Shown: positions 1-64,000, counted from the stretch's first letter. The stretch: 64,000 bases of DNA from a virus (IMGVR_UViG_3300031951_000028), one strand, 5' to 3'. A program made the numbers and translations. The notes: a model not told the origin generated them from the sequence alone.

Positions 1-23
1 GGAAGGAAAGCTCAGGTCTCAGA

Positions 24-1043
24 ATGTTAAAAAATAAAGATTATATACCAAACATTATTGAGTTTTTTGGGCTAGATTTAAGATTATATGGAAATAAAAT
101 GATAGGGTGTTGTCCAGTCCATAAAGGTGACAATAAAACAGCTTTTAATTTATGGCCGCGTTCTGGATTTTGGGTTTGTAGATCTCATAATTGCCATGAA
201 GTTTTTGATAAAACTTTTGATGGCTTTTTAAAAGGGTTGTATGCAGCGAACTATAAAAATTGGGATGGAGGGGCAAGTATAGATATTTCTGATAAAGAAA
301 TAGATACTTTTTATAATCAAATTATTAAAGGAAATGCTCCAACACCAATATCTATACAACCAACTATTATCAAAAAAACAAAACAATTCAAACCATTAAC
401 AGTAGATTATTTTTTACGCAATCTTATATATCCATGCCCTTTCTTTTCTAAAAAATTCTCTGAAAAAATTATAAGAGATTTTAAAATTGGATATTGTAAT
501 AATCCCAGATACCCAATGTTTGGGAGGAGCGTGGTCCCGATTATTGAAATGAATAAAGTAATCGGATATCAGGGGCGTTCTGTATTTGAACAGTGTAAAA
601 AATGTTCTGGCTATCATCACCCAAATTCGATGTGCGGAGAATTTTTTGAAGGAAAATGGAAATTTAATCCAGGTTTTCATTCAAATAATCATCTTTTTAA
701 CTATACTAATGTAGCGGTCGTCCAACCTAAAACGATCTTTCTTACCGAAAGCGTTGGTAATGTTTTTAGATTAATAGAATTTGGCATACCAAATGCGCTT
801 GCAACTTTTGGGGCAAGATTCTCTCCTTACCAAGAAGATAAGGTTAGAATATTACAACCAGAACGTATAGTTTATATAAAAGATAAAGGTCCTGCTGGTG
901 ATAAAATCAGCGATTTAATTAAAAAAATAACATGGGCAGAAGTAATTATCCCAGAATTAGAATATGAAGATGATGTAGCGGCAGTGACAAAAGAATATTT
1001 TCAGGATAAGTTGTTAAAAGATTTGATGGAATTAAATATATAA
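24..1043 (+). CDS. DNA primase-like protein (CHC2 zinc finger + TOPRIM)
   Basis: N-terminal CPVH...CRSHNC zinc finger; GRSVVPI...IGYQGR and LFNY segments typical of DnaG; TOPRIM-like IFLTESVGN and ALATFG. Confidence 0.85.
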   Translation: MLKNKDYIPNIIEFFGLDLRLYGNKMIGCCPVHKGDNKTAFNLWPRSGFWVCRSHNCHEVFDKTFDGFLKGLYAANYKNWDGGASIDISDKEIDTFYNQIIKGNAPTPISIQPTIIKKTKQFKPLTVDYFLRNLIYPCPFFSKKFSEKIIRDFKIGYCNNPRYPMFGRSVVPIIEMNKVIGYQGRSVFEQCKKCSGYHHPNSMCGEFFEGKWKFNPGFHSNNHLFNYTNVAVVQPKTIFLTESVGNVFRLIEFGIPNALATFGARFSPYQEDKVRILQPERIVYIKDKGPAGDKISDLIKKITWAEVIIPELEYEDDVAAVTKEYFQDKLLKDLMELNI

Positions 1044-1044
1044 T

Positions 1045-1794
1045 ATGATTATAGCATTCTCTGGAAGAAAAACCGCAGGAAAAAATACATGCGGTAATTA
1101 TGTTCTAGGCACTATTTTATGGATGTCTGGAGTAGTAAAAAATACTTATAAGATAAGTGATAAAGGTGATTTATTAATATCTGATATTTTTGGCGACACG
1201 TCAAAAAATGGAGTATTTGATTTAAAATTAGAATCCCCGTCTTTCCAAGATTTTTTAAATAAGGAAGTCTATCCAATAGTTAAAGTATATAGCTTTGCTG
1301 ATCCATTAAAGGAGATGTGTAGAGATATATTTGGATTAGACCCTCATTTATTGTGGGGCAGTAATGAACAAAAAAATACCTCAACTAATTTAAAATGGGA
1401 AGACGTGCCAACTAAAACTTCTAAAAAAGGCTATATGTCTGTTAGAGAAGTATTAGAATACGTTGGTACTGATTTATTTAGAACAATGTATCAAAACGTG
1501 TGGTGCGATGCTTTAATAAGAAAAATTAAAAATGACAATAGTATGTTCGCAATTATTACTGATGCGCGTTTTGAAAATGAATTTGAGGCCATCCAAAATA
1601 ATGGTGGAAAAGTAATAAAATTGACCAGAGGAATAGCTGGTGAGAAAAACGATGTAGATAAATATGAAAATTATGACTATATAATCGATAATAAAAATTT
1701 AACAATACCACAACAAAATTTAGAAATAGATAAGATTCTTCAAGAAATTAGATTGCATAACTTATTTGGAATAAAGCAAAATGTATATAACTAG
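1045..1794 (+). CDS. deoxynucleoside monophosphate kinase
   Basis: P-loop GRKTAGKNT, SFADPLKE, REVLEYVGTD and IITDARFENE motifs of phage dNMP kinases. Confidence 0.9.
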   Translation: MIIAFSGRKTAGKNTCGNYVLGTILWMSGVVKNTYKISDKGDLLISDIFGDTSKNGVFDLKLESPSFQDFLNKEVYPIVKVYSFADPLKEMCRDIFGLDPHLLWGSNEQKNTSTNLKWEDVPTKTSKKGYMSVREVLEYVGTDLFRTMYQNVWCDALIRKIKNDNSMFAIITDARFENEFEAIQNNGGKVIKLTRGIAGEKNDVDKYENYDYIIDNKNLTIPQQNLEIDKILQEIRLHNLFGIKQNVYN

Positions 1795-3697
1795 TATGTC
1801 TCCCTCTTCTTATAATGTTGTTGATGAGTGCCAAATGAAGTATTTCATTGGTAATATTTTAAGAATTAGAGAGCCTGAAAAAATTGCTGCTGAAAAAGGC
1901 ACCTTCATCCATGAGTATTTAGAAATACTAGCGCTGTATAAGAAAGCTCATCAAGAAGGTTTACAGACAGTTAGTAACGGCTATCATGAAGTAGAAGTTG
2001 TCCCACCAGATGAAATCGATACTCAAGCTTTGTTTGATATGTTAAAAGCAAACTTTAAGTATAAAAATACTTTTTCTGATAAAGATTATAAAGAATGCAG
2101 GGCTTCAATAGATACTGTTTTAGCTTCTTCAGAAGACCCTAGAAAATTAGAAATAGTAGAAACAGAGCATAAATTCTCTCTAGAAATAGATGAGCCTTGG
2201 GCTAACTATTATCATGAAACAGATAAGGGTATAGAAAAAGGTAAATATAAAATTAATGGTATCATTGACTTAATTACTAAAGTTGATGATGATACATATA
2301 AATTTATAGACTGGAAGCACTTACCTATAAATACCAAGATTCCAACTATAGATGGTTGGACTACTATGGGAAAAGTAAAAGTTGGCGACACTTTATTTGA
2401 TAAAGACGGCAATCCAACAAAAGTCTTAGGTAAATCAAAAACAAAAGTAAAACCATGTCTAAAGATTAAGTTCGATGATAAAACTGAAGTAATATGTTCT
2501 GAAGAACATTTATGGACTCTTGCTGATGGTTCTGTAAAAATGGCTTGCGAATTAAATTATAGAGATGAGATTCCAGTAGCTAAACCTTTACAGTTAAAAG
2601 ATATAGAATTGCCTATAGACCCATATTTACTTGGTGCTTGGCTTGGAGATGGTAGAAACAGGTCTTGCGAACTCACCAGCGGGGATTTGCAAGTTTTTAC
2701 TAAATTAAGACATAAAGAATTTAAATTAGGTAAAAATTTAGAAAAAAGAACTGATACTTATGAAACTAGAACCGTTTTAAATCAGACAGATAAGTTTAGA
2801 AAACTTGGGCTGCTAAATAATAAACACATTCCTAAAATTTATTTTCGCGCATCTGTTAAGCAAAGACTTGAGTTGCTTCAAGGTTTGATGGATACAGATG
2901 GTAATATAAATAGAGGTAGAAAACAAGCTGTTTTTACTAACTGTAGGAAAAGACTTTCTAGTGATGTAAAGGCATTATTATTAACTTTGGGCCAGCGCCC
3001 TAATATGTCTAAAATTCATAGAGATACTATCTTTAAAAAAGATATAACTGTATATCCTATAGCTTTTAGACCAATAGGTATTAATCCTTTTTCTCTTAAA
3101 AGGAAAAGTCCTGACCCTTCTTGGGGTTCTGGCAATTCTTCTGTGCGTAGAATAGTATCTATTACTAAACTTCGTAAGAATAGAGAAGTCTGTTGTATTT
3201 TAGTTGATAGTCCAAGTAATACATTCTTATGCACTAAGAATATGATACCTACACACAATTCTGGCAGTAGAAAAGATTGGATTACTGGCGAGATTAAAGA
3301 TTATGATAAATTATATAATGATATTCAGTTAAATATTTATCATTATTGTTTGCGTAGATTATATCCACAGACAAAGAATTTTATTGTTACAATTTTCTAT
3401 ACTAAAGATGGTGGGCCGTTTGATTTAGTTTTTGAAGAGAAAAATGCTCAAGAAACTTTAGAGCGTTTGAAAAAGCAATTTAGAAAAATATCAGAAATAG
3501 AAATTCCAAAATTAAGTAGGACTTGGAAATGTAAAAATTTCTGTTATTATAGCAAACTCAAGTTAGATAATGCTCCAAACGAGTTTAGAAAAAATCAATT
3601 AGATGAAATGGGCGCCCCTATGTGCGCGTGCAGTCATTTACATGAATTAGTTAAGTTAAATGGTACTTCACAAATTATAAAGGATTTTAAAAAGTAA
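1781..3697 (+). CDS. RecB/Cas4-like PD-(D/E)XK exonuclease interrupted by an intein
   Basis: SPSS..C, GTFIHEYLE, GIIDL..DWK|SG, QLNIY and C-terminal Cys cluster; about 324 aa after intein removal. Confidence 0.85.
   Translation: MYITSMSPSSYNVVDECQMKYFIGNILRIREPEKIAAEKGTFIHEYLEILALYKKAHQEGLQTVSNGYHEVEVVPPDEIDTQALFDMLKANFKYKNTFSDKDYKECRASIDTVLASSEDPRKLEIVETEHKFSLEIDEPWANYYHETDKGIEKGKYKINGIIDLITKVDDDTYKFIDWKHLPINTKIPTIDGWTTMGKVKVGDTLFDKDGNPTKVLGKSKTKVKPCLKIKFDDKTEVICSEEHLWTLADGSVKMACELNYRDEIPVAKPLQLKDIELPIDPYLLGAWLGDGRNRSCELTSGDLQVFTKLRHKEFKLGKNLEKRTDTYETRTVLNQTDKFRKLGLLNNKHIPKIYFRASVKQRLELLQGLMDTDGNINRGRKQAVFTNCRKRLSSDVKALLLTLGQRPNMSKIHRDTIFKKDITVYPIAFRPIGINPFSLKRKSPDPSWGSGNSSVRRIVSITKLRKNREVCCILVDSPSNTFLCTKNMIPTHNSGSRKDWITGEIKDYDKLYNDIQLNIYHYCLRRLYPQTKNFIVTIFYTKDGGPFDLVFEEKNAQETLERLKKQFRKISEIEIPKLSRTWKCKNFCYYSKLKLDNAPNEFRKNQLDEMGAPMCACSHLHELVKLNGTSQIIKDFKK
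2318..3259 (+). mobile_element. class 3 intein (314 aa) with LAGLIDADG homing endonuclease
   Basis: Starts HLPINTKIPTIDGWTTMG; block B EEHLW; LAGLIDADG blocks PYLLGAWLGDG and LLQGLMDTDG; block F VCCILVD; ends THN followed by Ser+1. Confidence 0.9.
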
Positions 3698-3975
3698 TGG
3701 TTAGAATAACAATATTAGGAGTAGTTAGTTCTGTAAATTTAAGAACGGTTGGAGCAAAGCAGTTAAAATTACTTGAGGGGGTAGTATCTTCGCAAGATAA
3801 GACTATGATTGAATTTGCATTTCAAACATGGGGTAAACAAGCGGAAGCGATTTTTGAAAATATCAAAGACGGCGACCAAGTATTAATAGATGGTAAAATT
3901 GCTATCGATACTTTTGGTAAGGACAACAAGATGTATATAGATGTTTCAGATTTAAGAAAGTGTACGTACAAATAA
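3697..3975 (+). CDS. short OB-fold single-stranded DNA-binding protein
   Basis: ITILGVV...WGKQAE...IKDGDQVLIDGKI pattern of bacterial-type SSB; no acidic tail. Confidence 0.7.
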   Translation: MVRITILGVVSSVNLRTVGAKQLKLLEGVVSSQDKTMIEFAFQTWGKQAEAIFENIKDGDQVLIDGKIAIDTFGKDNKMYIDVSDLRKCTYK

Positions 3976-4643
3976 TGTTTAACACAATTAGTTATTACTA
4001 TGGTTATTTAAAGTCTGTATTAGGTTTTAATAAGATTAATCCAGATAATGTAAAAGTATTTTTAGATGAGTCTCCTGATGATGAGCCGCCAACTTCTGAA
4101 AAAATGAATTATAGTGAATATGAGGTTATGACAAATACTCAGCCTTATGCTGAAGATTTAGGAGTAGAGGCGCCTAATGAAACTTTTATGGCGGCCAAGA
4201 ATTATACTTATATGTATTATTCTTACAAAAACTATAACAGTAGTTTTGCTGTGAGAGGTTTCTCAAGAGATAAGACAAATCTAATGATACAAAATGCATT
4301 AAATGAAATGTCTAAAGTTAGTGGTTTAAAGATTGTGCCTTGGAAAAAAGGTAAGCCAGTGCATTTTAGTATTCAATTTTCATCTAAAGTATCGCAAAAT
4401 GCTTTAGCTGTTATGGATAAAAATAATATGATTATTTCAACGGTGAGACCAATGACAGAAGCAGTTGTAAAAACTGTAATTCAACATGAGACTTTACATT
4501 ATTTAAAGTATAAAGCTAATCCTCCAGCAGATAAGTGGTATCATTCGCAGGATAAAAAGTGTGTTTATAATATTAATGGCAATGCGCTTTCGTTATGTGC
4601 AGCAGAGCAGAATTGGTTGAGGAGTAAATATGGACAAGCGTAA
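3975..4643 (+). CDS. zincin/matrixin-like metallopeptidase
   Basis: HETLH (HExxH) motif; ALNEMSKVSGL resembles the matrixin helix; likely ATG at 3975 overlapping upstream TAA (TAATG). Confidence 0.6.
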   Translation: MFNTISYYYGYLKSVLGFNKINPDNVKVFLDESPDDEPPTSEKMNYSEYEVMTNTQPYAEDLGVEAPNETFMAAKNYTYMYYSYKNYNSSFAVRGFSRDKTNLMIQNALNEMSKVSGLKIVPWKKGKPVHFSIQFSSKVSQNALAVMDKNNMIISTVRPMTEAVVKTVIQHETLHYLKYKANPPADKWYHSQDKKCVYNINGNALSLCAAEQNWLRSKYGQA

Positions 4644-4875
4644 GAAAATGAGTATGGTAACAAGAAAAGAAGAATTTTGGACAAGAAAAGATAAGCAAAA
4701 AGTAACTGTAGAAAGCATGAATGAATATCATGCAAAGAACGCTCTCAGAAAAATGCTGCGCGAAAATCGAACGCTGCGGTCTAAACTAAAGCAAACACAA
4801 AAGAATAATAAAGAAATAATTTCTTTTATCAGAGATATTGGAAAAGAATTTACTAGGATTATAAATAATGGATAA
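4630..4875 (+). CDS. hypothetical phage protein
   Basis: Coupled ORF; WTRKD..MNEYHAKNALR resembles small phage hypotheticals. Confidence 0.6.
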   Translation: MDKRKKMSMVTRKEEFWTRKDKQKVTVESMNEYHAKNALRKMLRENRTLRSKLKQTQKNNKEIISFIRDIGKEFTRIINNG

Positions 4876-5158
4876 TAATTTTATGATGCAAGTGCATTAT
4901 TCTGTTGGTACAGGCGCAGGCCAAATAATAGATGAAAACGATATAGAAAAACCTATTGTAATGATGTATTTTGCAAAAAATAAAGAAATTCTAGAGCAGA
5001 TTGAAAATGAAACAGCTGAATACGATCCAACAGACACTAATAATTGGCTTGGTATAGCGCTAACTATTGATGGCGCTAGACATTTGATAGAAGATTTGCA
5101 AGAAATGATAGATGAGGCTATACAAGGTCCTCCTTTAGATAACGAAAATGAATATTAA
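4868..5158 (+). CDS. hypothetical acidic protein
   Basis: ORF overlapping neighbours in operon. Confidence 0.6.
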   Translation: MDNNFMMQVHYSVGTGAGQIIDENDIEKPIVMMYFAKNKEILEQIENETAEYDPTDTNNWLGIALTIDGARHLIEDLQEMIDEAIQGPPLDNENEY

Positions 5159-5528
5159 AAATTTAATTGGCGAAACTCTTGAGTATATTGATATAGACGA
5201 AGATAATAATCAAATTTTACTAACTACTAAAAGTGGTAAAAGAATTATGATTTATCATGGTCAAGATTGTTGTGAAAACGTTCGTATTGTTGATACAATC
5301 GGTAATTGGAATAATCTTATAGGTAAAGTAATCATTGATACTGATGAAGAAATTATTAGCTCTTCTGATAAAGATGGTTATGATTATAGAACTGAAATTA
5401 ATTTAACTTTTAAAGTAGATAGTGATACAGTTATTAGTAAATGGATAGGTGAGTCAAATGGCTACTACAGTGAAAACGTAGATATACAAGAGTTTTCAGT
5501 TTATGAATTATTAAAATATTTTGGATAA
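5148..5528 (+). CDS. hypothetical phage protein
   Basis: YHGQDCCE and WIGESNGYYSE motifs resemble a common phage hypothetical family. Confidence 0.7.
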   Translation: MNIKNLIGETLEYIDIDEDNNQILLTTKSGKRIMIYHGQDCCENVRIVDTIGNWNNLIGKVIIDTDEEIISSSDKDGYDYRTEINLTFKVDSDTVISKWIGESNGYYSENVDIQEFSVYELLKYFG

Positions 5529-5826
5529 GGGAAAAATGGTTAATTATTTTGTAGGACTGCTTATTTATATAAGCCAAGGTTTTTTAGTTATATTGACTGG
5601 TGAGCCAGATATTATGTTCTGCGCCATGGCTTGGCAAAAAAGAAATGAAAGTAAATTTTGGTCTACATCAAGATATATTGTAGACAATTATGTGTGGCCA
5701 TTAAGTGTTTGGCGTTATGAAGGTATGACGCATTGTGAAAGTTGTTTTTGGGCTGAGCAAAAAAGATTAACTGAGCGTATTGAAGAATATGCAAAGTATA
5801 TAGCAGAAGGTAAACATAAGGACTAA
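5521..5826 (+). CDS. hypothetical protein, possible N-terminal membrane segment
   Basis: Hydrophobic N-terminus; GEPD and HCESC motifs. Confidence 0.6.
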   Translation: MDKGKMVNYFVGLLIYISQGFLVILTGEPDIMFCAMAWQKRNESKFWSTSRYIVDNYVWPLSVWRYEGMTHCESCFWAEQKRLTERIEEYAKYIAEGKHKD

Positions 5827-5829
5827 AAC

Positions 5830-6021
5830 ATGAGAAAGTTAAAGAATTATATAGTTAATTTTACTTATTCAGATGGCCAAGTAAAAGAGGTCGCTATTAG
5901 CGCAATGAATAAGCAGACAGCAGAAAAAAAACTGCGCAAGCTGCATAGTGTAGCTGCTGTTAATAATATTGTAGAATCTACAGAAGAAAAAATAAATAAT
6001 AATGTTCCTTTTGATATATAA
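5830..6021 (+). CDS. hypothetical protein
   Basis: 63-aa ORF with AAGGA upstream, fills operon gap. Confidence 0.55.
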   Translation: MRKLKNYIVNFTYSDGQVKEVAISAMNKQTAEKKLRKLHSVAAVNNIVESTEEKINNNVPFDI

Positions 6022-6036
6022 TATAAAGGCTTCAAA

Positions 6037-6714
6037 TTGAAAAATTCAGTTGAATTATTAGGCTATTATGGTTCAGATGAAGTAATAGCTTGTAGCGCTT
6101 GGACTTCTACTAATCGTGAATTGACAGATGAAAAACGTGAGCGCATACCAAAGTTAATAAAAATGCTTTGGGAAAATGGCCATGAAACTCCTTTTGAAAA
6201 AGGCTCGGTCCATTTTCTAGTAAATTGTGATATAGCATCACATATTCATCTATTAAAACATAGAATTAGTAGCCTAAACGCTGAGTCTGCCCGATACAAA
6301 GAGTTAAAAGAAGATAAGTATTACTTGCCGGAAGATTGGAATAATATTAAAATATCACATTTAGATCTTGGCTCTCCATCAGACAGTTGGATAGATAGGT
6401 TAAAAGAATATACCGAAGAAGGAAATAGATTATATCATAAATGTCTTGAAGACCTAACGCCAGTTCTTGGTCGCAAGCGAGCAAAAGAATCGGCCCGTTT
6501 CTTCAAAACATACAACAGTCAGATTCAGGCCGATATAATGTTTAACATGCGCAGCTTTGCGAATTTCTTAAAATTAAGAAGATGCGAACACGCTCAGTTA
6601 GAGATTAAAATGATAGCCGATGAAATGTATAATATGGTTAAAAATATTGAAGGGCAGCCTTTTAAACATACTTTAGATGTTTGGGCTCAGACTGGGGTTA
6701 TTAAAAACATATAA
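6037..6714 (+). CDS. thyX: flavin-dependent thymidylate synthase
   Basis: GHETPFE, KHRISSLNAESARY (variant of RHRxxSxxxxSxR), KESAR, NMRSFANFLKLR, HAQLEI; TTG start. Confidence 0.92.
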   Translation: MKNSVELLGYYGSDEVIACSAWTSTNRELTDEKRERIPKLIKMLWENGHETPFEKGSVHFLVNCDIASHIHLLKHRISSLNAESARYKELKEDKYYLPEDWNNIKISHLDLGSPSDSWIDRLKEYTEEGNRLYHKCLEDLTPVLGRKRAKESARFFKTYNSQIQADIMFNMRSFANFLKLRRCEHAQLEIKMIADEMYNMVKNIEGQPFKHTLDVWAQTGVIKNI

Positions 6715-6716
6715 TA

Positions 6717-8321
6717 ATGAAATATATACCTTTAAATTGTAAAACACATTATTCTGTAAGACAAGCGATGTCTAAACCCACAGATATCAAAACTAGATTA
6801 AATAAAATAGGTCTAGATTTGTGCGGTATTGCTGATTATAGTATTGTTAGCGGGGCGGTTAAATTTAAGGATTCAATCCCTAATGGTATTATAGGTACGG
6901 AAATTTGTGATTTAGCTGGAAATAAGACTTTAATATATGCTAAAAACTATGATGGTTGGAAGCAGTTGTTAAAAATTACTTCTGTAGCTAACAGTAAAAG
7001 CGATACTTGTCTTGACAGATATTTATTAGATGCGCTGATTACAAATGATTTACTAGTTATATATCTTTATGAGGAAAATAATCCTAAGCATAATTCTTAT
7101 TATGGTGTTGATTTAAACGCTGATAATTATGTTGAAATTAGAAGAATGGCTGCGGCAAAAAATAAAAAAACTGTCGCAGTTCATTCTTCTTTTTTCTCTT
7201 CTCCTGAAGATATAGAAGATTTTACAATATTATTATCTATCGCTCATAATATCTCTTCTGAGTTAGTAAGATCTGAATTTGCTGAAATCTATAATAAAAA
7301 GTATCATATCTTGTCTTATGAAGAAGCGTTAGAATATGGATACTTGGAACAGGAGTTGCAAAATACTCTAGAACTTGAGTTTGAAGAATATAAACTTAAC
7401 CGCAATCCTATGCTCCCAAAATTTACTGATAAAGGCGATTCAAGCGCTTTATTAAAACAAATTTGTGAAGAGAATTTAGTTGGAAAAGATGAAAGATACA
7501 AAAAACAACTAGATTATGAATTAGATGTTATAAATCAATACGGTTTAGCAGACTATTTCCTTATAGTTCAAGATGTTATTAAGTACACTAATACTAAACA
7601 TGGTATGTGTGGCATTAGAGGTTCTGGTGCTGGTTCAGTCATTTCATTTTTGTCTGGTATTACAGAAGTAGACCCAATTAAATATGGGTTATATTTTGAA
7701 AGATTTATTAATCCAGGTAGAATGTCTACTACCCATATTCAGCTTCCAGATATTGATATAGATGTCCCGGCTGAAGGGAGAGAGGACGTGATCGAATATA
7801 TTAAAGAAAAATATGGTAGAGATCGCGTAGGTCAAATTTTGACATACCAAAGAATTAAAACTCACGCCGCGTTAAAGGCGGTGTTCAGGTCTAATAATAA
7901 ATTAAGTTTTGATGAAGTCAATCAAATAACCAAGTTAATCCCAGACGAAGCTAAAGTAGCTGATAAATTAAAAGAGCATAACTATTCTTCACTTCTTTTG
8001 TATGCAATAGAAAATTCTCCTGAAGAATTCAGACAATGGGTTTATATTAATGATAGAGATGAAATTGATGGAGAATTTAAAAATGAGTTTAATCAAGCCC
8101 TTAGACTTGAAGGATTAAATTCTGCAAGATCAAAACATGCTGCCGGTGTAATTATAGGACAGGTGCCATTAGATGAAGTTTGCCCAATGATTTGGGACAA
8201 CTCAAGCAAATCTTTGATTTGCGGTATGGAAATGGGCGACCTTGAATCTTTAGGATGTATGAAATTAGACATTTTAGGTTTAAGACTGTTCGATAAATTA
8301 ATTGAAATCTTTGGAGAATAA
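6717..8321 (+). CDS. dnaE: DNA polymerase III alpha, N-terminal part (degenerate PHP + palm/thumb)
   Basis: RGSGAGS, LYFERFINP, PDIDID, KHAAGVII, KLDILGL; stops shortly after the third catalytic Asp. Confidence 0.92.
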   Translation: MKYIPLNCKTHYSVRQAMSKPTDIKTRLNKIGLDLCGIADYSIVSGAVKFKDSIPNGIIGTEICDLAGNKTLIYAKNYDGWKQLLKITSVANSKSDTCLDRYLLDALITNDLLVIYLYEENNPKHNSYYGVDLNADNYVEIRRMAAAKNKKTVAVHSSFFSSPEDIEDFTILLSIAHNISSELVRSEFAEIYNKKYHILSYEEALEYGYLEQELQNTLELEFEEYKLNRNPMLPKFTDKGDSSALLKQICEENLVGKDERYKKQLDYELDVINQYGLADYFLIVQDVIKYTNTKHGMCGIRGSGAGSVISFLSGITEVDPIKYGLYFERFINPGRMSTTHIQLPDIDIDVPAEGREDVIEYIKEKYGRDRVGQILTYQRIKTHAALKAVFRSNNKLSFDEVNQITKLIPDEAKVADKLKEHNYSSLLLYAIENSPEEFRQWVYINDRDEIDGEFKNEFNQALRLEGLNSARSKHAAGVIIGQVPLDEVCPMIWDNSSKSLICGMEMGDLESLGCMKLDILGLRLFDKLIEIFGE

Positions 8322-8322
8322 T

Positions 8323-8511
8323 ATGGTCTTTAAAGAACTAGCAGTTGGTGATTTATTCACAACAAATAATAATCAAGATATAGTTTATAAAAAGATAGAG
8401 CCACAAAAAAGAAACCCAAGAGGGTGTGGTTGCGATAAGGTAAATGCTGAAAATACGGCCGATAATACAAGGTTGAAATTTTCAGATTTTATGACAGTGC
8501 AAAAGATATAG
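8323..8511 (+). CDS. small hypothetical protein inside the split dnaE locus
   Basis: ATG at 8323 preceded by GGAGA; FKELAVGDLF start and a CGC motif. Confidence 0.65.
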   Translation: MVFKELAVGDLFTTNNNQDIVYKKIEPQKRNPRGCGCDKVNAENTADNTRLKFSDFMTVQKI

Positions 8512-8518
8512 GATAATT

Positions 8519-9202
8519 ATGGATAGTACAATAATAGTATTTGATTTTGAAACAACTCATTTGGACGCTGGAACCGCCGCGTGTGATGCAATAGAGTTGG
8601 CGGCTTGCGCGATTCACTCTAAAACTTTAGAAATTGTGAAAGACAGCGAATTTTTTGTAAATATTAGGCCAGATAATATAGAAGACCCAGATTATTACAA
8701 GAATCATAAGTCTACTATAGACTGGCATGTTGGTTTACAAAAAGGTAATACTGTAGATAGACTGATTGAAAAGTGGAAGGCTGGTACTCCTGAGAAACAA
8801 GCGTGGAAAATGTTCCATGATTATGTTAACCAGTATAATCACACTAAAACTTGGCGAACAGCGCCAATCGCAGCTGGTACAAATATTTCTGATTTCGATT
8901 TAAAGATTTATGATTATTTAAATCAAAAACATAAGATGAAACCTTGTTTTCATAAGAGGGATAAGATAGATATTAAAGATTTATGTTTTTATTGGTTCGC
9001 GTTTAATCCAGACCCACCAAAATCTTTTAAAATGGATGATTTAAGACCTTATTTTGCTCTTGGTACAGAAAAAGCTCATAATGCATTGTTTGACGTACAA
9101 CAAGAAGCAACTATTATATCTAATTTCTTAAAAGTGTTTAAGAAGTATGGTAAGCAAGTAACATTAAGAGGAATGTGCGGAAAAACTGCAAGCGCTTATT
9201 AA
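8519..9202 (+). CDS. DEDDh 3'-5' exonuclease (DnaQ/epsilon-like)
   Basis: ExoI VFDFETT, ExoII NISDFD, ExoIII HNALFD. Confidence 0.9.
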   Translation: MDSTIIVFDFETTHLDAGTAACDAIELAACAIHSKTLEIVKDSEFFVNIRPDNIEDPDYYKNHKSTIDWHVGLQKGNTVDRLIEKWKAGTPEKQAWKMFHDYVNQYNHTKTWRTAPIAAGTNISDFDLKIYDYLNQKHKMKPCFHKRDKIDIKDLCFYWFAFNPDPPKSFKMDDLRPYFALGTEKAHNALFDVQQEATIISNFLKVFKKYGKQVTLRGMCGKTASAY

Positions 9203-9210
9203 TAAATATT

Positions 9211-10698
9211 ATGGAAATTGATTATAATTACGGACCTGCTTGGGATTTGATATGTTCCGGCAATACTATTGGTATTTTCCAATTAGAAAGTAGTATTGGC
9301 CAACATTATAGTAAACTTATTAAGCCAAGAAGTATAGAAGAATTGGCAGACGTTATCAGTCTAATTAGACCTGGTTGTCTTCAAGCATATATGGAAGATG
9401 GTAAAAATCTTACAGAACATTATGCAATGCGCAAGCATGGTCATGAAGAAGCCTCGTATCTAATTCCTCAATTAGAATCTGTATTGAAAGATACTTATGG
9501 TATCTTAGTATATCAAGAACAAGCAATTTCTATCGGTACAAAACTGGCTGGTTTATCTCCTGGCGATGCTGATTATTATATTAGAAAAGTCATCGGTAAA
9601 AAGAAAACTGATATGATAGAGCAAACTGTCAAGTTAATTCTAGATGGTTTTAAAAAGAATGGTATTAACGAGAAGAAAGGCTTAGAGTTAGTTAATTGGA
9701 TTAAAGCAGGTCAACGCTATTCGTTTAATAAGTCTCACGCAGTCGCGTTCGCATATCATTCATATAAATCAGCTTACGCAAAAGCTTTAAAGATGGAAAA
9801 GTTTTTCCAAGTTTATTTAAAGCACGCGAAGCATAAAATTAAACCGAAGATAGAAATTAGAAAGATAGTGCAAAATGCACGCGCCTCTGAAATAGATATA
9901 GGCCAGCCAGACATCAGACTTAAAAATAAAGAGTTTGATATTATTAATGGTAAAATTCATGTTGGCATAACTGATATAAAAGGTGTAGGAGATAGAATCT
10001 ATACTATCATAGAGCAGTCTGAGATACCAGACACTTGGTTTGGGTTTTTGACAAACTTGGCACCTAAATTAAAAAGCTCAGCAATTCCATTAATTCAAGC
10101 CGGATGTTGTGATTTCTATCATTTAGATAGGAAAAGAATGGAGTATGAGGTCAAGATTTTTGAGCGATTTTCGGATTTAGAAAAAAAGAAAATTAAAGAT
10201 TTAAGCAAGCCAGATTTACTTTCATCTGTATCTATGGCTGTTGATACTTTGAAATTAGCTAAAAATAGAAAAATTGTATTTGAGGCAGCTTTAAAGGATT
10301 TAGAACAACCGGCCTATACTTTAGAATATAGTTGCGAACAACTAGAAAAAATGGAAATTGACCTGATTGGCGCTCCTTTGTCTTGTACTAGATTAGATGG
10401 TAATATTAAAACAGCAGTAACAAATGTATACTGTATTGATGTTATAAAAGGAAATATTCCTAAAAAGGCTATTTTGGCTGGTATAGTTAGGGAGCCACGA
10501 TTTATCAAAACTAAAAAAGGTGATGATATGTGCTTCTTTAGTTTAGAAGATCATACAGGAACAGTATCAGATTTAGTTGCATTTAAAGAATGTGTGGAAG
10601 AATATAGATATAATATAGTTGAAGATTTAACTGTATTAGTTGAGGGCGTTAAATCAAATAAAGGAACTCTAATTATAAACAGAGTAATAGAAATATAA
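9211..10698 (+). CDS. dnaE: DNA polymerase III alpha, C-terminal part (fingers, HhH, OB)
   Basis: GIFQLES, LIRPG, TYGILVYQEQ, YSFNKSHAVAF, IKGVG, TKKGDDMCFFSLED; likely ATG at 9211. Confidence 0.92.
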   Translation: MEIDYNYGPAWDLICSGNTIGIFQLESSIGQHYSKLIKPRSIEELADVISLIRPGCLQAYMEDGKNLTEHYAMRKHGHEEASYLIPQLESVLKDTYGILVYQEQAISIGTKLAGLSPGDADYYIRKVIGKKKTDMIEQTVKLILDGFKKNGINEKKGLELVNWIKAGQRYSFNKSHAVAFAYHSYKSAYAKALKMEKFFQVYLKHAKHKIKPKIEIRKIVQNARASEIDIGQPDIRLKNKEFDIINGKIHVGITDIKGVGDRIYTIIEQSEIPDTWFGFLTNLAPKLKSSAIPLIQAGCCDFYHLDRKRMEYEVKIFERFSDLEKKKIKDLSKPDLLSSVSMAVDTLKLAKNRKIVFEAALKDLEQPAYTLEYSCEQLEKMEIDLIGAPLSCTRLDGNIKTAVTNVYCIDVIKGNIPKKAILAGIVREPRFIKTKKGDDMCFFSLEDHTGTVSDLVAFKECVEEYRYNIVEDLTVLVEGVKSNKGTLIINRVIEI

Positions 10699-12302
10699 TG
10701 GAAAAGAGAATATTATTATTAAATGAAGCCTCAATGTTTAATAGCGGGCTTGGTAAATATGGGAAGAATCTTTTATTTAAATTAAAAGAAAGAGGATATA
10801 AAGTCGCAGAGCTGGGTTTCGGCGCAGGTGTCAACCCTCCTAATGACCAAGATATTCCTTGGCGCACCTATTATAATGAGGTGCTAGATTCCGACCCAAG
10901 AAAGCAAGTTTATAATCAAGATCCAGATAATAGATTTGGTAAGTGGAGATTCGAAAAAACTCTACTTGATTTTAAACCACATTATGTTTTATCTATTTTA
11001 GACCCATGGAATACAATGTTTATTCCTAAGTCGCCTATGAGAAAGTATTTTAACTACATTTTTATGCCTACATTTGACTCCTTTCCAGTGAAAGAAGAGT
11101 GGATGTCTAGCATAGCCGATGCTGATAGAGTGCTTACTTATAGTGATTGGGCCGCTAAAAAGTGTCCGATACCTATATTTGGAACACCTAAATACGGCGT
11201 GAATGGATTAGAATTTTTCCCTGTGCAGAATAAGAAAATGCACAAGTCAAGATTTGGAATAAATTCCAATAAAACTATAATTGGAAGCATTATGAAAAAT
11301 CAACCTAGAAAAAAGATAGCTGATTTATTTAGAATGTATAAAATGATTCTAGATAAAAATCCTAATACTATGTTGTATTTACACGCGGAGTGGCCAGGTA
11401 AAAATCCTTGGAATATACCAAAGTTATTACTAGAGTATGAAATACAAAATCATGTATTATTAACATACTACTGTATTTCATGTGAAAAGTTTTATCCATC
11501 AGTATACCAAGGTGATTGCGCTCCATGCCAACATTGCTATAGAAATGCCGCTTATATAAAAAGCTCAGCATATTCTATATCTGACACTAGTTTTAATGAT
11601 ATATATAATCTTTTTGATTTATATGTACAATATTCTAATTCAGAAGGCGCGGGCATGCCAGTCGCGGAAGCTGCTTATTGTGGTTTGCCAACATTTGTTG
11701 TAGACTATACTGCAATGGAAGATTATAAAAATACTATAAGTTCTATTCCTTTACCAATATTAGATGATAGTTGGGATATGCAGATAGATGCTTATAGAGC
11801 TTTAGTTGATAATAAAAAATCTGCGGAAATTATTTTAGATTATATTGATAAAGGTAGCGATGTTCTTCAAGCTTGTGGAGATAGATCTAGAGCACAAGCT
11901 TTAGAAATATATAATTGGGATAGAGTTGCTGATGAATGGGAAAAGGCTATAGAGTCTATACCATTAAATGATAAATGGAATAATAAAATTGATTATATAA
12001 CAACTAAACTAGCAGATAATAGTTCTCCAACTGATATAGCTTTTTTTATAAAGAGAATTATGAAAATTAATGACCCAGTATCTTTATTAGGAATTCATGA
12101 GTCAGTTATTAATAAAGAAGTTGTTAATAAATATATGGTTAAAAATGATCCACAAAGAGTTGTTAAAGATTTAAATAATTGGATCGATTATTATAACAAA
12201 TGTGAAAATATAAGAACTGGGCTAGAAACTCAAATTGAAGAAGATTTTATAGAATATGCGCACGTAAAGGAAAAAGTCCATGAAGATAACAATATCTCTT
12301 GA
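10698..12302 (+). CDS. GT4-like (GT-B) glycosyltransferase with zinc-ribbon insertion
   Basis: NQPRKK and YSNSEGAGMPVAEAAYCG (ExFGxxxxEA-type) motifs; CISC..CAPCQHC insert. Confidence 0.85.
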   Translation: MEKRILLLNEASMFNSGLGKYGKNLLFKLKERGYKVAELGFGAGVNPPNDQDIPWRTYYNEVLDSDPRKQVYNQDPDNRFGKWRFEKTLLDFKPHYVLSILDPWNTMFIPKSPMRKYFNYIFMPTFDSFPVKEEWMSSIADADRVLTYSDWAAKKCPIPIFGTPKYGVNGLEFFPVQNKKMHKSRFGINSNKTIIGSIMKNQPRKKIADLFRMYKMILDKNPNTMLYLHAEWPGKNPWNIPKLLLEYEIQNHVLLTYYCISCEKFYPSVYQGDCAPCQHCYRNAAYIKSSAYSISDTSFNDIYNLFDLYVQYSNSEGAGMPVAEAAYCGLPTFVVDYTAMEDYKNTISSIPLPILDDSWDMQIDAYRALVDNKKSAEIILDYIDKGSDVLQACGDRSRAQALEIYNWDRVADEWEKAIESIPLNDKWNNKIDYITTKLADNSSPTDIAFFIKRIMKINDPVSLLGIHESVINKEVVNKYMVKNDPQRVVKDLNNWIDYYNKCENIRTGLETQIEEDFIEYAHVKEKVHEDNNIS

Positions 12303-12684
12303 AAATGATTATAAGGGTGATCCTACTGAAATTTTTGAAAAGATAAAAAGGAAAGCGAAAAAAATTACAGAAGTTTATTTATTAGGTTTTAGCCAAAGTG
12401 ATAAGCAAATAGAGCGTTTTGCAAAAACAAAAAAGATAAATGTTACTACTAAACTCCCTAATTGGGACGATGTAGATATTAAGGGTGCTTCTGTCAAAAC
12501 TAAAGTTGATAAAGATGGAAAAGAAAAACAATACAACGCTAGAGCAGGCTTCCAGCGCAACGAGGAAGTTATTGCTAATACAGATATCCTCGTATGGCAA
12601 GGTGCTCCGAAAGATTATAGAGCAGATATATTGGAAAAAGCGCGGTTAGCTAATATAGAGATTATTTATTTAGATGAGGTGTAA
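12280..12684 (+). CDS. SLOG/YspA-like (DUF2493-like) protein
   Basis: PNWD...AGFQRNEEVIANTDILV motif. Confidence 0.6.
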   Translation: MKITISLENDYKGDPTEIFEKIKRKAKKITEVYLLGFSQSDKQIERFAKTKKINVTTKLPNWDDVDIKGASVKTKVDKDGKEKQYNARAGFQRNEEVIANTDILVWQGAPKDYRADILEKARLANIEIIYLDEV

Positions 12685-12685
12685 G

Positions 12686-13309
12686 ATGCAAGAAGAAGTA
12701 ATGGTTGTAAGTAGAGAAATATTTGATGATGCTGGCGCTTTTCAAGGCTTCTCGTCAGACCTAGAAAAAATAGGTCAGATTTTAGATTCTAAGAATATTT
12801 CTTTTATGCCTAGAGATGAAATGGAAAAAGACCCTTCTTATAAACAAATAATTCCTTATTGCGTGTTTGGAGTTTTTAAAGAAGGGATCCCATACTTATT
12901 CTCTTATACTAGAGGCTCAAAAGGTGGAGAAAATAGGCTACATGCTAAAAAGAGTATAGGTGTAGGAGGTCATATTAATCCTATTGATTCTAACCATATA
13001 GGAGATAAGCCATCTGATATTTATGTTAATGGAATGATGCGCGAGCTTCAAGAAGAGGTTGGTTTATACTCAGGTTTTGCGCGCAAGACTATTGGGTTAG
13101 TAAATGATGATGAGGATGACGTCGGAAAAGTCCATTTGGGCGTAGTAGAGATGTTTGAGTTGGAAAACCTATTTTTAGCCATAAAAGACGAAGCGCTAGA
13201 AAGTGGTAATTTTATCCCATTAGAAGAAATTTTACAGGATAAAGATAGTTATGAAAATTGGTCAAAACTGGTTTTGGAGTATATAGATGGCTACATTAAT
13301 AATAAGTGA
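12686..13309 (+). CDS. NUDIX-family phosphoesterase
   Basis: EKDPSYKQIIPY, RLH..SIGVGGHIN, Nudix box RELQEEVG, VGKVHLG; GAGGT upstream of ATG 12686. Confidence 0.85.
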   Translation: MQEEVMVVSREIFDDAGAFQGFSSDLEKIGQILDSKNISFMPRDEMEKDPSYKQIIPYCVFGVFKEGIPYLFSYTRGSKGGENRLHAKKSIGVGGHINPIDSNHIGDKPSDIYVNGMMRELQEEVGLYSGFARKTIGLVNDDEDDVGKVHLGVVEMFELENLFLAIKDEALESGNFIPLEEILQDKDSYENWSKLVLEYIDGYINNK

Positions 13310-14039
13310 GCAAGACAGTAGCCTTAATGCGTTAATAGAGGCCCTTAGCGCTTCATTAGACGCGACTTCGTGTACGATTTATACTGGAAGACCAGTAGAT
13401 AAGAATTATGTCGGCACAAGCCAAATATACGAAAATTATGACTCTACCATCCAAATCTTACCTCCAGAGGAAATGTATCAATTTCCTGGCAAAAAGAATA
13501 TAGCTCTGGTAAAGTCAAAGCTCGCAAATGACGATAAGCACTTTCTTAAAAAGTTTGACTTGGTATTACCAATAGAAAGACCTTTAGATTCGGCCATTTA
13601 TACAAAAACTGAGCAGTTATTCAATCACAAAAATGAACGTCTAAGATTATATTATGAGGAAGATGATAATGCTTATGAAGTATTAAAAGCTTATTATTCT
13701 GAATTTGTTAGGGATGAAAGTGTAATATTGTATTATATTGGTGATAATTATGATGATCATGGTAAGTATGTAAAGAAAATCTTAGATAAAGATAATTATC
13801 CACATACTATGGTATTTAATAATGCTTTGTATCATAATAAAGTATCAATCTTGCAAAATGCAAATGCTACGCTTACTGAAAACGAGGAAGCTATTTTTTA
13901 TAGCAAGCCATATATTTGGTATAATCAAATGCGCAATGCATGGCTTTCATTAAAAGATTTTGAAAATAATAGAGAGTTTGTTAAAAACCCAGATTGTAAT
14001 GAAATGATTAAGAGGATTAAATGCGCATTAGAAACGTAG
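13287..14039 (+). CDS. hypothetical protein, possibly degenerate GT-B fold
   Basis: Coupled ORF; LKAYYSEF..DESV and EAIFYSKP faintly resemble GT4 C-terminal half. Confidence 0.45.
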   Translation: MATLIISEQDSSLNALIEALSASLDATSCTIYTGRPVDKNYVGTSQIYENYDSTIQILPPEEMYQFPGKKNIALVKSKLANDDKHFLKKFDLVLPIERPLDSAIYTKTEQLFNHKNERLRLYYEEDDNAYEVLKAYYSEFVRDESVILYYIGDNYDDHGKYVKKILDKDNYPHTMVFNNALYHNKVSILQNANATLTENEEAIFYSKPYIWYNQMRNAWLSLKDFENNREFVKNPDCNEMIKRIKCALET

Positions 14040-14488
14040 CAAATAAGTTTCTCTATCCTCATAGGATGCCAGCAGTTATAGTTGATATCCATGAAGATAA
14101 TGAGTTAATGAAAACTTTTCTAGAAGTAGCTAAAAAGAGAGATTTTTTTATATATTCTTTAGAAGAAAGCAAGATTTTAAAAAAATATAACCCCGAAACT
14201 CCGTATGATGGGTGTATAATTAATAATAGGTACAGGTACAGGAACGCAAATAAGATATCTGAATTTCTTAATATACCAATCTTTCTTCTCCAAAAAGACG
14301 AGCTGCCCGATAAAAAGGAACATGGGTATTTAATGAATAAGCAGCAGCATTTTGATGCTTCTTTCTTTTTATCTGAAAAGACCGCAAAGTCTTGGTATAG
14401 CGTTCCGACTGAAATTGTAAATTTTTACGATTCTGATGAACTTAATAGGATTATAGACATTGTCAAACAACAAAAATATAGTAGGTGA
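14021..14488 (+). CDS. hypothetical protein
   Basis: Coupled ORF in operon. Confidence 0.55.
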   Translation: MRIRNVANKFLYPHRMPAVIVDIHEDNELMKTFLEVAKKRDFFIYSLEESKILKKYNPETPYDGCIINNRYRYRNANKISEFLNIPIFLLQKDELPDKKEHGYLMNKQQHFDASFFLSEKTAKSWYSVPTEIVNFYDSDELNRIIDIVKQQKYSR

Positions 14489-15194
14489 AAAATTCACTTC
14501 TTGTAAAGATTGTAAATTTGCTACTTGGGATGGAAACACTCAAGTCGGTTGTGAACAAGGGGTAATGGATAAGTATAAAAATATTATTGCTGCCTATGAT
14601 GAAGAAAAAGAATTTAATATTATTAATAATGATGTATGCTTATTAAAACGCGCGACTAATTCAAAATGCTCGTTAGAACAAGCCAGAAAAGAAATAAGTA
14701 TAAGATATAATTCTATTATTTTATACAAAGAAAAAACTACTAAGAAACAGTTAGAAAAAACTATAAAAGCTTTACAAGCACAGTCAATACAACCATCTTT
14801 AATATGTATTATTATACCTTTTGGTCTTGAAGTAGATATAGAAAATATCGCTACTTTATTTAAAAAATTAGAAATTAAAAATTGGAAAGTTGAATATCAA
14901 TTAAATGAAGATTCGACAGAAAATTATATTGATCGATTTATAGAAACTACAACTGAAAAGCAGCCTTGGTATTTATTAATCAACTCAGACTATCTTTTAC
15001 CAAAAGATTATTTAGAACAGATTAATAAAAGATATACTCTAGAATTAGAACAATTTGGTTTAATAAAACCAGTAGATGAAGAGCGTAATGGATTGTTAGT
15101 AAAGACTATTTTCCATGCTTATCTTGGCGGCTCTAGACAAAAATTAATTGAAAATAAATTTAACAATACGTTTGCATATTATGAAAAAAAGTGA
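14460..15194 (+). CDS. hypothetical protein: N-terminal CxxC plus degenerate GT2-like domain
   Basis: CKDC..C motif; LEKTIKALQAQ and WYLLINSDYLL resemble GT-A elements. Confidence 0.5.
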   Translation: MSNNKNIVGEKFTSCKDCKFATWDGNTQVGCEQGVMDKYKNIIAAYDEEKEFNIINNDVCLLKRATNSKCSLEQARKEISIRYNSIILYKEKTTKKQLEKTIKALQAQSIQPSLICIIIPFGLEVDIENIATLFKKLEIKNWKVEYQLNEDSTENYIDRFIETTTEKQPWYLLINSDYLLPKDYLEQINKRYTLELEQFGLIKPVDEERNGLLVKTIFHAYLGGSRQKLIENKFNNTFAYYEKK

Positions 15195-15837
15195 TGTTAT
15201 AATTTTGGCGGCTTCGCCATCAAGTTATAATATATACACTCCTCTTATGAAAGTTAAGAGGAAAACATTGATTCACAACTTAGTTAAAAAAATAAGTAAC
15301 AATCCAAATGTAAATAAGATAATAGTGGTTGGCGGTCATAATTTTGAGGAATTAAAAAGAGCTTTGTCAGACGTAGATGTACATTTTGTATATAATAAAA
15401 ATTATAGCAATGGTATTTGTTCATCTATTAAAGCTGGAGTCGCGAGTGTCGAGTCAGATTCATTAATGGTTATGCATGGAGATTTGTGGTTCAAAAATTT
15501 ACAAATTAGTAAGATTTTAAAGAATCAAAAATCCTTAATTGTAGCAACTGAATGTAGACATATGAAAGCGAAGGAAATAGGAATTAGAGATTATAATGGG
15601 CAGCTACTTTATTTTGGTTGGCGCCAAAAATTAAAATGGGGAAAAATTTTCTATATTCACCAAGATTTTCGTCAAATTTTTGAGAATGTTTTGTATAATA
15701 ATAGTACAGGGAATTGGTTCTCGTTTGAAATTTTGGGCTATATGTTAAAAGCGGGCTGTAGCTTTGAAATTTTAAACCATAAGAATAGCTTGTTTGATAT
15801 AGACTGCTATCAAGACTTAAGGAAGATAATTTTATGA
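15181..15837 (+). CDS. nucleotidyltransferase (MobA/LicC-like)
   Basis: VIILAA, IIVVGG, NKNYSNGICSSIKAG, VMHGD, DID; canonical GxGxR loop is altered. Confidence 0.75.
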   Translation: MKKSDVIILAASPSSYNIYTPLMKVKRKTLIHNLVKKISNNPNVNKIIVVGGHNFEELKRALSDVDVHFVYNKNYSNGICSSIKAGVASVESDSLMVMHGDLWFKNLQISKILKNQKSLIVATECRHMKAKEIGIRDYNGQLLYFGWRQKLKWGKIFYIHQDFRQIFENVLYNNSTGNWFSFEILGYMLKAGCSFEILNHKNSLFDIDCYQDLRKIIL

Positions 15838-16067
15838 AATATTTTGGTTGTTATGAAGTTAACCCCGATGTGGTAGGTTTTTTATCTACAATTGAAGGCG
15901 ATAAAACTTTATTTTGTTGCTTGAATAATCATCATGGAGTTAATTTGAAAAACGTGGCCATTTTTCCTATGAGAAATGGTTACTACCATGATATAACTTT
16001 TTTAGATAAATTGTCATATGAATTGACAGAAGGTTTTTTAGGTAAAAGACAATGTTTGAAGGTATAA
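15834..16067 (+). CDS. hypothetical protein
   Basis: ATGA overlap with upstream gene. Confidence 0.5.
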   Translation: MKYFGCYEVNPDVVGFLSTIEGDKTLFCCLNNHHGVNLKNVAIFPMRNGYYHDITFLDKLSYELTEGFLGKRQCLKV

Positions 16068-16846
16068 ATTATAATAATATGAACTTGCAAGATCGAGGCA
16101 AGTTAATTAAAAAATACCATATAGATGGCGATTGGTCGATGAATAGATTGGCTACTGCGCTCGGTATTTATGTTAATAAAATTAAAAGAGATGCTGCTAA
16201 GCTTGGATTAAAGACAAATTCTTTATCAGAAGCTCAAAAGAAAGCTCTATCTACAGGAATTTCTAAACATCCGACTGAGGGAACTAAACGTCCTGCTGAA
16301 ACTGTCGCTAAAATGTCTAAAAATATTAGAGAGGCGTTTCTAAAATGGGATGATAAGAAGCGTGCGCAAGATAAGTTAAGAAAATCTGCTAAATTAAAAA
16401 AGCAAAAAAATAAGCCATACTTATCTGCAAAGAAAATTGAAGGTATTCAAAAAGCTGCCAGACAAGGTTCTAAATTAGAGAAGCATATCTTTAGCGAATT
16501 AGCTAAGAAATATAATGTTGAATTCCATAAGGAAGATACTTTAGGACAGACTGAATTCCATATCGACTTATTCTTACCTAAATTTAAAATAGCAATTGAA
16601 GTTGATGGTCCAGCTCATTATAAAAATATTTGGGGCGAAGATAAGTTAGAAAAAAATAAAGAAAAGGATAATAGAAAAACAGGCTATATTTTACAGAAAG
16701 GTTATTACTTAATTCGTTTTATTAATGACAAGAAGTTTTCTATAGCTTATGGTAATAGTGTTGTAGAACTATTGACTAAATATATAGAAAATATCAAGAA
16801 TAAGAATCAAAAAGAGAAGCAAATTATATGCCGCCTAGAAAGATGA
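16052..16846 (+). CDS. free-standing endonuclease: HTH + NUMOD3-like motif + Vsr/DUF559-like nuclease
   Basis: HPTEGTKRPAETVAKMS (NUMOD3-like); SKLE..HIDLFLP..IAIEVDGPAH..KDNRK..GYYLIRF. Confidence 0.8.
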   Translation: MFEGINYNNMNLQDRGKLIKKYHIDGDWSMNRLATALGIYVNKIKRDAAKLGLKTNSLSEAQKKALSTGISKHPTEGTKRPAETVAKMSKNIREAFLKWDDKKRAQDKLRKSAKLKKQKNKPYLSAKKIEGIQKAARQGSKLEKHIFSELAKKYNVEFHKEDTLGQTEFHIDLFLPKFKIAIEVDGPAHYKNIWGEDKLEKNKEKDNRKTGYILQKGYYLIRFINDKKFSIAYGNSVVELLTKYIENIKNKNQKEKQIICRLER

Positions 16847-17526
16847 AACAAGAATTATCTATAGAGCCTATACTGCCAGACGCAAAAATAATTGAGGGCG
16901 AATTAGTTGAACCGCCATCTTACATGGACCCTGAATGGACTGATTATGTTATTAGCCAGTTAGATGAAAGCGAGTTTTGGGAAGGTATTCCTAAACTTGA
17001 TGGTCTTAGACGATTGGTTGAAAAACTTATCAGCCCAATAGTAAGAGTTAATGTAGATATTAAACCAGTGATAGGAAATAGCGTAGCTATCATTGCTACT
17101 GCAACTGTTTTATTAAGAAATGGTGATGAATTTTCTGCTGCGTCAGACGCTACTCCTAGCTCTTCTCCAGAAGGGTTTAGGAATAGATTAACTGCGCTCG
17201 CAGATAGTCGCGCCAAATCAAAAGTTTATAGAGAAATTCTAAGACTTAGAAATATTAGTACAACTGAGGAAGTCAATCAATCTATTGACACAGATGAGCA
17301 TGAGCCTATAGTTGGAAGTCAAACAATATTAATTAACAACTTAATTAAAGATATTTCAAATACTCATAAAAAGAGAATATTTATTGGAAAATTAATTAAA
17401 GAGTTGTTCCCTAGCCAAAATGGAGATATAAATGTATTAAAATACTCTGAGGCAGGAAAGATTATTCAAAAGTTAAGTGATTTTAAAGCAAAAAGACAAG
17501 ATATCCCAGATTCAGTATTGGAGTAA
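16828..17526 (+). CDS. Rad52/Sak-like single-strand annealing protein (putative)
   Basis: DGLRRL, ATATV, ALADSRAKSKVYREILRL..TTEE resembles the AETRAxxRA motif of phage annealing proteins; next to an SSB. Confidence 0.55.
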   Translation: MPPRKMKQELSIEPILPDAKIIEGELVEPPSYMDPEWTDYVISQLDESEFWEGIPKLDGLRRLVEKLISPIVRVNVDIKPVIGNSVAIIATATVLLRNGDEFSAASDATPSSSPEGFRNRLTALADSRAKSKVYREILRLRNISTTEEVNQSIDTDEHEPIVGSQTILINNLIKDISNTHKKRIFIGKLIKELFPSQNGDINVLKYSEAGKIIQKLSDFKAKRQDIPDSVLE

Positions 17527-17529
17527 AGT

Positions 17530-17931
17530 ATGATTAAAGTTAATTGTTCAATTCATTGGTGCCATCACAGCAAGCCAGGTTCTATGAGTAATAAGTATGA
17601 AGTTACTCTTGGTGGCTTATCAGAAAGCGCTGTAGCAGCATTGAAGGAAGTAGGTATTGTAGCATTAGACAAGACAGATAAAGGTATGGGCTGGTGCATT
17701 GCTCCTAAAAGCAATATCCCATTGCCAGTTTTTGACGAAGCTGGCGAATCTTTGGAAGGAGCGATTGTTGGTAATGGCAGCCGTGGCGTTGCTATTGTTA
17801 CCCCATATGAATGGGAATATAAAAATAGGTCAGGAATTTCTCCTAATCTAGCGCGCCTAATTGTTACTGATTTAATTCAGTACTCAACAGCCGCTGACAT
17901 CGCATCTAATCCAGATGTTCCAGCTCTATAA
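17530..17931 (+). CDS. T7 gp2.5-like single-stranded DNA-binding protein
   Basis: KYEVTL, VGNGSRG, YEW..GISPNL..LIVTDLIQY. Confidence 0.7.
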   Translation: MIKVNCSIHWCHHSKPGSMSNKYEVTLGGLSESAVAALKEVGIVALDKTDKGMGWCIAPKSNIPLPVFDEAGESLEGAIVGNGSRGVAIVTPYEWEYKNRSGISPNLARLIVTDLIQYSTAADIASNPDVPAL

Positions 17932-17944
17932 TTTAATCCTTGGG

Positions 17945-17972
17945 GGCGCGGGTAACCCCCGCGCCTTTTTTT
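17945..17972 (+). terminator. Rho-independent terminator
   Basis: Perfect 8-bp all-GC stem GGCGCGGG/CCCGCGCC, 5-nt loop, T7 tract, just after the SSB stop. Confidence 0.85.
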
Positions 17973-19061
17973 ATGATACCGATTTATACTCCTTGGATTG
18001 CAACAAATCAAAAGAAATATGTAAATGAATGTCTAGATACTAACTGGATATCTTCTAGAGGTGGGTTTGTTGAGCGATTTGAGGAAGAATTATCAAAATA
18101 TTTAAATGTTAAACACGTATTGACTGTATCTAATGGTACAGTATCTTTACAGCTAATATTAGCTGCGCTTGGGATAGGACATGGTGATGAAGTTCTAGTT
18201 CCAGAATTAACTTATGCTGCCTGCTTTTCTGCCATTCATTGGTCTGGCGCAAAAATTGCAACATTGCCTGTCGATGATAATGGGCAATGCATATCTAATT
18301 TAGATATTATAAAAAGATATATACAACCAAACACTAAAGCTTTATTATTACCACACCTCTATGGTAATTGTGCAGATGTTGAAGCTATTAGAAGTTTTTG
18401 TGAGTTAAAAAGAATCTATTTAATAGAAGATGCGGCCGAAGCTTTCGGTTGCGCAGTCAATGGACAAAAATTAGGAACTTTTGGTGTCGCTGGGTCTTTT
18501 TCTTTTTTCTCTAATAAAGTTATTACAACTGGAGAAGGCGGGGCGGTAGTCACTAATAATACTAACTTGTATGAAAAAATGAAATTAATGAGGTCTCAAA
18601 GCCATGTCAGCAATTTTTATCATCCAATGCCTGGTTTTAATTTTAGAATGACTAATATACAAGCCGCAATAGGCTGTGCTCAATTAGAAGATATAAATGA
18701 AATTGTATTTAGGAAAAAAGCAATAGCTGATTTTTATAGACTGTCTTTGGCCGGCCATGTAAAGTATTTTCCTAATAACTGCGAATCGACTGAGTGGATG
18801 CCTTTATTTGTTCATGATAGATATTTTTATGATACTATAAAAGATAAATTAAACAGTAAAGGTATAGATACACGTCCATGTTTTATGCCTCTTAGATCTA
18901 TGTGTTCTAGTGATAGTGATATAAAATGGAATTGTAATAAGCAATTTTATGAATCTTATTTTATTACTAGTGTATATCGCAAAGCTTTTAATTTACCATG
19001 TTATCCTAGTATGAGCAGTCAAGATTTATTAAAAGTAGTAGAAGAAGTAAGGAATATATAA
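17973..19061 (+). CDS. DegT/DnrJ/EryC1/StrS sugar aminotransferase (perosamine synthase-like)
   Basis: WISSRG, SNGT, IEDAAEA, SFFSNKVITTGEGG (PLP Lys), GFNFRMTNIQAAIG. Confidence 0.93.
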   Translation: MIPIYTPWIATNQKKYVNECLDTNWISSRGGFVERFEEELSKYLNVKHVLTVSNGTVSLQLILAALGIGHGDEVLVPELTYAACFSAIHWSGAKIATLPVDDNGQCISNLDIIKRYIQPNTKALLLPHLYGNCADVEAIRSFCELKRIYLIEDAAEAFGCAVNGQKLGTFGVAGSFSFFSNKVITTGEGGAVVTNNTNLYEKMKLMRSQSHVSNFYHPMPGFNFRMTNIQAAIGCAQLEDINEIVFRKKAIADFYRLSLAGHVKYFPNNCESTEWMPLFVHDRYFYDTIKDKLNSKGIDTRPCFMPLRSMCSSDSDIKWNCNKQFYESYFITSVYRKAFNLPCYPSMSSQDLLKVVEEVRNI

Positions 19062-19582
19062 TGTTATTTAATTTAGATAAGTGGCGCCCAAAAATTCAAG
19101 AATATATAACAAAACATTTAGTTAATCAAAAAGATAAAACTATTCTTGATGTTGGGTTTGGAGATTCGACTGGAGTTGCTTTAGGTTTAGGTTTAAATGT
19201 CCATGCGATGGATAAAAATACTTTTGGCAAGGCGCTGCCAGAATGTGTTAAATATATAGAATCTATATTAGATCCAGATATAGATAAAAAAGTGCCTCAG
19301 TATGATATTGTTATGGCTTGTGAAATGCTAGAGCATTGTGAAGATTTAAAACTTGCGTCTCAAAATATTATGAAATTAGTTAAACCAGGAGGTTTTGCTT
19401 TAATTACTATGCCTTGTTATTTACCTTGGCATCCCGGCGGCGACTATTATGGAGATTATTATAGGGTAATGCCTACTGGTTTAGTCAAATTATTCACTCC
19501 TCATAGAGTTATAGAAACTATATACCATTCAGAGTTAAAAGATATGCCTTATGGTATCGGCGCTATAGTTTATAAGAAATAA
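19061..19582 (+). CDS. class I SAM-dependent methyltransferase
   Basis: ILDVGFG, CEMLEH, LVKPGG, DYYR. Confidence 0.85.
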   Translation: MLFNLDKWRPKIQEYITKHLVNQKDKTILDVGFGDSTGVALGLGLNVHAMDKNTFGKALPECVKYIESILDPDIDKKVPQYDIVMACEMLEHCEDLKLASQNIMKLVKPGGFALITMPCYLPWHPGGDYYGDYYRVMPTGLVKLFTPHRVIETIYHSELKDMPYGIGAIVYKK

Positions 19583-19585
19583 GCC

Positions 19586-20452
19586 ATGAACATTTTATTA
19601 TATATATTTGCTGGAAATGGTGATTTAATTAATACTACTGGAGTTATTAAACAACTTAAATCACAATATCCTAATCTAACAATAGATTTTCTTGTAAAAG
19701 GCAGTCAAGCTTATTTACTTAAAAATAATCTATATATCAGACAAGTTTTATCTTTAGAAGATTATGGTTTAGTTTTTACTGGCAAAGACCCACGATCTCT
19801 TGATATAAACGTATTAAATAAATTTAAAGATTATAATAAATGTATTAATATGTGGAGCAAAAAACACCATGAGGATTTTCCAATATCTAAAACTATTATC
19901 TTAAAAGAACACGGTTTTAATCTTAAATTTAATAGAGAAGATATTAATGGAATATTATATCCAGACGAAGAAGATCGGAATATTGTCTTTGATTTTATTA
20001 ATGAAAATTTGGGTTTTTGGCAAGAAAAAGAAGTTGTGCTGATAGAAGATGACTCTATTAATGGAAGAACATTTAATTTTAAAGATCAGCTGGCGCAAAT
20101 TAATCATCAAAAAAATATAGCGGCGAAATTGATTGAAAAAGGATATGCCGTAATCAGCAACAGTATACCTAATACTATTCATTGTAATAATTTATCTCTA
20201 GTACAAATAAAACTTTTATTTGAATTAGTAGGTGATATTTTTCTAGGATTAAGCTCTGGAATGACTACAGTCTTCTTCACAGAAGGTAATTATGACAATA
20301 AAATGTTTATTATTGCTGGCAGAAAAGAATGGAATTATTGTAAACATATTAAAAGTATGAAAAAACATGCTTTTATTAAAAATTATACTTGGGAGACTTT
20401 AAATGCAGACCTTGGGATCTTTAATAGACCAATTGAGCGTAGTAAATCTTAA
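19586..20452 (+). CDS. GT9 (heptosyltransferase-like) glycosyltransferase
   Basis: GDLINTT..IKQLKSQYP..IDFLV..LLKNN..I and FLGLSSG. Confidence 0.75.
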   Translation: MNILLYIFAGNGDLINTTGVIKQLKSQYPNLTIDFLVKGSQAYLLKNNLYIRQVLSLEDYGLVFTGKDPRSLDINVLNKFKDYNKCINMWSKKHHEDFPISKTIILKEHGFNLKFNREDINGILYPDEEDRNIVFDFINENLGFWQEKEVVLIEDDSINGRTFNFKDQLAQINHQKNIAAKLIEKGYAVISNSIPNTIHCNNLSLVQIKLLFELVGDIFLGLSSGMTTVFFTEGNYDNKMFIIAGRKEWNYCKHIKSMKKHAFIKNYTWETLNADLGIFNRPIERSKS

Positions 20453-20705
20453 AATGTGGAATGCGCAAGAGTCATTATATGAAGTGAGAAAAATGACTTA
20501 TGAAGAGTTTGAAAAAGAATTCTTTAATAAAGAAAATTTTGAAAAGCTTTATAATTATTTTAAGAATGCGTGTGATTTAAATGTTCAGCGAAATGATCTA
20601 ATTGACGAAATAGATGAGACGTTTGCTGAAATCGTTATAAAAGTTGTAGAAAATAAAAAAATAGATACTGATAAGTTAAAAAGAAAGAAACACAAAACAT
20701 ATTAA
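20403..20705 (+). CDS. DUF4254-like small helical protein
   Basis: TLGSLIDQLSVVNLKMW and LNVQRNDLIDEID. Confidence 0.65.
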   Translation: MQTLGSLIDQLSVVNLKMWNAQESLYEVRKMTYEEFEKEFFNKENFEKLYNYFKNACDLNVQRNDLIDEIDETFAEIVIKVVENKKIDTDKLKRKKHKTY

Positions 20706-20706
20706 T

Positions 20707-21783
20707 ATGAAACTTTTATTCATCCCTTCTGGTCATCCTTTAATGGAGGCAGATTTATGTTTGATGTGGGAAAAGTTAGGTATAGATTGGATATCTACTG
20801 GATACTACTCTAAGTCAGAAAAGCCAGGCGATCTCCCATATATAAATTCAATGAAGCATAAAAATTTATTGAATCTATTAGATAAAGAAACTAAATGGAC
20901 TTATGATTCTGATAGGCCAAATCATCATTGTGGACAAAAAAATTTTCAATGGACCGGTCAAGTAATTAATAACTGTTTTTCTTTTTCTAGAAAATTTATA
21001 GAGAATTTTGACTGTGTAGTGGCCACTCATTTTGTTGATACTATATATAATAATATTAATGTTTTACGAAATAAAAGATTATTTTTATATACTTATGGAA
21101 TGCATTATTTAGAAGATGAGAAAAAAATTATTGAATTAAAAGAAAAACATGGGCTAACTGTTATTAGAAATTCGCCAATGGAAAAGTTGCGACCAGGAGC
21201 AATCGCGGCAAACGATCCTGTTATACGTGGTTGTATAGTTAAAGACCATGAAGAATTATCTGGGTGGAACGGTGAGACAAATAATTTTTGTACTTTTTCT
21301 TCTTTTATTAATTTGCCTGATAAATTATGCCAAACTCGTAGGAAATATTATACAGAGATTATTAAGAAAACTAAAAGAGAGTGCCATTTATTTGGCATCA
21401 ATAGTGGCACATTTTTAAAACACGAAGATAAACTTAATGTTCTTAGAAACTATAGGGCTAATCTAGTAATAGGCTCTCCTAATGCCAATAATACATACAG
21501 TTTTGTTGAAGCGTGGGTTATGGGGCAGCCAGTAGTATGCTTTGGGCCAGAAATGTGGCAAACTAAATATTCTGAGCCAGCTACATTAATTGAAAATGGA
21601 GTTAATGGTTTTATAGGAAATACTGTTGATGAATGTATTGAATACTTGAATTTATTAGGTGATGATTTTGAGTTGGCTAAGAAAATAGGCGCGGCAGGCA
21701 GAGCTTCTGCCTTACAATATTATAGTAGAGATATATTAGCTGATAAGTGGAAAACTTTATTTGTACAAAATGGATTAATTTAA
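20707..21783 (+). CDS. GT4-like glycosyltransferase
   Basis: SFVEAWVMGQPVV, LIENGVNGFI, AKKIGAAGR. Confidence 0.8.
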   Translation: MKLLFIPSGHPLMEADLCLMWEKLGIDWISTGYYSKSEKPGDLPYINSMKHKNLLNLLDKETKWTYDSDRPNHHCGQKNFQWTGQVINNCFSFSRKFIENFDCVVATHFVDTIYNNINVLRNKRLFLYTYGMHYLEDEKKIIELKEKHGLTVIRNSPMEKLRPGAIAANDPVIRGCIVKDHEELSGWNGETNNFCTFSSFINLPDKLCQTRRKYYTEIIKKTKRECHLFGINSGTFLKHEDKLNVLRNYRANLVIGSPNANNTYSFVEAWVMGQPVVCFGPEMWQTKYSEPATLIENGVNGFIGNTVDECIEYLNLLGDDFELAKKIGAAGRASALQYYSRDILADKWKTLFVQNGLI

Positions 21784-22628
21784 TGGATATTTTATTATTA
21801 GGCGCTGGAAGAAGAATATCTTTAATTGAGCGTTTTCAGAAAAAAGGGTTTAATGTTTCAGTATATGAAACTGAAGACAACGCCCCTTCAAATTTAATAG
21901 CTAAAAATTGTAAACATCTTTATAATAATGATAAAGAGGTTTGCGCGGCCCATCCTTGGTATCTAGCTTGTATGGATAAATTAACTATATTAGATTATCC
22001 TAATTATATAGGAAGCCCATTCACTGCATCTTATGCTTGTTATGATAAGGCTGGTTTTGAAGCTATTGTTGGTTTTTACTTTGCTAAATATTATCCTTTT
22101 TCCAGAATGTGGGATTCCAAAATTATTAAACCGCGTTTTGGCAATAGTAGTAAAGGGTTTAGGCCAGCTAATTGGAATGAAGATTTTAATTATAAAACCG
22201 AAGTAATGCAAAAAAAACTTGATGGGGCCGAATACTCAGTAGATTGTTATTTCAATAGAAATTCAAAATTTATTGGTGGCGTATCTAGAATTAGACAAAG
22301 AGTCGCGGGCGGCGAGGTTATAGACTCACAAGTAGATATGAAATATGATATGCTTGAAGTCACTGCCACTATTGGTGAATTTTTTAATATGAGAGGTCCC
22401 GCATGCTTCCAATATATGCTTGCTGATGATGGGTCTTTCAAATTATTTGAGATAAACGCTAGGGCCGGTGGAGGAATTATTTTATCTATGGAAGCTGGAT
22501 TAGATATCGCAGAATATATAAAACAGGAATATTATTTAGAAAAAGAAGTAAAGCCAATAGATTTAAATTCTATTAATAATGGCTTAATTATGAGAAGAGT
22601 TAATAAGGAGTTTTTCTTTAATGCCTAA
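21783..22628 (+). CDS. ATP-grasp ligase
   Basis: GAGRR, DK, IKPRFGNSSKG, EYSVD, FEINARAGGG; TAATG coupling. Confidence 0.85.
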   Translation: MDILLLGAGRRISLIERFQKKGFNVSVYETEDNAPSNLIAKNCKHLYNNDKEVCAAHPWYLACMDKLTILDYPNYIGSPFTASYACYDKAGFEAIVGFYFAKYYPFSRMWDSKIIKPRFGNSSKGFRPANWNEDFNYKTEVMQKKLDGAEYSVDCYFNRNSKFIGGVSRIRQRVAGGEVIDSQVDMKYDMLEVTATIGEFFNMRGPACFQYMLADDGSFKLFEINARAGGGIILSMEAGLDIAEYIKQEYYLEKEVKPIDLNSINNGLIMRRVNKEFFFNA

Positions 22629-22938
22629 AACTATAGTAATTGATATGGATGGAACTATATGTGAAGAGTGTAGCACTTTTGATAAGTATTGTGCGCAACC
22701 GAAGATTGGCGCGATTCAATCAATAAATCATTTATATGAAGAAGGTAATATAATTATTATTTATACGGCTCGCGCATGGCCTATGTTTAAAATGACTAAA
22801 GACTGGCTTGAAAAATATGGAGTAAACTACCATACTTTAATTTGTGGGAAGCCTCAAGCTGATTATTTTATAGATGATAGATCATTTACATCTATAAATC
22901 AATTTATGAATTATAAGAAGGATCATTTAAATGGCTAA
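22621..22938 (+). CDS. HAD-family phosphatase (capsule-biosynthesis type)
   Basis: DMDGT, YTAR, GKP..DYFIDDR. Confidence 0.88.
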   Translation: MPKTIVIDMDGTICEECSTFDKYCAQPKIGAIQSINHLYEEGNIIIIYTARAWPMFKMTKDWLEKYGVNYHTLICGKPQADYFIDDRSFTSINQFMNYKKDHLNG

Positions 22939-23656
22939 GCCAAAAATTGCAGTATGCTCAATGTTTAGAGATTCACAGGTTTGGTTTAATAAACAAACTA
23001 ATCAAGTATACAGATTGTTTTCATCTCTATTAGATCAAACATATGGATTTGAAAATTTACAATGTTATTTTTTAGAGGGTGACTCGTTAGATAACACTAA
23101 TGAAGTTTTACAAAATCTTGTAGAAAAATATAGTAATGTAAAACTCTTTAATAAAGAGGCAACATTTAACAGCGTGGTCTCAACCACTAATAAAAATAGA
23201 ATTAAATCAATGTCAAATTTAGGTTCGTATTTAATTAACCAAGTGGAAGAAGATTTAATATTTTGGGTAGAATCAGATCTTATTATAAAACCAGATATTA
23301 TACAAAGACTTTATGATAGAATGACTAAAATTCCTGAAAGTGTTAGTTCTGTTATTTCCGCTCCTTGTTATTATGGTAAAGATGGCCAATTTTATGATAC
23401 TTGGGCCTATAGGAATCTAGATGGTTCTAACTGGCGTCCAGATACTAATATGAGAAATTCTGGTATGGTAAAAATGCAGAGCGTTGGTTCTTGCGCGTTA
23501 ATACGCCGAGCTAATAATCTCGCTGTTAATTTTGGTGACGGGGCTTTTGTTGAATTGTGTGAACGAGTTAATAATTCTGGTGGAGTTGTATACGCTGATT
23601 GCAATCAATCGGTAGAGCATCCAAGAAACGAATTCATATCAGGGAGATGGATATGA
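22931..23656 (+). CDS. GT-A glycosyltransferase (GT2/Anp1-like)
   Basis: EGDSLDNT, WVESD, FYDTWAYR, SVGSC. Confidence 0.7.
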   Translation: MAKPKIAVCSMFRDSQVWFNKQTNQVYRLFSSLLDQTYGFENLQCYFLEGDSLDNTNEVLQNLVEKYSNVKLFNKEATFNSVVSTTNKNRIKSMSNLGSYLINQVEEDLIFWVESDLIIKPDIIQRLYDRMTKIPESVSSVISAPCYYGKDGQFYDTWAYRNLDGSNWRPDTNMRNSGMVKMQSVGSCALIRRANNLAVNFGDGAFVELCERVNNSGGVVYADCNQSVEHPRNEFISGRWI

Positions 23657-24408
23657 TAGGTATAATGATAACTGCAACAAATAATTATTTCCCTTTAGGG
23701 TTAAGATTTGTTCATAGATATCTTAGGTTTTCTAAACAGGCAGAAGAAACTTTATTCTTTTTCTTTTCTGAAAAGGATCCTAGTGAATACCTTAAACAGC
23801 ATGAATCTACTAAAGTGATATGGATAAAAACAGAACATAGTAATTGGTTAGAGGGCGTAAATAATAGATTCAAAAATACTATAGATTTTGTTTTTGGAAA
23901 AAATATAGATTATATATATAATATAGATTCTGACACTAATTTTGATAAAAGTTTTGAATTGCCAAAAGTTAATGGTATTGTGGCTGGTGAACATTTTGGT
24001 AATAATAGCTGGATGAAAGATAGAAAAAATTACGATAGAAATCCTCAATCTATGTCATACGTTCCAGAAAATACTCAATTACCACAAATGTATTATTTGG
24101 GCGCGTTTTGGGGAGGTGAGGTATCAAAAGTAAAAGAGATGTGCGCAACCCTCTATTTTTGGCAAGTGCAAGATAAAACAATTAATTATGAGCCAGGAGT
24201 AAATGATGAAAGTTATTTAAATAAATATCTTCATTATAATCCTCCAAACTATACAATCTTATATAAAGATTTCCCAATGATGATATCTTGTAAAGGGGGA
24301 ATACAGAATATAAGATATAATAATCCTGCCCAAATAGAAAAACTTTTAAAAGATATTAAAATTGCTAATAATTGGAATATATTAAATGGAGTAGTACAAC
24401 ATGATTAA
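23653..24408 (+). CDS. GT6 family glycosyltransferase
   Basis: ATNNY, IDSD, YDRNPQS, YYLGAFWGG, NDESYLNKY; ATGA overlap start. Confidence 0.85.
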   Translation: MIGIMITATNNYFPLGLRFVHRYLRFSKQAEETLFFFFSEKDPSEYLKQHESTKVIWIKTEHSNWLEGVNNRFKNTIDFVFGKNIDYIYNIDSDTNFDKSFELPKVNGIVAGEHFGNNSWMKDRKNYDRNPQSMSYVPENTQLPQMYYLGAFWGGEVSKVKEMCATLYFWQVQDKTINYEPGVNDESYLNKYLHYNPPNYTILYKDFPMMISCKGGIQNIRYNNPAQIEKLLKDIKIANNWNILNGVVQHD

Positions 24409-24688
24409 AAAAATATTAAAGTTTTTATCTGAATATTGGCCATTAGCTCTTGGAAGTTTATGTGCTTTATTTTTTGTAGGAGTGTCTATTGCTTTTTATT
24501 GTTCTGTAATAGCTTTTCAAGACTCTCGAAAAGCGCATAAAAACACACAAAAATTAGAACCTTTTATTGTTCTCGGTCAAGATTTGCGTGGTTATGAAAT
24601 AAGGAAAGATCAAAGCAAATATTGGATTTTTACTAATGGTTCTGGTGAACCTGTAGTTGTAGATGTAACTTACAAGCCGGGGTTTTAA
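24401..24688 (+). CDS. small membrane protein
   Basis: One hydrophobic helix near the N-terminus. Confidence 0.6.
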   Translation: MIKKILKFLSEYWPLALGSLCALFFVGVSIAFYCSVIAFQDSRKAHKNTQKLEPFIVLGQDLRGYEIRKDQSKYWIFTNGSGEPVVVDVTYKPGF

Positions 24689-25629
24689 TGAGATTATTTA
24701 TTACTGGTGGTAGTGGTTATTTAGGCAAGCACTTAATAAAACACTACTATAATAAAGCAGACATCACTATTTTTTCTAGAGATGAAGCTAAGCAGTTTTT
24801 AATTAAGCAGCAATATCCAGATGTCAAATGCGTACTTGGAGATGTAAGAAATTATGATAGTCTTTTAAGAGCAATGAGACAATATTGGCCTACGCACGCA
24901 GTGTTTGCTGCTTCTATGAAACATATAGATGCTTGTAGAGATAATTATCAAGAAGCTAATGATATTATAGTTAAGGGCGCTTTCAATAGTAGACAAGCTG
25001 CTGAAGAATGCGGAGTAGATGCTGCATGTTTTATTTCTTCTGATAAAAGTAGAGCAGCGACAACTATTTATGGCTCAATGAAATACACGGCTGGTGAAGC
25101 TTTTATTACAAATCCAACTGATATGAAAGTTAATACTTTAGTATATGGAAATGTAATGAATAGTACTGGATCTATAATTCCTAAAATTTGGGAGACTATT
25201 AGATCTAACACCAATAGTTATGGTCGTTATCTATCTTTATATCATTCAGATATGACTAGATTTTTATATGATATTAAAGATGCTGTATCTTTAATTGATT
25301 ATGCACTATCTCCGGAAGCTCCTAATGGAACTACTATGGTGCCATATATCAAAAGTTTTAAAATTATAGATTTATTTAATTTATATACCCAGCAATTTGG
25401 CTTGACATGGAATCTAAGCTCGCCAAGGCCTGGTGAAAAACTTCACGAAATTCTTATTTCTAAAGAAGAATGGGCTCGGACGACAGAAGATCCTTATAGA
25501 TCATTATATTTTATCCATAATGATTTCCAGAATAAATTAAATTTTGATACAGATTTCTCAAGTAGAGATTATTGTATAAGCAAAACAGAATTAAAAATGT
25601 ATTTAGAACAAAATGGATGGTTTAAATGA
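24688..25629 (+). CDS. UDP-GlcNAc 4,6-dehydratase-like SDR (PseB/CapD type)
   Basis: TGGSGYLG, SRDEAKQ, SSDKS, YGSMK, YGNVMNSTGS, MTRF, RPGEKLHE. Confidence 0.9.
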   Translation: MRLFITGGSGYLGKHLIKHYYNKADITIFSRDEAKQFLIKQQYPDVKCVLGDVRNYDSLLRAMRQYWPTHAVFAASMKHIDACRDNYQEANDIIVKGAFNSRQAAEECGVDAACFISSDKSRAATTIYGSMKYTAGEAFITNPTDMKVNTLVYGNVMNSTGSIIPKIWETIRSNTNSYGRYLSLYHSDMTRFLYDIKDAVSLIDYALSPEAPNGTTMVPYIKSFKIIDLFNLYTQQFGLTWNLSSPRPGEKLHEILISKEEWARTTEDPYRSLYFIHNDFQNKLNFDTDFSSRDYCISKTELKMYLEQNGWFK

Positions 25630-26471
25630 AGATATTTATATTCGGCGCGAATGGAATGCTGGGGTCATATTTAAGTAATTTTTTCTCTAACGCAAATGCC
25701 GTACCAATCACAAGACAAGATATAGATATAACTAAAGTAAATGCAAGATCTATTTCTTCATTTCTTAGAAACCGAGGGCTTAAATATGGAGACGTTGTTA
25801 TTAATGCTGCTGGCATAATCAAACAACGCAAGTCAACGCCCGAGGAAATGTTTTTAGTTAATACCGTATTTCCTAAATATTTATCTGACATCTGCACAAA
25901 ACTTGGGTCCAAAAATATACATATCTCTACTGATTGTGTATTTAGTGGTTTAGACAATAGTGTATATATGGAATCAGATTACCCTACTCCTAATGATTAT
26001 TATGGTTTTACAAAATATGCTGGTGAACAGCATAATGTAACTTTAATCAGAACCTCAATAATTGGTGAAGATAAGACTGGCTTAAGTTTATTAGGCTGGG
26101 CGCGCAAAAACGCAGGTAAAGAGATAGACGGTTATATTAATCATTATTGGAATGGTTTAACTTGTTTAGAGTTGTGTAAGTATATAGATTGTTTATTAAT
26201 AAAAGATAGGTTATTTACTGGTTTACAGCATGTGGCTACTAGCATAAAAATAAGTAAATATGAATTATTAAATATATATAACGAAGTATTTGATTTAGGA
26301 TTAACTATCAAACCACTTCATGCTACCTATACTTGTGATAGATCATTATGGTCTATGAAAGAGAATACTTATGATAATATTGTTTATATTAAAAACGATT
26401 ATCACCAGCAAATGAAAGAACTTAAAGATGCGAAAAATATTTATAGTGACTTCGGTCATAGAGGCATCTAA
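25626..26471 (+). CDS. RmlD-like NDP-4-keto-sugar reductase
   Basis: GANGMLG, INAAG, HISTDCVFSG, YGFTK, RTSIIG. Confidence 0.9.
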   Translation: MKIFIFGANGMLGSYLSNFFSNANAVPITRQDIDITKVNARSISSFLRNRGLKYGDVVINAAGIIKQRKSTPEEMFLVNTVFPKYLSDICTKLGSKNIHISTDCVFSGLDNSVYMESDYPTPNDYYGFTKYAGEQHNVTLIRTSIIGEDKTGLSLLGWARKNAGKEIDGYINHYWNGLTCLELCKYIDCLLIKDRLFTGLQHVATSIKISKYELLNIYNEVFDLGLTIKPLHATYTCDRSLWSMKENTYDNIVYIKNDYHQQMKELKDAKNIYSDFGHRGI

Positions 26472-27159
26472 TTCAGTATTTTCAACTGAAATTAGATTAA
26501 CCCAAACAATAGATACTATTGAATCTATAAGTAGACAGCAGCCGTCAGCAGATATTATATTTGTTGACGGCTCGCCTAATTCTTATGCTAAAATTATCAA
26601 GCGGATCAATCCAAAAATAAATTATATGCATATAGCGCGCGAGCGGCCTGATTTGCTTAATGATGTATTATATAGTGATAATAAAAGTATAGGCGAGGCT
26701 ACTTTAATTAAAGCAGTTATAGACCGTGATTTACTTAAATTATTAGATTATGATTTTATTATTAAGGCCACAGGTAGATATTATTATGAGAATTTAAATG
26801 ATAAATATTTTCAAGAATCCTCTGTTAATAAATTTCTTTTTATACAGAGCAAAGATGATGTTAGAGAATGGAATAATGGGCGTGTGGATTACTCCTTAAT
26901 TAAGGACCTAAGATACCCTGATGGCAAGCGCCATATATTTAAAACTGGTTTGTACGCATTATCTACTAAAAAACTTTGGCGTTTTAGGGATAAGCTTGCA
27001 AACATTATTACCAAACTAAAAAATCCTCTATACCAGAATTATGATATAGAGAATTTATTATATAATGAATTATTAGATGAGGTGGTGTCTAATAATATCA
27101 TCAATGTTGATTGGAAAATTTTAGGTTGGTGCGCTAATGGTATTTTTGTTAATACTTAA
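26428..27159 (+). CDS. hypothetical protein, probable glycosyltransferase-like
   Basis: R..QTIDTIESI, IIFVDGS, NKSIGE, IKATGRY motifs; last gene of glycan cluster. Confidence 0.55.
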   Translation: MRKIFIVTSVIEASNSVFSTEIRLTQTIDTIESISRQQPSADIIFVDGSPNSYAKIIKRINPKINYMHIARERPDLLNDVLYSDNKSIGEATLIKAVIDRDLLKLLDYDFIIKATGRYYYENLNDKYFQESSVNKFLFIQSKDDVREWNNGRVDYSLIKDLRYPDGKRHIFKTGLYALSTKKLWRFRDKLANIITKLKNPLYQNYDIENLLYNELLDEVVSNNIINVDWKILGWCANGIFVNT

Positions 27160-27398
27160 TCTTTGCGCCAAAAATAAGGAAATAATATATTTAATATATA
27201 CTTTCTAGTTTCACAACTACAAGTGATATTATTTATATCTCTACCCCAATTCCATGGAAGATATTTTTTCTTCCATTTAATATAAGACGCGCTGGTTATC
27301 CCTACGCAATGAAGCCAGTGCTCAACTGAGTCGCCCAAGCCACCTGGGCGGCTTTTTAATTCTTTATATTGTGGATATAGTTTCATTAATAAAACCAA
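27156..27398 (-). CDS. hypothetical protein (GLGD...CSC type)
   Basis: GLGDSV..GI..CSCETRK..LN resembles a recurrent small phage domain. Confidence 0.65.
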   Translation of the reverse strand: MVLLMKLYPQYKELKSRPGGLGDSVEHWLHCVGITSASYIKWKKKYLPWNWGRDINNITCSCETRKYILNILFPYFWRKD

Positions 27399-27724
27399 TT
27401 ATAAACTAGAAAAGTTAATAATATAGCTTGACATAGAGCTAGTGCATTAATTATTGTAAATGCATATTTTGGATTTAAATAAAGAATCCATCTCACGATT
27501 CCTAGTACAAGTATCGTCATAAACACTTTTATTGCTACGAACCGTGAAACGTCCCATTCATCACAATGTAGAATTAAACGAGCTATTGGATTAAGCTCAT
27601 ATTCTGGTAAATTATCACAATATTTAATTGTTAAATATACGTCTACAGAACTAACAAAACCTATGAAAAGCCAGCATAGATAAAACCAAACACATTTAAT
27701 TTTGTCTGAGTATTTTTTCAGCAT
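27386..27724 (-). CDS. DUF5658-like membrane protein
   Basis: Three hydrophobic segments; D.YLT and ELNPIARLIL. Confidence 0.65.
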   Translation of the reverse strand: MLKKYSDKIKCVWFYLCWLFIGFVSSVDVYLTIKYCDNLPEYELNPIARLILHCDEWDVSRFVAIKVFMTILVLGIVRWILYLNPKYAFTIINALALCQAILLTFLVYNWFY

Positions 27725-29423
27725 TTTTTATAGCTCTTTTAACTACTAGACGCGCTCCAGCCCTAATAAATGGCAGTTTGCGCCTATCTGCTTCGCTCTT
27801 TAACCAATCTAAAATAGTTTCTATATTATTATTACACCATTCGCAGCCATTAATATTCATCATGGCGGCATATCTATTGCATGAGCAGTTAGGTGTAGCT
27901 TCTATTCCAAACATTTTAAGAACTTTTTTCAACTCAGTACCGGGCCCGATTTGAGGGTCCCATAAATAAATTGGTTTGGTTGGCCTATCTTCTTTCTGTT
28001 TAGAAAGCATTAATTGGCCAGAACCTTCAGAGTTTATTTCTGCAATAAACCACTCTGGATTCGCATCTACCCATTTCTTCACGTAAGCAATAAACTCAAC
28101 TCCACCAGAAGTGTAGTTATTGAATATAATTCTCTTTTGAGCCGAAGGTCCGGCCGCAGCTAAAAATGTATATAGATTAGTTTTATCCATTCCTAGTAAT
28201 AATAGTACATCTACAGGTTCGATTTTCTGAGGGCGTTTAAAACCAAATCTTAAATCTATTAGATTATCTTTTGGTTTAATATTTTCAATACGCTCTATAC
28301 TATTAGTATAAATCCAGTAAGTATCTGGTTTAGCTACTACTACAGGGATAGAATAATCTACAGTATCTCCAAACTCGCATACTGTTTTCATACCATCTAT
28401 CTTTGATTTTAACCAAGCAAGTTCTGGCCTGTTTTTAGATATTATATCATAGGCTTCTTCTAAAGTTAAAGGTGTTTTAGATTTGGTTTCCATTAATAAT
28501 TTTTCCCAATCCATTTCTTTAAATAAACCAGAACCAACAAAATGTTCTTTAACGGGTGTTAAATCTAACCCAAGCTCAGTGAAGCCAAGAATATAATTTC
28601 TTACTTTATTTTCTCTAGTTAGAGGATATTTAACTCCGCCCGGACGACCAAATCTATGCAACCATCTTAAAAATGGTAAACATATAGCTTTATGGCCTGC
28701 TTTTCTGAACTTCTCATGGATATAACCCTCTTCACCACCAAATCCGCGCATATCAGGATTAAACCCAAGCCACGCATGCTTCATACAAGTGAATAGACCT
28801 AATCCTTGTGCGGGAATTTCAAAAGGCTCTTCGTTGGGATCAGTAGCAAGTTCTTGATTAAACGTAAGTTTTTCTCCACAACTACATTTATTATCAACTA
28901 TAGTTTGAGGGTTTAACTCCATAGTACAAGCTTGGCCTTCATTATTCTTACTATAAATAACGCCGCATTTGCATTTATACGCACTACCCCAAGTGCCCCA
29001 CATTTCACTTCGCCAATATAAATTAAAGTGAGTGGCATAATTTTTTAAATTATCATAAAGCATTGGTCCAGAATATAAATTTTTAGTTTCTGGATCAGCG
29101 GTGTAAAATTCTATTAGTTTTTTAATAGCTTCTTTATCTAATAGAACATGACAGTCAATACATAGAACTGCATCGCCACTAGCTTCTTCAAACACCCTTT
29201 GTCTAGTTTGCGTAGTGCCGGTGCTTTCTTTCATTGCTATGTATTTAGCATTTGGCACCCAGCCCATAAATGATTTTACTGATTGGCCATGTGGCGAATC
29301 AGGAGAATTGTCAACCACTATAATTTCTACATCATTCAATTCATGATGCATTCTAAGTGATTGAATTGTAAAATAAACGCCGTCAAAATCCTCAAAATGA
29401 GCCATTCCAATTGTTAGTTTCAT
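27696..29423 (-). CDS. multi-domain GT2 glycosyltransferase
   Basis: IIVVDNS, LCIDCH, GFGGEEGY; degenerate methyltransferase-like middle; C-terminal GPGTEL..CSC domain. Confidence 0.8.
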   Translation of the reverse strand: MKLTIGMAHFEDFDGVYFTIQSLRMHHELNDVEIIVVDNSPDSPHGQSVKSFMGWVPNAKYIAMKESTGTTQTRQRVFEEASGDAVLCIDCHVLLDKEAIKKLIEFYTADPETKNLYSGPMLYDNLKNYATHFNLYWRSEMWGTWGSAYKCKCGVIYSKNNEGQACTMELNPQTIVDNKCSCGEKLTFNQELATDPNEEPFEIPAQGLGLFTCMKHAWLGFNPDMRGFGGEEGYIHEKFRKAGHKAICLPFLRWLHRFGRPGGVKYPLTRENKVRNYILGFTELGLDLTPVKEHFVGSGLFKEMDWEKLLMETKSKTPLTLEEAYDIISKNRPELAWLKSKIDGMKTVCEFGDTVDYSIPVVVAKPDTYWIYTNSIERIENIKPKDNLIDLRFGFKRPQKIEPVDVLLLLGMDKTNLYTFLAAAGPSAQKRIIFNNYTSGGVEFIAYVKKWVDANPEWFIAEINSEGSGQLMLSKQKEDRPTKPIYLWDPQIGPGTELKKVLKMFGIEATPNCSCNRYAAMMNINGCEWCNNNIETILDWLKSEADRRKLPFIRAGARLVVKRAIKNAEKILRQN

Positions 29424-29460
29424 AATATCCTCTATCTTTTATCTTAAAACACTATCTTGT

Positions 29461-32316
29461 TTATGGAGGGGTTGTAGTGGTTGTAGTAGGAGTCGCGCAT
29501 GGTAGGCTTGAAGGCCCTTCACAAGGCGATCCAATTACTCCGTATGGACACAGGCATTGAATTAATGTGCCAGCTACGCAATTACTGCTATCCAAATAAT
29601 ATTGATTAAATTCATTACATAAATAATTACATGATCCTGTACATGGTCCGTAACACACATCACAATCTGTTGCTGCTCCTTGCCATATACCTCCATTAGC
29701 TATACAGTTAGCTTCAGTAGTTTGTGTACAGCTATCTACTGGATAACCACAACAAGCGCCTTCTGGACCAGCTGTAGTGGTTGTAGTAGGAGCGGCTGTT
29801 GTAGTAGTGGTAGGTGCCGCAGTTGTTGTCGTGGTTGTAGTAGTTGTAGTTGTAGTTGCTGGAGGTTCTCCCGCGCATTCTGGATCTATAGCCCCAGAAC
29901 AAGTTTCGCCTTCTGTCCAAGTACCAGATACTAAATTACAATGCGCCTCAGAGACATATTGACAATTATCTGTTGTCCAAGGAAGATTATAACAACATCT
30001 TCCACAAGGTGGTGGGCAACTTTCAACACAAGTTTCTCCTGGGTGCCATGCTCCACTAACAGCATTACATTGTGCTAATGTATAACCTTCAATACATTCT
30101 CCACATTCACCAGCTAAAACAATGTTAAAACAACAAGCGCCAGTAGGTGCTGAGGTTGTTGTTGTGCTTGTTGTAGTACTATTAGTAGTATCGCATCTAA
30201 AATATAAGCTTTGTGCTGGAAAACACGGTCCTCTAGCGTCTGGACAAGGACATCCTACATCACAAGTATCAGAACTTTTAACCCAAACTCCAGCCCAGCA
30301 AAAATAGTAACAACCTCCATTACAAGGAGCTGAAGTAGTGCTAGTAGTAGTTGAATTACAGCATTCCCAACAAGGATCTGGAGTCGTAGTCGGTTCAAGA
30401 GTGGTTGTAGTATTTAACGGTATACATGGACTAAAAGTTTTTACACAATCTTGTAACTCAGTTGGTTGTGGACAATAACACCTGTCACCATTAGGCGCTG
30501 GCGATGCACAATTTTGCACTGACAAGCAAATACCATAGCCAGGAATTTTTAACCACATGCAACCACCACCACAGCCTGGAGGCGCTATAGTTGTTGTAGT
30601 AGTAGCCGGTAATCTGTCACAGTCTGAAGTGTATGTATCACAAAAATCATTAGGTACACGATCAGGAGGTGTACATGTACATAGTTCAGTAGTTAAACCA
30701 CCTATAGGACAATCATTATGTACAACGGCCCATGTTCTACCAGTATACCAACAATCTATATAAACCCATTCGCAATTTCCCTCGCATGGAGCTTCTGTTG
30801 TTGTTGTAGTAGTACTACCAGGATGAATAGTGGTAGTTGTTGTTGTATAACTTCCACAGTCACATGGTGGACATGTAGTAGTAGTACAATTAGGAGGCTC
30901 GCCTGGATTATATTCTGTACAAGATGTTGTAGTTTTTTGTCCAGTAAAAGTGGGACAGAATATTGGTTGAACACATTCACAATCACCAGGTGCTGGTGTA
31001 GTTGTAGTAGTGCTAGTTGTACTAGTAGTTGTTGTTTGTGATGGATTACAATCTATAGTAGTAGTTGTAGTACTAGTGGTTGTTGGCCCATCTGTTGTTG
31101 TAGTAGTAGTGCTAGTAGTTGTAGTACTTGTAGTAGTTGTAGTGGTGCCTTCACCACATGTATCACTTAATAATGTCCATGTTTTTCCATCATTAGATAT
31201 CCATTCACAAGAGCCTGTGCATTTAGTTGGATATACTGGTGATAGTGTTGTTGTTGTGGTAGTTGACTCTATAGTTTCATAGCCATTTAATACCCAATAC
31301 TCACAAGCATCAGTATCCCAATAGCAGATGACATGATCGCCGCCTTCATAAGCCTCATTTGTTTTGTTATTTACAACTATATTATTAGTACTATCTAAAT
31401 AAATAGTGTTTCCATCACTGTCCCATAATGCAGAGCCTTTATCTTGATAAGCATTAGCTGAGCCGCCTACAGCCAAATCTTCTTTAAGAGTCGCGCTAAT
31501 CATTTTATAAGCAGGTCTAGCAGTCCAAACTCTTCTGCTTCTATCCCACACTAAATCTACCGGGCCTACTGGCCAAGTTTTTGATTTTTTAAGCCAATTA
31601 TCTAAGAACTGATCTTTTAAATTTTGTGTAGTAAATATACCGCTTTCGGCATCTTCTTCTGTATCAGAAGCATTTGGCACTGGTTTTCCATCTGTATCAT
31701 AACCCCATCCTTGAATAACCATTGGGCCTTTAAAAGCGAAAAATCTATAATCTTCAGAATACGGATCTCCACTATTTAATTCTGTTACTATAGATGAAAT
31801 ATGGCTGTTAATTCCTGTATCAGCGTCCCCATCTCTAGCTATAATATCAAAATCATGGCCGCTTTGATATCCATAAGTAAAATCTGCTGGATTGGTTAGC
31901 GGGTTTAAATAATCAGCAGTGATTAGTATATCATAACTAGATAAACTTCCACTATCATAAGTAATAGGCGGTTGAGCGCCTCTAGGAGCGTGTTGCGAGC
32001 AATTTTCGCATTCAATTGGTTGAGCAAATCTAGGAAGCCCGCCACTACCGTGTAAAGATACTGGCCTAAAAATGCCATCTAATGACATTGCGGCTTTTTC
32101 ATCCCAGTCTGAAGCCATTTCCTCTCTTAAAGTCGAGGCGTTTGCTATAACTACAGTAGCCGCGTCTTCTGTTTGGCCAGTATCTCTAGGGTTCCATATG
32201 CCTATAATAACTTCACTATAGGCTAATGGCGAGCGTTGTGTGCTTTTATTTTCTCGATTTCTTCTATCGTGCGGTTTATTGCCGCCTTTTGTGAAATCAT
32301 TAAACCCTTTACTCAC
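29461..32316 (-). CDS. Cys/Thr-rich (mucin-like) putative tail-associated protein
   Basis: Globular N-terminal ~350 aa, then poly-Thr tracts alternating with small Cys-rich modules; GTG start overlaps upstream TAG. Confidence 0.75.
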   Translation of the reverse strand: MSKGFNDFTKGGNKPHDRRNRENKSTQRSPLAYSEVIIGIWNPRDTGQTEDAATVVIANASTLREEMASDWDEKAAMSLDGIFRPVSLHGSGGLPRFAQPIECENCSQHAPRGAQPPITYDSGSLSSYDILITADYLNPLTNPADFTYGYQSGHDFDIIARDGDADTGINSHISSIVTELNSGDPYSEDYRFFAFKGPMVIQGWGYDTDGKPVPNASDTEEDAESGIFTTQNLKDQFLDNWLKKSKTWPVGPVDLVWDRSRRVWTARPAYKMISATLKEDLAVGGSANAYQDKGSALWDSDGNTIYLDSTNNIVVNNKTNEAYEGGDHVICYWDTDACEYWVLNGYETIESTTTTTTLSPVYPTKCTGSCEWISNDGKTWTLLSDTCGEGTTTTTTSTTTTSTTTTTTDGPTTTSTTTTTIDCNPSQTTTTSTTSTTTTTPAPGDCECVQPIFCPTFTGQKTTTSCTEYNPGEPPNCTTTTCPPCDCGSYTTTTTTIHPGSTTTTTTEAPCEGNCEWVYIDCWYTGRTWAVVHNDCPIGGLTTELCTCTPPDRVPNDFCDTYTSDCDRLPATTTTTIAPPGCGGGCMWLKIPGYGICLSVQNCASPAPNGDRCYCPQPTELQDCVKTFSPCIPLNTTTTLEPTTTPDPCWECCNSTTTSTTSAPCNGGCYYFCWAGVWVKSSDTCDVGCPCPDARGPCFPAQSLYFRCDTTNSTTTSTTTTSAPTGACCFNIVLAGECGECIEGYTLAQCNAVSGAWHPGETCVESCPPPCGRCCYNLPWTTDNCQYVSEAHCNLVSGTWTEGETCSGAIDPECAGEPPATTTTTTTTTTTTAAPTTTTTAAPTTTTTAGPEGACCGYPVDSCTQTTEANCIANGGIWQGAATDCDVCYGPCTGSCNYLCNEFNQYYLDSSNCVAGTLIQCLCPYGVIGSPCEGPSSLPCATPTTTTTTPP

Positions 32317-35087
32317 TATTTCTGCCCTGTACCAAATTTATTGAATAATTCTTGTCTTATATTTCCTATCTCTTTAACTCTATCTATTTTAGCTTTAGCG
32401 AAACGTCTAAAGCCTTTAGTATAAAGTTGGAAAACATAAGTGGTGGTAATGCCATCAGCACCGTAATTAATATTCATACTAGATATAATAGGTCCTAAAG
32501 TACCGGTCCATCCTACGGCCATTAAATCTACTGTACCCCAAGTTATTCCTGGAAAACTTAAAGAACTATTAGAAGTCATTGTCCTAGTGGCTATAATTCT
32601 CTGGCCCGCAATATAGCCAGAACCATTAAAAGCCATCATTTCCTCGCCTAATCTTCCTTTTGGTATCCCCGGAACTGTTATTGTTCCACTTTGACTCTTA
32701 TACATTGTAGATACACCAAAAGTGACTTGGTCCAAGGCAGCAGCATTCAAAGCTGTCATACTCCCAAAATTCCATGGAGTTAAGCTATAATCGCTATTTA
32801 CAGCTGTTGGGCCAGAGCCGTTGCCAAAATACCAAGGTCCATAAACTTCTTCATTATTAGTTAAAGCAACTGTCGCTGCGCTAGGAGTTCTTGGTCTACG
32901 AGCGCTCCATAAACTAACTGTAGAACCGCCAACACTTCTAACGCTTGGGTCTGCTTCTTGCTGAGCTTGTCTTAATATTGGGTTTGTGCCATCTATAACT
33001 TTACCATTTCTATTCCATAAATCGAATTGACCTTTTTCATTTATGGATTGCGGCAATTCTATAACTACTCTTGGGTCTGTTAAATTAGCAGCATCTCCAA
33101 ACACGAACTGAGATTGTGTAGAGCATTTAGCCCATAAAATACCGTAATTGCCAGAATTAAAGTCTACATAACCATATTGGTCTTCATCTAAATTTTTAAA
33201 ATCTATAGTTTGACCACTATCATATCTGACAAATGGCCTAATTCTACCATCGCCCAATCTAAAGAAATCCATAGCTACAGAAGTAGTGTCTATACCTAAT
33301 AAATTAAAAAACTCAGTTCCACTATCTTCATTCCAACCGCCATCAGATACACTTCTACTAAAAGTAATTTCTCCAGTATCAGGGTCTCTTTTAGCACATA
33401 GCCAAGGTATTCTTACTTGGAACTTTTTACCATAATAATTTGATGCTAAATCTAAAACCCAGTTATACAATAAGTCTTCATCATTTTCTATAAGATTTTG
33501 TAAATCTTGGGCTGTTTTTACTTTCTTTAAATTTAAATAATGAAAGGGTTTTAGTATTTGATTTGCTACCGCTGGGCTATTATTCATTACGGTCATCCAA
33601 TGAGCCATATCCCATAAACCTAATTGTGAGGTAGCATTACCTACAGAATGAACTGCTCTCAATAACTGCGCGGTTGGCCTATTATGAGTAAAAACATAAC
33701 TTTTCCAAGACTCTTCTCCATCTAAAGCAGCTATTAGTTCATATTCTTCTAACTCTATATAATCTGGCACGTTCAATACTACTGTTTGATATTTTAAGGC
33801 TGCAGTATTAGCATCAAAATATACAGTAACAGGATCTGAAGTCATAGTTTTGGCGTCTAAATTCAAATCAACACCATTTGGTGTACACCAATCTATTCCA
33901 CGACTCATTAACACATTACCATTATTATCTAGACCCCAATAAGGTTGTATAAAATCATCACTTAAATCATAATTGTATATATCTACTTCTTCAAACTCTT
34001 GAGTTGTAGGATTCCAATACTCTCCAGTTGTTTCAGAATAACCATTTGTCCCGCGCACATTTTCAACATAATACATTTGCTCTTTTCTAGGACCAAGTGT
34101 AAAATTATTAAAAGTGCCAATTCTTAATTCTTCCCCTACATTGGCAGATATTCTTCCGCACCCGCTATTATAAGAATCTAAAAATTGCGCAAGGGTATAG
34201 CTAGTGATTGGGCCAGTTCTATCTATAGTTCTTATTTTTATAAATTTATAGACAGTATTATCTTCACATACAGGAATTAGTTCTACCATAAACTCCATAC
34301 CAGCATCTTCAATCACTTGAGAAATCATATCCCCAAGTATTGCTGATTGCCCCTCAAATCTATAATAATCTGGAGCTATAGGCACCTCTGATATATCTAA
34401 TATATATCCTACATCATCTTCTCTTATTAAACCAAAACCACCACTTAGCCCAGGGATGAATTTAATTCTATTATTTTGTAAAAAATTAGATGTTGGAATT
34501 GATCCAGTATTAGCAACTAACCCACTAAGTAACACTACAGCGGTTCTAATCTTTACCCAAGGCATGCCTTTACCATAATTAGACGCGCCACCAAAAGACG
34601 CGCACGCCTGATATTCCCATAGCCCATAAGCATTAATAACATTAGGAACTGTAAAAGTGCCACCTTTATAATCATCTAAAATAACAGAGATGGAATTTAG
34701 TATATCTGTTGGGGCAGAAATATCTACAGTATAAATATTTAAACCGCCTGTACTATCATCTTTACTTACTTTTTGCACTATTCCTGAAAATTCAAAATCT
34801 CCATGTTTAAAGCAAACAGGGACGCCAATAAGATTCTGAGACTCGCCAATAAAACCTGGGTCAGCACCTGTCCACTCTTGTGTTTGAAAACATTCATCTA
34901 AATATAATTTAGGTAAATTTTCTGGACATACCGCTTTTGGATCTTCAACTAATACTACTGTTACGTTACCGCCTCCACCGAGCGCTTGCATGTCACCAGA
35001 AAAGCTTTTAACACTCAATCCTAAAAACAACCACTGGCGCGGGCATGAATCCGCACACGGCGTACAATTTACATAAGGTCCAGGCAT
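32316..35087 (-). CDS. putative tail hub/tip protein
   Basis: 923 aa, second gene downstream of tape measure; positional call. Confidence 0.55.
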   Translation of the reverse strand: MPGPYVNCTPCADSCPRQWLFLGLSVKSFSGDMQALGGGGNVTVVLVEDPKAVCPENLPKLYLDECFQTQEWTGADPGFIGESQNLIGVPVCFKHGDFEFSGIVQKVSKDDSTGGLNIYTVDISAPTDILNSISVILDDYKGGTFTVPNVINAYGLWEYQACASFGGASNYGKGMPWVKIRTAVVLLSGLVANTGSIPTSNFLQNNRIKFIPGLSGGFGLIREDDVGYILDISEVPIAPDYYRFEGQSAILGDMISQVIEDAGMEFMVELIPVCEDNTVYKFIKIRTIDRTGPITSYTLAQFLDSYNSGCGRISANVGEELRIGTFNNFTLGPRKEQMYYVENVRGTNGYSETTGEYWNPTTQEFEEVDIYNYDLSDDFIQPYWGLDNNGNVLMSRGIDWCTPNGVDLNLDAKTMTSDPVTVYFDANTAALKYQTVVLNVPDYIELEEYELIAALDGEESWKSYVFTHNRPTAQLLRAVHSVGNATSQLGLWDMAHWMTVMNNSPAVANQILKPFHYLNLKKVKTAQDLQNLIENDEDLLYNWVLDLASNYYGKKFQVRIPWLCAKRDPDTGEITFSRSVSDGGWNEDSGTEFFNLLGIDTTSVAMDFFRLGDGRIRPFVRYDSGQTIDFKNLDEDQYGYVDFNSGNYGILWAKCSTQSQFVFGDAANLTDPRVVIELPQSINEKGQFDLWNRNGKVIDGTNPILRQAQQEADPSVRSVGGSTVSLWSARRPRTPSAATVALTNNEEVYGPWYFGNGSGPTAVNSDYSLTPWNFGSMTALNAAALDQVTFGVSTMYKSQSGTITVPGIPKGRLGEEMMAFNGSGYIAGQRIIATRTMTSNSSLSFPGITWGTVDLMAVGWTGTLGPIISSMNINYGADGITTTYVFQLYTKGFRRFAKAKIDRVKEIGNIRQELFNKFGTGQK

Positions 35088-35088
35088 C

Positions 35089-36582
35089 TTATCCTACTCC
35101 AGTACAACAATCTGAGAATGAAAAGGAGATACTTCTAGAGTAAGCTCCAGTTTTTGGGTTCCAACTTTCCTGATCTACATCTGTATACACCGAATCATAC
35201 TGTCCAGTTAAATAATCATACCAATCATTAATTAAGTCATCTAATGTTGGTTTTGCTGGGCTAGTAATAAAACCACTATCTCCAGGGCAAAGCTTACCAC
35301 AATCTAATACTAAAGTTGCATTTATAGTTTTACTACCTTTAGTTTTGATTCCTAAACATTGTAAAATAGGGCAAGGCCTGCCTAAAATTTGCAGCTCTGC
35401 ATAAACATCTGTTGGATATTGATCTGTAACATCAATACTTTCATTTAATATCGTACAACCTGAAGGTGCTTCTAAACAGAAATTATCTGTTTCATAACTT
35501 GCTGCATAGGTTATTTGGCCAGCTACAGGAGAATGGGTGTGTGAAAATGTTGTGTAAACTGGTGTTAAACTTTCACCAGATATTGTTTGGCATCTTGTAT
35601 GTAAAATACCGCTAGTATAACCCCAATATTCTAGCGCGCTTTCATATTTATTTTTAGTAATAGTATAGCAATTGCCGCTGTAATAACCACTCTCATAACC
35701 AACGATTGTACCTTGAACACTAATATTTCTAAGGCGACTATCTCTTGATGCTTGAATATCTACAGTAAAATCTTCTCTTGCGCTGTAAATATCTCCAGTA
35801 TTTTGTGCTAATACCCAAGTTTCTGTGACTGAATACTCTCCAGCTGTAACACCAATTGAATTCGTTCTTATATGATTAAATAAATCATAAGAACCTATAC
35901 AACCACCGCCTACATTAGTATTATACCATATTCCAGTATCCCATCCTAAAGCGCTTTCTACTTTATCTTTAGCTATCTTCCATCCTTCTACAAAAGAGAT
36001 ATCTCCAGTTGTACAAGTGTCTTTAGCTTGCGCTCTTACATTGTGTGTTATATTAAAAGTGCGTTTAGGACTTAGCTCCCCGGCAATATTAAAAAAGTTT
36101 TGCTCTACATCTAAAATTATATCCCAGCTTTCATCATAGCTAGTTATAGACGAGTCTACACAACATGTAATATCTGGAGAAGATATGCTATTAGTCTCTA
36201 GTTCTATTGTATATGGTAATGAAAAGACCATATTGTCTGGACTTTGCTGAAAAGATATATTTAATACTCTACAGCAAGCTTTAAATATCTCATCACCATC
36301 GCACTCTATTAATAGATCGCCGTCGCAGTTAAAAGTATCTAATAAAGTTTTTTTGGCTTCCATTATATTAGATATGCCGGCAGCAGTATCTACATTTAAT
36401 GGAGGAAAAGCTGTTGGGTCTGGTCTTAAAATTAAACCTTGCAAACTAATAGTATATCCACACCCAATCTGCATTCCAGCTTGTGTTCTAGATATTTGTT
36501 TTGCTATAGATGTAATTAATGGACTCGGTGTTACCGGGGTTCCATTATAATATAGTATAACTGCTTGATTTTCTATTGGCAT
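35089..36582 (-). CDS. putative distal tail protein (Cys-rich)
   Basis: Immediately downstream of tape measure; beta-rich appearance; positional call. Confidence 0.55.
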   Translation of the reverse strand: MPIENQAVILYYNGTPVTPSPLITSIAKQISRTQAGMQIGCGYTISLQGLILRPDPTAFPPLNVDTAAGISNIMEAKKTLLDTFNCDGDLLIECDGDEIFKACCRVLNISFQQSPDNMVFSLPYTIELETNSISSPDITCCVDSSITSYDESWDIILDVEQNFFNIAGELSPKRTFNITHNVRAQAKDTCTTGDISFVEGWKIAKDKVESALGWDTGIWYNTNVGGGCIGSYDLFNHIRTNSIGVTAGEYSVTETWVLAQNTGDIYSAREDFTVDIQASRDSRLRNISVQGTIVGYESGYYSGNCYTITKNKYESALEYWGYTSGILHTRCQTISGESLTPVYTTFSHTHSPVAGQITYAASYETDNFCLEAPSGCTILNESIDVTDQYPTDVYAELQILGRPCPILQCLGIKTKGSKTINATLVLDCGKLCPGDSGFITSPAKPTLDDLINDWYDYLTGQYDSVYTDVDQESWNPKTGAYSRSISFSFSDCCTGVG

Positions 36583-36591
36583 CTTAAATCC

Positions 36592-39500
36592 TTAACTTAG
36601 TTTTGAATAATTCATATTATTTGCGGTGGCAAAATCACTCAAAGCTTTATCTACTACGCTTTGGACGCTAGCTAAGACTGCATCATTTGCCCCGCCTCCT
36701 CCGCCTCCAGTAACAGCTCCAGTAACAGTAACATTTCCTTCTATATTAACTTTAGCAGAAGCTAGTAAACTGGCCGCTTTTTCAAAAGTTTGAGCGGCTG
36801 CTATAGCTGGTTCAAAATTAATACTACCAAAATCAATTTTACCTAATTGTTGTACGCTTTCGTTGAGACTATTAAACGCGTTTGATATATCAGTGATTAC
36901 TTGTTTATCTTGGTCATTAAAGTATTGAGCCGCTTCTTCATTAGTTTTTAAAGCTTTTTCTAATTGATCTTTTTCTGGAGCGGTCGCGGCAACCTCATCT
37001 GTTCTTAAAGCAAGTTCGCTAATTTTTTTACCTTCGAACTCATAACCACTAGTATCTACACCTAATCTTTCGGTAGCCTTACCAAACTTATCTAAAGCTC
37101 TTCTAGCTTTTCTAGCCTGTCTAGAATCTCCACTTTGCTCTGCATTAGCTAGTTGTTCTTCTAAACGTTTCTTGATTTCACCTCTGTCAATATCAGATAA
37201 ATTACTAATATTTCCACCGGCTTGGAATTGTTGTAATGAAGCATCTCCACGAGCATCAGCAGTCCCTAAAAGAACTTGCTTTTCTAATTCTTCAGCTTTT
37301 TTAGGATCTTTCTGTCTTTCATTCTCAATTGCTGCAGATAAACTACCTCTTTCTTCTTCTGTTAATTGACTGTAGTTTATTTGTCCAGTTTCTAAAGCTT
37401 TAAGTGCCTGCTGTCTTTTTTGTATTTGCTCTCTTTGTTGGTCTGAACCTAAAGCAAATTCCAGAGCTCCCTTTCTATCAACCGCTCTTGCTCTTAGTCT
37501 CTCTTCAAATTTAGTTAAAGCTAAAGCCGCATCTGCTGTATTAGTACTTAATACATTCATTGCCGCATCAACTGCTTTTATCTCAGTTGTAAGATTTGCC
37601 ATCTCTTGCTGAGCATTTTTATTATTTATATCTAATTCATTTCTACGCTCTTCAAGTTTACTCTTTCTGTCTGTAAGTTCTTGAACAGAATAGTCTTGTC
37701 CAGTAGATTTATTAACACCTACTAAGTTTCTAACTTCTTGATTTTTTAAATCTACTTGTCGAGCTGCTAAATCAGTTGCTGTTGCTCCACTTAATGAGGC
37801 GTACTGATCTCTAAATTGAGCTGATTGTCTAACTGGATTAAATCTATTCTTTCTAGCTGTTAAACGAGCATCTGAATACTGATTCATTAATTGGACGCGC
37901 TGTCCAGTTAATTGATCTGCTGCTTGTGCTGCTTGTAATACTGTACCTTGATCTTCTGAAACTGTATCGTCAATAACTTTTTGAAAATCGCCAACTCTAA
38001 GTTTATCAGCGACTACATCTTCATTAGTACTTGTATTTCCAAGAATAGTTTGACTAAAACCTTCTCTTAATTTTTGGGCTTTTGTTGAATCATTTTCTAA
38101 ATTTCTAGATATAAAATTTTCTAAAACTTTTTTAGATGCGGATGTTACATCACGACCGCTTGTTCCAATTTCTTTTTGGACTAAATCATTAAAATTCTGG
38201 CCAAAATCTTGTACTGTCCCAACTTCATCTGCCAATTTAGCCACTCTACTACCTTTACCAAAAACACTTTTAAGTTGTTCTTGGGCTTTATCTTTTGTAG
38301 CTTGGTCATAACCACCTCTATTACCTAATACTTGAGCTATGTTTGTAGCTCTACCAGCAGATGTTAAATCCCCAGTTCTTCTTGCTTGCGCCTGCTCTTG
38401 AAAATTAGCTATATTAAAACTTGAGGCGTCAGTAATAGCTTGAATTTTTGGAGCTATACTTTTTCTATTGTAAAATTCTTGTTCAGTTAAATCTTGTACT
38501 TTATCAGAAGATTGTTTTAATTGATTATCTATATCAAGTTGTTTTAGTCCAAGATTATTTCTATTTTCTAATTCTTTCTTTGTGGAATCAAATGTATCTG
38601 CATATTTATTATATCTTTGTCTCTTAATTTTTTTAGTTTTACCAGTGCTAGGGTCAAAAAAATCAAATTCATCTTCTCTAGATGTAAATTTTTTAATTAA
38701 TTCATCTGTAGACAATTCTTGATTTTCTGCTTGCGATCTAAACGCGTCAAAAGCTGCTACGCCTTCAGTGCCTATATTGCCAAAAAATTCACTTTGTAAT
38801 TGCAATTTATCTACAGAGCCTACTCGCTCTTCTGCTTTTTTTAATCTTTCTTGATCTCTTACACTAAAACTGGCGCTGCCTTGCGTAAATCTTTTCTTTC
38901 TAAGAAGAGCTATTTCATTTCTATCGACATCAGCTTGTCGTGTTAGTTCTGGCAACTGCTCATCTAATTTACCAATATAGTCTCCAGTGATTTGTTTCGC
39001 AATACCAATATCTTCATCTCTGCTTTCATAATATCTTTCTAAAGCTCTATCTGAATAACTTTTCCCCCGTCCAACACCAGTTAAATTTGAAAAAGCGGTA
39101 GTATATGTACTTCCAGAAAGAGGATTAACAAAATCTTTTACTTGTTGTATAGCTATCCCAGTATCATCTAAAACATCATTTTTAGTAGTAAAGGATAAAT
39201 CCGCTCCTAGTTGTCCAGTATTTAATAGCGCTTGTTGTAATTGATTTTTATCATAGGAGGCTCCTGGAATACCTATATCAAAACCAAATGTTTCTTTATA
39301 ATTATTAGCACTCCCACTTCTAGAAAAATTATCAAATTGTTTCTGTAAGCCGCCATAATTACGATCTTTAACACTAGTCGTAATTTGATCAGCAAGCTGT
39401 GTTTTTTGTAAATCTTGTTGTCTTTTAATAGCTTGATTTCTTAATTCAAAAATACTTATCCCAGCACCAGCTATTCCACCAGCTATTGCGCCGGGTATAC

Positions 39501-42500
39501 CGGCGAATTGTGAACCAGTAGCTATACCACCGCCAATATTAGCAATTACAGATCCTGCTCCAGATATATATTGGTTTTCTGATGATGCTAGCACTGAACC
39601 AAGTGTAGTTGCTGCTAAACCACCTATGCCAACTTTTTGTAATCTGGCTTGTCTACGCAATTCCATACCTTGTCTTTTTTTCGCAACCGCTTTGGCTTGG
39701 CTTCTAGCTTGTTTCCTAGTTTTTTTATCGCCTTCTCCACTAGATAAAAATTCTAATGCGGCCTGCTCTTCGGCTATATCGCTATCGCTAAGTTTTTCTG
39801 ACATAACTCCAGACTTAATAGCCGCCCCAGCTCTTAATAAAGCGCCTCTAATCCTTCCAGGTTTTTTATTTTTTGAACTTCTTATATCATCTAGACTAGC
39901 CATACTATTAAAGATTGGAGATGAACTAGCTCTAACATCCGCGTATGGATCGTCGGCTAATGCAGCTCTTTTTGCTGTTGTACCGCTTTGATCTTCTATT
40001 TTACTTAATTGCTCTGCAGCTTTTGCAGCTTTTTCTTGCGAAATAGTTGTTGTTTTTGTTTGTTCAGATAGAACTTGGAAAAATTTTGTAGTATCCGCAC
40101 TTACACCTTGTAATTTAGATAAAGATATAGTGCCTTTTTGTACAGCGCTGGCAAACTCTTTAATATTATTAATGCCTGCTTTATTTAGTTCAGACCTGTT
40201 TGCTTTAAAAATTTGAGCAATATTATTTCTTAAATCTTCATTCCCGCCACCAATAACATTATTATTAGCGTCTCTTTGTATAGGAGCTAATTGAGATCTT
40301 AGCATATTTAATTTGCCTTGATCCATATCACTAACTTGTTGAGCTGCTATACTTGCAGATCTTGCTTCGTCTTCAGCATTAGCTAATTGGCCAGCATCTA
40401 AATAAGATTGAGCTCTTCCTGCGCTATAATCTCTGAAAGCTTCTGTTTTTTGCTTTCTTGTTAATGTATATGTATTTAGAAACTGTTGTCTGTTTAATAA
40501 TTTTTGTTCTTTTGCTTCTACATCAGATAACTGTTTTAATAATGGGGCTTTTTGTTGTTGATTGCGAACTTGTTGAAATGTACTATTTTTACCTGACGGA
40601 GGATTGGCTGCGTCTATAGCATCTATTTGCTGCTGCAAAGATTCTTTTTGCTTTCCTGTTTTAGATAGAGCTTTTTCTACTCTTTTTTTCTCTTCATTAT
40701 TAATAACATCTCTATTCAATGCTCCCATAGCTTTGTTAGCATTTATTGATGTGGCTCTTCTTTCACCTTCTTCTTTTACTAATCTAATGCCAAGTTCTGT
40801 GATTCTTTCTCTATTGCCTCTTATATTTGGATCTAGTTTTTCAGCTAGCCGTAAAGTTTTTTCTTCTATTGTATCATAAAAATCTAGGAATTTTTGTTCT
40901 GCTTTCGCTACTTTTTCTTTAGAAGCTCCGCTTGCTTTTAATTGTTCCGCCTCTTTTAATAAATTATCAGCTGCGAATCTTAAAGCTTGATTATATTTAC
41001 TTAAAGCTTTTGATTGACCTGTTGTAATACTAGTTGTTAAATTTTCTACTGCTTTACCAAACTCTTTATTAGTTTCTAGAAATGTAGCTATTCCTTCAAT
41101 TCTTGGAATTTGGCTAACATCTTCCATAGCTCTTTTAGCATACTTTTCTCTTTCTGGTTGAAAATAACTTCCATAGTCTTTCACTGTTGCTTTATCTATA
41201 TTTAAAGCATGCGCCATTTCATGAGGAATTGTGTTATTATCCTCATAATAAAATTTATTTTTTTTGTTAAGGCCTATAGCATTACCATTTCTTACTGCGT
41301 AACCGACTCTATTTTGTGGTTTTGTGGCTACTTCTGCTGCGGGGATTGCGGCTATGCCAGCGGCCATCATATTCATTTCATCAATATTTGGCACCTTCCT
41401 ACCAGTAGTTAAGAGGCTCATCATATTTTTGAAAAGGCCGCCCTTAGCCATTCTTCTAACTCTACCACCCCTTAACATATTTGAGGCTCTCTTATTTAAT
41501 ACATAAGAGCCTTCTGCTAAGAATGTTGGAAAGCTATCTGTATTTCCAGAACCTGGAACTGTTTTTAATCCTTGTCTATTTAATCTCTCTAAATTAGGAA
41601 GTCCTATTTGCTTAACTTCTTCTGGACTAAATACAATTTCTCCAGGCATGAGCATTGCATTAACATAGCCGCCGCGAGCGTAGCCCATATAATCATCATC
41701 ATCACCATAATCAACCGTTCTTCTTTTCCTTTTAGTTTTATTATAAATTTCATCTACCATATCTGATGGCACAACAGGAGGTCTACCTAGAAATTTATCC
41801 ATAAAAGGAATAGCGCTAACTACACCTGCCTGCCTGCGTGTAATTAAATCACTTGGGTTCTGCCCTCTCAAAATTGAAGCAGTTCCTTGAAGCACATTAT
41901 ATGCTTTTGGTGCTAAAATACTACCAACACCAGCAGCAAAACCAATTTGAAGTGTTGGGCTTAAAGTATCTATTAAAAATGTAACTGCTTGTGTTACACT
42001 TCTAATTTGATCAAGCATTATTTTAAAACCACTGCTCTCAGCAATTTTTGTACCGAAAGCTGCTAAATCCTGTCCTATTTTTGTTATTTTGACAGATAAG
42101 GATTCTGATGCTAATTCTGCATCTTTAGCTAAAGAATTATCGCCTTTTCTTGCTTCAGCTAGCGCTTCATAAGCATCTGCTACACCAGTAATAAGAGGTA
42201 TGGCAATTTTAGCTTGTCTTACGCCACCACCGATAGCATTAGCTACTTCAATATATGTCGCAGTATTAGAACCTACATCTTGTAATGCTTTATTTAATTT
42301 AAGGGCCGCTTCTAATGTTCCAATAAATTCTCCTCTAGTATCTCTAAGAGAGAGATTTGCCCCTAATATTTCTTGTACTTTTTTTTCAACTGATGGGTCT
42401 TGTAATCTATTTATGACAGTTCTTAAACCAGTAGATATAACAGTATCTGGCAAACGTGTTGTGCTACGAATACTGGTGGTTATTGCAGCAAATTTTCTTA

Positions 42501-43419
42501 ATGTGTCTAAATTTTTATTAGCGTTAGTTGATTTACCTAAACCTAAAGCATCTTCACTTAAAATACCTTCTGAAGCAGCAAAAACACCACCAGCGCTTTT
42601 AATACCTTCAATAATGTTACTGGCTTCAACAGCATATTTTTTAGATAGAGTATTTAATGTACTTAAAAATTTATCTACGTTTTTAGTAGAGCCATTTACA
42701 TCTAATAATCTAAATTGTGAAATAGCAGACACAACACCTTCAGTAGTTTTTTCTAAATTACCGAATGTAGGCACTAATTGGGTATTAGCTAAACTCTTCA
42801 TTAATCCTTGAATAGTTTTTAATCCAAAACCTGCCTGTGCTAAAGTATCTGAAGCTTCAAGCAAATCAGTTGATGCGACACCAACATTACGACTTAATTG
42901 AATAATACTAGATGAAAATCTATTAACTTCTGCTGCAGTATTACCAGTAATCTGTTGCAACTTAATTTGAGCACTATTAATTTTAATAATAGCATCAAAA
43001 CCATAATCAATAGCCTGAACAATTTTCTGAACGCCTGCAGAAGCAATAGCGAATTTAGCAAATTGCGCAAATCTTGTGCTAATACCTCCGACAAACGAGT
43101 CAAATAAGTTAACTGTTTTATTTAACTTCTTTGTTTCTTTTTCTATTTCAGATGTAAAACTTCTATAACTAGAAATAGCTTTTTGAGTATTTCTTTCAAT
43201 AGAAGATGACATTCCTTTTCCAAGATTTTCAGTCTCTCTAACAGCCTCTCTAATTTTATTTTTAATAGGGTCAATAGACTGAGCATTAACCCCTCTAACT
43301 GCCAAATCAACAGGAATAGAGCCGCCCAACTCTTTACGAATTTGAGCGGCTATCGCTGAGACACCTTTGTTCGGACTGAAGTTTAATTCAACTTGCCCGC
43401 GCAGTTTAAAATCGGCCAT
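36592..43419 (-). CDS. tail tape measure protein
   Basis: 2275 aa helical Ala/Gln/Lys-rich protein; TP901-type core (LLEASDTLAQAG, ISTGLRTVINRL); ARGG..PGE and VPGSGNTDS motifs; Gly-rich hydrophobic segment. Confidence 0.9.
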   Translation of the reverse strand: MADFKLRGQVELNFSPNKGVSAIAAQIRKELGGSIPVDLAVRGVNAQSIDPIKNKIREAVRETENLGKGMSSSIERNTQKAISSYRSFTSEIEKETKKLNKTVNLFDSFVGGISTRFAQFAKFAIASAGVQKIVQAIDYGFDAIIKINSAQIKLQQITGNTAAEVNRFSSSIIQLSRNVGVASTDLLEASDTLAQAGFGLKTIQGLMKSLANTQLVPTFGNLEKTTEGVVSAISQFRLLDVNGSTKNVDKFLSTLNTLSKKYAVEASNIIEGIKSAGGVFAASEGILSEDALGLGKSTNANKNLDTLRKFAAITTSIRSTTRLPDTVISTGLRTVINRLQDPSVEKKVQEILGANLSLRDTRGEFIGTLEAALKLNKALQDVGSNTATYIEVANAIGGGVRQAKIAIPLITGVADAYEALAEARKGDNSLAKDAELASESLSVKITKIGQDLAAFGTKIAESSGFKIMLDQIRSVTQAVTFLIDTLSPTLQIGFAAGVGSILAPKAYNVLQGTASILRGQNPSDLITRRQAGVVSAIPFMDKFLGRPPVVPSDMVDEIYNKTKRKRRTVDYGDDDDYMGYARGGYVNAMLMPGEIVFSPEEVKQIGLPNLERLNRQGLKTVPGSGNTDSFPTFLAEGSYVLNKRASNMLRGGRVRRMAKGGLFKNMMSLLTTGRKVPNIDEMNMMAAGIAAIPAAEVATKPQNRVGYAVRNGNAIGLNKKNKFYYEDNNTIPHEMAHALNIDKATVKDYGSYFQPEREKYAKRAMEDVSQIPRIEGIATFLETNKEFGKAVENLTTSITTGQSKALSKYNQALRFAADNLLKEAEQLKASGASKEKVAKAEQKFLDFYDTIEEKTLRLAEKLDPNIRGNRERITELGIRLVKEEGERRATSINANKAMGALNRDVINNEEKKRVEKALSKTGKQKESLQQQIDAIDAANPPSGKNSTFQQVRNQQQKAPLLKQLSDVEAKEQKLLNRQQFLNTYTLTRKQKTEAFRDYSAGRAQSYLDAGQLANAEDEARSASIAAQQVSDMDQGKLNMLRSQLAPIQRDANNNVIGGGNEDLRNNIAQIFKANRSELNKAGINNIKEFASAVQKGTISLSKLQGVSADTTKFFQVLSEQTKTTTISQEKAAKAAEQLSKIEDQSGTTAKRAALADDPYADVRASSSPIFNSMASLDDIRSSKNKKPGRIRGALLRAGAAIKSGVMSEKLSDSDIAEEQAALEFLSSGEGDKKTRKQARSQAKAVAKKRQGMELRRQARLQKVGIGGLAATTLGSVLASSENQYISGAGSVIANIGGGIATGSQFAGIPGAIAGGIAGAGISIFELRNQAIKRQQDLQKTQLADQITTSVKDRNYGGLQKQFDNFSRSGSANNYKETFGFDIGIPGASYDKNQLQQALLNTGQLGADLSFTTKNDVLDDTGIAIQQVKDFVNPLSGSTYTTAFSNLTGVGRGKSYSDRALERYYESRDEDIGIAKQITGDYIGKLDEQLPELTRQADVDRNEIALLRKKRFTQGSASFSVRDQERLKKAEERVGSVDKLQLQSEFFGNIGTEGVAAFDAFRSQAENQELSTDELIKKFTSREDEFDFFDPSTGKTKKIKRQRYNKYADTFDSTKKELENRNNLGLKQLDIDNQLKQSSDKVQDLTEQEFYNRKSIAPKIQAITDASSFNIANFQEQAQARRTGDLTSAGRATNIAQVLGNRGGYDQATKDKAQEQLKSVFGKGSRVAKLADEVGTVQDFGQNFNDLVQKEIGTSGRDVTSASKKVLENFISRNLENDSTKAQKLREGFSQTILGNTSTNEDVVADKLRVGDFQKVIDDTVSEDQGTVLQAAQAADQLTGQRVQLMNQYSDARLTARKNRFNPVRQSAQFRDQYASLSGATATDLAARQVDLKNQEVRNLVGVNKSTGQDYSVQELTDRKSKLEERRNELDINNKNAQQEMANLTTEIKAVDAAMNVLSTNTADAALALTKFEERLRARAVDRKGALEFALGSDQQREQIQKRQQALKALETGQINYSQLTEEERGSLSAAIENERQKDPKKAEELEKQVLLGTADARGDASLQQFQAGGNISNLSDIDRGEIKKRLEEQLANAEQSGDSRQARKARRALDKFGKATERLGVDTSGYEFEGKKISELALRTDEVAATAPEKDQLEKALKTNEEAAQYFNDQDKQVITDISNAFNSLNESVQQLGKIDFGSINFEPAIAAAQTFEKAASLLASAKVNIEGNVTVTGAVTGGGGGGANDAVLASVQSVVDKALSDFATANNMNYSKLS

Positions 43420-43439
43420 TATTTTTTACAACCTTATAA

Positions 43440-44132
43440 CTAAGTTGCGACAGTTTCTGCGGTAACTACTACAGGATTATCATTTTCATCAAGGAATGGT
43501 TTAAACTCTTCTGGTTTAGGAGCGTCTACAGGAGTTAAATCTTTATTATAAAACCCGTATTTAACTAAGAATTCATTCTCAGGTAAAGTAGAAAAGAAAT
43601 TACCTCTATCTGGATATAGTATTTCTACCATGGATGAAGCAGCCTTCTCTAATAACTCACTATCAGTGCAGTTCTCCCAATCTTGATATGTATTAAATAC
43701 TTTCTTGCCTTCGGCATCAAATAAGCATGAATAAACTAAGAAATTAAACTTAGCATCTTCAGCCACGCTTTCTGCAGTCAAATCATCATATTTTGTTCTA
43801 TAGCTAATCAAGCCATAAAGTTGCAATCTTAAAAGCTGCGCCTTTTCTGCACGCTCCTTCATCTCTTTAAGTTTAATTCCGCCAGTCTTTAAAGGCCTGA
43901 TAAGCTCATCAATTTCATTACGCAGCTTATCCATCTTATCATAATCTTCTTGAGATAATAGTCCTAACTCTTTAAGCTTATCATCTAACCTATCTCTAGG
44001 CACGCTATCATTCTTAAGAGCTTTGTTATACTCAGTCATATATATCTTTTTGGCCGCGCTCTCAATATTAATAGTCGGCTCTATGACTTTGTAAGACTTG
44101 CTATTCAACTCAAAAGTTTTTGTAGTATTCAT
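43440..44132 (-). CDS. putative tail assembly chaperone (short paralog)
   Basis: Between tail tube and tape measure; similar to 44438..45394. Confidence 0.55.
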   Translation of the reverse strand: MNTTKTFELNSKSYKVIEPTINIESAAKKIYMTEYNKALKNDSVPRDRLDDKLKELGLLSQEDYDKMDKLRNEIDELIRPLKTGGIKLKEMKERAEKAQLLRLQLYGLISYRTKYDDLTAESVAEDAKFNFLVYSCLFDAEGKKVFNTYQDWENCTDSELLEKAASSMVEILYPDRGNFFSTLPENEFLVKYGFYNKDLTPVDAPKPEEFKPFLDENDNPVVVTAETVAT

Positions 44133-44133
44133 C

Positions 44134-44457
44134 CTATTGATCCTCTTTTCTTAAATTAAAATCATAACTAAAATTTGCATGTTCAATAATAAAATAGCTA
44201 AACTCTTTTTCTACTAAAGAAATCCTGCTATTGCCTAAATCTAATATTTTTGTTCTAGTGACTTGCCAAGCATCTCGCATCTTTTTTTGATTCTCGGTCA
44301 ACTCATCATAATCTTTGCCATGTCCCCATAAAAATCCAAAATTATCTTCTATGGCGGCTAGCGCTCCTATCATTATAGTTTGCGCTTGTTTTTCTGTATA
44401 ATTAAAAAGACTCCGCTTAGCTTGCTGAGCGTATCTTTCATTTCTTTGTCTTTTCAT
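44134..44457 (-). CDS. hypothetical protein in tail operon
   Basis: Coupled ORF; TIMIGAL..FGFLWG. Confidence 0.6.
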   Translation of the reverse strand: MKRQRNERYAQQAKRSLFNYTEKQAQTIMIGALAAIEDNFGFLWGHGKDYDELTENQKKMRDAWQVTRTKILDLGNSRISLVEKEFSYFIIEHANFSYDFNLRKEDQ

Positions 44458-45394
44458 TTAATTTTCCTAAAAAGTTTTTGGCAACCATTTTATTTGCCTG
44501 ATTATTCATATTATTAATTCTCTTGGCGTCGTCCGAATCTTTAGCAACAACAAATATATTACCGCCCTTTACGCCAGATCTATCTAATTGTTTGTCTATA
44601 TCTCTTTTAGCTATATCGCCGTCACGCTTTCTACTATTATTGATTAACCAACCATCTAATAAATCTGAATCGTCTAATACTTCTTTATCTGGACAATTTG
44701 GATTTTGTTGAATCGCATCAAACATTTTAGAAGTATTAATAATAGTTATTTGTTCTTCATTCAATGAATTGGCGGCACGATTAAACAAGTTATCTTTGCA
44801 TCCCCAATATAAAGACCATTCTTGATGCCTTGCTATTTTTCTATAAAAATCACTAGGTATCTGGTCAAAATTATTATACACCTTATTAACAAAAACATAT
44901 GAATCAGTATTGATTTTTACCATGTTTTTATCATATAAACATTCAGATACAGTCCATAATTTAGTATTATAATCTGCCCATGCATCAGCAGTAATATTAT
45001 AATAAGTATTCTTTTTACTTAATAATTTAGATAACTTTTTCCGCATGGCGTCTATAGTCTTTTTTAAGACCTTCATACTAAATTCAGATTTTTGCTGATA
45101 TGCGAAAAGATAATCAACCTTAATATCATCTATTTTTGCCGGCAATTGATCTATCTCGTCTAATTCATTATTTGTAACCATCTTTTTAGATAGAGCTAAA
45201 TCATAAGAATCTTCTAAAGTTATAAAACTATTAGCCAATCCTTCAAAATACTTCTCTTCATAAAAAAACTCCGCCTGGTGCAGTAAATCTACACAAGGCG
45301 GAGTATATATCACAAATTCATCGTTTAGTTTTAAATATGCTTTTCCTGAAAGCAAACGATAAATATATTTTTTTATCCTAGTATCATCAAACAT
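44438..45394 (-). CDS. putative tail assembly chaperone (long paralog)
   Basis: Directly after tail tube gene; shares motifs with 43440..44132. Confidence 0.55.
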   Translation of the reverse strand: MFDDTRIKKYIYRLLSGKAYLKLNDEFVIYTPPCVDLLHQAEFFYEEKYFEGLANSFITLEDSYDLALSKKMVTNNELDEIDQLPAKIDDIKVDYLFAYQQKSEFSMKVLKKTIDAMRKKLSKLLSKKNTYYNITADAWADYNTKLWTVSECLYDKNMVKINTDSYVFVNKVYNNFDQIPSDFYRKIARHQEWSLYWGCKDNLFNRAANSLNEEQITIINTSKMFDAIQQNPNCPDKEVLDDSDLLDGWLINNSRKRDGDIAKRDIDKQLDRSGVKGGNIFVVAKDSDDAKRINNMNNQANKMVAKNFLGKLNEKTKK

Positions 45395-45396
45395 TA

Positions 45397-46545
45397 TTAT
45401 AGCAAGAAGCTTGCTCGGTTAGTCCACCAAGTAGAACCTGAACTATGAGGATCAGCATCATGGATGACAGTAAAGTCATTGAAAGTTCTAAAAGTGTAAC
45501 TTACATTGACTGAACCACCACCAGCATCACCGCCTGAATAATTCAATGATTGAAGCTTATTCTTTTTACCAAGGTAAATTCTAGTACCTTCGCAAGAAGC
45601 TATACGGATAGTATGATTCTTCAAATTCATATCGCCATTCCAGCAAGCGCTGTTACCAGTATTAAGAATACCATTTGCGGTAGCAGACACCAAACCGTGT
45701 GAGCGAGGTACAACCTGAATTTCAGTAGTGACTTCAACTGGGAACTGAATATAACGACAAACAGGTTCTAGAGTACCTAACTGGTCAGTTCGTTCACGAG
45801 TAACGTTAGCTGAAACAGTAATACTTTGAACATTAGATTCATAAGCATTGTCTACGAACTCATTAGTGCCTGAATTGCTAATACCATCAACTATACTTGG
45901 GAGAATAGTTGCATCTGGTTCAGCAACTTGTCCATTAGAATCCAAGCTAGCGGCATCATAAGCGAATATCAAATGTTGCTTACGATTAACACCATCAGGA
46001 GGATCTTGAACGCCAGTAAACTGACCATTAACAGTAATACCAGTAGAACGAGCTTGATCAGTGGCATTAAGAATATTAGCATCATTTGATACTAAAATAT
46101 CATTACCAATGAAACCAATACTTTCACGGAAAGCATCTCCAACACTAAAAGTATAAGAAATGTTCTGATAATACATACCAGTCATCTGAACGGTAAATTC
46201 AGGAACGCCGCTAGCAGCATCATTAGTTGAATCAAAAATAGATAAAGCCAATGAGCAACGAGCATTTGCGCGACCTGCTAAAGTTGGGGTGGTCGCGTCA
46301 CGGGTGGCAAGATGATAAATCAAAGGATTGCCATCTAATACTTTGTCTACAGTAACATTAGTATCTGGCAAGTCTTCTAACTGCTGATAAACTTCTAGTT
46401 TACCTAATTCGAATATTTCCTGCAATGGAACATCTAAACCTAGTGATAAGGTTTGGGCGCCTTTTACTGCAGTATATGTGCTGCTGCCTTCTCGTGCAAT
46501 AGCTAATTGCTGGACAGCGAAATAAATACGATCACAACGAGCCAT
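45397..46545 (-). CDS. putative major tail tube protein
   Basis: Position upstream of chaperones and TMP; GGAG RBS; own promoter motif; IFELGKLE and TDQLGTLEP tube-like segments. Confidence 0.7.
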   Translation of the reverse strand: MARCDRIYFAVQQLAIAREGSSTYTAVKGAQTLSLGLDVPLQEIFELGKLEVYQQLEDLPDTNVTVDKVLDGNPLIYHLATRDATTPTLAGRANARCSLALSIFDSTNDAASGVPEFTVQMTGMYYQNISYTFSVGDAFRESIGFIGNDILVSNDANILNATDQARSTGITVNGQFTGVQDPPDGVNRKQHLIFAYDAASLDSNGQVAEPDATILPSIVDGISNSGTNEFVDNAYESNVQSITVSANVTRERTDQLGTLEPVCRYIQFPVEVTTEIQVVPRSHGLVSATANGILNTGNSACWNGDMNLKNHTIRIASCEGTRIYLGKKNKLQSLNYSGGDAGGGSVNVSYTFRTFNDFTVIHDADPHSSGSTWWTNRASFLL

Positions 46546-46574
46546 TATTATTTCTCCAAAAAAAAAGTACTATG

Positions 46575-46585
46575 TATTATACACC
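46575..46585 (-). promoter_or_regulatory. candidate late promoter GGTGTATAATA
   Basis: Intergenic, ~30 nt upstream of tail tube ATG; same core at 53862 and 58328. Confidence 0.65.
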
Positions 46586-46592
46586 GGTTTTG

Positions 46593-47492
46593 CTATTTTG
46601 ATGGGTTAAATATCTCAAATCTTAACCTTACCCTACCAATGTATAAACCTGGGGTAGGACTTTCAAACGATGATGAACCAACATTAACTATTCTAGTGCA
46701 TTTCCAACCTGGTAAATCTGTGTATTGAGAGCCTGTCGGCACTCCATTGCAATTTAAGGGAAAAGCGCCGGAATCACTATTAAAAAGCGTAAAACTTTTA
46801 TCATTTTGTAGTGTTAAAATAGATACAATTTTATCTCTTAAATGTGGATTTTCTGTAACTATATTAAATACTATGTCTTGGTAAACCCAATGGGCGCTAC
46901 TGCCTAGCTGTGCCCCCTCTTGATATGAGGAAGATGTCTCTAAAACTATAGCTGGAGGTTGCACTCCATATTGTCTTAATAAATTATAAACTTCCTCATT
47001 AGATGGGGTGGTTTCTCCATTATACATACTATCTATTAATTTAAACCACCACTCTCCAGCCCCTTCCATATATACTTGCATTATTCTAAAAGAATATGAG
47101 GCTGTAATATTTCCAGATGTAATTGTACTACTTCTAACTTGTCCTAATGGATAATTGATCTCAAAATTATCTCCTGTATCTAGCACATTATTTACATAAA
47201 TTTGTGGCTCTATTGGCTGTCCACTGTTGTATGTAACTTCTTCCCAAACCCAATCTTTTCTAGGAGCGGCCCAAATTTTATATCCAACTCCCACAGGAAG
47301 ATCCACAGCAGTAAGATTGTAATAGTTTGTCCCACAGTCATTATTAACCCCAGTTTCCACGTCTTCCCACGCGCCTATTTTAAGAAACGCGTAGTCCAGC
47401 CATGCTTTAATGTTACGCTGCAACTCAGTAGCAAAATCTACTGAGGAAAAATCGGTTATATTATTAAAATCCCAATTATCGCAGCAACTCAT
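46593..47492 (-). CDS. putative tail terminator/neck protein
   Basis: Position before tail tube; QPPAIVLE...GAQLG. Confidence 0.55.
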   Translation of the reverse strand: MSCCDNWDFNNITDFSSVDFATELQRNIKAWLDYAFLKIGAWEDVETGVNNDCGTNYYNLTAVDLPVGVGYKIWAAPRKDWVWEEVTYNSGQPIEPQIYVNNVLDTGDNFEINYPLGQVRSSTITSGNITASYSFRIMQVYMEGAGEWWFKLIDSMYNGETTPSNEEVYNLLRQYGVQPPAIVLETSSSYQEGAQLGSSAHWVYQDIVFNIVTENPHLRDKIVSILTLQNDKSFTLFNSDSGAFPLNCNGVPTGSQYTDLPGWKCTRIVNVGSSSFESPTPGLYIGRVRLRFEIFNPSK

Positions 47493-48181
47493 AGTTTATT
47501 TACTTTTGTTTTATTGATAATAATATCTAAAACTCTATCTTGAAAAGCGGCGCTTTCTAAAATATTATCAACAAAATTAACTTTGCCAACCGCTGGCATA
47601 GTCCAACTTTTACTTTTAGATGGCCTCATTATTAAACCACCTACGCCAGATCTAGCATTTTTACGTCTTACGCCGTCAACATGCTCCACAGTCCAGTTAC
47701 TAATAGTAATTGAATTTGCCTCTAATAATAGCCATTCCAGCCAATTGATTTCAGTGGCAGTGCCAAATCTTTTGCTGCGCCTATCATTATTAACAGATAT
47801 ATATTTAGACAGGGGTAAATTTAATACATCGCTATAATCTGAGCGTATAGCACCAATATTAATTACCATATCTAAATCTTTACCACTAGGACTTCTATCT
47901 TCTAGTGTTACTTTAATACCTTTTTGCCAAGTGTCTAATATATCATTTAAGCCTTGGTTTACTATATCATTACTTAAGCCTAAATGAGCCCTTAAATCAT
48001 TTTTACCACTAGTGGTTAATGATTGCCAAGTTTCTGTATTTCTAACAAAACTTGTAAATAGCTCGCCTACAGCTACAGTAACTGGATATATTATTTTAGA
48101 CAAAATGCGCCATACTTTTATCTTTACAGCGCGTGTCATCTCTATTTCATTTACATCAAATATTACTCTTGCATTTATCAT
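47489..48181 (-). CDS. putative neck/tail completion protein
   Basis: Position; INWLEWLL and RSG..LIM motifs. Confidence 0.5.
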   Translation of the reverse strand: MINARVIFDVNEIEMTRAVKIKVWRILSKIIYPVTVAVGELFTSFVRNTETWQSLTTSGKNDLRAHLGLSNDIVNQGLNDILDTWQKGIKVTLEDRSPSGKDLDMVINIGAIRSDYSDVLNLPLSKYISVNNDRRSKRFGTATEINWLEWLLLEANSITISNWTVEHVDGVRRKNARSGVGGLIMRPSKSKSWTMPAVGKVNFVDNILESAAFQDRVLDIIINKTKVNKL

Positions 48182-48621
48182 TGCTTAATCCAAATAATAG
48201 AGTAATATTCATAACCGGGTCCAAAACCGCATGGCTCAGGCACGCTATCTCTTCTATAAGATACACCATCTATTTTGATTTTTCCGATTTTTATTAGCTT
48301 TTCTTTATTTTCTAAATTAACTACAGTTCGTACAAAACTTTCATTAATTAAAGCTTGGTTCTTAAAAACATAAGCTTTTTCATTATAGAATACTGCTAAG
48401 TCCAGTGTTTCTTCTACTGTGGTAATATCACAAGCTGTTTGATTAATCTGCCCCGGTATACCATATTTATTAATCCCGGCAGTATTACAATTATTGTATA
48501 CAGGAATTTCATAAATCAATGTAACTGGGCGCACGCACCCGCAAGAACCATCTAAAATAGATGATATCTGTTCAAGCCATTTCTCTTTTAATTTTTTTAT
48601 AGCTCTATCTAGTGGGCGCAT
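48178..48621 (-). CDS. putative head-tail joining protein
   Basis: Position; PEPCGFG motif. Confidence 0.45.
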   Translation of the reverse strand: MRPLDRAIKKLKEKWLEQISSILDGSCGCVRPVTLIYEIPVYNNCNTAGINKYGIPGQINQTACDITTVEETLDLAVFYNEKAYVFKNQALINESFVRTVVNLENKEKLIKIGKIKIDGVSYRRDSVPEPCGFGPGYEYYSIIWIKQ

Positions 48622-49159
48622 TGATCAACTCGTCTCTATAAGCTCTACCTAAATAATAAGTTTTATCATCTATTGTTTGAGCTATTTCTTTAATTACCAT
48701 CATAGTTTCTTCGTTATTAGGAAATTTAATACCTCTTTTGACAGCTGTTTTTAAAGGGCTTAAGGCAGCTTCAGTATCTAACTCTTTTAAAGTTTTCCAT
48801 ACTTTTGGATAACCAGCAAAGATTTCTTCATCACTTTTCCCCACTGCGTCTTCACGTCTTTTCCCCATTGGTAATAAAATACAAATTTCATAAGATGTCG
48901 AAACATATTCATATATGCCACGACTATTTTTACGCCATTCTGGATGATTGCTATTGATAACAAGTAATTCTAATTGGCTTATTCGCTTTTCTTGCTCTTC
49001 TGCCATCTTTTTATACTTGTCTCTTTCCATAGCATCAAATTCACGACGGTCTTTTCTCTCAGAATCTTGTACTTCTTTACGATATTTAAGAAAAGTAATT
49101 AAACCACCACCAAGAATAAAGGTGATGAATGGCATTATATAATCTTGAATATCGCCCAT
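48605..49159 (-). CDS. membrane-anchored PAS-domain protein
   Basis: N-terminal TM, coiled coil, then WRKNSRGIYEYVS..YE..G..REDAVGKSDEEIF (PAS_4-like). Confidence 0.7.
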   Translation of the reverse strand: MGDIQDYIMPFITFILGGGLITFLKYRKEVQDSERKDRREFDAMERDKYKKMAEEQEKRISQLELLVINSNHPEWRKNSRGIYEYVSTSYEICILLPMGKRREDAVGKSDEEIFAGYPKVWKTLKELDTEAALSPLKTAVKRGIKFPNNEETMMVIKEIAQTIDDKTYYLGRAYRDELINAPTR

Positions 49160-49166
49160 ATTAACC

Positions 49167-49967
49167 TCAAGGTATCATAAATATAAATTTAATAGTTGAT
49201 GCTATTTTACTATAAAGCTCTGGGAAAAGTCTCGCAAATACCGCTCTAATTAACGCCAAACCTAACAGTATACCTATAATTACACCAAATATTTTAAGCG
49301 CAATATAGAAGATTCCATTTATAATTTTATGGATCCAATTAGCTAACGCCTCTAATGGGCGCAGTCTTAAATCGACAGAATTAAGCCTTTCTTCTATATT
49401 TTTTTGCCTTGCATCTATCCGTTCAACAATTATGTCTATTAAACGTCTACGCTCTCTTTCTTGATTTATTTGCTCTATTAAATTAGGTAATAAATTTAAT
49501 CTATCATTTATATCTTTTAAAGAAGCAAGTCTATCATCAAAAAGCTGCCTAATTTTATCTAAAACACGTGCTCTCTCAAGCTCATTTTTATTAAATAATT
49601 CATCAACTTTATTAGATACTTCTTCAACTAAATTTCTAATAGGTTGAAAATCTGGCTTAAGCTCTAAATTACTTAATATCTTCTTTAACTCTTCAATTTG
49701 ATTTCTTAAAGGTTGAAAGTTATCTCTTTCAGTTAAACCTTGAAGTCTTTCGTCTATCTCTATAATTCTAGAAGAGATTAAACCTAATAGGGCGCGTTGT
49801 GTTTTAGACTCTTGCCTGATACTTTCTAATATCTTATCAAACAACCCATCTTGAATATTCTCATCTTGAGTAACTACTGGTGACGGAACTGGTAGTGGAG
49901 GAAATTCATCTTGCACTAAAGCTGTAGAAACTAAAATTCCAAATGCTACAAAAAATTCGCTAATCAT
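49167..49967 (-). CDS. exported coiled-coil protein with C-terminal membrane helix
   Basis: Hydrophobic N-terminus, Pro-rich linker, heptad pattern with FQPLRN/FQPIRN repeat, C-terminal TM. Confidence 0.7.
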   Translation of the reverse strand: MISEFFVAFGILVSTALVQDEFPPLPVPSPVVTQDENIQDGLFDKILESIRQESKTQRALLGLISSRIIEIDERLQGLTERDNFQPLRNQIEELKKILSNLELKPDFQPIRNLVEEVSNKVDELFNKNELERARVLDKIRQLFDDRLASLKDINDRLNLLPNLIEQINQERERRRLIDIIVERIDARQKNIEERLNSVDLRLRPLEALANWIHKIINGIFYIALKIFGVIIGILLGLALIRAVFARLFPELYSKIASTIKFIFMIP

Positions 49968-50352
49968 TAAAAAAACCTTCTAAATCAGAATTGTTCCAAA
50001 ACGTTCTGACTCCTTTCCCATTCTTATCTACTTTATATTTAAATAATTTAGGTATAGATTTATCTGTACCTTCTAGTAGTTTTTTCCTTAATGCTTCTTC
50101 TTTATCGTAATCTACTAAGACGACGCTTTTTCCTTTAGGGAATATAGTCTTCTTTAACTGTTCTTTTAATCTTTGGCATGGAGGACACCAATCTGCACTA
50201 ACTAATATATAGTATGTACCTTCTTTAAAACTATTTTTTGAGTATGATTCTTTTATAAAATCATTATAGTTTTTAAAGCCGCCAATTTTCTCTTGAGTAA
50301 AGCCTAGACAAGGCAATAAACAAAATAAAAGAACAGTTAAATACCTTACCAT
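49960..50352 (-). CDS. exported thioredoxin-like protein
   Basis: Signal-peptide-like N-terminus; ADWCPPCQRL; cis-Pro SIP motif. Confidence 0.85.
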   Translation of the reverse strand: MVRYLTVLLFCLLPCLGFTQEKIGGFKNYNDFIKESYSKNSFKEGTYYILVSADWCPPCQRLKEQLKKTIFPKGKSVVLVDYDKEEALRKKLLEGTDKSIPKLFKYKVDKNGKGVRTFWNNSDLEGFFND

Positions 50353-51269
50353 AGATTATTATTAATCTCCTGAGCTGGATAGCCTTTAAAATTAGATAAA
50401 GCGTATGAATCTTGCTGCTTAAGCATTCTATCTGCTGCATCAGCATCTACCCAGAACGAGCCTTCTGGTTGATTATGGCGTTTAGGGCCATCGATCCAAT
50501 TTTCACCCCATGAATTAATACAAAGCAAACCTGGGCGTTTATACTCATCATCAACACTAGAGAATAACATACAATGGGCCCATCTACCTTGTGGTCTAGC
50601 AAAACCTTCTGAATCGCGCTTCATAGTGAAGCCTTGATTTGAGCAAACTACAACTGGATAACCATTAGCGATTGCATCACGCGCCTCTTCATACGAAGTA
50701 ACAAGAGCGGTAGTTTGGATTGGATGCTCATCAGCTGTTGGCTCCAACTCATAAGGTAATTCATTAAAACCCCAAGCCTTAGCTACTTTACCAGAATAGT
50801 TAGTTAAATCATATTTATCATATTTTTTTCTCAATAGAGTTCCGTTGTCTTTAACTGCTTTTTGAGCCCAAGAACCTAAAGAACCATCCATATTCCTTAA
50901 TCTACCTTGACCTTGAATAACTCTACTAGTACCATAAATCCATTCTGTTGCAGTTAATACTCCTGGCCATTTTTCTGATTCTTTACGAAGTAAAATTTCA
51001 ACAGCCATTAATACTTCAATGCCTTTAGCATAACCATGGCTTACACAATCGCCAATAGTTTGAGTATTAATAGGAAAAGTTCCATTCCACAACTTTGTTA
51101 AAGCTTCATGTAATAATACTATTTTCTTCTCGCCTGTGCCACTTAAATTCCAAGCCGTGCTGCCGAAAAGTTTTGAAAAACTTAAAATCTCATCATGAGC
51201 TTTCGCTACACTATAATCTCTTTCTTCAGGAGCAATCCAACCAAATTCTTGACTCATTTCAATAACCAT
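50346..51269 (-). CDS. papain-like (C1) cysteine peptidase
   Basis: QTIGDCVSHG (Gln/Cys), WAHCM (His), INSWGENW (Asn); true start may be ATG 51257. Confidence 0.85.
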   Translation of the reverse strand: MVIEMSQEFGWIAPEERDYSVAKAHDEILSFSKLFGSTAWNLSGTGEKKIVLLHEALTKLWNGTFPINTQTIGDCVSHGYAKGIEVLMAVEILLRKESEKWPGVLTATEWIYGTSRVIQGQGRLRNMDGSLGSWAQKAVKDNGTLLRKKYDKYDLTNYSGKVAKAWGFNELPYELEPTADEHPIQTTALVTSYEEARDAIANGYPVVVCSNQGFTMKRDSEGFARPQGRWAHCMLFSSVDDEYKRPGLLCINSWGENWIDGPKRHNQPEGSFWVDADAADRMLKQQDSYALSNFKGYPAQEINNNLW

Positions 51270-51792
51270 CTCTTTCTTCAGACATTCTCTTTACTTTTAT
51301 TCCAAACTTATCTAATATACTTTCTAATTTCGCCCATGCATTAAAATAATCTAATATAGGATTTAATATATTACTTAATACACAATAACATTTATTATAT
51401 GGAGGTTTGTGATGCTTAGCGTGTTGATATTTTGTTTGTACTATAGCTGCTTCTTGTAAATAAGTAATAAAAATATTGTTTTGACTTCTATGATTCCAAG
51501 CATGAACTTCGTTGCCCATAGAAGTAAAAAAACCAATTAATACCACCCAATATAAATCGATACCTAAAATTAATAAGAAAGGAGCTAAACAAACAGTTAA
51601 AAGAATAGGGACTAAATTCCTTGTTAGAAAAGTACCCATTCTACCCATTAAGCCAGGTTGTTTGTGATGTTCAATATTATGAACGCCTATACCAAACGGC
51701 CAATCTTTTGTAGCATAGGCATCTTCAATCCAATGAAAGAGCCCAGTAAAAAAATCAGCTATTAAAAAACACGCTAAGATTTCACCAATCAT
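51259..51792 (-). CDS. CarF/TMEM189 (PEDS1)/FAD4-family lipid desaturase
   Basis: ADFFTGLFHWIEDAY, HNIEHH, NEVHAWNH, HAKHH, YCVLSNILNPILD with hydrophobic segments. Confidence 0.85.
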   Translation of the reverse strand: MIGEILACFLIADFFTGLFHWIEDAYATKDWPFGIGVHNIEHHKQPGLMGRMGTFLTRNLVPILLTVCLAPFLLILGIDLYWVVLIGFFTSMGNEVHAWNHRSQNNIFITYLQEAAIVQTKYQHAKHHKPPYNKCYCVLSNILNPILDYFNAWAKLESILDKFGIKVKRMSEERDGY

Positions 51793-52520
51793 TTAATTGC
51801 TTTTAAACCTTTCGCCACTTCCAAATAGGCTGCTATATATTCGTCCTTGTCTGGAGAAACTGTTTTCATTAAATCAACATATTTAGCATTAAAATTTGAC
51901 CATTTATTTCTAACTTCATCAGTCAATCTATCTTTTAATAAAGAAGATAATTCTGTGGCCATTTGTTGTGGAGACATATTTAAACCAGCGGCTCTAGAAG
52001 CAATAGTTTCAAAACATGTAGCTAACACTTTTGCTTCCGGGCCTTTATTATCTGATCTTACTTCTGTCGCAGCTTTATATATTTCTAAAGCCAGCCCGTC
52101 TAAATCTGGAGGATTTGGGTTTGGGTTAGGGTTAGGATTTGGGTCAGGTTCTGGACCAGGAGGCGTTGGATTAACAGTATCTCCAAGTATTTCTATATAA
52201 GAAAAAGTTTTATCAAGTTTTTCCCCATAGCTAGTAATTAATATCTTATACAAACCGGGGCGGCTTGTAAAAACATATTTACCATCTTGTAATGGGAGAC
52301 ATTCTACAGTTTCAGATTCTAAAACTTCAACATCGCGGCCAGATACTTTAATTTTATATACTCTATGTATACTGATATCTACAACTTTAGATGCTTCTAC
52401 TGGCTTATAATCAAAAACTATTAATTTATAGGCTTCGCTTTTTTCAGGCGAATCTATTTGAGCAAACACTAATGAACAACTTAAGAAAACAAATAATAAA
52501 CTTAATAATACCTTTTTCAT
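51789..52520 (-). CDS. exported protein with Pro-Asn repeat linker
   Basis: Signal peptide (..VFA|Q); PTPPGPEPDPNPNPNPNPNPP linker between two domains. Confidence 0.75.
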   Translation of the reverse strand: MKKVLLSLLFVFLSCSLVFAQIDSPEKSEAYKLIVFDYKPVEASKVVDISIHRVYKIKVSGRDVEVLESETVECLPLQDGKYVFTSRPGLYKILITSYGEKLDKTFSYIEILGDTVNPTPPGPEPDPNPNPNPNPNPPDLDGLALEIYKAATEVRSDNKGPEAKVLATCFETIASRAAGLNMSPQQMATELSSLLKDRLTDEVRNKWSNFNAKYVDLMKTVSPDKDEYIAAYLEVAKGLKAIK

Positions 52521-52521
52521 C

Positions 52522-53268
52522 TTATAACCCTGTCAATTCTTTAATAATCTTTAAACTTGGACCATTTGTAGGAGCGCCAATTAAAGCTCCATTTACTCTT
52601 TCATGCCTATTACTATAAGTCACAGTAGCAACTACGCTTATAATTTCACCTTTATCATTCAATATTGGACCGCCGCTATCACCTTGCATAGCAAAACCTA
52701 ATACGCAAGTACCTTTATCATCGCATATAGCTATTTTAGAACTAAAATGTCTAACTTTATCAGACCCGCCGCCAAAACCTAAAATCTGACAATCTCCATA
52801 TAAATTTGGCAAATCTTTAGCTATCTTTAAAGGTTGTATATCATCAGGTATACATGCCTTAACTAATGCTGCGTCATTTTTATGTCCTGAAACTTCATAC
52901 ATCTCATCATATAATTTGATCTTAACAGCATTCTCGCTTTTCTTACCATTATAAAAATTGATATCCATTAAATCGCAATCTGCTACATGGGCAGCAGTTA
53001 ATATTCGACCGTAATACCAGCCTTTTGGACAACCTTCTTGATTTTCTTCTTTAAAAATAACTGATCCAGAACCTAAACCTATAAAATCGCCTTTTGGATT
53101 AGCTTCTGTTTTTTTTCTACAAGTAATCTTTACAACTGATTTTTTAATTTCAGATTCTTCTATAAAACGCCATATTTCAGGCCTGTCGATACCTACTTGA
53201 GAAAAAAGAGAGGGTGTGTTAAAAAGAAAATAAACAGAAATGAAAATAGAAAATAATAATTTCTTCAT
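52522..53268 (-). CDS. exported trypsin-like (S1) serine protease
   Basis: Signal-like N-terminus; LTAAHV, DAAL, GDSGGP triad motifs. Confidence 0.92.
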   Translation of the reverse strand: MKKLLFSIFISVYFLFNTPSLFSQVGIDRPEIWRFIEESEIKKSVVKITCRKKTEANPKGDFIGLGSGSVIFKEENQEGCPKGWYYGRILTAAHVADCDLMDINFYNGKKSENAVKIKLYDEMYEVSGHKNDAALVKACIPDDIQPLKIAKDLPNLYGDCQILGFGGGSDKVRHFSSKIAICDDKGTCVLGFAMQGDSGGPILNDKGEIISVVATVTYSNRHERVNGALIGAPTNGPSLKIIKELTGL

Positions 53269-53319
53269 GACACACCTCTTAGATGGTTATGGCGGAAGCG
53301 AAATTTTCATAAAAACACT

Positions 53320-53829
53320 CTATTCTACAGGTCTTATAACAAATTTAACAGTCCTATCAGCGGTTTGATTTGAACTCGTGACGAGTTTTATAAACGAAGC
53401 TCCGCTAAAAACTTCAGGATCTACTGGAACATAACATCCTGTAGAAATAGTAATCGAATAATTCGAAGCGCCGCCTACGCTTTTTATTGTATTAAATGTG
53501 CCACTTGATTCATCTGAGCTGGTAAAAGTGCCAGAATTAGATGAAAAAGTGTTTGGAAAATACAAACCTACTAACTGAGATTTGTCATCTTTCCAAAAGC
53601 CACAGTCAATAACTGAACTTGTATTAGAGCCGCTATCAATAGAGCCTTCTACTATTTGATAGCTAGATAAATCAAACTCGGCGCGACTTGTCCCATCCAC
53701 ATCAAATTCAAAATTTGATTGTTTCACGCCATTTAAACTTGTTATATAATATATATCATTAACATCAGCATCTGGCTTTAATGTATAGATATACTTTTTA
53801 TTTGGATCGCTAGGTTGTAATACGGCCAT
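53320..53829 (-). CDS. hypothetical protein, possibly structural
   Basis: GAGG RBS; Ser/Gly-rich; preceded by promoter motif. Confidence 0.6.
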   Translation of the reverse strand: MAVLQPSDPNKKYIYTLKPDADVNDIYYITSLNGVKQSNFEFDVDGTSRAEFDLSSYQIVEGSIDSGSNTSSVIDCGFWKDDKSQLVGLYFPNTFSSNSGTFTSSDESSGTFNTIKSVGGASNYSITISTGCYVPVDPEVFSGASFIKLVTSSNQTADRTVKFVIRPVE

Positions 53830-53861
53830 TTTTTACCTCTTTTTATATAAAAAAATCTATA

Positions 53862-53872
53862 TATTATACACC
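53862..53872 (-). promoter_or_regulatory. candidate late promoter GGTGTATAATA
   Basis: Identical 11-mer to 46575; ~32 nt upstream of ATG 53829; overlaps upstream gene's stop. Confidence 0.65.
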
Positions 53873-55489
53873 GTTATTTACTATAGTAGATAAGTAATTC
53901 TTAATATCGCCATTTGGCATATGATATACATCAAATATTTCTGGTTTATCCTTATAAATACCCGCAAAAATAGCCTCTTCTGTACCTATATATCCCATAC
54001 TTAAAGCTTTATCTAAAAAGTCATAAAAATAAGTATTTAATTCATTGATTGCATCTAACCCCCCTCCAAAAATACTAGCTCTTAATACTTTTAATGGAGT
54101 CGACTTGCAAAGTTTTTTGTACCCATCTTTTGAAAATCCATGAATTTCTGTGTATATGGGATAAGGATAAGATGCTATAAATAAATTATCTGTTTGTATT
54201 TTATTAAAGTCTACATCTTTTATAAAATTTATATTATAACTATTACATATACCAGAATCTATCCAAAAATATCTTTTTCCTTGAAAACAATACTTACTAT
54301 TATATACCGCATATTTTAAAAATTCTATTTTATGCAAGGTTAAAGATATATAGTCTGGATTAGTTATAACGCTATCATACATCCAACTAGATTGAGTTTT
54401 CCATTCTTTTGTATTTGTTATCTCAACAATCTTATTATGATAATACATTCTTCTTATATCATTTAAAGACCTAAAATGTACTATTGCTTTTTTTCCGCCA
54501 GTCATTGCGCTTATTTTTTCATAATATTTTTCATCAGCAAAAATAACAAGCGGAACGTTTGCCTCTAATAATTTCTGTAAACCATTTATATAATGATCTT
54601 CAAAACTTCTATTGTCTATTTTATCTCTATTAATATCTATTAAAGCAGTAACTAAAACATTTTCATATTCTGTATGATCTTTATCAGTGTTTCTAACTTG
54701 TAAAGCTAATTCATCATATTTATAATAATCTACCCAAGGTAAAGTTCTATTATTAGATAACTCTTTTGGAAAAAGTGTTTCTGGCGTAGTAATTTCATTT
54801 GGCCTTTTATTAACCATTATACTTTCATTATCGCCAGTATGTATCACACATTTTTTATTTAAATAAACACCTTTAAAACCAAGCCCAAAAAACTTCCTAT
54901 CTATATTCCATTCATTATAATATTTTTCTACACGCCCTAATAATATTAAATCTTCTCTTCTTTTAAGATTAGGACTCCCTTGCCAAATAAACCAATGAAA
55001 ATGATTTTTAGTTATACGCCAAGGCTTCTTATAATAAAAACTATTATCTATTAATTGATCTTCATAAGAATCAATACATTCTTCTTGAAAAGTTCTCCAA
55101 GAAATATCTATAGATCCTATATCTCTATATTTTTCTAAAATATCTTTTGATAGAGATAAATATCCTGTATCTATAAAATGCCAATCTTCTTCTAGATAAA
55201 AAATGTATTTGGTAGAGCAAAAAGATGTCATAAAATCTTGTGCCCACCAAAGACCGCGATTTTCTGGAAAGCAAATTATATCTGCTATTTCCCCGTATTT
55301 TTCGACTAATTTTTCAAAAACACCATCTATAGCGCTATCATCTACTATAACTATTTTTGTTATAATATCTCTAGTCCTAAGAAAAGACTCCATCGTTTTT
55401 TCTAACAAATGGAGTCTATTGCAACTTAAGACATATGTAGTGATTTCACTCTCTGGTTGATCAATAGTATGTATTTTAATTTTAGACAC
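53864..55489 (-). CDS. GT2-like + HtrL/WlaTC-like double glycosyltransferase
   Basis: N: LSCNR, IVDDS, YLEEDW; C: LVTALIDINR, YFWIDSG, IFGG, GTEE. Confidence 0.75.
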   Translation of the reverse strand: MSKIKIHTIDQPESEITTYVLSCNRLHLLEKTMESFLRTRDIITKIVIVDDSAIDGVFEKLVEKYGEIADIICFPENRGLWWAQDFMTSFCSTKYIFYLEEDWHFIDTGYLSLSKDILEKYRDIGSIDISWRTFQEECIDSYEDQLIDNSFYYKKPWRITKNHFHWFIWQGSPNLKRREDLILLGRVEKYYNEWNIDRKFFGLGFKGVYLNKKCVIHTGDNESIMVNKRPNEITTPETLFPKELSNNRTLPWVDYYKYDELALQVRNTDKDHTEYENVLVTALIDINRDKIDNRSFEDHYINGLQKLLEANVPLVIFADEKYYEKISAMTGGKKAIVHFRSLNDIRRMYYHNKIVEITNTKEWKTQSSWMYDSVITNPDYISLTLHKIEFLKYAVYNSKYCFQGKRYFWIDSGICNSYNINFIKDVDFNKIQTDNLFIASYPYPIYTEIHGFSKDGYKKLCKSTPLKVLRASIFGGGLDAINELNTYFYDFLDKALSMGYIGTEEAIFAGIYKDKPEIFDVYHMPNGDIKNYLSTIVNNGV

Positions 55490-57107
55490 GTTTTAACACC
55501 ATTAAATTATTAACAAACCAACCCATATAATATCCTTGAGTAACATGATTAATAATAGAATTTTCTATATCATAATCTCTCTCAAAACCTTCTTTTTTAA
55601 ATTTCTCTTGCCAGTATTCTTTAGGTTGACAATTAATATGGCCTGTTCCACCTTGCCCAGGTTTTGCGGCAGTCCATATGACTACACCACCACTAGCAAC
55701 ATTTTTACAAACTGTTTTAACAACATTATCAGATAATTTTTCATGTATATGTTCAGCAACTTCTAAGCACATAACAATATTTCCAAGATCATTAACTGAA
55801 AATAGATCTGCGTGTATTAAATTTGGCTTTCCTTTTACTTTAGGATCTATATCATAACCTATTGCGTTAAAATCTTGATCTCTTAAAGCGTTAACATAAG
55901 TCCCTAAACCACAACCTAGATCAATAATTTTAGCATCTGGAATTGCGTGTTGTTTTATCCAAACAGCTAAATTTTCTGCAAAAGGTTTTTCTTCTTTATC
56001 TATTTGTTCTAAATCACAGTTTTCACTAATCTGATACCACCCATTTCCAGTGTAAACATTCATTATATCGTTAAAATATTTTTCATATTTTGGCGCTATG
56101 TTTTCTAAAGAAAATTTCTCCCCTTGTTTTCTGCAGTCGGCAGGATTAATTTTATCTATATTAAGTGCGGCATTTACAAAATCTTCAAATGTTCTACATC
56201 TATAGCCAGTAACTCCTTCTATATTATTCTCGCTGAAGGCTCCCCAGTCTGTTGTAATAGTTGGGGTTCCGCATAATAAATTCTCTATTTGGACTCCGCC
56301 AAATGGCTCTACATACATACTAGGTAAAAAACTACCTTTAGCATTTTTCATTAATTCTTTTCTTTTATTTATATCTGCATAACCAACATATTCACAATGA
56401 GGTGGTAAATAATAACCCTCTTCTTTTTGTCCAGCTATAATAAGTTTTGCGCCTATTTTTTCTGTAACTTGAATAGCTATATTTACGCCTTTACCATCAT
56501 AAACTCTTCCTAAATAAAGAAAATAATCTTGTTTTTTATCTGAATACTCAAATTCGTCTAAATCAAAATAATTAGGAATAACTACATCATACCAACTCTG
56601 TCTGCATTCTCCAACATTTTTAAGGCCGCAATAAGCATGATAGATCGCATAAGACTCAAAAACTTTCCAGTTGGCCCAATGGCCTGCTGCATAACCTATC
56701 CCAGGTTCTACACAAATTAAGTCCGAATGAGCATCGCATATTGGCTTAACACCTTGACCCCAAAAAGGTAAAATAAAATCTAGTGGTTGTTTTCTTTTTT
56801 CTATTTCTAAAATAGCGTTTTTATAGAAAGTTTGATAAGCATGATCCATGGTATCAAATTTAAAGAAATTTTTCCGCCAATCATAACTTCCATAAGCTAT
56901 TTCTAAATCTTTGTTAGTAGTTACAGTTACATGCTCATCACAAATCAGATTAGATTCCTCATGGCCATAATGTATTATATGATGACCACGGGCCTTCATC
57001 ATTTTACCAAATTTTAAAACCTTCTGAGTGTATGCACAAGCGGAATATTCTGGATTTGTAACTGTGTGTGGCAAACCCAATATGTGAAAACGAAATTTTT
57101 TACTCAT
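55482..57107 (-). CDS. GT4 glycosyltransferase fused to SAM methyltransferase
   Basis: YLGR..KG, EPFGGVQIE, TDWGAF; IDLGCGLG, CLEVAEH, GQGGTGHIN. Confidence 0.88.
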   Translation of the reverse strand: MSKKFRFHILGLPHTVTNPEYSACAYTQKVLKFGKMMKARGHHIIHYGHEESNLICDEHVTVTTNKDLEIAYGSYDWRKNFFKFDTMDHAYQTFYKNAILEIEKRKQPLDFILPFWGQGVKPICDAHSDLICVEPGIGYAAGHWANWKVFESYAIYHAYCGLKNVGECRQSWYDVVIPNYFDLDEFEYSDKKQDYFLYLGRVYDGKGVNIAIQVTEKIGAKLIIAGQKEEGYYLPPHCEYVGYADINKRKELMKNAKGSFLPSMYVEPFGGVQIENLLCGTPTITTDWGAFSENNIEGVTGYRCRTFEDFVNAALNIDKINPADCRKQGEKFSLENIAPKYEKYFNDIMNVYTGNGWYQISENCDLEQIDKEEKPFAENLAVWIKQHAIPDAKIIDLGCGLGTYVNALRDQDFNAIGYDIDPKVKGKPNLIHADLFSVNDLGNIVMCLEVAEHIHEKLSDNVVKTVCKNVASGGVVIWTAAKPGQGGTGHINCQPKEYWQEKFKKEGFERDYDIENSIINHVTQGYYMGWFVNNLMVLKRV

Positions 57108-57128
57108 CGCGCGTCCTTAAAATTAGCA

Positions 57129-57482
57129 TTATTTAGGTGTAGCTGTCTCTAAACTTCCATCTTGATTCCAAGTAAAATCATATGGAGGAAGTAATCTATT
57201 TAAATCTACTAAATTTTCTTTACCTACTGCTTGAGCAACTGAATATAACATTTGTACTCTAGCCCATGCTACAGCCATAACAGTATAAGCGCTAGGGCCT
57301 AAAGCTGTTAATATATCTAAACCGCTAGGTCCACCTTGAGCTTCTAGCCCCCAAAAAGAATTAAAATCATTATATGCTGTATTTAACATACGATCAAAAG
57401 TATTATTGGCAGAAAAAATAATTTTAGCAGCTACTTGCTGTGCTGTTGGGGCATTACTAACTGATGCATTATCAAATAACAT
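57129..57482 (-). CDS. hypothetical protein
   Basis: Coupled ORF. Confidence 0.6.
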   Translation of the reverse strand: MLFDNASVSNAPTAQQVAAKIIFSANNTFDRMLNTAYNDFNSFWGLEAQGGPSGLDILTALGPSAYTVMAVAWARVQMLYSVAQAVGKENLVDLNRLLPPYDFTWNQDGSLETATPK

Positions 57483-57484
57483 TA

Positions 57485-58297
57485 TTATACCTCATAATTA
57501 AAAACGTCAAAATACCATCTATTGCTATTAACTATAAAACTTGAATCTTCATAAATATCTTCCCAGTCTCGCGGTTTTACTGATTTTAGTACTGGTTTTA
57601 TTGAATGGTCCCCAAAAGGGCCAAAATATTTACTATCTTCATAAACTTGTTTCTTTATATTATTAAAATCATGCTGAAAATATTCTATTTGCAAATAACA
57701 ATAAATCTTGTTCATTGTTTCGTCTGGCTTATTACATAAATCCTCATACTTAACAAATAATATATTTTTATCAATCTTCCTTTGAAAAGTATCAATAGTT
57801 CTTTGTAAAGCTAAACCGATAGGTTGTGTTGATAGCCAGTGCTCTACTCTTTGAACAACAGTCATATTTTTAATAGCTGCTGGATTATCGGGCCCTACTG
57901 GATTATGTCTATTTATACGATAAATTCTTTCAAAAGAAGCTAAAATACTTCTTAAATCTCTAACCATACATATCATTTTTGGCGCCATATTCCATTGATC
58001 AACCCATTCATAATAGTGAGTCCAGCCCCTATTTTTATCAATAATATAAGGCCTATTAGTGATTGCGCTATAATATGAGTGGGCCATCCCATGGCACATA
58101 TTAATAAAAGCTGCAGCCATAGTATGCGGCTCTTGAGACATTACTTCTGGCAAGTTATAATTAGATCTTGCGCCGTATTGATACTCAAGTAATGGAGATG
58201 TAGAAGATGCGTAAATTAGTGGATTTTGATGAAGAATAACTTGTAAAAGTTCGCTTCCGCTTCTAGGCATCGAAGAATTAAAAAACAATCTTTGCAT
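57485..58297 (-). CDS. PAPS-dependent sulfotransferase
   Basis: 5'-PSB SMPRSGSELL, DKNR, 3'-PB VRDLRSILASF, KYEDL. Confidence 0.88.
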   Translation of the reverse strand: MQRLFFNSSMPRSGSELLQVILHQNPLIYASSTSPLLEYQYGARSNYNLPEVMSQEPHTMAAAFINMCHGMAHSYYSAITNRPYIIDKNRGWTHYYEWVDQWNMAPKMICMVRDLRSILASFERIYRINRHNPVGPDNPAAIKNMTVVQRVEHWLSTQPIGLALQRTIDTFQRKIDKNILFVKYEDLCNKPDETMNKIYCYLQIEYFQHDFNNIKKQVYEDSKYFGPFGDHSIKPVLKSVKPRDWEDIYEDSSFIVNSNRWYFDVFNYEV

Positions 58298-58327
58298 AAA
58301 AAATCCTTATAAAAGTCCTATTATAGA

Positions 58328-58335
58328 TATACACC
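58328..58335 (-). promoter_or_regulatory. candidate late promoter GGTGTATA
   Basis: Intergenic, ~30 nt upstream of sulfotransferase ATG; followed by TCTATAATAG. Confidence 0.6.
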
Positions 58336-58338
58336 AAA

Positions 58339-58914
58339 CTAATATTTGTCATAAAGATGTTTAGAAACTTTTTTGTAAAGCTCAAAATCTTTATAATAAT
58401 AATCTAAAATAAAGTTTATATGTTCTTGTTTTAATTTTACTTTTTTGTTAGATTTATTAAGATTATCTATTTTAGAGATACCTATAAAATTGGCCATTGT
58501 TTCTATTTGTTCTGGAAACTTAAATAAATGCGCTTCATTAGTTATTAGTTTAAATTGTTCCCTAAAATGCCCGTCTTCTCTAAGTCTTTTAGGTTTACTA
58601 TATATTGGAAAGTGATAATATTCATCATTTAATAAACACTTTACTGCTTCATCAATATTTATACCTGTTTCATTTATGGCTGAAGCAAATCTTTCTATTG
58701 GATCCCTGACTAAACATACTACTGGTTTATTAGGAATTTGAATTTTAGGGCATAGTAATATATATTTTGGCCCATGGAATACTGTAGAAGTATCATTTAT
58801 CTCTTTATCTATATCTGGATAAAAAGTATTTATTATAGCTTTAGCAAATGAAGTGCAACCAACTTTAGGATTAATGGCTACACAATAATTTGGCGTTTTA
58901 TAATAATATATCAT
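58339..58914 (-). CDS. sulfotransferase family 2 protein
   Basis: NPKVGCTS, VRDPIERFASA, HFREQ, Y.KDFELY. Confidence 0.8.
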   Translation of the reverse strand: MIYYYKTPNYCVAINPKVGCTSFAKAIINTFYPDIDKEINDTSTVFHGPKYILLCPKIQIPNKPVVCLVRDPIERFASAINETGINIDEAVKCLLNDEYYHFPIYSKPKRLREDGHFREQFKLITNEAHLFKFPEQIETMANFIGISKIDNLNKSNKKVKLKQEHINFILDYYYKDFELYKKVSKHLYDKY

Positions 58915-59666
58915 CTTCTAAAAGGTATTATTCCTAAAGAACCTATTAAATCTTTTATAGTTGTTACTGCTCCTCCAACAACATCTTTAATTGCTAAATG
59001 AACAGCTGCTCTATCATCAGTTGGGCCAAAAAAGCCTACACTTCTAGCTCCAGTGCCAGCCGTTGTCTCTCTTACAACTCCACATACTCTAGTCCCAAAA
59101 TCTATTCCATGTATCCATGTGCTATTAGCACTATCTGGATATAAAGTATTAAACGCTGGAGATGATGGTAACGTAGTTCCAAAATCGTCTGCCCCACAAT
59201 TTATTGCGGCAAATCTTACTGAATTACCAGTTCCAGAACTTCCGTCTGTAACAGATTGTGATGCTATAGCTCCGTCATTTTGTAATAAAACTATACCTGC
59301 TGTATGCACATCTGAATTTTGACTAGATGTGACAGTTATTGCAACTGCATACATTTCATTAGCATTATTATTTCTATTAACTGTTACTGTTTGAGCTCCA
59401 GTTGGCACGCTACTTCCTAAAAACCATGCTTTACAATCACCAGGCTCACCGCCTGTATCAACAGCTCTCCAACCACCAACTGTTGTTAAACTAGAGCTTC
59501 CATAACTAACTGATGTCGCATCATCAGCATTTGCATTAACAAAAGTAAATACAAGAACTCCTTTTGGAGTTCCTACAGGCGTATGTGTCCAAGTAAAACT
59601 TGATTGATTTGTTGAACCAGTTGTCCCAGTATGGGATTCACTTCCAGCGTCATATGCTATAGCCAT
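58911..59666 (-). CDS. putative virion/fibre-associated protein
   Basis: Gly/Thr/Ser-rich beta protein downstream of fibre gene. Confidence 0.55.
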   Translation of the reverse strand: MAIAYDAGSESHTGTTGSTNQSSFTWTHTPVGTPKGVLVFTFVNANADDATSVSYGSSSLTTVGGWRAVDTGGEPGDCKAWFLGSSVPTGAQTVTVNRNNNANEMYAVAITVTSSQNSDVHTAGIVLLQNDGAIASQSVTDGSSGTGNSVRFAAINCGADDFGTTLPSSPAFNTLYPDSANSTWIHGIDFGTRVCGVVRETTAGTGARSVGFFGPTDDRAAVHLAIKDVVGGAVTTIKDLIGSLGIIPFRR

Positions 59667-59668
59667 TT

Positions 59669-60535
59669 TTAACTCTCAATAGTATAATAATCTACCTGAA
59701 CTATCAAACTCCCAGTTGTTGGAACAGAACAAGTTATATATAATTCTTCTCCATCTCCTCCTATACCAACTATACCACTACCATTGCCTTTAACTACACC
59801 AGATCCTGCTGGTATATTTGGATGACTTAAAACTACTTTAGTAACAGCATCTGCTCCTGAAGTACCTTGGGCGGGTACTCCACCAGTTCCAAAACCAAGT
59901 CTAACTGATGTATTAACTGTATTTGCTGCTGATGCAGTAACAGTAATGCTTGTAATTACATATTTTGTTCCTGGTGATATTAGTGGTAAAACATTATCAT
60001 TTGTTTGGGCTCCTGTGGTAAAATATTCTGCAGATTGAATATTTGGATGACCCCCTATAGTCCATAATATTCCATGCCTATTAGCATATAAATCTGTTCT
60101 ATCGGCAGCAGCTACGGCCGCAGGGTTTGAACTATGGGCAATTGCTTTTGCGCCTATTTTTTGCGGATTCCCAGAATCGACTCCATCATGAGCAACATCT
60201 CCAACAGCAGTCACTGTGCCATCTACAGTTATTGATGCTCCTGCATCAGCTATATTTAAAGCGCCTGTTGTTGTTAACCAAAATCTACTTAAATCACCAT
60301 TAGTAACAGCTGTAGGTGTTACAGATGATCCAACTCCACCAACTAAAATGGGATTATTTCCAGATAATGGGGCATCATGGGCTTGAATGCCGCCAACAGC
60401 TATTGTTCCAGCCGTTCCTCCATTTACTACTGAGGTTCCACCCCACTGGCCAACCGCAACCTCTAATTGATTGCTTGTATTGACAGACGCAACTTCTGTT
60501 CCATCTGTAAGTTTTATTCTTTCAACGAATGACAT
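59669..60535 (-). CDS. putative virion/fibre-associated protein
   Basis: Two internal repeats (AHDAP..NPILVGG / AHDGV..NPQKIGA); AGGA RBS. Confidence 0.55.
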   Translation of the reverse strand: MSFVERIKLTDGTEVASVNTSNQLEVAVGQWGGTSVVNGGTAGTIAVGGIQAHDAPLSGNNPILVGGVGSSVTPTAVTNGDLSRFWLTTTGALNIADAGASITVDGTVTAVGDVAHDGVDSGNPQKIGAKAIAHSSNPAAVAAADRTDLYANRHGILWTIGGHPNIQSAEYFTTGAQTNDNVLPLISPGTKYVITSITVTASAANTVNTSVRLGFGTGGVPAQGTSGADAVTKVVLSHPNIPAGSGVVKGNGSGIVGIGGDGEELYITCSVPTTGSLIVQVDYYTIES

Positions 60536-60551
60536 ATTTTTTTCCTATTTA

Positions 60552-64000
<3,449 letters not shown>

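Follow-up and report, generated by a model that had tools for sequence, protein, structure and literature searches.

The closest described systems are the holin-endolysin-spanin cassettes of phages of diderm hosts (lambda S-R-Rz/Rz1; T4 t/e). The seven-gene block described here resembles them in its putatively cytoplasmic hydrolase without a signal peptide, in the flanking genes for small membrane or periplasmic proteins, in the coupling of its late genes, in a position before the terminase gene (in prophage relatives) and in the lack of any other recognisable lysin. It differs in that the hydrolase has a papain (C1) fold, not that of a muramidase, transglycosylase, amidase or known peptidoglycan endopeptidase, and in that the phage has no recognised holin or spanin family. 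The classical cassettes, in turn, are without a counterpart of the exported thioredoxin, of the partner with a helical domain or of the trypsin-like protease present in several lineages. Papain-like Cys-His hydrolases are also found among the clan CA endolysin domains (CHAP, NlpC/P60, mycobacteriophage Lysin A), which share the exit role proposed here; however, CHAP and NlpC/P60 models match nowhere in the phage, its peptidase aligns to full-size two-lobe C1 enzymes, and peptidoglycan is only a candidate substrate. Members of the papain family proper (MEROPS C1), namely xylellain (PDB 3OIS), Lpg2622 of Legionella (6A0N) and cathepsins B and S, have the same fold (TM ∼0.5-0.7) and the same order of Q-x4-C, H and N-S-W-G motifs, whereas the phage peptidase is ∼14-16% identical to them, has no Pfam Peptidase_C1 match, signal peptide or classical propeptide, is phage-encoded with fixed gene partners and, in some members, carries an intein at the nucleophile. 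The block is probably an undescribed way of opening the host envelope.

The source is an uncultured phage represented by a 128-kb record (G000; 86% complete), and the window, the whole stretch of DNA analysed, has 64,000 nucleotides. Positions 48605-53268 hold seven co-oriented minus-strand ORFs, nearly all overlapping, which are given below together with a recurrent neighbour.

52522-53268, minus strand: exported trypsin-like serine protease, 248 aa
51789-52520, minus strand: exported partner ("Pro-Asn protein"), 243 aa
51259-51792, minus strand: membrane lipid desaturase of the CarF/TMEM189/FAD4 family, 177 aa
50346-51269, minus strand: signal-less papain-fold (C1-like) cysteine peptidase, 307 aa
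49960-50352, minus strand: exported thioredoxin-like protein, 130 aa
49167-49967, minus strand: coiled-coil protein with a C-terminal membrane segment, 266 aa
48605-49159, minus strand: TM-PAS protein, 184 aa
53320-53829, minus strand: beta-rich protein g169, 169 aa, recurrent neighbour of the cassette

Counted from the trypsin gene, the first two genes are separated by 1 nt, the next four junctions overlap by 4, 11, 7 and 8 nt, and 7 nt separate the last two genes; the TM-PAS gene shares a 17-nt overlap with the next gene (48178-48621). No terminator-like sites were found on the minus strand inside the block. The tight coupling of seven genes noted in the first-pass annotation was thus borne out (junctions of -11 to +7 nt), and so were its domain calls: trypsin, PF10520 desaturase, papain fold, WCPPC thioredoxin-like protein, coiled-coil/TM protein and TM-PAS protein. 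Of the four signal-like N-termini that it had listed, those of the trypsin, Pro-Asn and thioredoxin proteins stand, as read from the sequence; that of the coiled-coil protein may be an uncleaved anchor, with V at -1.

The AF2 model of the peptidase (pLDDT 93.6) showed a two-lobe papain fold, and Foldseek retrieved xylellain (3ois, E 3.6e-10), Lpg2622 and cathepsins B and S, with E-values ranging to 1e-6. In the alignment of 35 homologues, Q70, C75 and H232 were invariant and N252 nearly so, and the motifs QTIGDC, WAHCM and NSWG followed the papain order. The peptidase gave no match to Pfam (including Peptidase_C1), NCBIfam or PDB sequences; to judge from the model, it belongs to a divergent clade of the papain family that is recognised by fold only. 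At least 768 homologues were found, with 350 IMG/VR contigs and 68 genome loci, the latter mostly of Planctomycetota, and there was no match among 50,697 deposited phage records. Identity was 40-68% across unrelated phage types. Three relatives carry inteins exactly at the catalytic Cys (C75); intein insertion points are typically indispensable, highly conserved sites. The structural neighbours in BFVD were phage "Peptidase C1" proteins, some of which are named muramidase or peptidoglycan-binding. Cleavage of peptidoglycan stems is not known from papain-family enzymes, which counts against a lytic role.

The partner consists of a signal peptide, an Ig/PKD-like beta-sandwich (residues ∼21-112), a Pro/Asn linker and a six-helix C-terminal domain (142-240), and it ends in GLKAIK; its AF2 model had a pLDDT of 86, and the Ig-like structural matches reached Z 8-10. 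An HMM of the helical domain matched the ORF immediately preceding the peptidase gene in 59 of 73 loci from genomes and metagenomes and in 32 of 80 viral loci. Among relatives, the anchor may be a signal peptide, two to three TM segments or a single TM segment. The helical domain is the most faithful companion of the peptidase, whereas the first-pass annotation treated the Pro-Asn protein as minor.

The thioredoxin-like protein has a signal-like N-terminus and the WCPPC motif at residues 55-59 (C56, C59). Its Pfam scores were just below the cut-offs (Thioredoxin, 20.5 against 23.5 bits; Glutaredoxin, 22.3 against 22.9 bits), and it matched phrog_22, "thioredoxin domain" (9.9e-5). With an iterated HMM, relatives, mostly with hydrophobic N-termini and WCxxC, were located in 54 loci as the gene immediately following the peptidase. 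The trypsin-like protein matched PF00089 (33.1 bits, cut-off 20.6) and also PF13365, with the triad H94/D132/S198 within TAAHV, NDAAL and GDSGGP; its signal-like N-terminus ends at ..LFS|Q. Trypsin genes precede the partner gene in L002/L003/L080, at 68-69% identity, and also in the more distant L081, L082/83 and L133, at 27-33%.

Comparison of the loci indicates that the conserved core is the exported partner, the signal-less C1 peptidase and the exported thioredoxin, and not the whole block. Of the non-redundant viral loci in which both flanks were present, 19 had both partner and thioredoxin, 10 the thioredoxin only, six the partner only and 18 neither. The 18 viral loci with neither, together with 10 such genome loci, count against a lytic role, as do some genome loci whose neighbours are host-type genes, among them kinases and sigma factors. 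In L081, L082/83 and L133, the order trypsin, partner, peptidase, thioredoxin and a coiled-coil/TM protein of similar build was observed (27-66% identity, ∼54% GC). The co-conservation of the cassette expected earlier therefore holds for the partner, peptidase and thioredoxin and, in these three further lineages, for the trypsin and a similar-build coiled-coil/TM protein; it fails for the desaturase and TM-PAS genes, which are confined to this phage family, and the proposals that the desaturase is a module member and TM-PAS a timer were not supported.

The desaturase matched PF10520 with 110.4 bits (cut-off 26.4) over nearly its full length and has histidines at 20, 38/42/43, 97/101 and 124/127/128. 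CarF/TMEM189 (PEDS1) and FAD4 are PF10520 lipid desaturases (PMC9131029). The phage protein keeps their histidine clusters, but it has 177 aa against 269 model positions, falls far below the CarF equivalog cut-off (NCBIfam NF045946; 50.9 bits against 500) and is a phage-encoded addition of one family. Its gene was found at the peptidase loci L002/3, L080, L162 and L007 only and is rare in phages, and it is a lineage-specific insert between partner and peptidase and not part of the conserved module.

The coiled-coil protein has a hydrophobic stretch at its N-terminus and a membrane segment towards its C-terminus (∼213-245), matched weak coiled-coil families only, and has homologues only in L002/3, L080 and L162. 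The coiled-coil/TM proteins of similar build and position in L081, L083 and L133 are mutually related (8e-24), and their similarity to that of G000 was not significant (E 0.013-0.16). A spanin-like action had been suggested for this protein; it is like spanins in topology only (a C-terminal TM segment and a coiled coil), and the suggestion was not supported, as the protein contains no cysteine, hence no lipobox, and matched no spanin family in PHROG or Pfam.

The TM-PAS protein comprises an N-terminal TM segment (∼9-24), a charged helix and a PAS-like domain, and its charges suggest an N-out orientation. No Pfam PAS match was obtained at E 0.1, and PspB matches were weak; in the ESM Atlas, by contrast, its ten best neighbours were all PAS clusters, the nearest (score 0.94) made up of viral PAS proteins, and by structure it matched PAS domains of sensor kinases with TM scores of 0.57-0.66. 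Its relatives comprise 53 representatives; a 45%-identical relative is encoded in a crAss-like contig without the peptidase, and beyond this phage family none was found adjoining a peptidase gene.

In prophage relatives, the module is located upstream of terS/terL, outside the structural operon. Three prophages (L047, L061 and L037) were read gene by gene, and relatives occur in further Isosphaeraceae-labelled and other Planctomycetota loci. The gene order was partner, peptidase, two TM/coiled-coil proteins, a protein with two to three TM segments, a small ORF and TerL (for L072, a phrog_2 match at 5.6e-12), and the same downstream cluster includes a portal gene (for L033, a phrog_145 match at 8.5e-30); the two TM/coiled-coil proteins gave weak Rz-like PHROG matches. 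The envelope-directed multi-gene unit proposed in the first-pass annotation thus occupies the position of a lysis cassette in these prophages. Moreover, L006 has a Phage_holin_10 gene two genes downstream, and small TM ORFs were more frequent in the 2 kb around the peptidase than farther away (228/873 and 79/922, respectively; odds ratio 3.8, p 2e-23). The G000 block itself lies in a tail/glycosylation late region and not before a terminase gene, which counts against a lytic role.

Profile searches of G000 detected no Amidase_2, Phage_lysozyme, SLT, M23, M15_4, NlpC/P60, CHAP or GH25 domain, and Pfam scans of its 146 ORFs included no canonical endolysin family among the matches listed (in one scan, the best 25 of 32 families); neither the peptidase nor any other G000 protein showed a recognised muralytic or peptidoglycan-peptidase Pfam domain in these searches. 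Eight endolysin families were found in none of 26 other carrier records (0/26; 8 of the 26 are at least 90% complete), and a ninth, M15_4, gave one match below the cut-off, while a cyanophage used as positive control gave matches. The earlier observation of no endolysin or holin in the window therefore extends, at the level of Pfam models, which a novel muralytic fold would escape, to the whole record. Holin families were likewise not recognised in G000 or the 26 carriers, which counts against a lytic role. Since terminase, portal and capsid families were not seen among the Pfam matches listed and the record is 86% complete, part of the genome is probably missing, and a canonical lysin could lie there.

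Folds and motifs, gene coupling, co-conservation, position in relatives and the absence of canonical endolysin families were observed; compartments, substrates, the order of events and the lytic role are what we infer from them. We are somewhat inclined to regard the conserved core as a protease-based envelope-opening (lysis) module that stands in for an endolysin. This reading is based on the tight coupling, the C1 fold with invariant Q, C and H, the faithful partner and thioredoxin, the gene order kept together with a trypsin in three further lineages and the trypsin-thioredoxin fusion of L008; on the pre-terminase position in prophages, the holin gene of L006, the enrichment of small TM ORFs and the endolysin-free carriers; and on the active-site inteins and the BFVD neighbours named muramidase or peptidoglycan-binding. 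The signal-less peptidase would build up in the cytoplasm, the partner, the thioredoxin-like protein and the trypsin-like protease having been exported earlier, and would enter the periplasm once membrane proteins, of the cassette or encoded elsewhere, had permeabilised the inner membrane. There the thioredoxin might keep the catalytic thiol reduced, reduce disulfide-linked envelope proteins, or both; the partner might regulate or position the peptidase; and the two proteases would cleave protein or peptide linkages that keep the envelope intact. The coiled-coil/TM protein may be a holin-like or spanin-like membrane helper, and the desaturase and TM-PAS protein would be accessories of this phage family, for lipid remodelling and possibly for sensing or timing.

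Alternatively, and with rather low probability, the exported proteases, thioredoxin and desaturase modify the surface and lipids of the host, thereby blocking superinfection, trimming receptors or adapting the membrane, for instance, while other, unrecognised genes lyse it. The block adjoins many genes for glycosyltransferases and sulfotransferases, its desaturase and TM-PAS genes are clearly additions of one lineage, three or four members appear to be exported well ahead of any need for lysis, and some genome loci lie among host-type genes. Against this, the core peptidase has no export signal, is conserved across unrelated phage types, carries active-site inteins and takes the lysis position before the terminase in prophages, and canonical endolysin families are lacking in its carriers.

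A role in virion maturation, the alternative named in the first-pass annotation, in which the proteases and thioredoxin would process or fold Cys-rich or glycosylated tail or fibre proteins encoded nearby, is less probable still. The block is embedded in the late strand between fibre/glycosylation genes and tail genes, and the beta-rich, structural-looking g169 travels with it. Virions of tailed phages assemble in the cytoplasm, however, which the trypsin, partner and thioredoxin would leave by their export signals; in addition, the prophage module stands apart from the structural operon, and no known prohead-protease family was matched by the cassette proteins. Very improbable is a function at entry, with the peptidase and partners carried by the virion, or released with it, so as to get through a surface layer of protein: the late-strand position beside tail genes and an Ig/PKD-like domain resembling those common on phage surfaces would suit it, but fusions to tail or baseplate domains are lacking in all cassette proteins, virion cargo would have no use for signal peptides, and the pre-terminase position in prophages and the enrichment of small membrane proteins suggest exit.

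If the envelope-opening reading is carried beyond this phage, many Planctomycetota phages and low-GC lineages such as that of G000 might form a class without muralytic endolysins that exits by redox-assisted proteolysis, an extension that we consider possible and rather doubtful. If true, a C1 peptidase would be released at lysis with an exported thioredoxin, a docking partner and a serine protease as helpers, the thioredoxin either reducing disulfide-linked envelope proteins or activating the peptidase, and in the G000 family the system would be linked, in addition, to lipid desaturation by the phage and to a sensor of the PAS type. The peptidase family is concentrated in Planctomycetota genomes, and their class Planctomycetia has Cys-rich YTV proteins in the wall (PMC12673574). 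A planctomycete host for the G000 phage itself was nevertheless not supported, given its GC content of 31-34% against 55-72% in planctomycete loci and the TM-PAS relatives in a crAss-like phage.

Two further observations concern the composition of the cassette. The neighbour g169 matched nothing in Pfam, PHROG or NCBIfam, and L081, L083, L133 and L151 each have a relative at 2-4 kb from the peptidase. In L008, the trypsin and a thioredoxin-like domain are fused in one protein.

The seven minus-strand genes of the late block (window positions 48605-53268) encode a trypsin-like protease, an exported Pro-Asn protein (termed the partner; 51789-52520), a desaturase (51259-51792), a papain-like C1 peptidase (50346-51269), a thioredoxin-like protein, a coiled-coil protein (cc266) and a TM-PAS protein (48605-49159). 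These ORFs matched the description in the first-pass annotation exactly; they are joined by gaps of 1 and 7 nt or by overlaps of 4 to 11 nt, and no minus-strand terminator-like site was found within the block. The whole viral record, G000, is linear (128,386 bp, estimated to be 86% complete), and the window represents its right half. The block is embedded in a long, co-directional late region, where it lies within the tail region and not ahead of a terminase gene.

Order of the late region around the seven-gene block
Minus strand, first in order: collagen-like fiber gene
Minus strand, between the fiber gene and the block: glycosyl- and sulfotransferase genes
Minus strand, after the block: four unannotated genes, the tape-measure gene (phrog_28, 1.2e-19) and distal tail genes

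The papain-like assignment of the C1 peptidase was borne out by its predicted fold (pLDDT 93.6, from 35 homologues), which matched xylellain, Lpg2622 and cathepsins B and S. Among the 35 homologues, Q70, C75 and H232 were invariant and N252 nearly so, and no sequence-family match whatever was obtained in Pfam, NCBIfam or PDB sequences. At least 768 homologues with 50-68% identity were found, all without a Pfam label. The peptidase was present in 350 IMG/VR contigs and in 68 species-genome loci, which were mostly labelled Planctomycetota, with a few from Bacteroidota, Novosphingobium and others; cultivated strains whose genomes carry the family include Planctomicrobium sp. SH661, Bremerella cremea, Tundrisphaera, Aquisphaera, Paludisphaera and Mucilaginibacter. 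Deposited phages (50,697 records), searched with DNA and with protein, contained no match to the peptidase, and a single-protein scan of viral contigs was likewise empty.

Based on the predicted structure (pLDDT 86), the partner consists of a signal peptide, an Ig/PKD-like sandwich, a linker rich in Pro and a C-terminal domain of six helices. An HMM built on the helical domain matched the ORF just before the peptidase at 59 of 73 loci from genomes and metagenomes; among viral loci the count was 32 of 80. The anchor of the partner occurred in three forms: a signal peptide with PKD domain and linker, two to three TM segments with PKD domain and linker, or one TM segment with the helical domain only. 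The helical domain was unmatched in fold searches and had no usable ESM Atlas match. A chagasin-type inhibitor was considered for the beta-sandwich and set aside, given that fold searches returned generic Ig/filamin/PKD matches only; the extensions of two to three TM segments that the partner carries in four loci (L026, L028, L053 and L062) belonged to no Pfam family and were not accepted as holins, and an apparent partner-peptidase fusion in locus L020 looked like read-through or a frameshift. The thioredoxin-like protein carries a WCPPC motif, and its scores against the Trx/Grx Pfam families were sub-threshold. As detected by an iterated HMM, its relatives stood immediately downstream of the peptidase in 54 loci, often overlapping it, and most had hydrophobic N-termini and a WCxxC motif. 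The peptidase was found alone, with neither partner nor thioredoxin, in 28 loci.

When synteny of the cassette was analyzed across related sequences, the partner, peptidase and thioredoxin recurred, as did the trypsin in three divergent lineages, whereas the desaturase, cc266 and TM-PAS were confined to the family of this phage (L002/3, L080 and L162; 64-92% identity), with the desaturase additionally present in L007. The trypsin-like assignment held up (33.1 bits in Pfam against a cut-off of 20.6; triad H94/D132/S198). Its gene precedes that of the partner both in close relatives and in the divergent lineages L081, L082/83 and L133 (27-33% identity, ∼54% GC), where it was followed by the partner, the peptidase, the thioredoxin, a protein with signal, coiled coil and C-terminal TM segment, small TM proteins and a protein related to the beta-rich 169-aa neighbor of the block (53320-53829, minus strand). 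In two of these lineages, the ORF lying two genes ahead of the trypsin gene (L081:4309-4803 and L083:5720-6151) encodes a basic N-terminus and Cys motifs and may resemble lambdoid NinG-type proteins. In another locus, a single 326-aa ORF located 414 nt downstream of the peptidase (L008:4121-5101) matched both the trypsin (1.6e-10) and the thioredoxin (3.1e-9) profiles, and is an apparent protease-thioredoxin fusion by its sequence. The coiled-coil protein, which is free of cysteine and could be assigned to no family, bears a C-terminal membrane segment; the coiled-coil proteins of the divergent trypsin lineages were mutually related (8e-24), and homology of cc266 to the equivalents in L081 and L083 was not significant. 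The TM-PAS protein (184 aa) has one N-terminal TM segment and a PAS-like domain according to ESM Atlas features and structure, with no PAS match in Pfam. It belongs to a sizeable viral family (a 1142-member ESM Atlas cluster, with 53 representative relatives). Its nearest relative outside the phage family (L163:6001-6564, 45% identity) lies in a crAss-like contig that lacks the peptidase, surrounded by genes for tail, ring and muzzle proteins. Membership of TM-PAS in the module was rejected outside its own phage family.

The genomic context of the module was read gene by gene in three prophages (L047, L061 and L037). The order was partner, peptidase, a pair of TM/coiled-coil proteins whose PHROG matches were weak and Rz-like, a 2-3 TM protein, a small ORF and the large terminase; the large terminase was scored on L072, and the portal gene, in the same downstream cluster, on L033. 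Lysis cassettes classically occupy this position. Relatives were found in further Isosphaeraceae-labelled and other Planctomycetota loci. A Phage_holin_10 gene was located two genes downstream of the peptidase in L006, and small predicted membrane proteins were more frequent up to 2 kb from the peptidase than further away (26% vs 8.6%, p 2e-23, with crude ORF calls).

The statement that no endolysin or holin is recognizable was extended from the window to the whole of G000, where it stood at the level of Pfam models: a six-frame search of this 86%-complete record with eight canonical endolysin families gave no match, no holin or spanin family was recognized, and Pfam scans of 146 G000 ORFs contained no endolysin family among the matches listed (one list comprising the best 25 of 32 families). 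In 26 other records that carry the peptidase, of which eight are at least 90% complete, Amidase_2, Phage_lysozyme, SLT, M23, GH25, NlpC/P60, GH108, Amidase_3 and Phage_holin_10 were not matched, and M15_4 gave one match below the cut-off. As a positive control, a cyanophage was searched in the same way and gave matches to lysozyme and M23; the control for GH108 gave none. Among 147 peptidase neighbors, Pfam matches were mostly host-type, with no recurrent lysin or holin in the best 25 of 40 families.

In the textbook scheme, phage lysis involves a holin and a peptidoglycan hydrolase, together with a spanin in diderm hosts. The best-supported reading of the module is protease-based opening of the envelope, which we consider somewhat probable, its substrates and timing being inferred. 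Judging compartments from signal sequences read by eye, the C1 peptidase would stay cytoplasmic until its release at lysis; the thioredoxin, the partner and the serine protease would be exported beforehand and act with it in the periplasm, and the membrane proteins may gate or complete the opening. If this is true, the muralytic enzyme is replaced in a widespread cassette by a protease of the papain type, together with a thiol reductant in the periplasm and a dedicated partner. These would constitute a second chemical exit route, one that would explain how phages handle protein-rich, disulfide-linked envelopes like those reported for Planctomycetia. The cassette would also serve as an annotation marker for 'endolysin-less' phages (350 IMG/VR contigs, none of the 50,697 deposited records). 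No published description of the module was found in the literature. Since cultivated strains carry members of the peptidase family, the proposal lends itself to direct testing.

The predominance of Planctomycetota among the species genomes with the peptidase is in keeping with the YTV wall proteins, rich in Cys, that have been reported for Planctomycetia (PMC12673574); planctomycetes do possess peptidoglycan (PMC4432640). The phage has a GC content of 31-34%, and the planctomycete loci have 55-72%. Signal peptides of the phage have an exposed Gln, the pattern of the Bacteroidetes Q-rule (Gln at +1 of signal peptides; PMC5837995), and its TM-PAS protein has a relative in a crAss-like phage. A Bacteroidetes host was not adopted and no host was called, since the AQIEGPE motif of the partner is also conserved in planctomycete prophages and only about three other signals occur in the genome. 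A glycosyltransferase-methyltransferase fusion was also found (window 55482-57107); its N-terminal 362 aa share ∼75% identity with a glycosyltransferase of Synechococcus phage ACG-2014f, which suggests gene exchange among marine phages.

Two curiosities are separate from the lysis question. One is the phage-borne CarF-type desaturase, a clear PF10520 member as first annotated (110.4 bits) that scored far below the CarF equivalog cut-off. Only nine near-length homologues of this CarF/TMEM189/FAD4-type protein were found in a set of 5.8 billion proteins, and matches in deposited phages were limited to a gene located between PhoH and portal in Erythrobacter phage vB_EliS-L02 (34% identity) and to one uncultured phage of 595 kb. 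The other is an intein on the protease nucleophile. Three peptidase relatives (L080:6834-8774, L081:6765-8738 and P0102) carry an intein, itself containing a LAGLIDADG-type block, at the exact junction of QTIGD and the catalytic Cys (..GD|CFVAGT...SVHN|CVSHG..), so that the nucleophile doubles as the +1 splicing residue. Such insertion sites are typically indispensable. The copy in the window is intein-free. Intein_splicing and LAGLIDADG_3 Pfam matches were obtained within window 24-17931, among plus-strand genes for replication that include DNA pol III alpha and Thy1, and probably represent a second intein in G000. Outside the window, ∼8.5 kb of the contig (G000:C1:10000-18600) has 25-29% GC and is nearly without ORFs of at least 80 aa. 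The first and last 2 kb of the contig are collagen-repeat-like with ∼55% GC, and window segment 63087-64000 falls off the contig, its start also matching an in-contig repeat (C1:128161).
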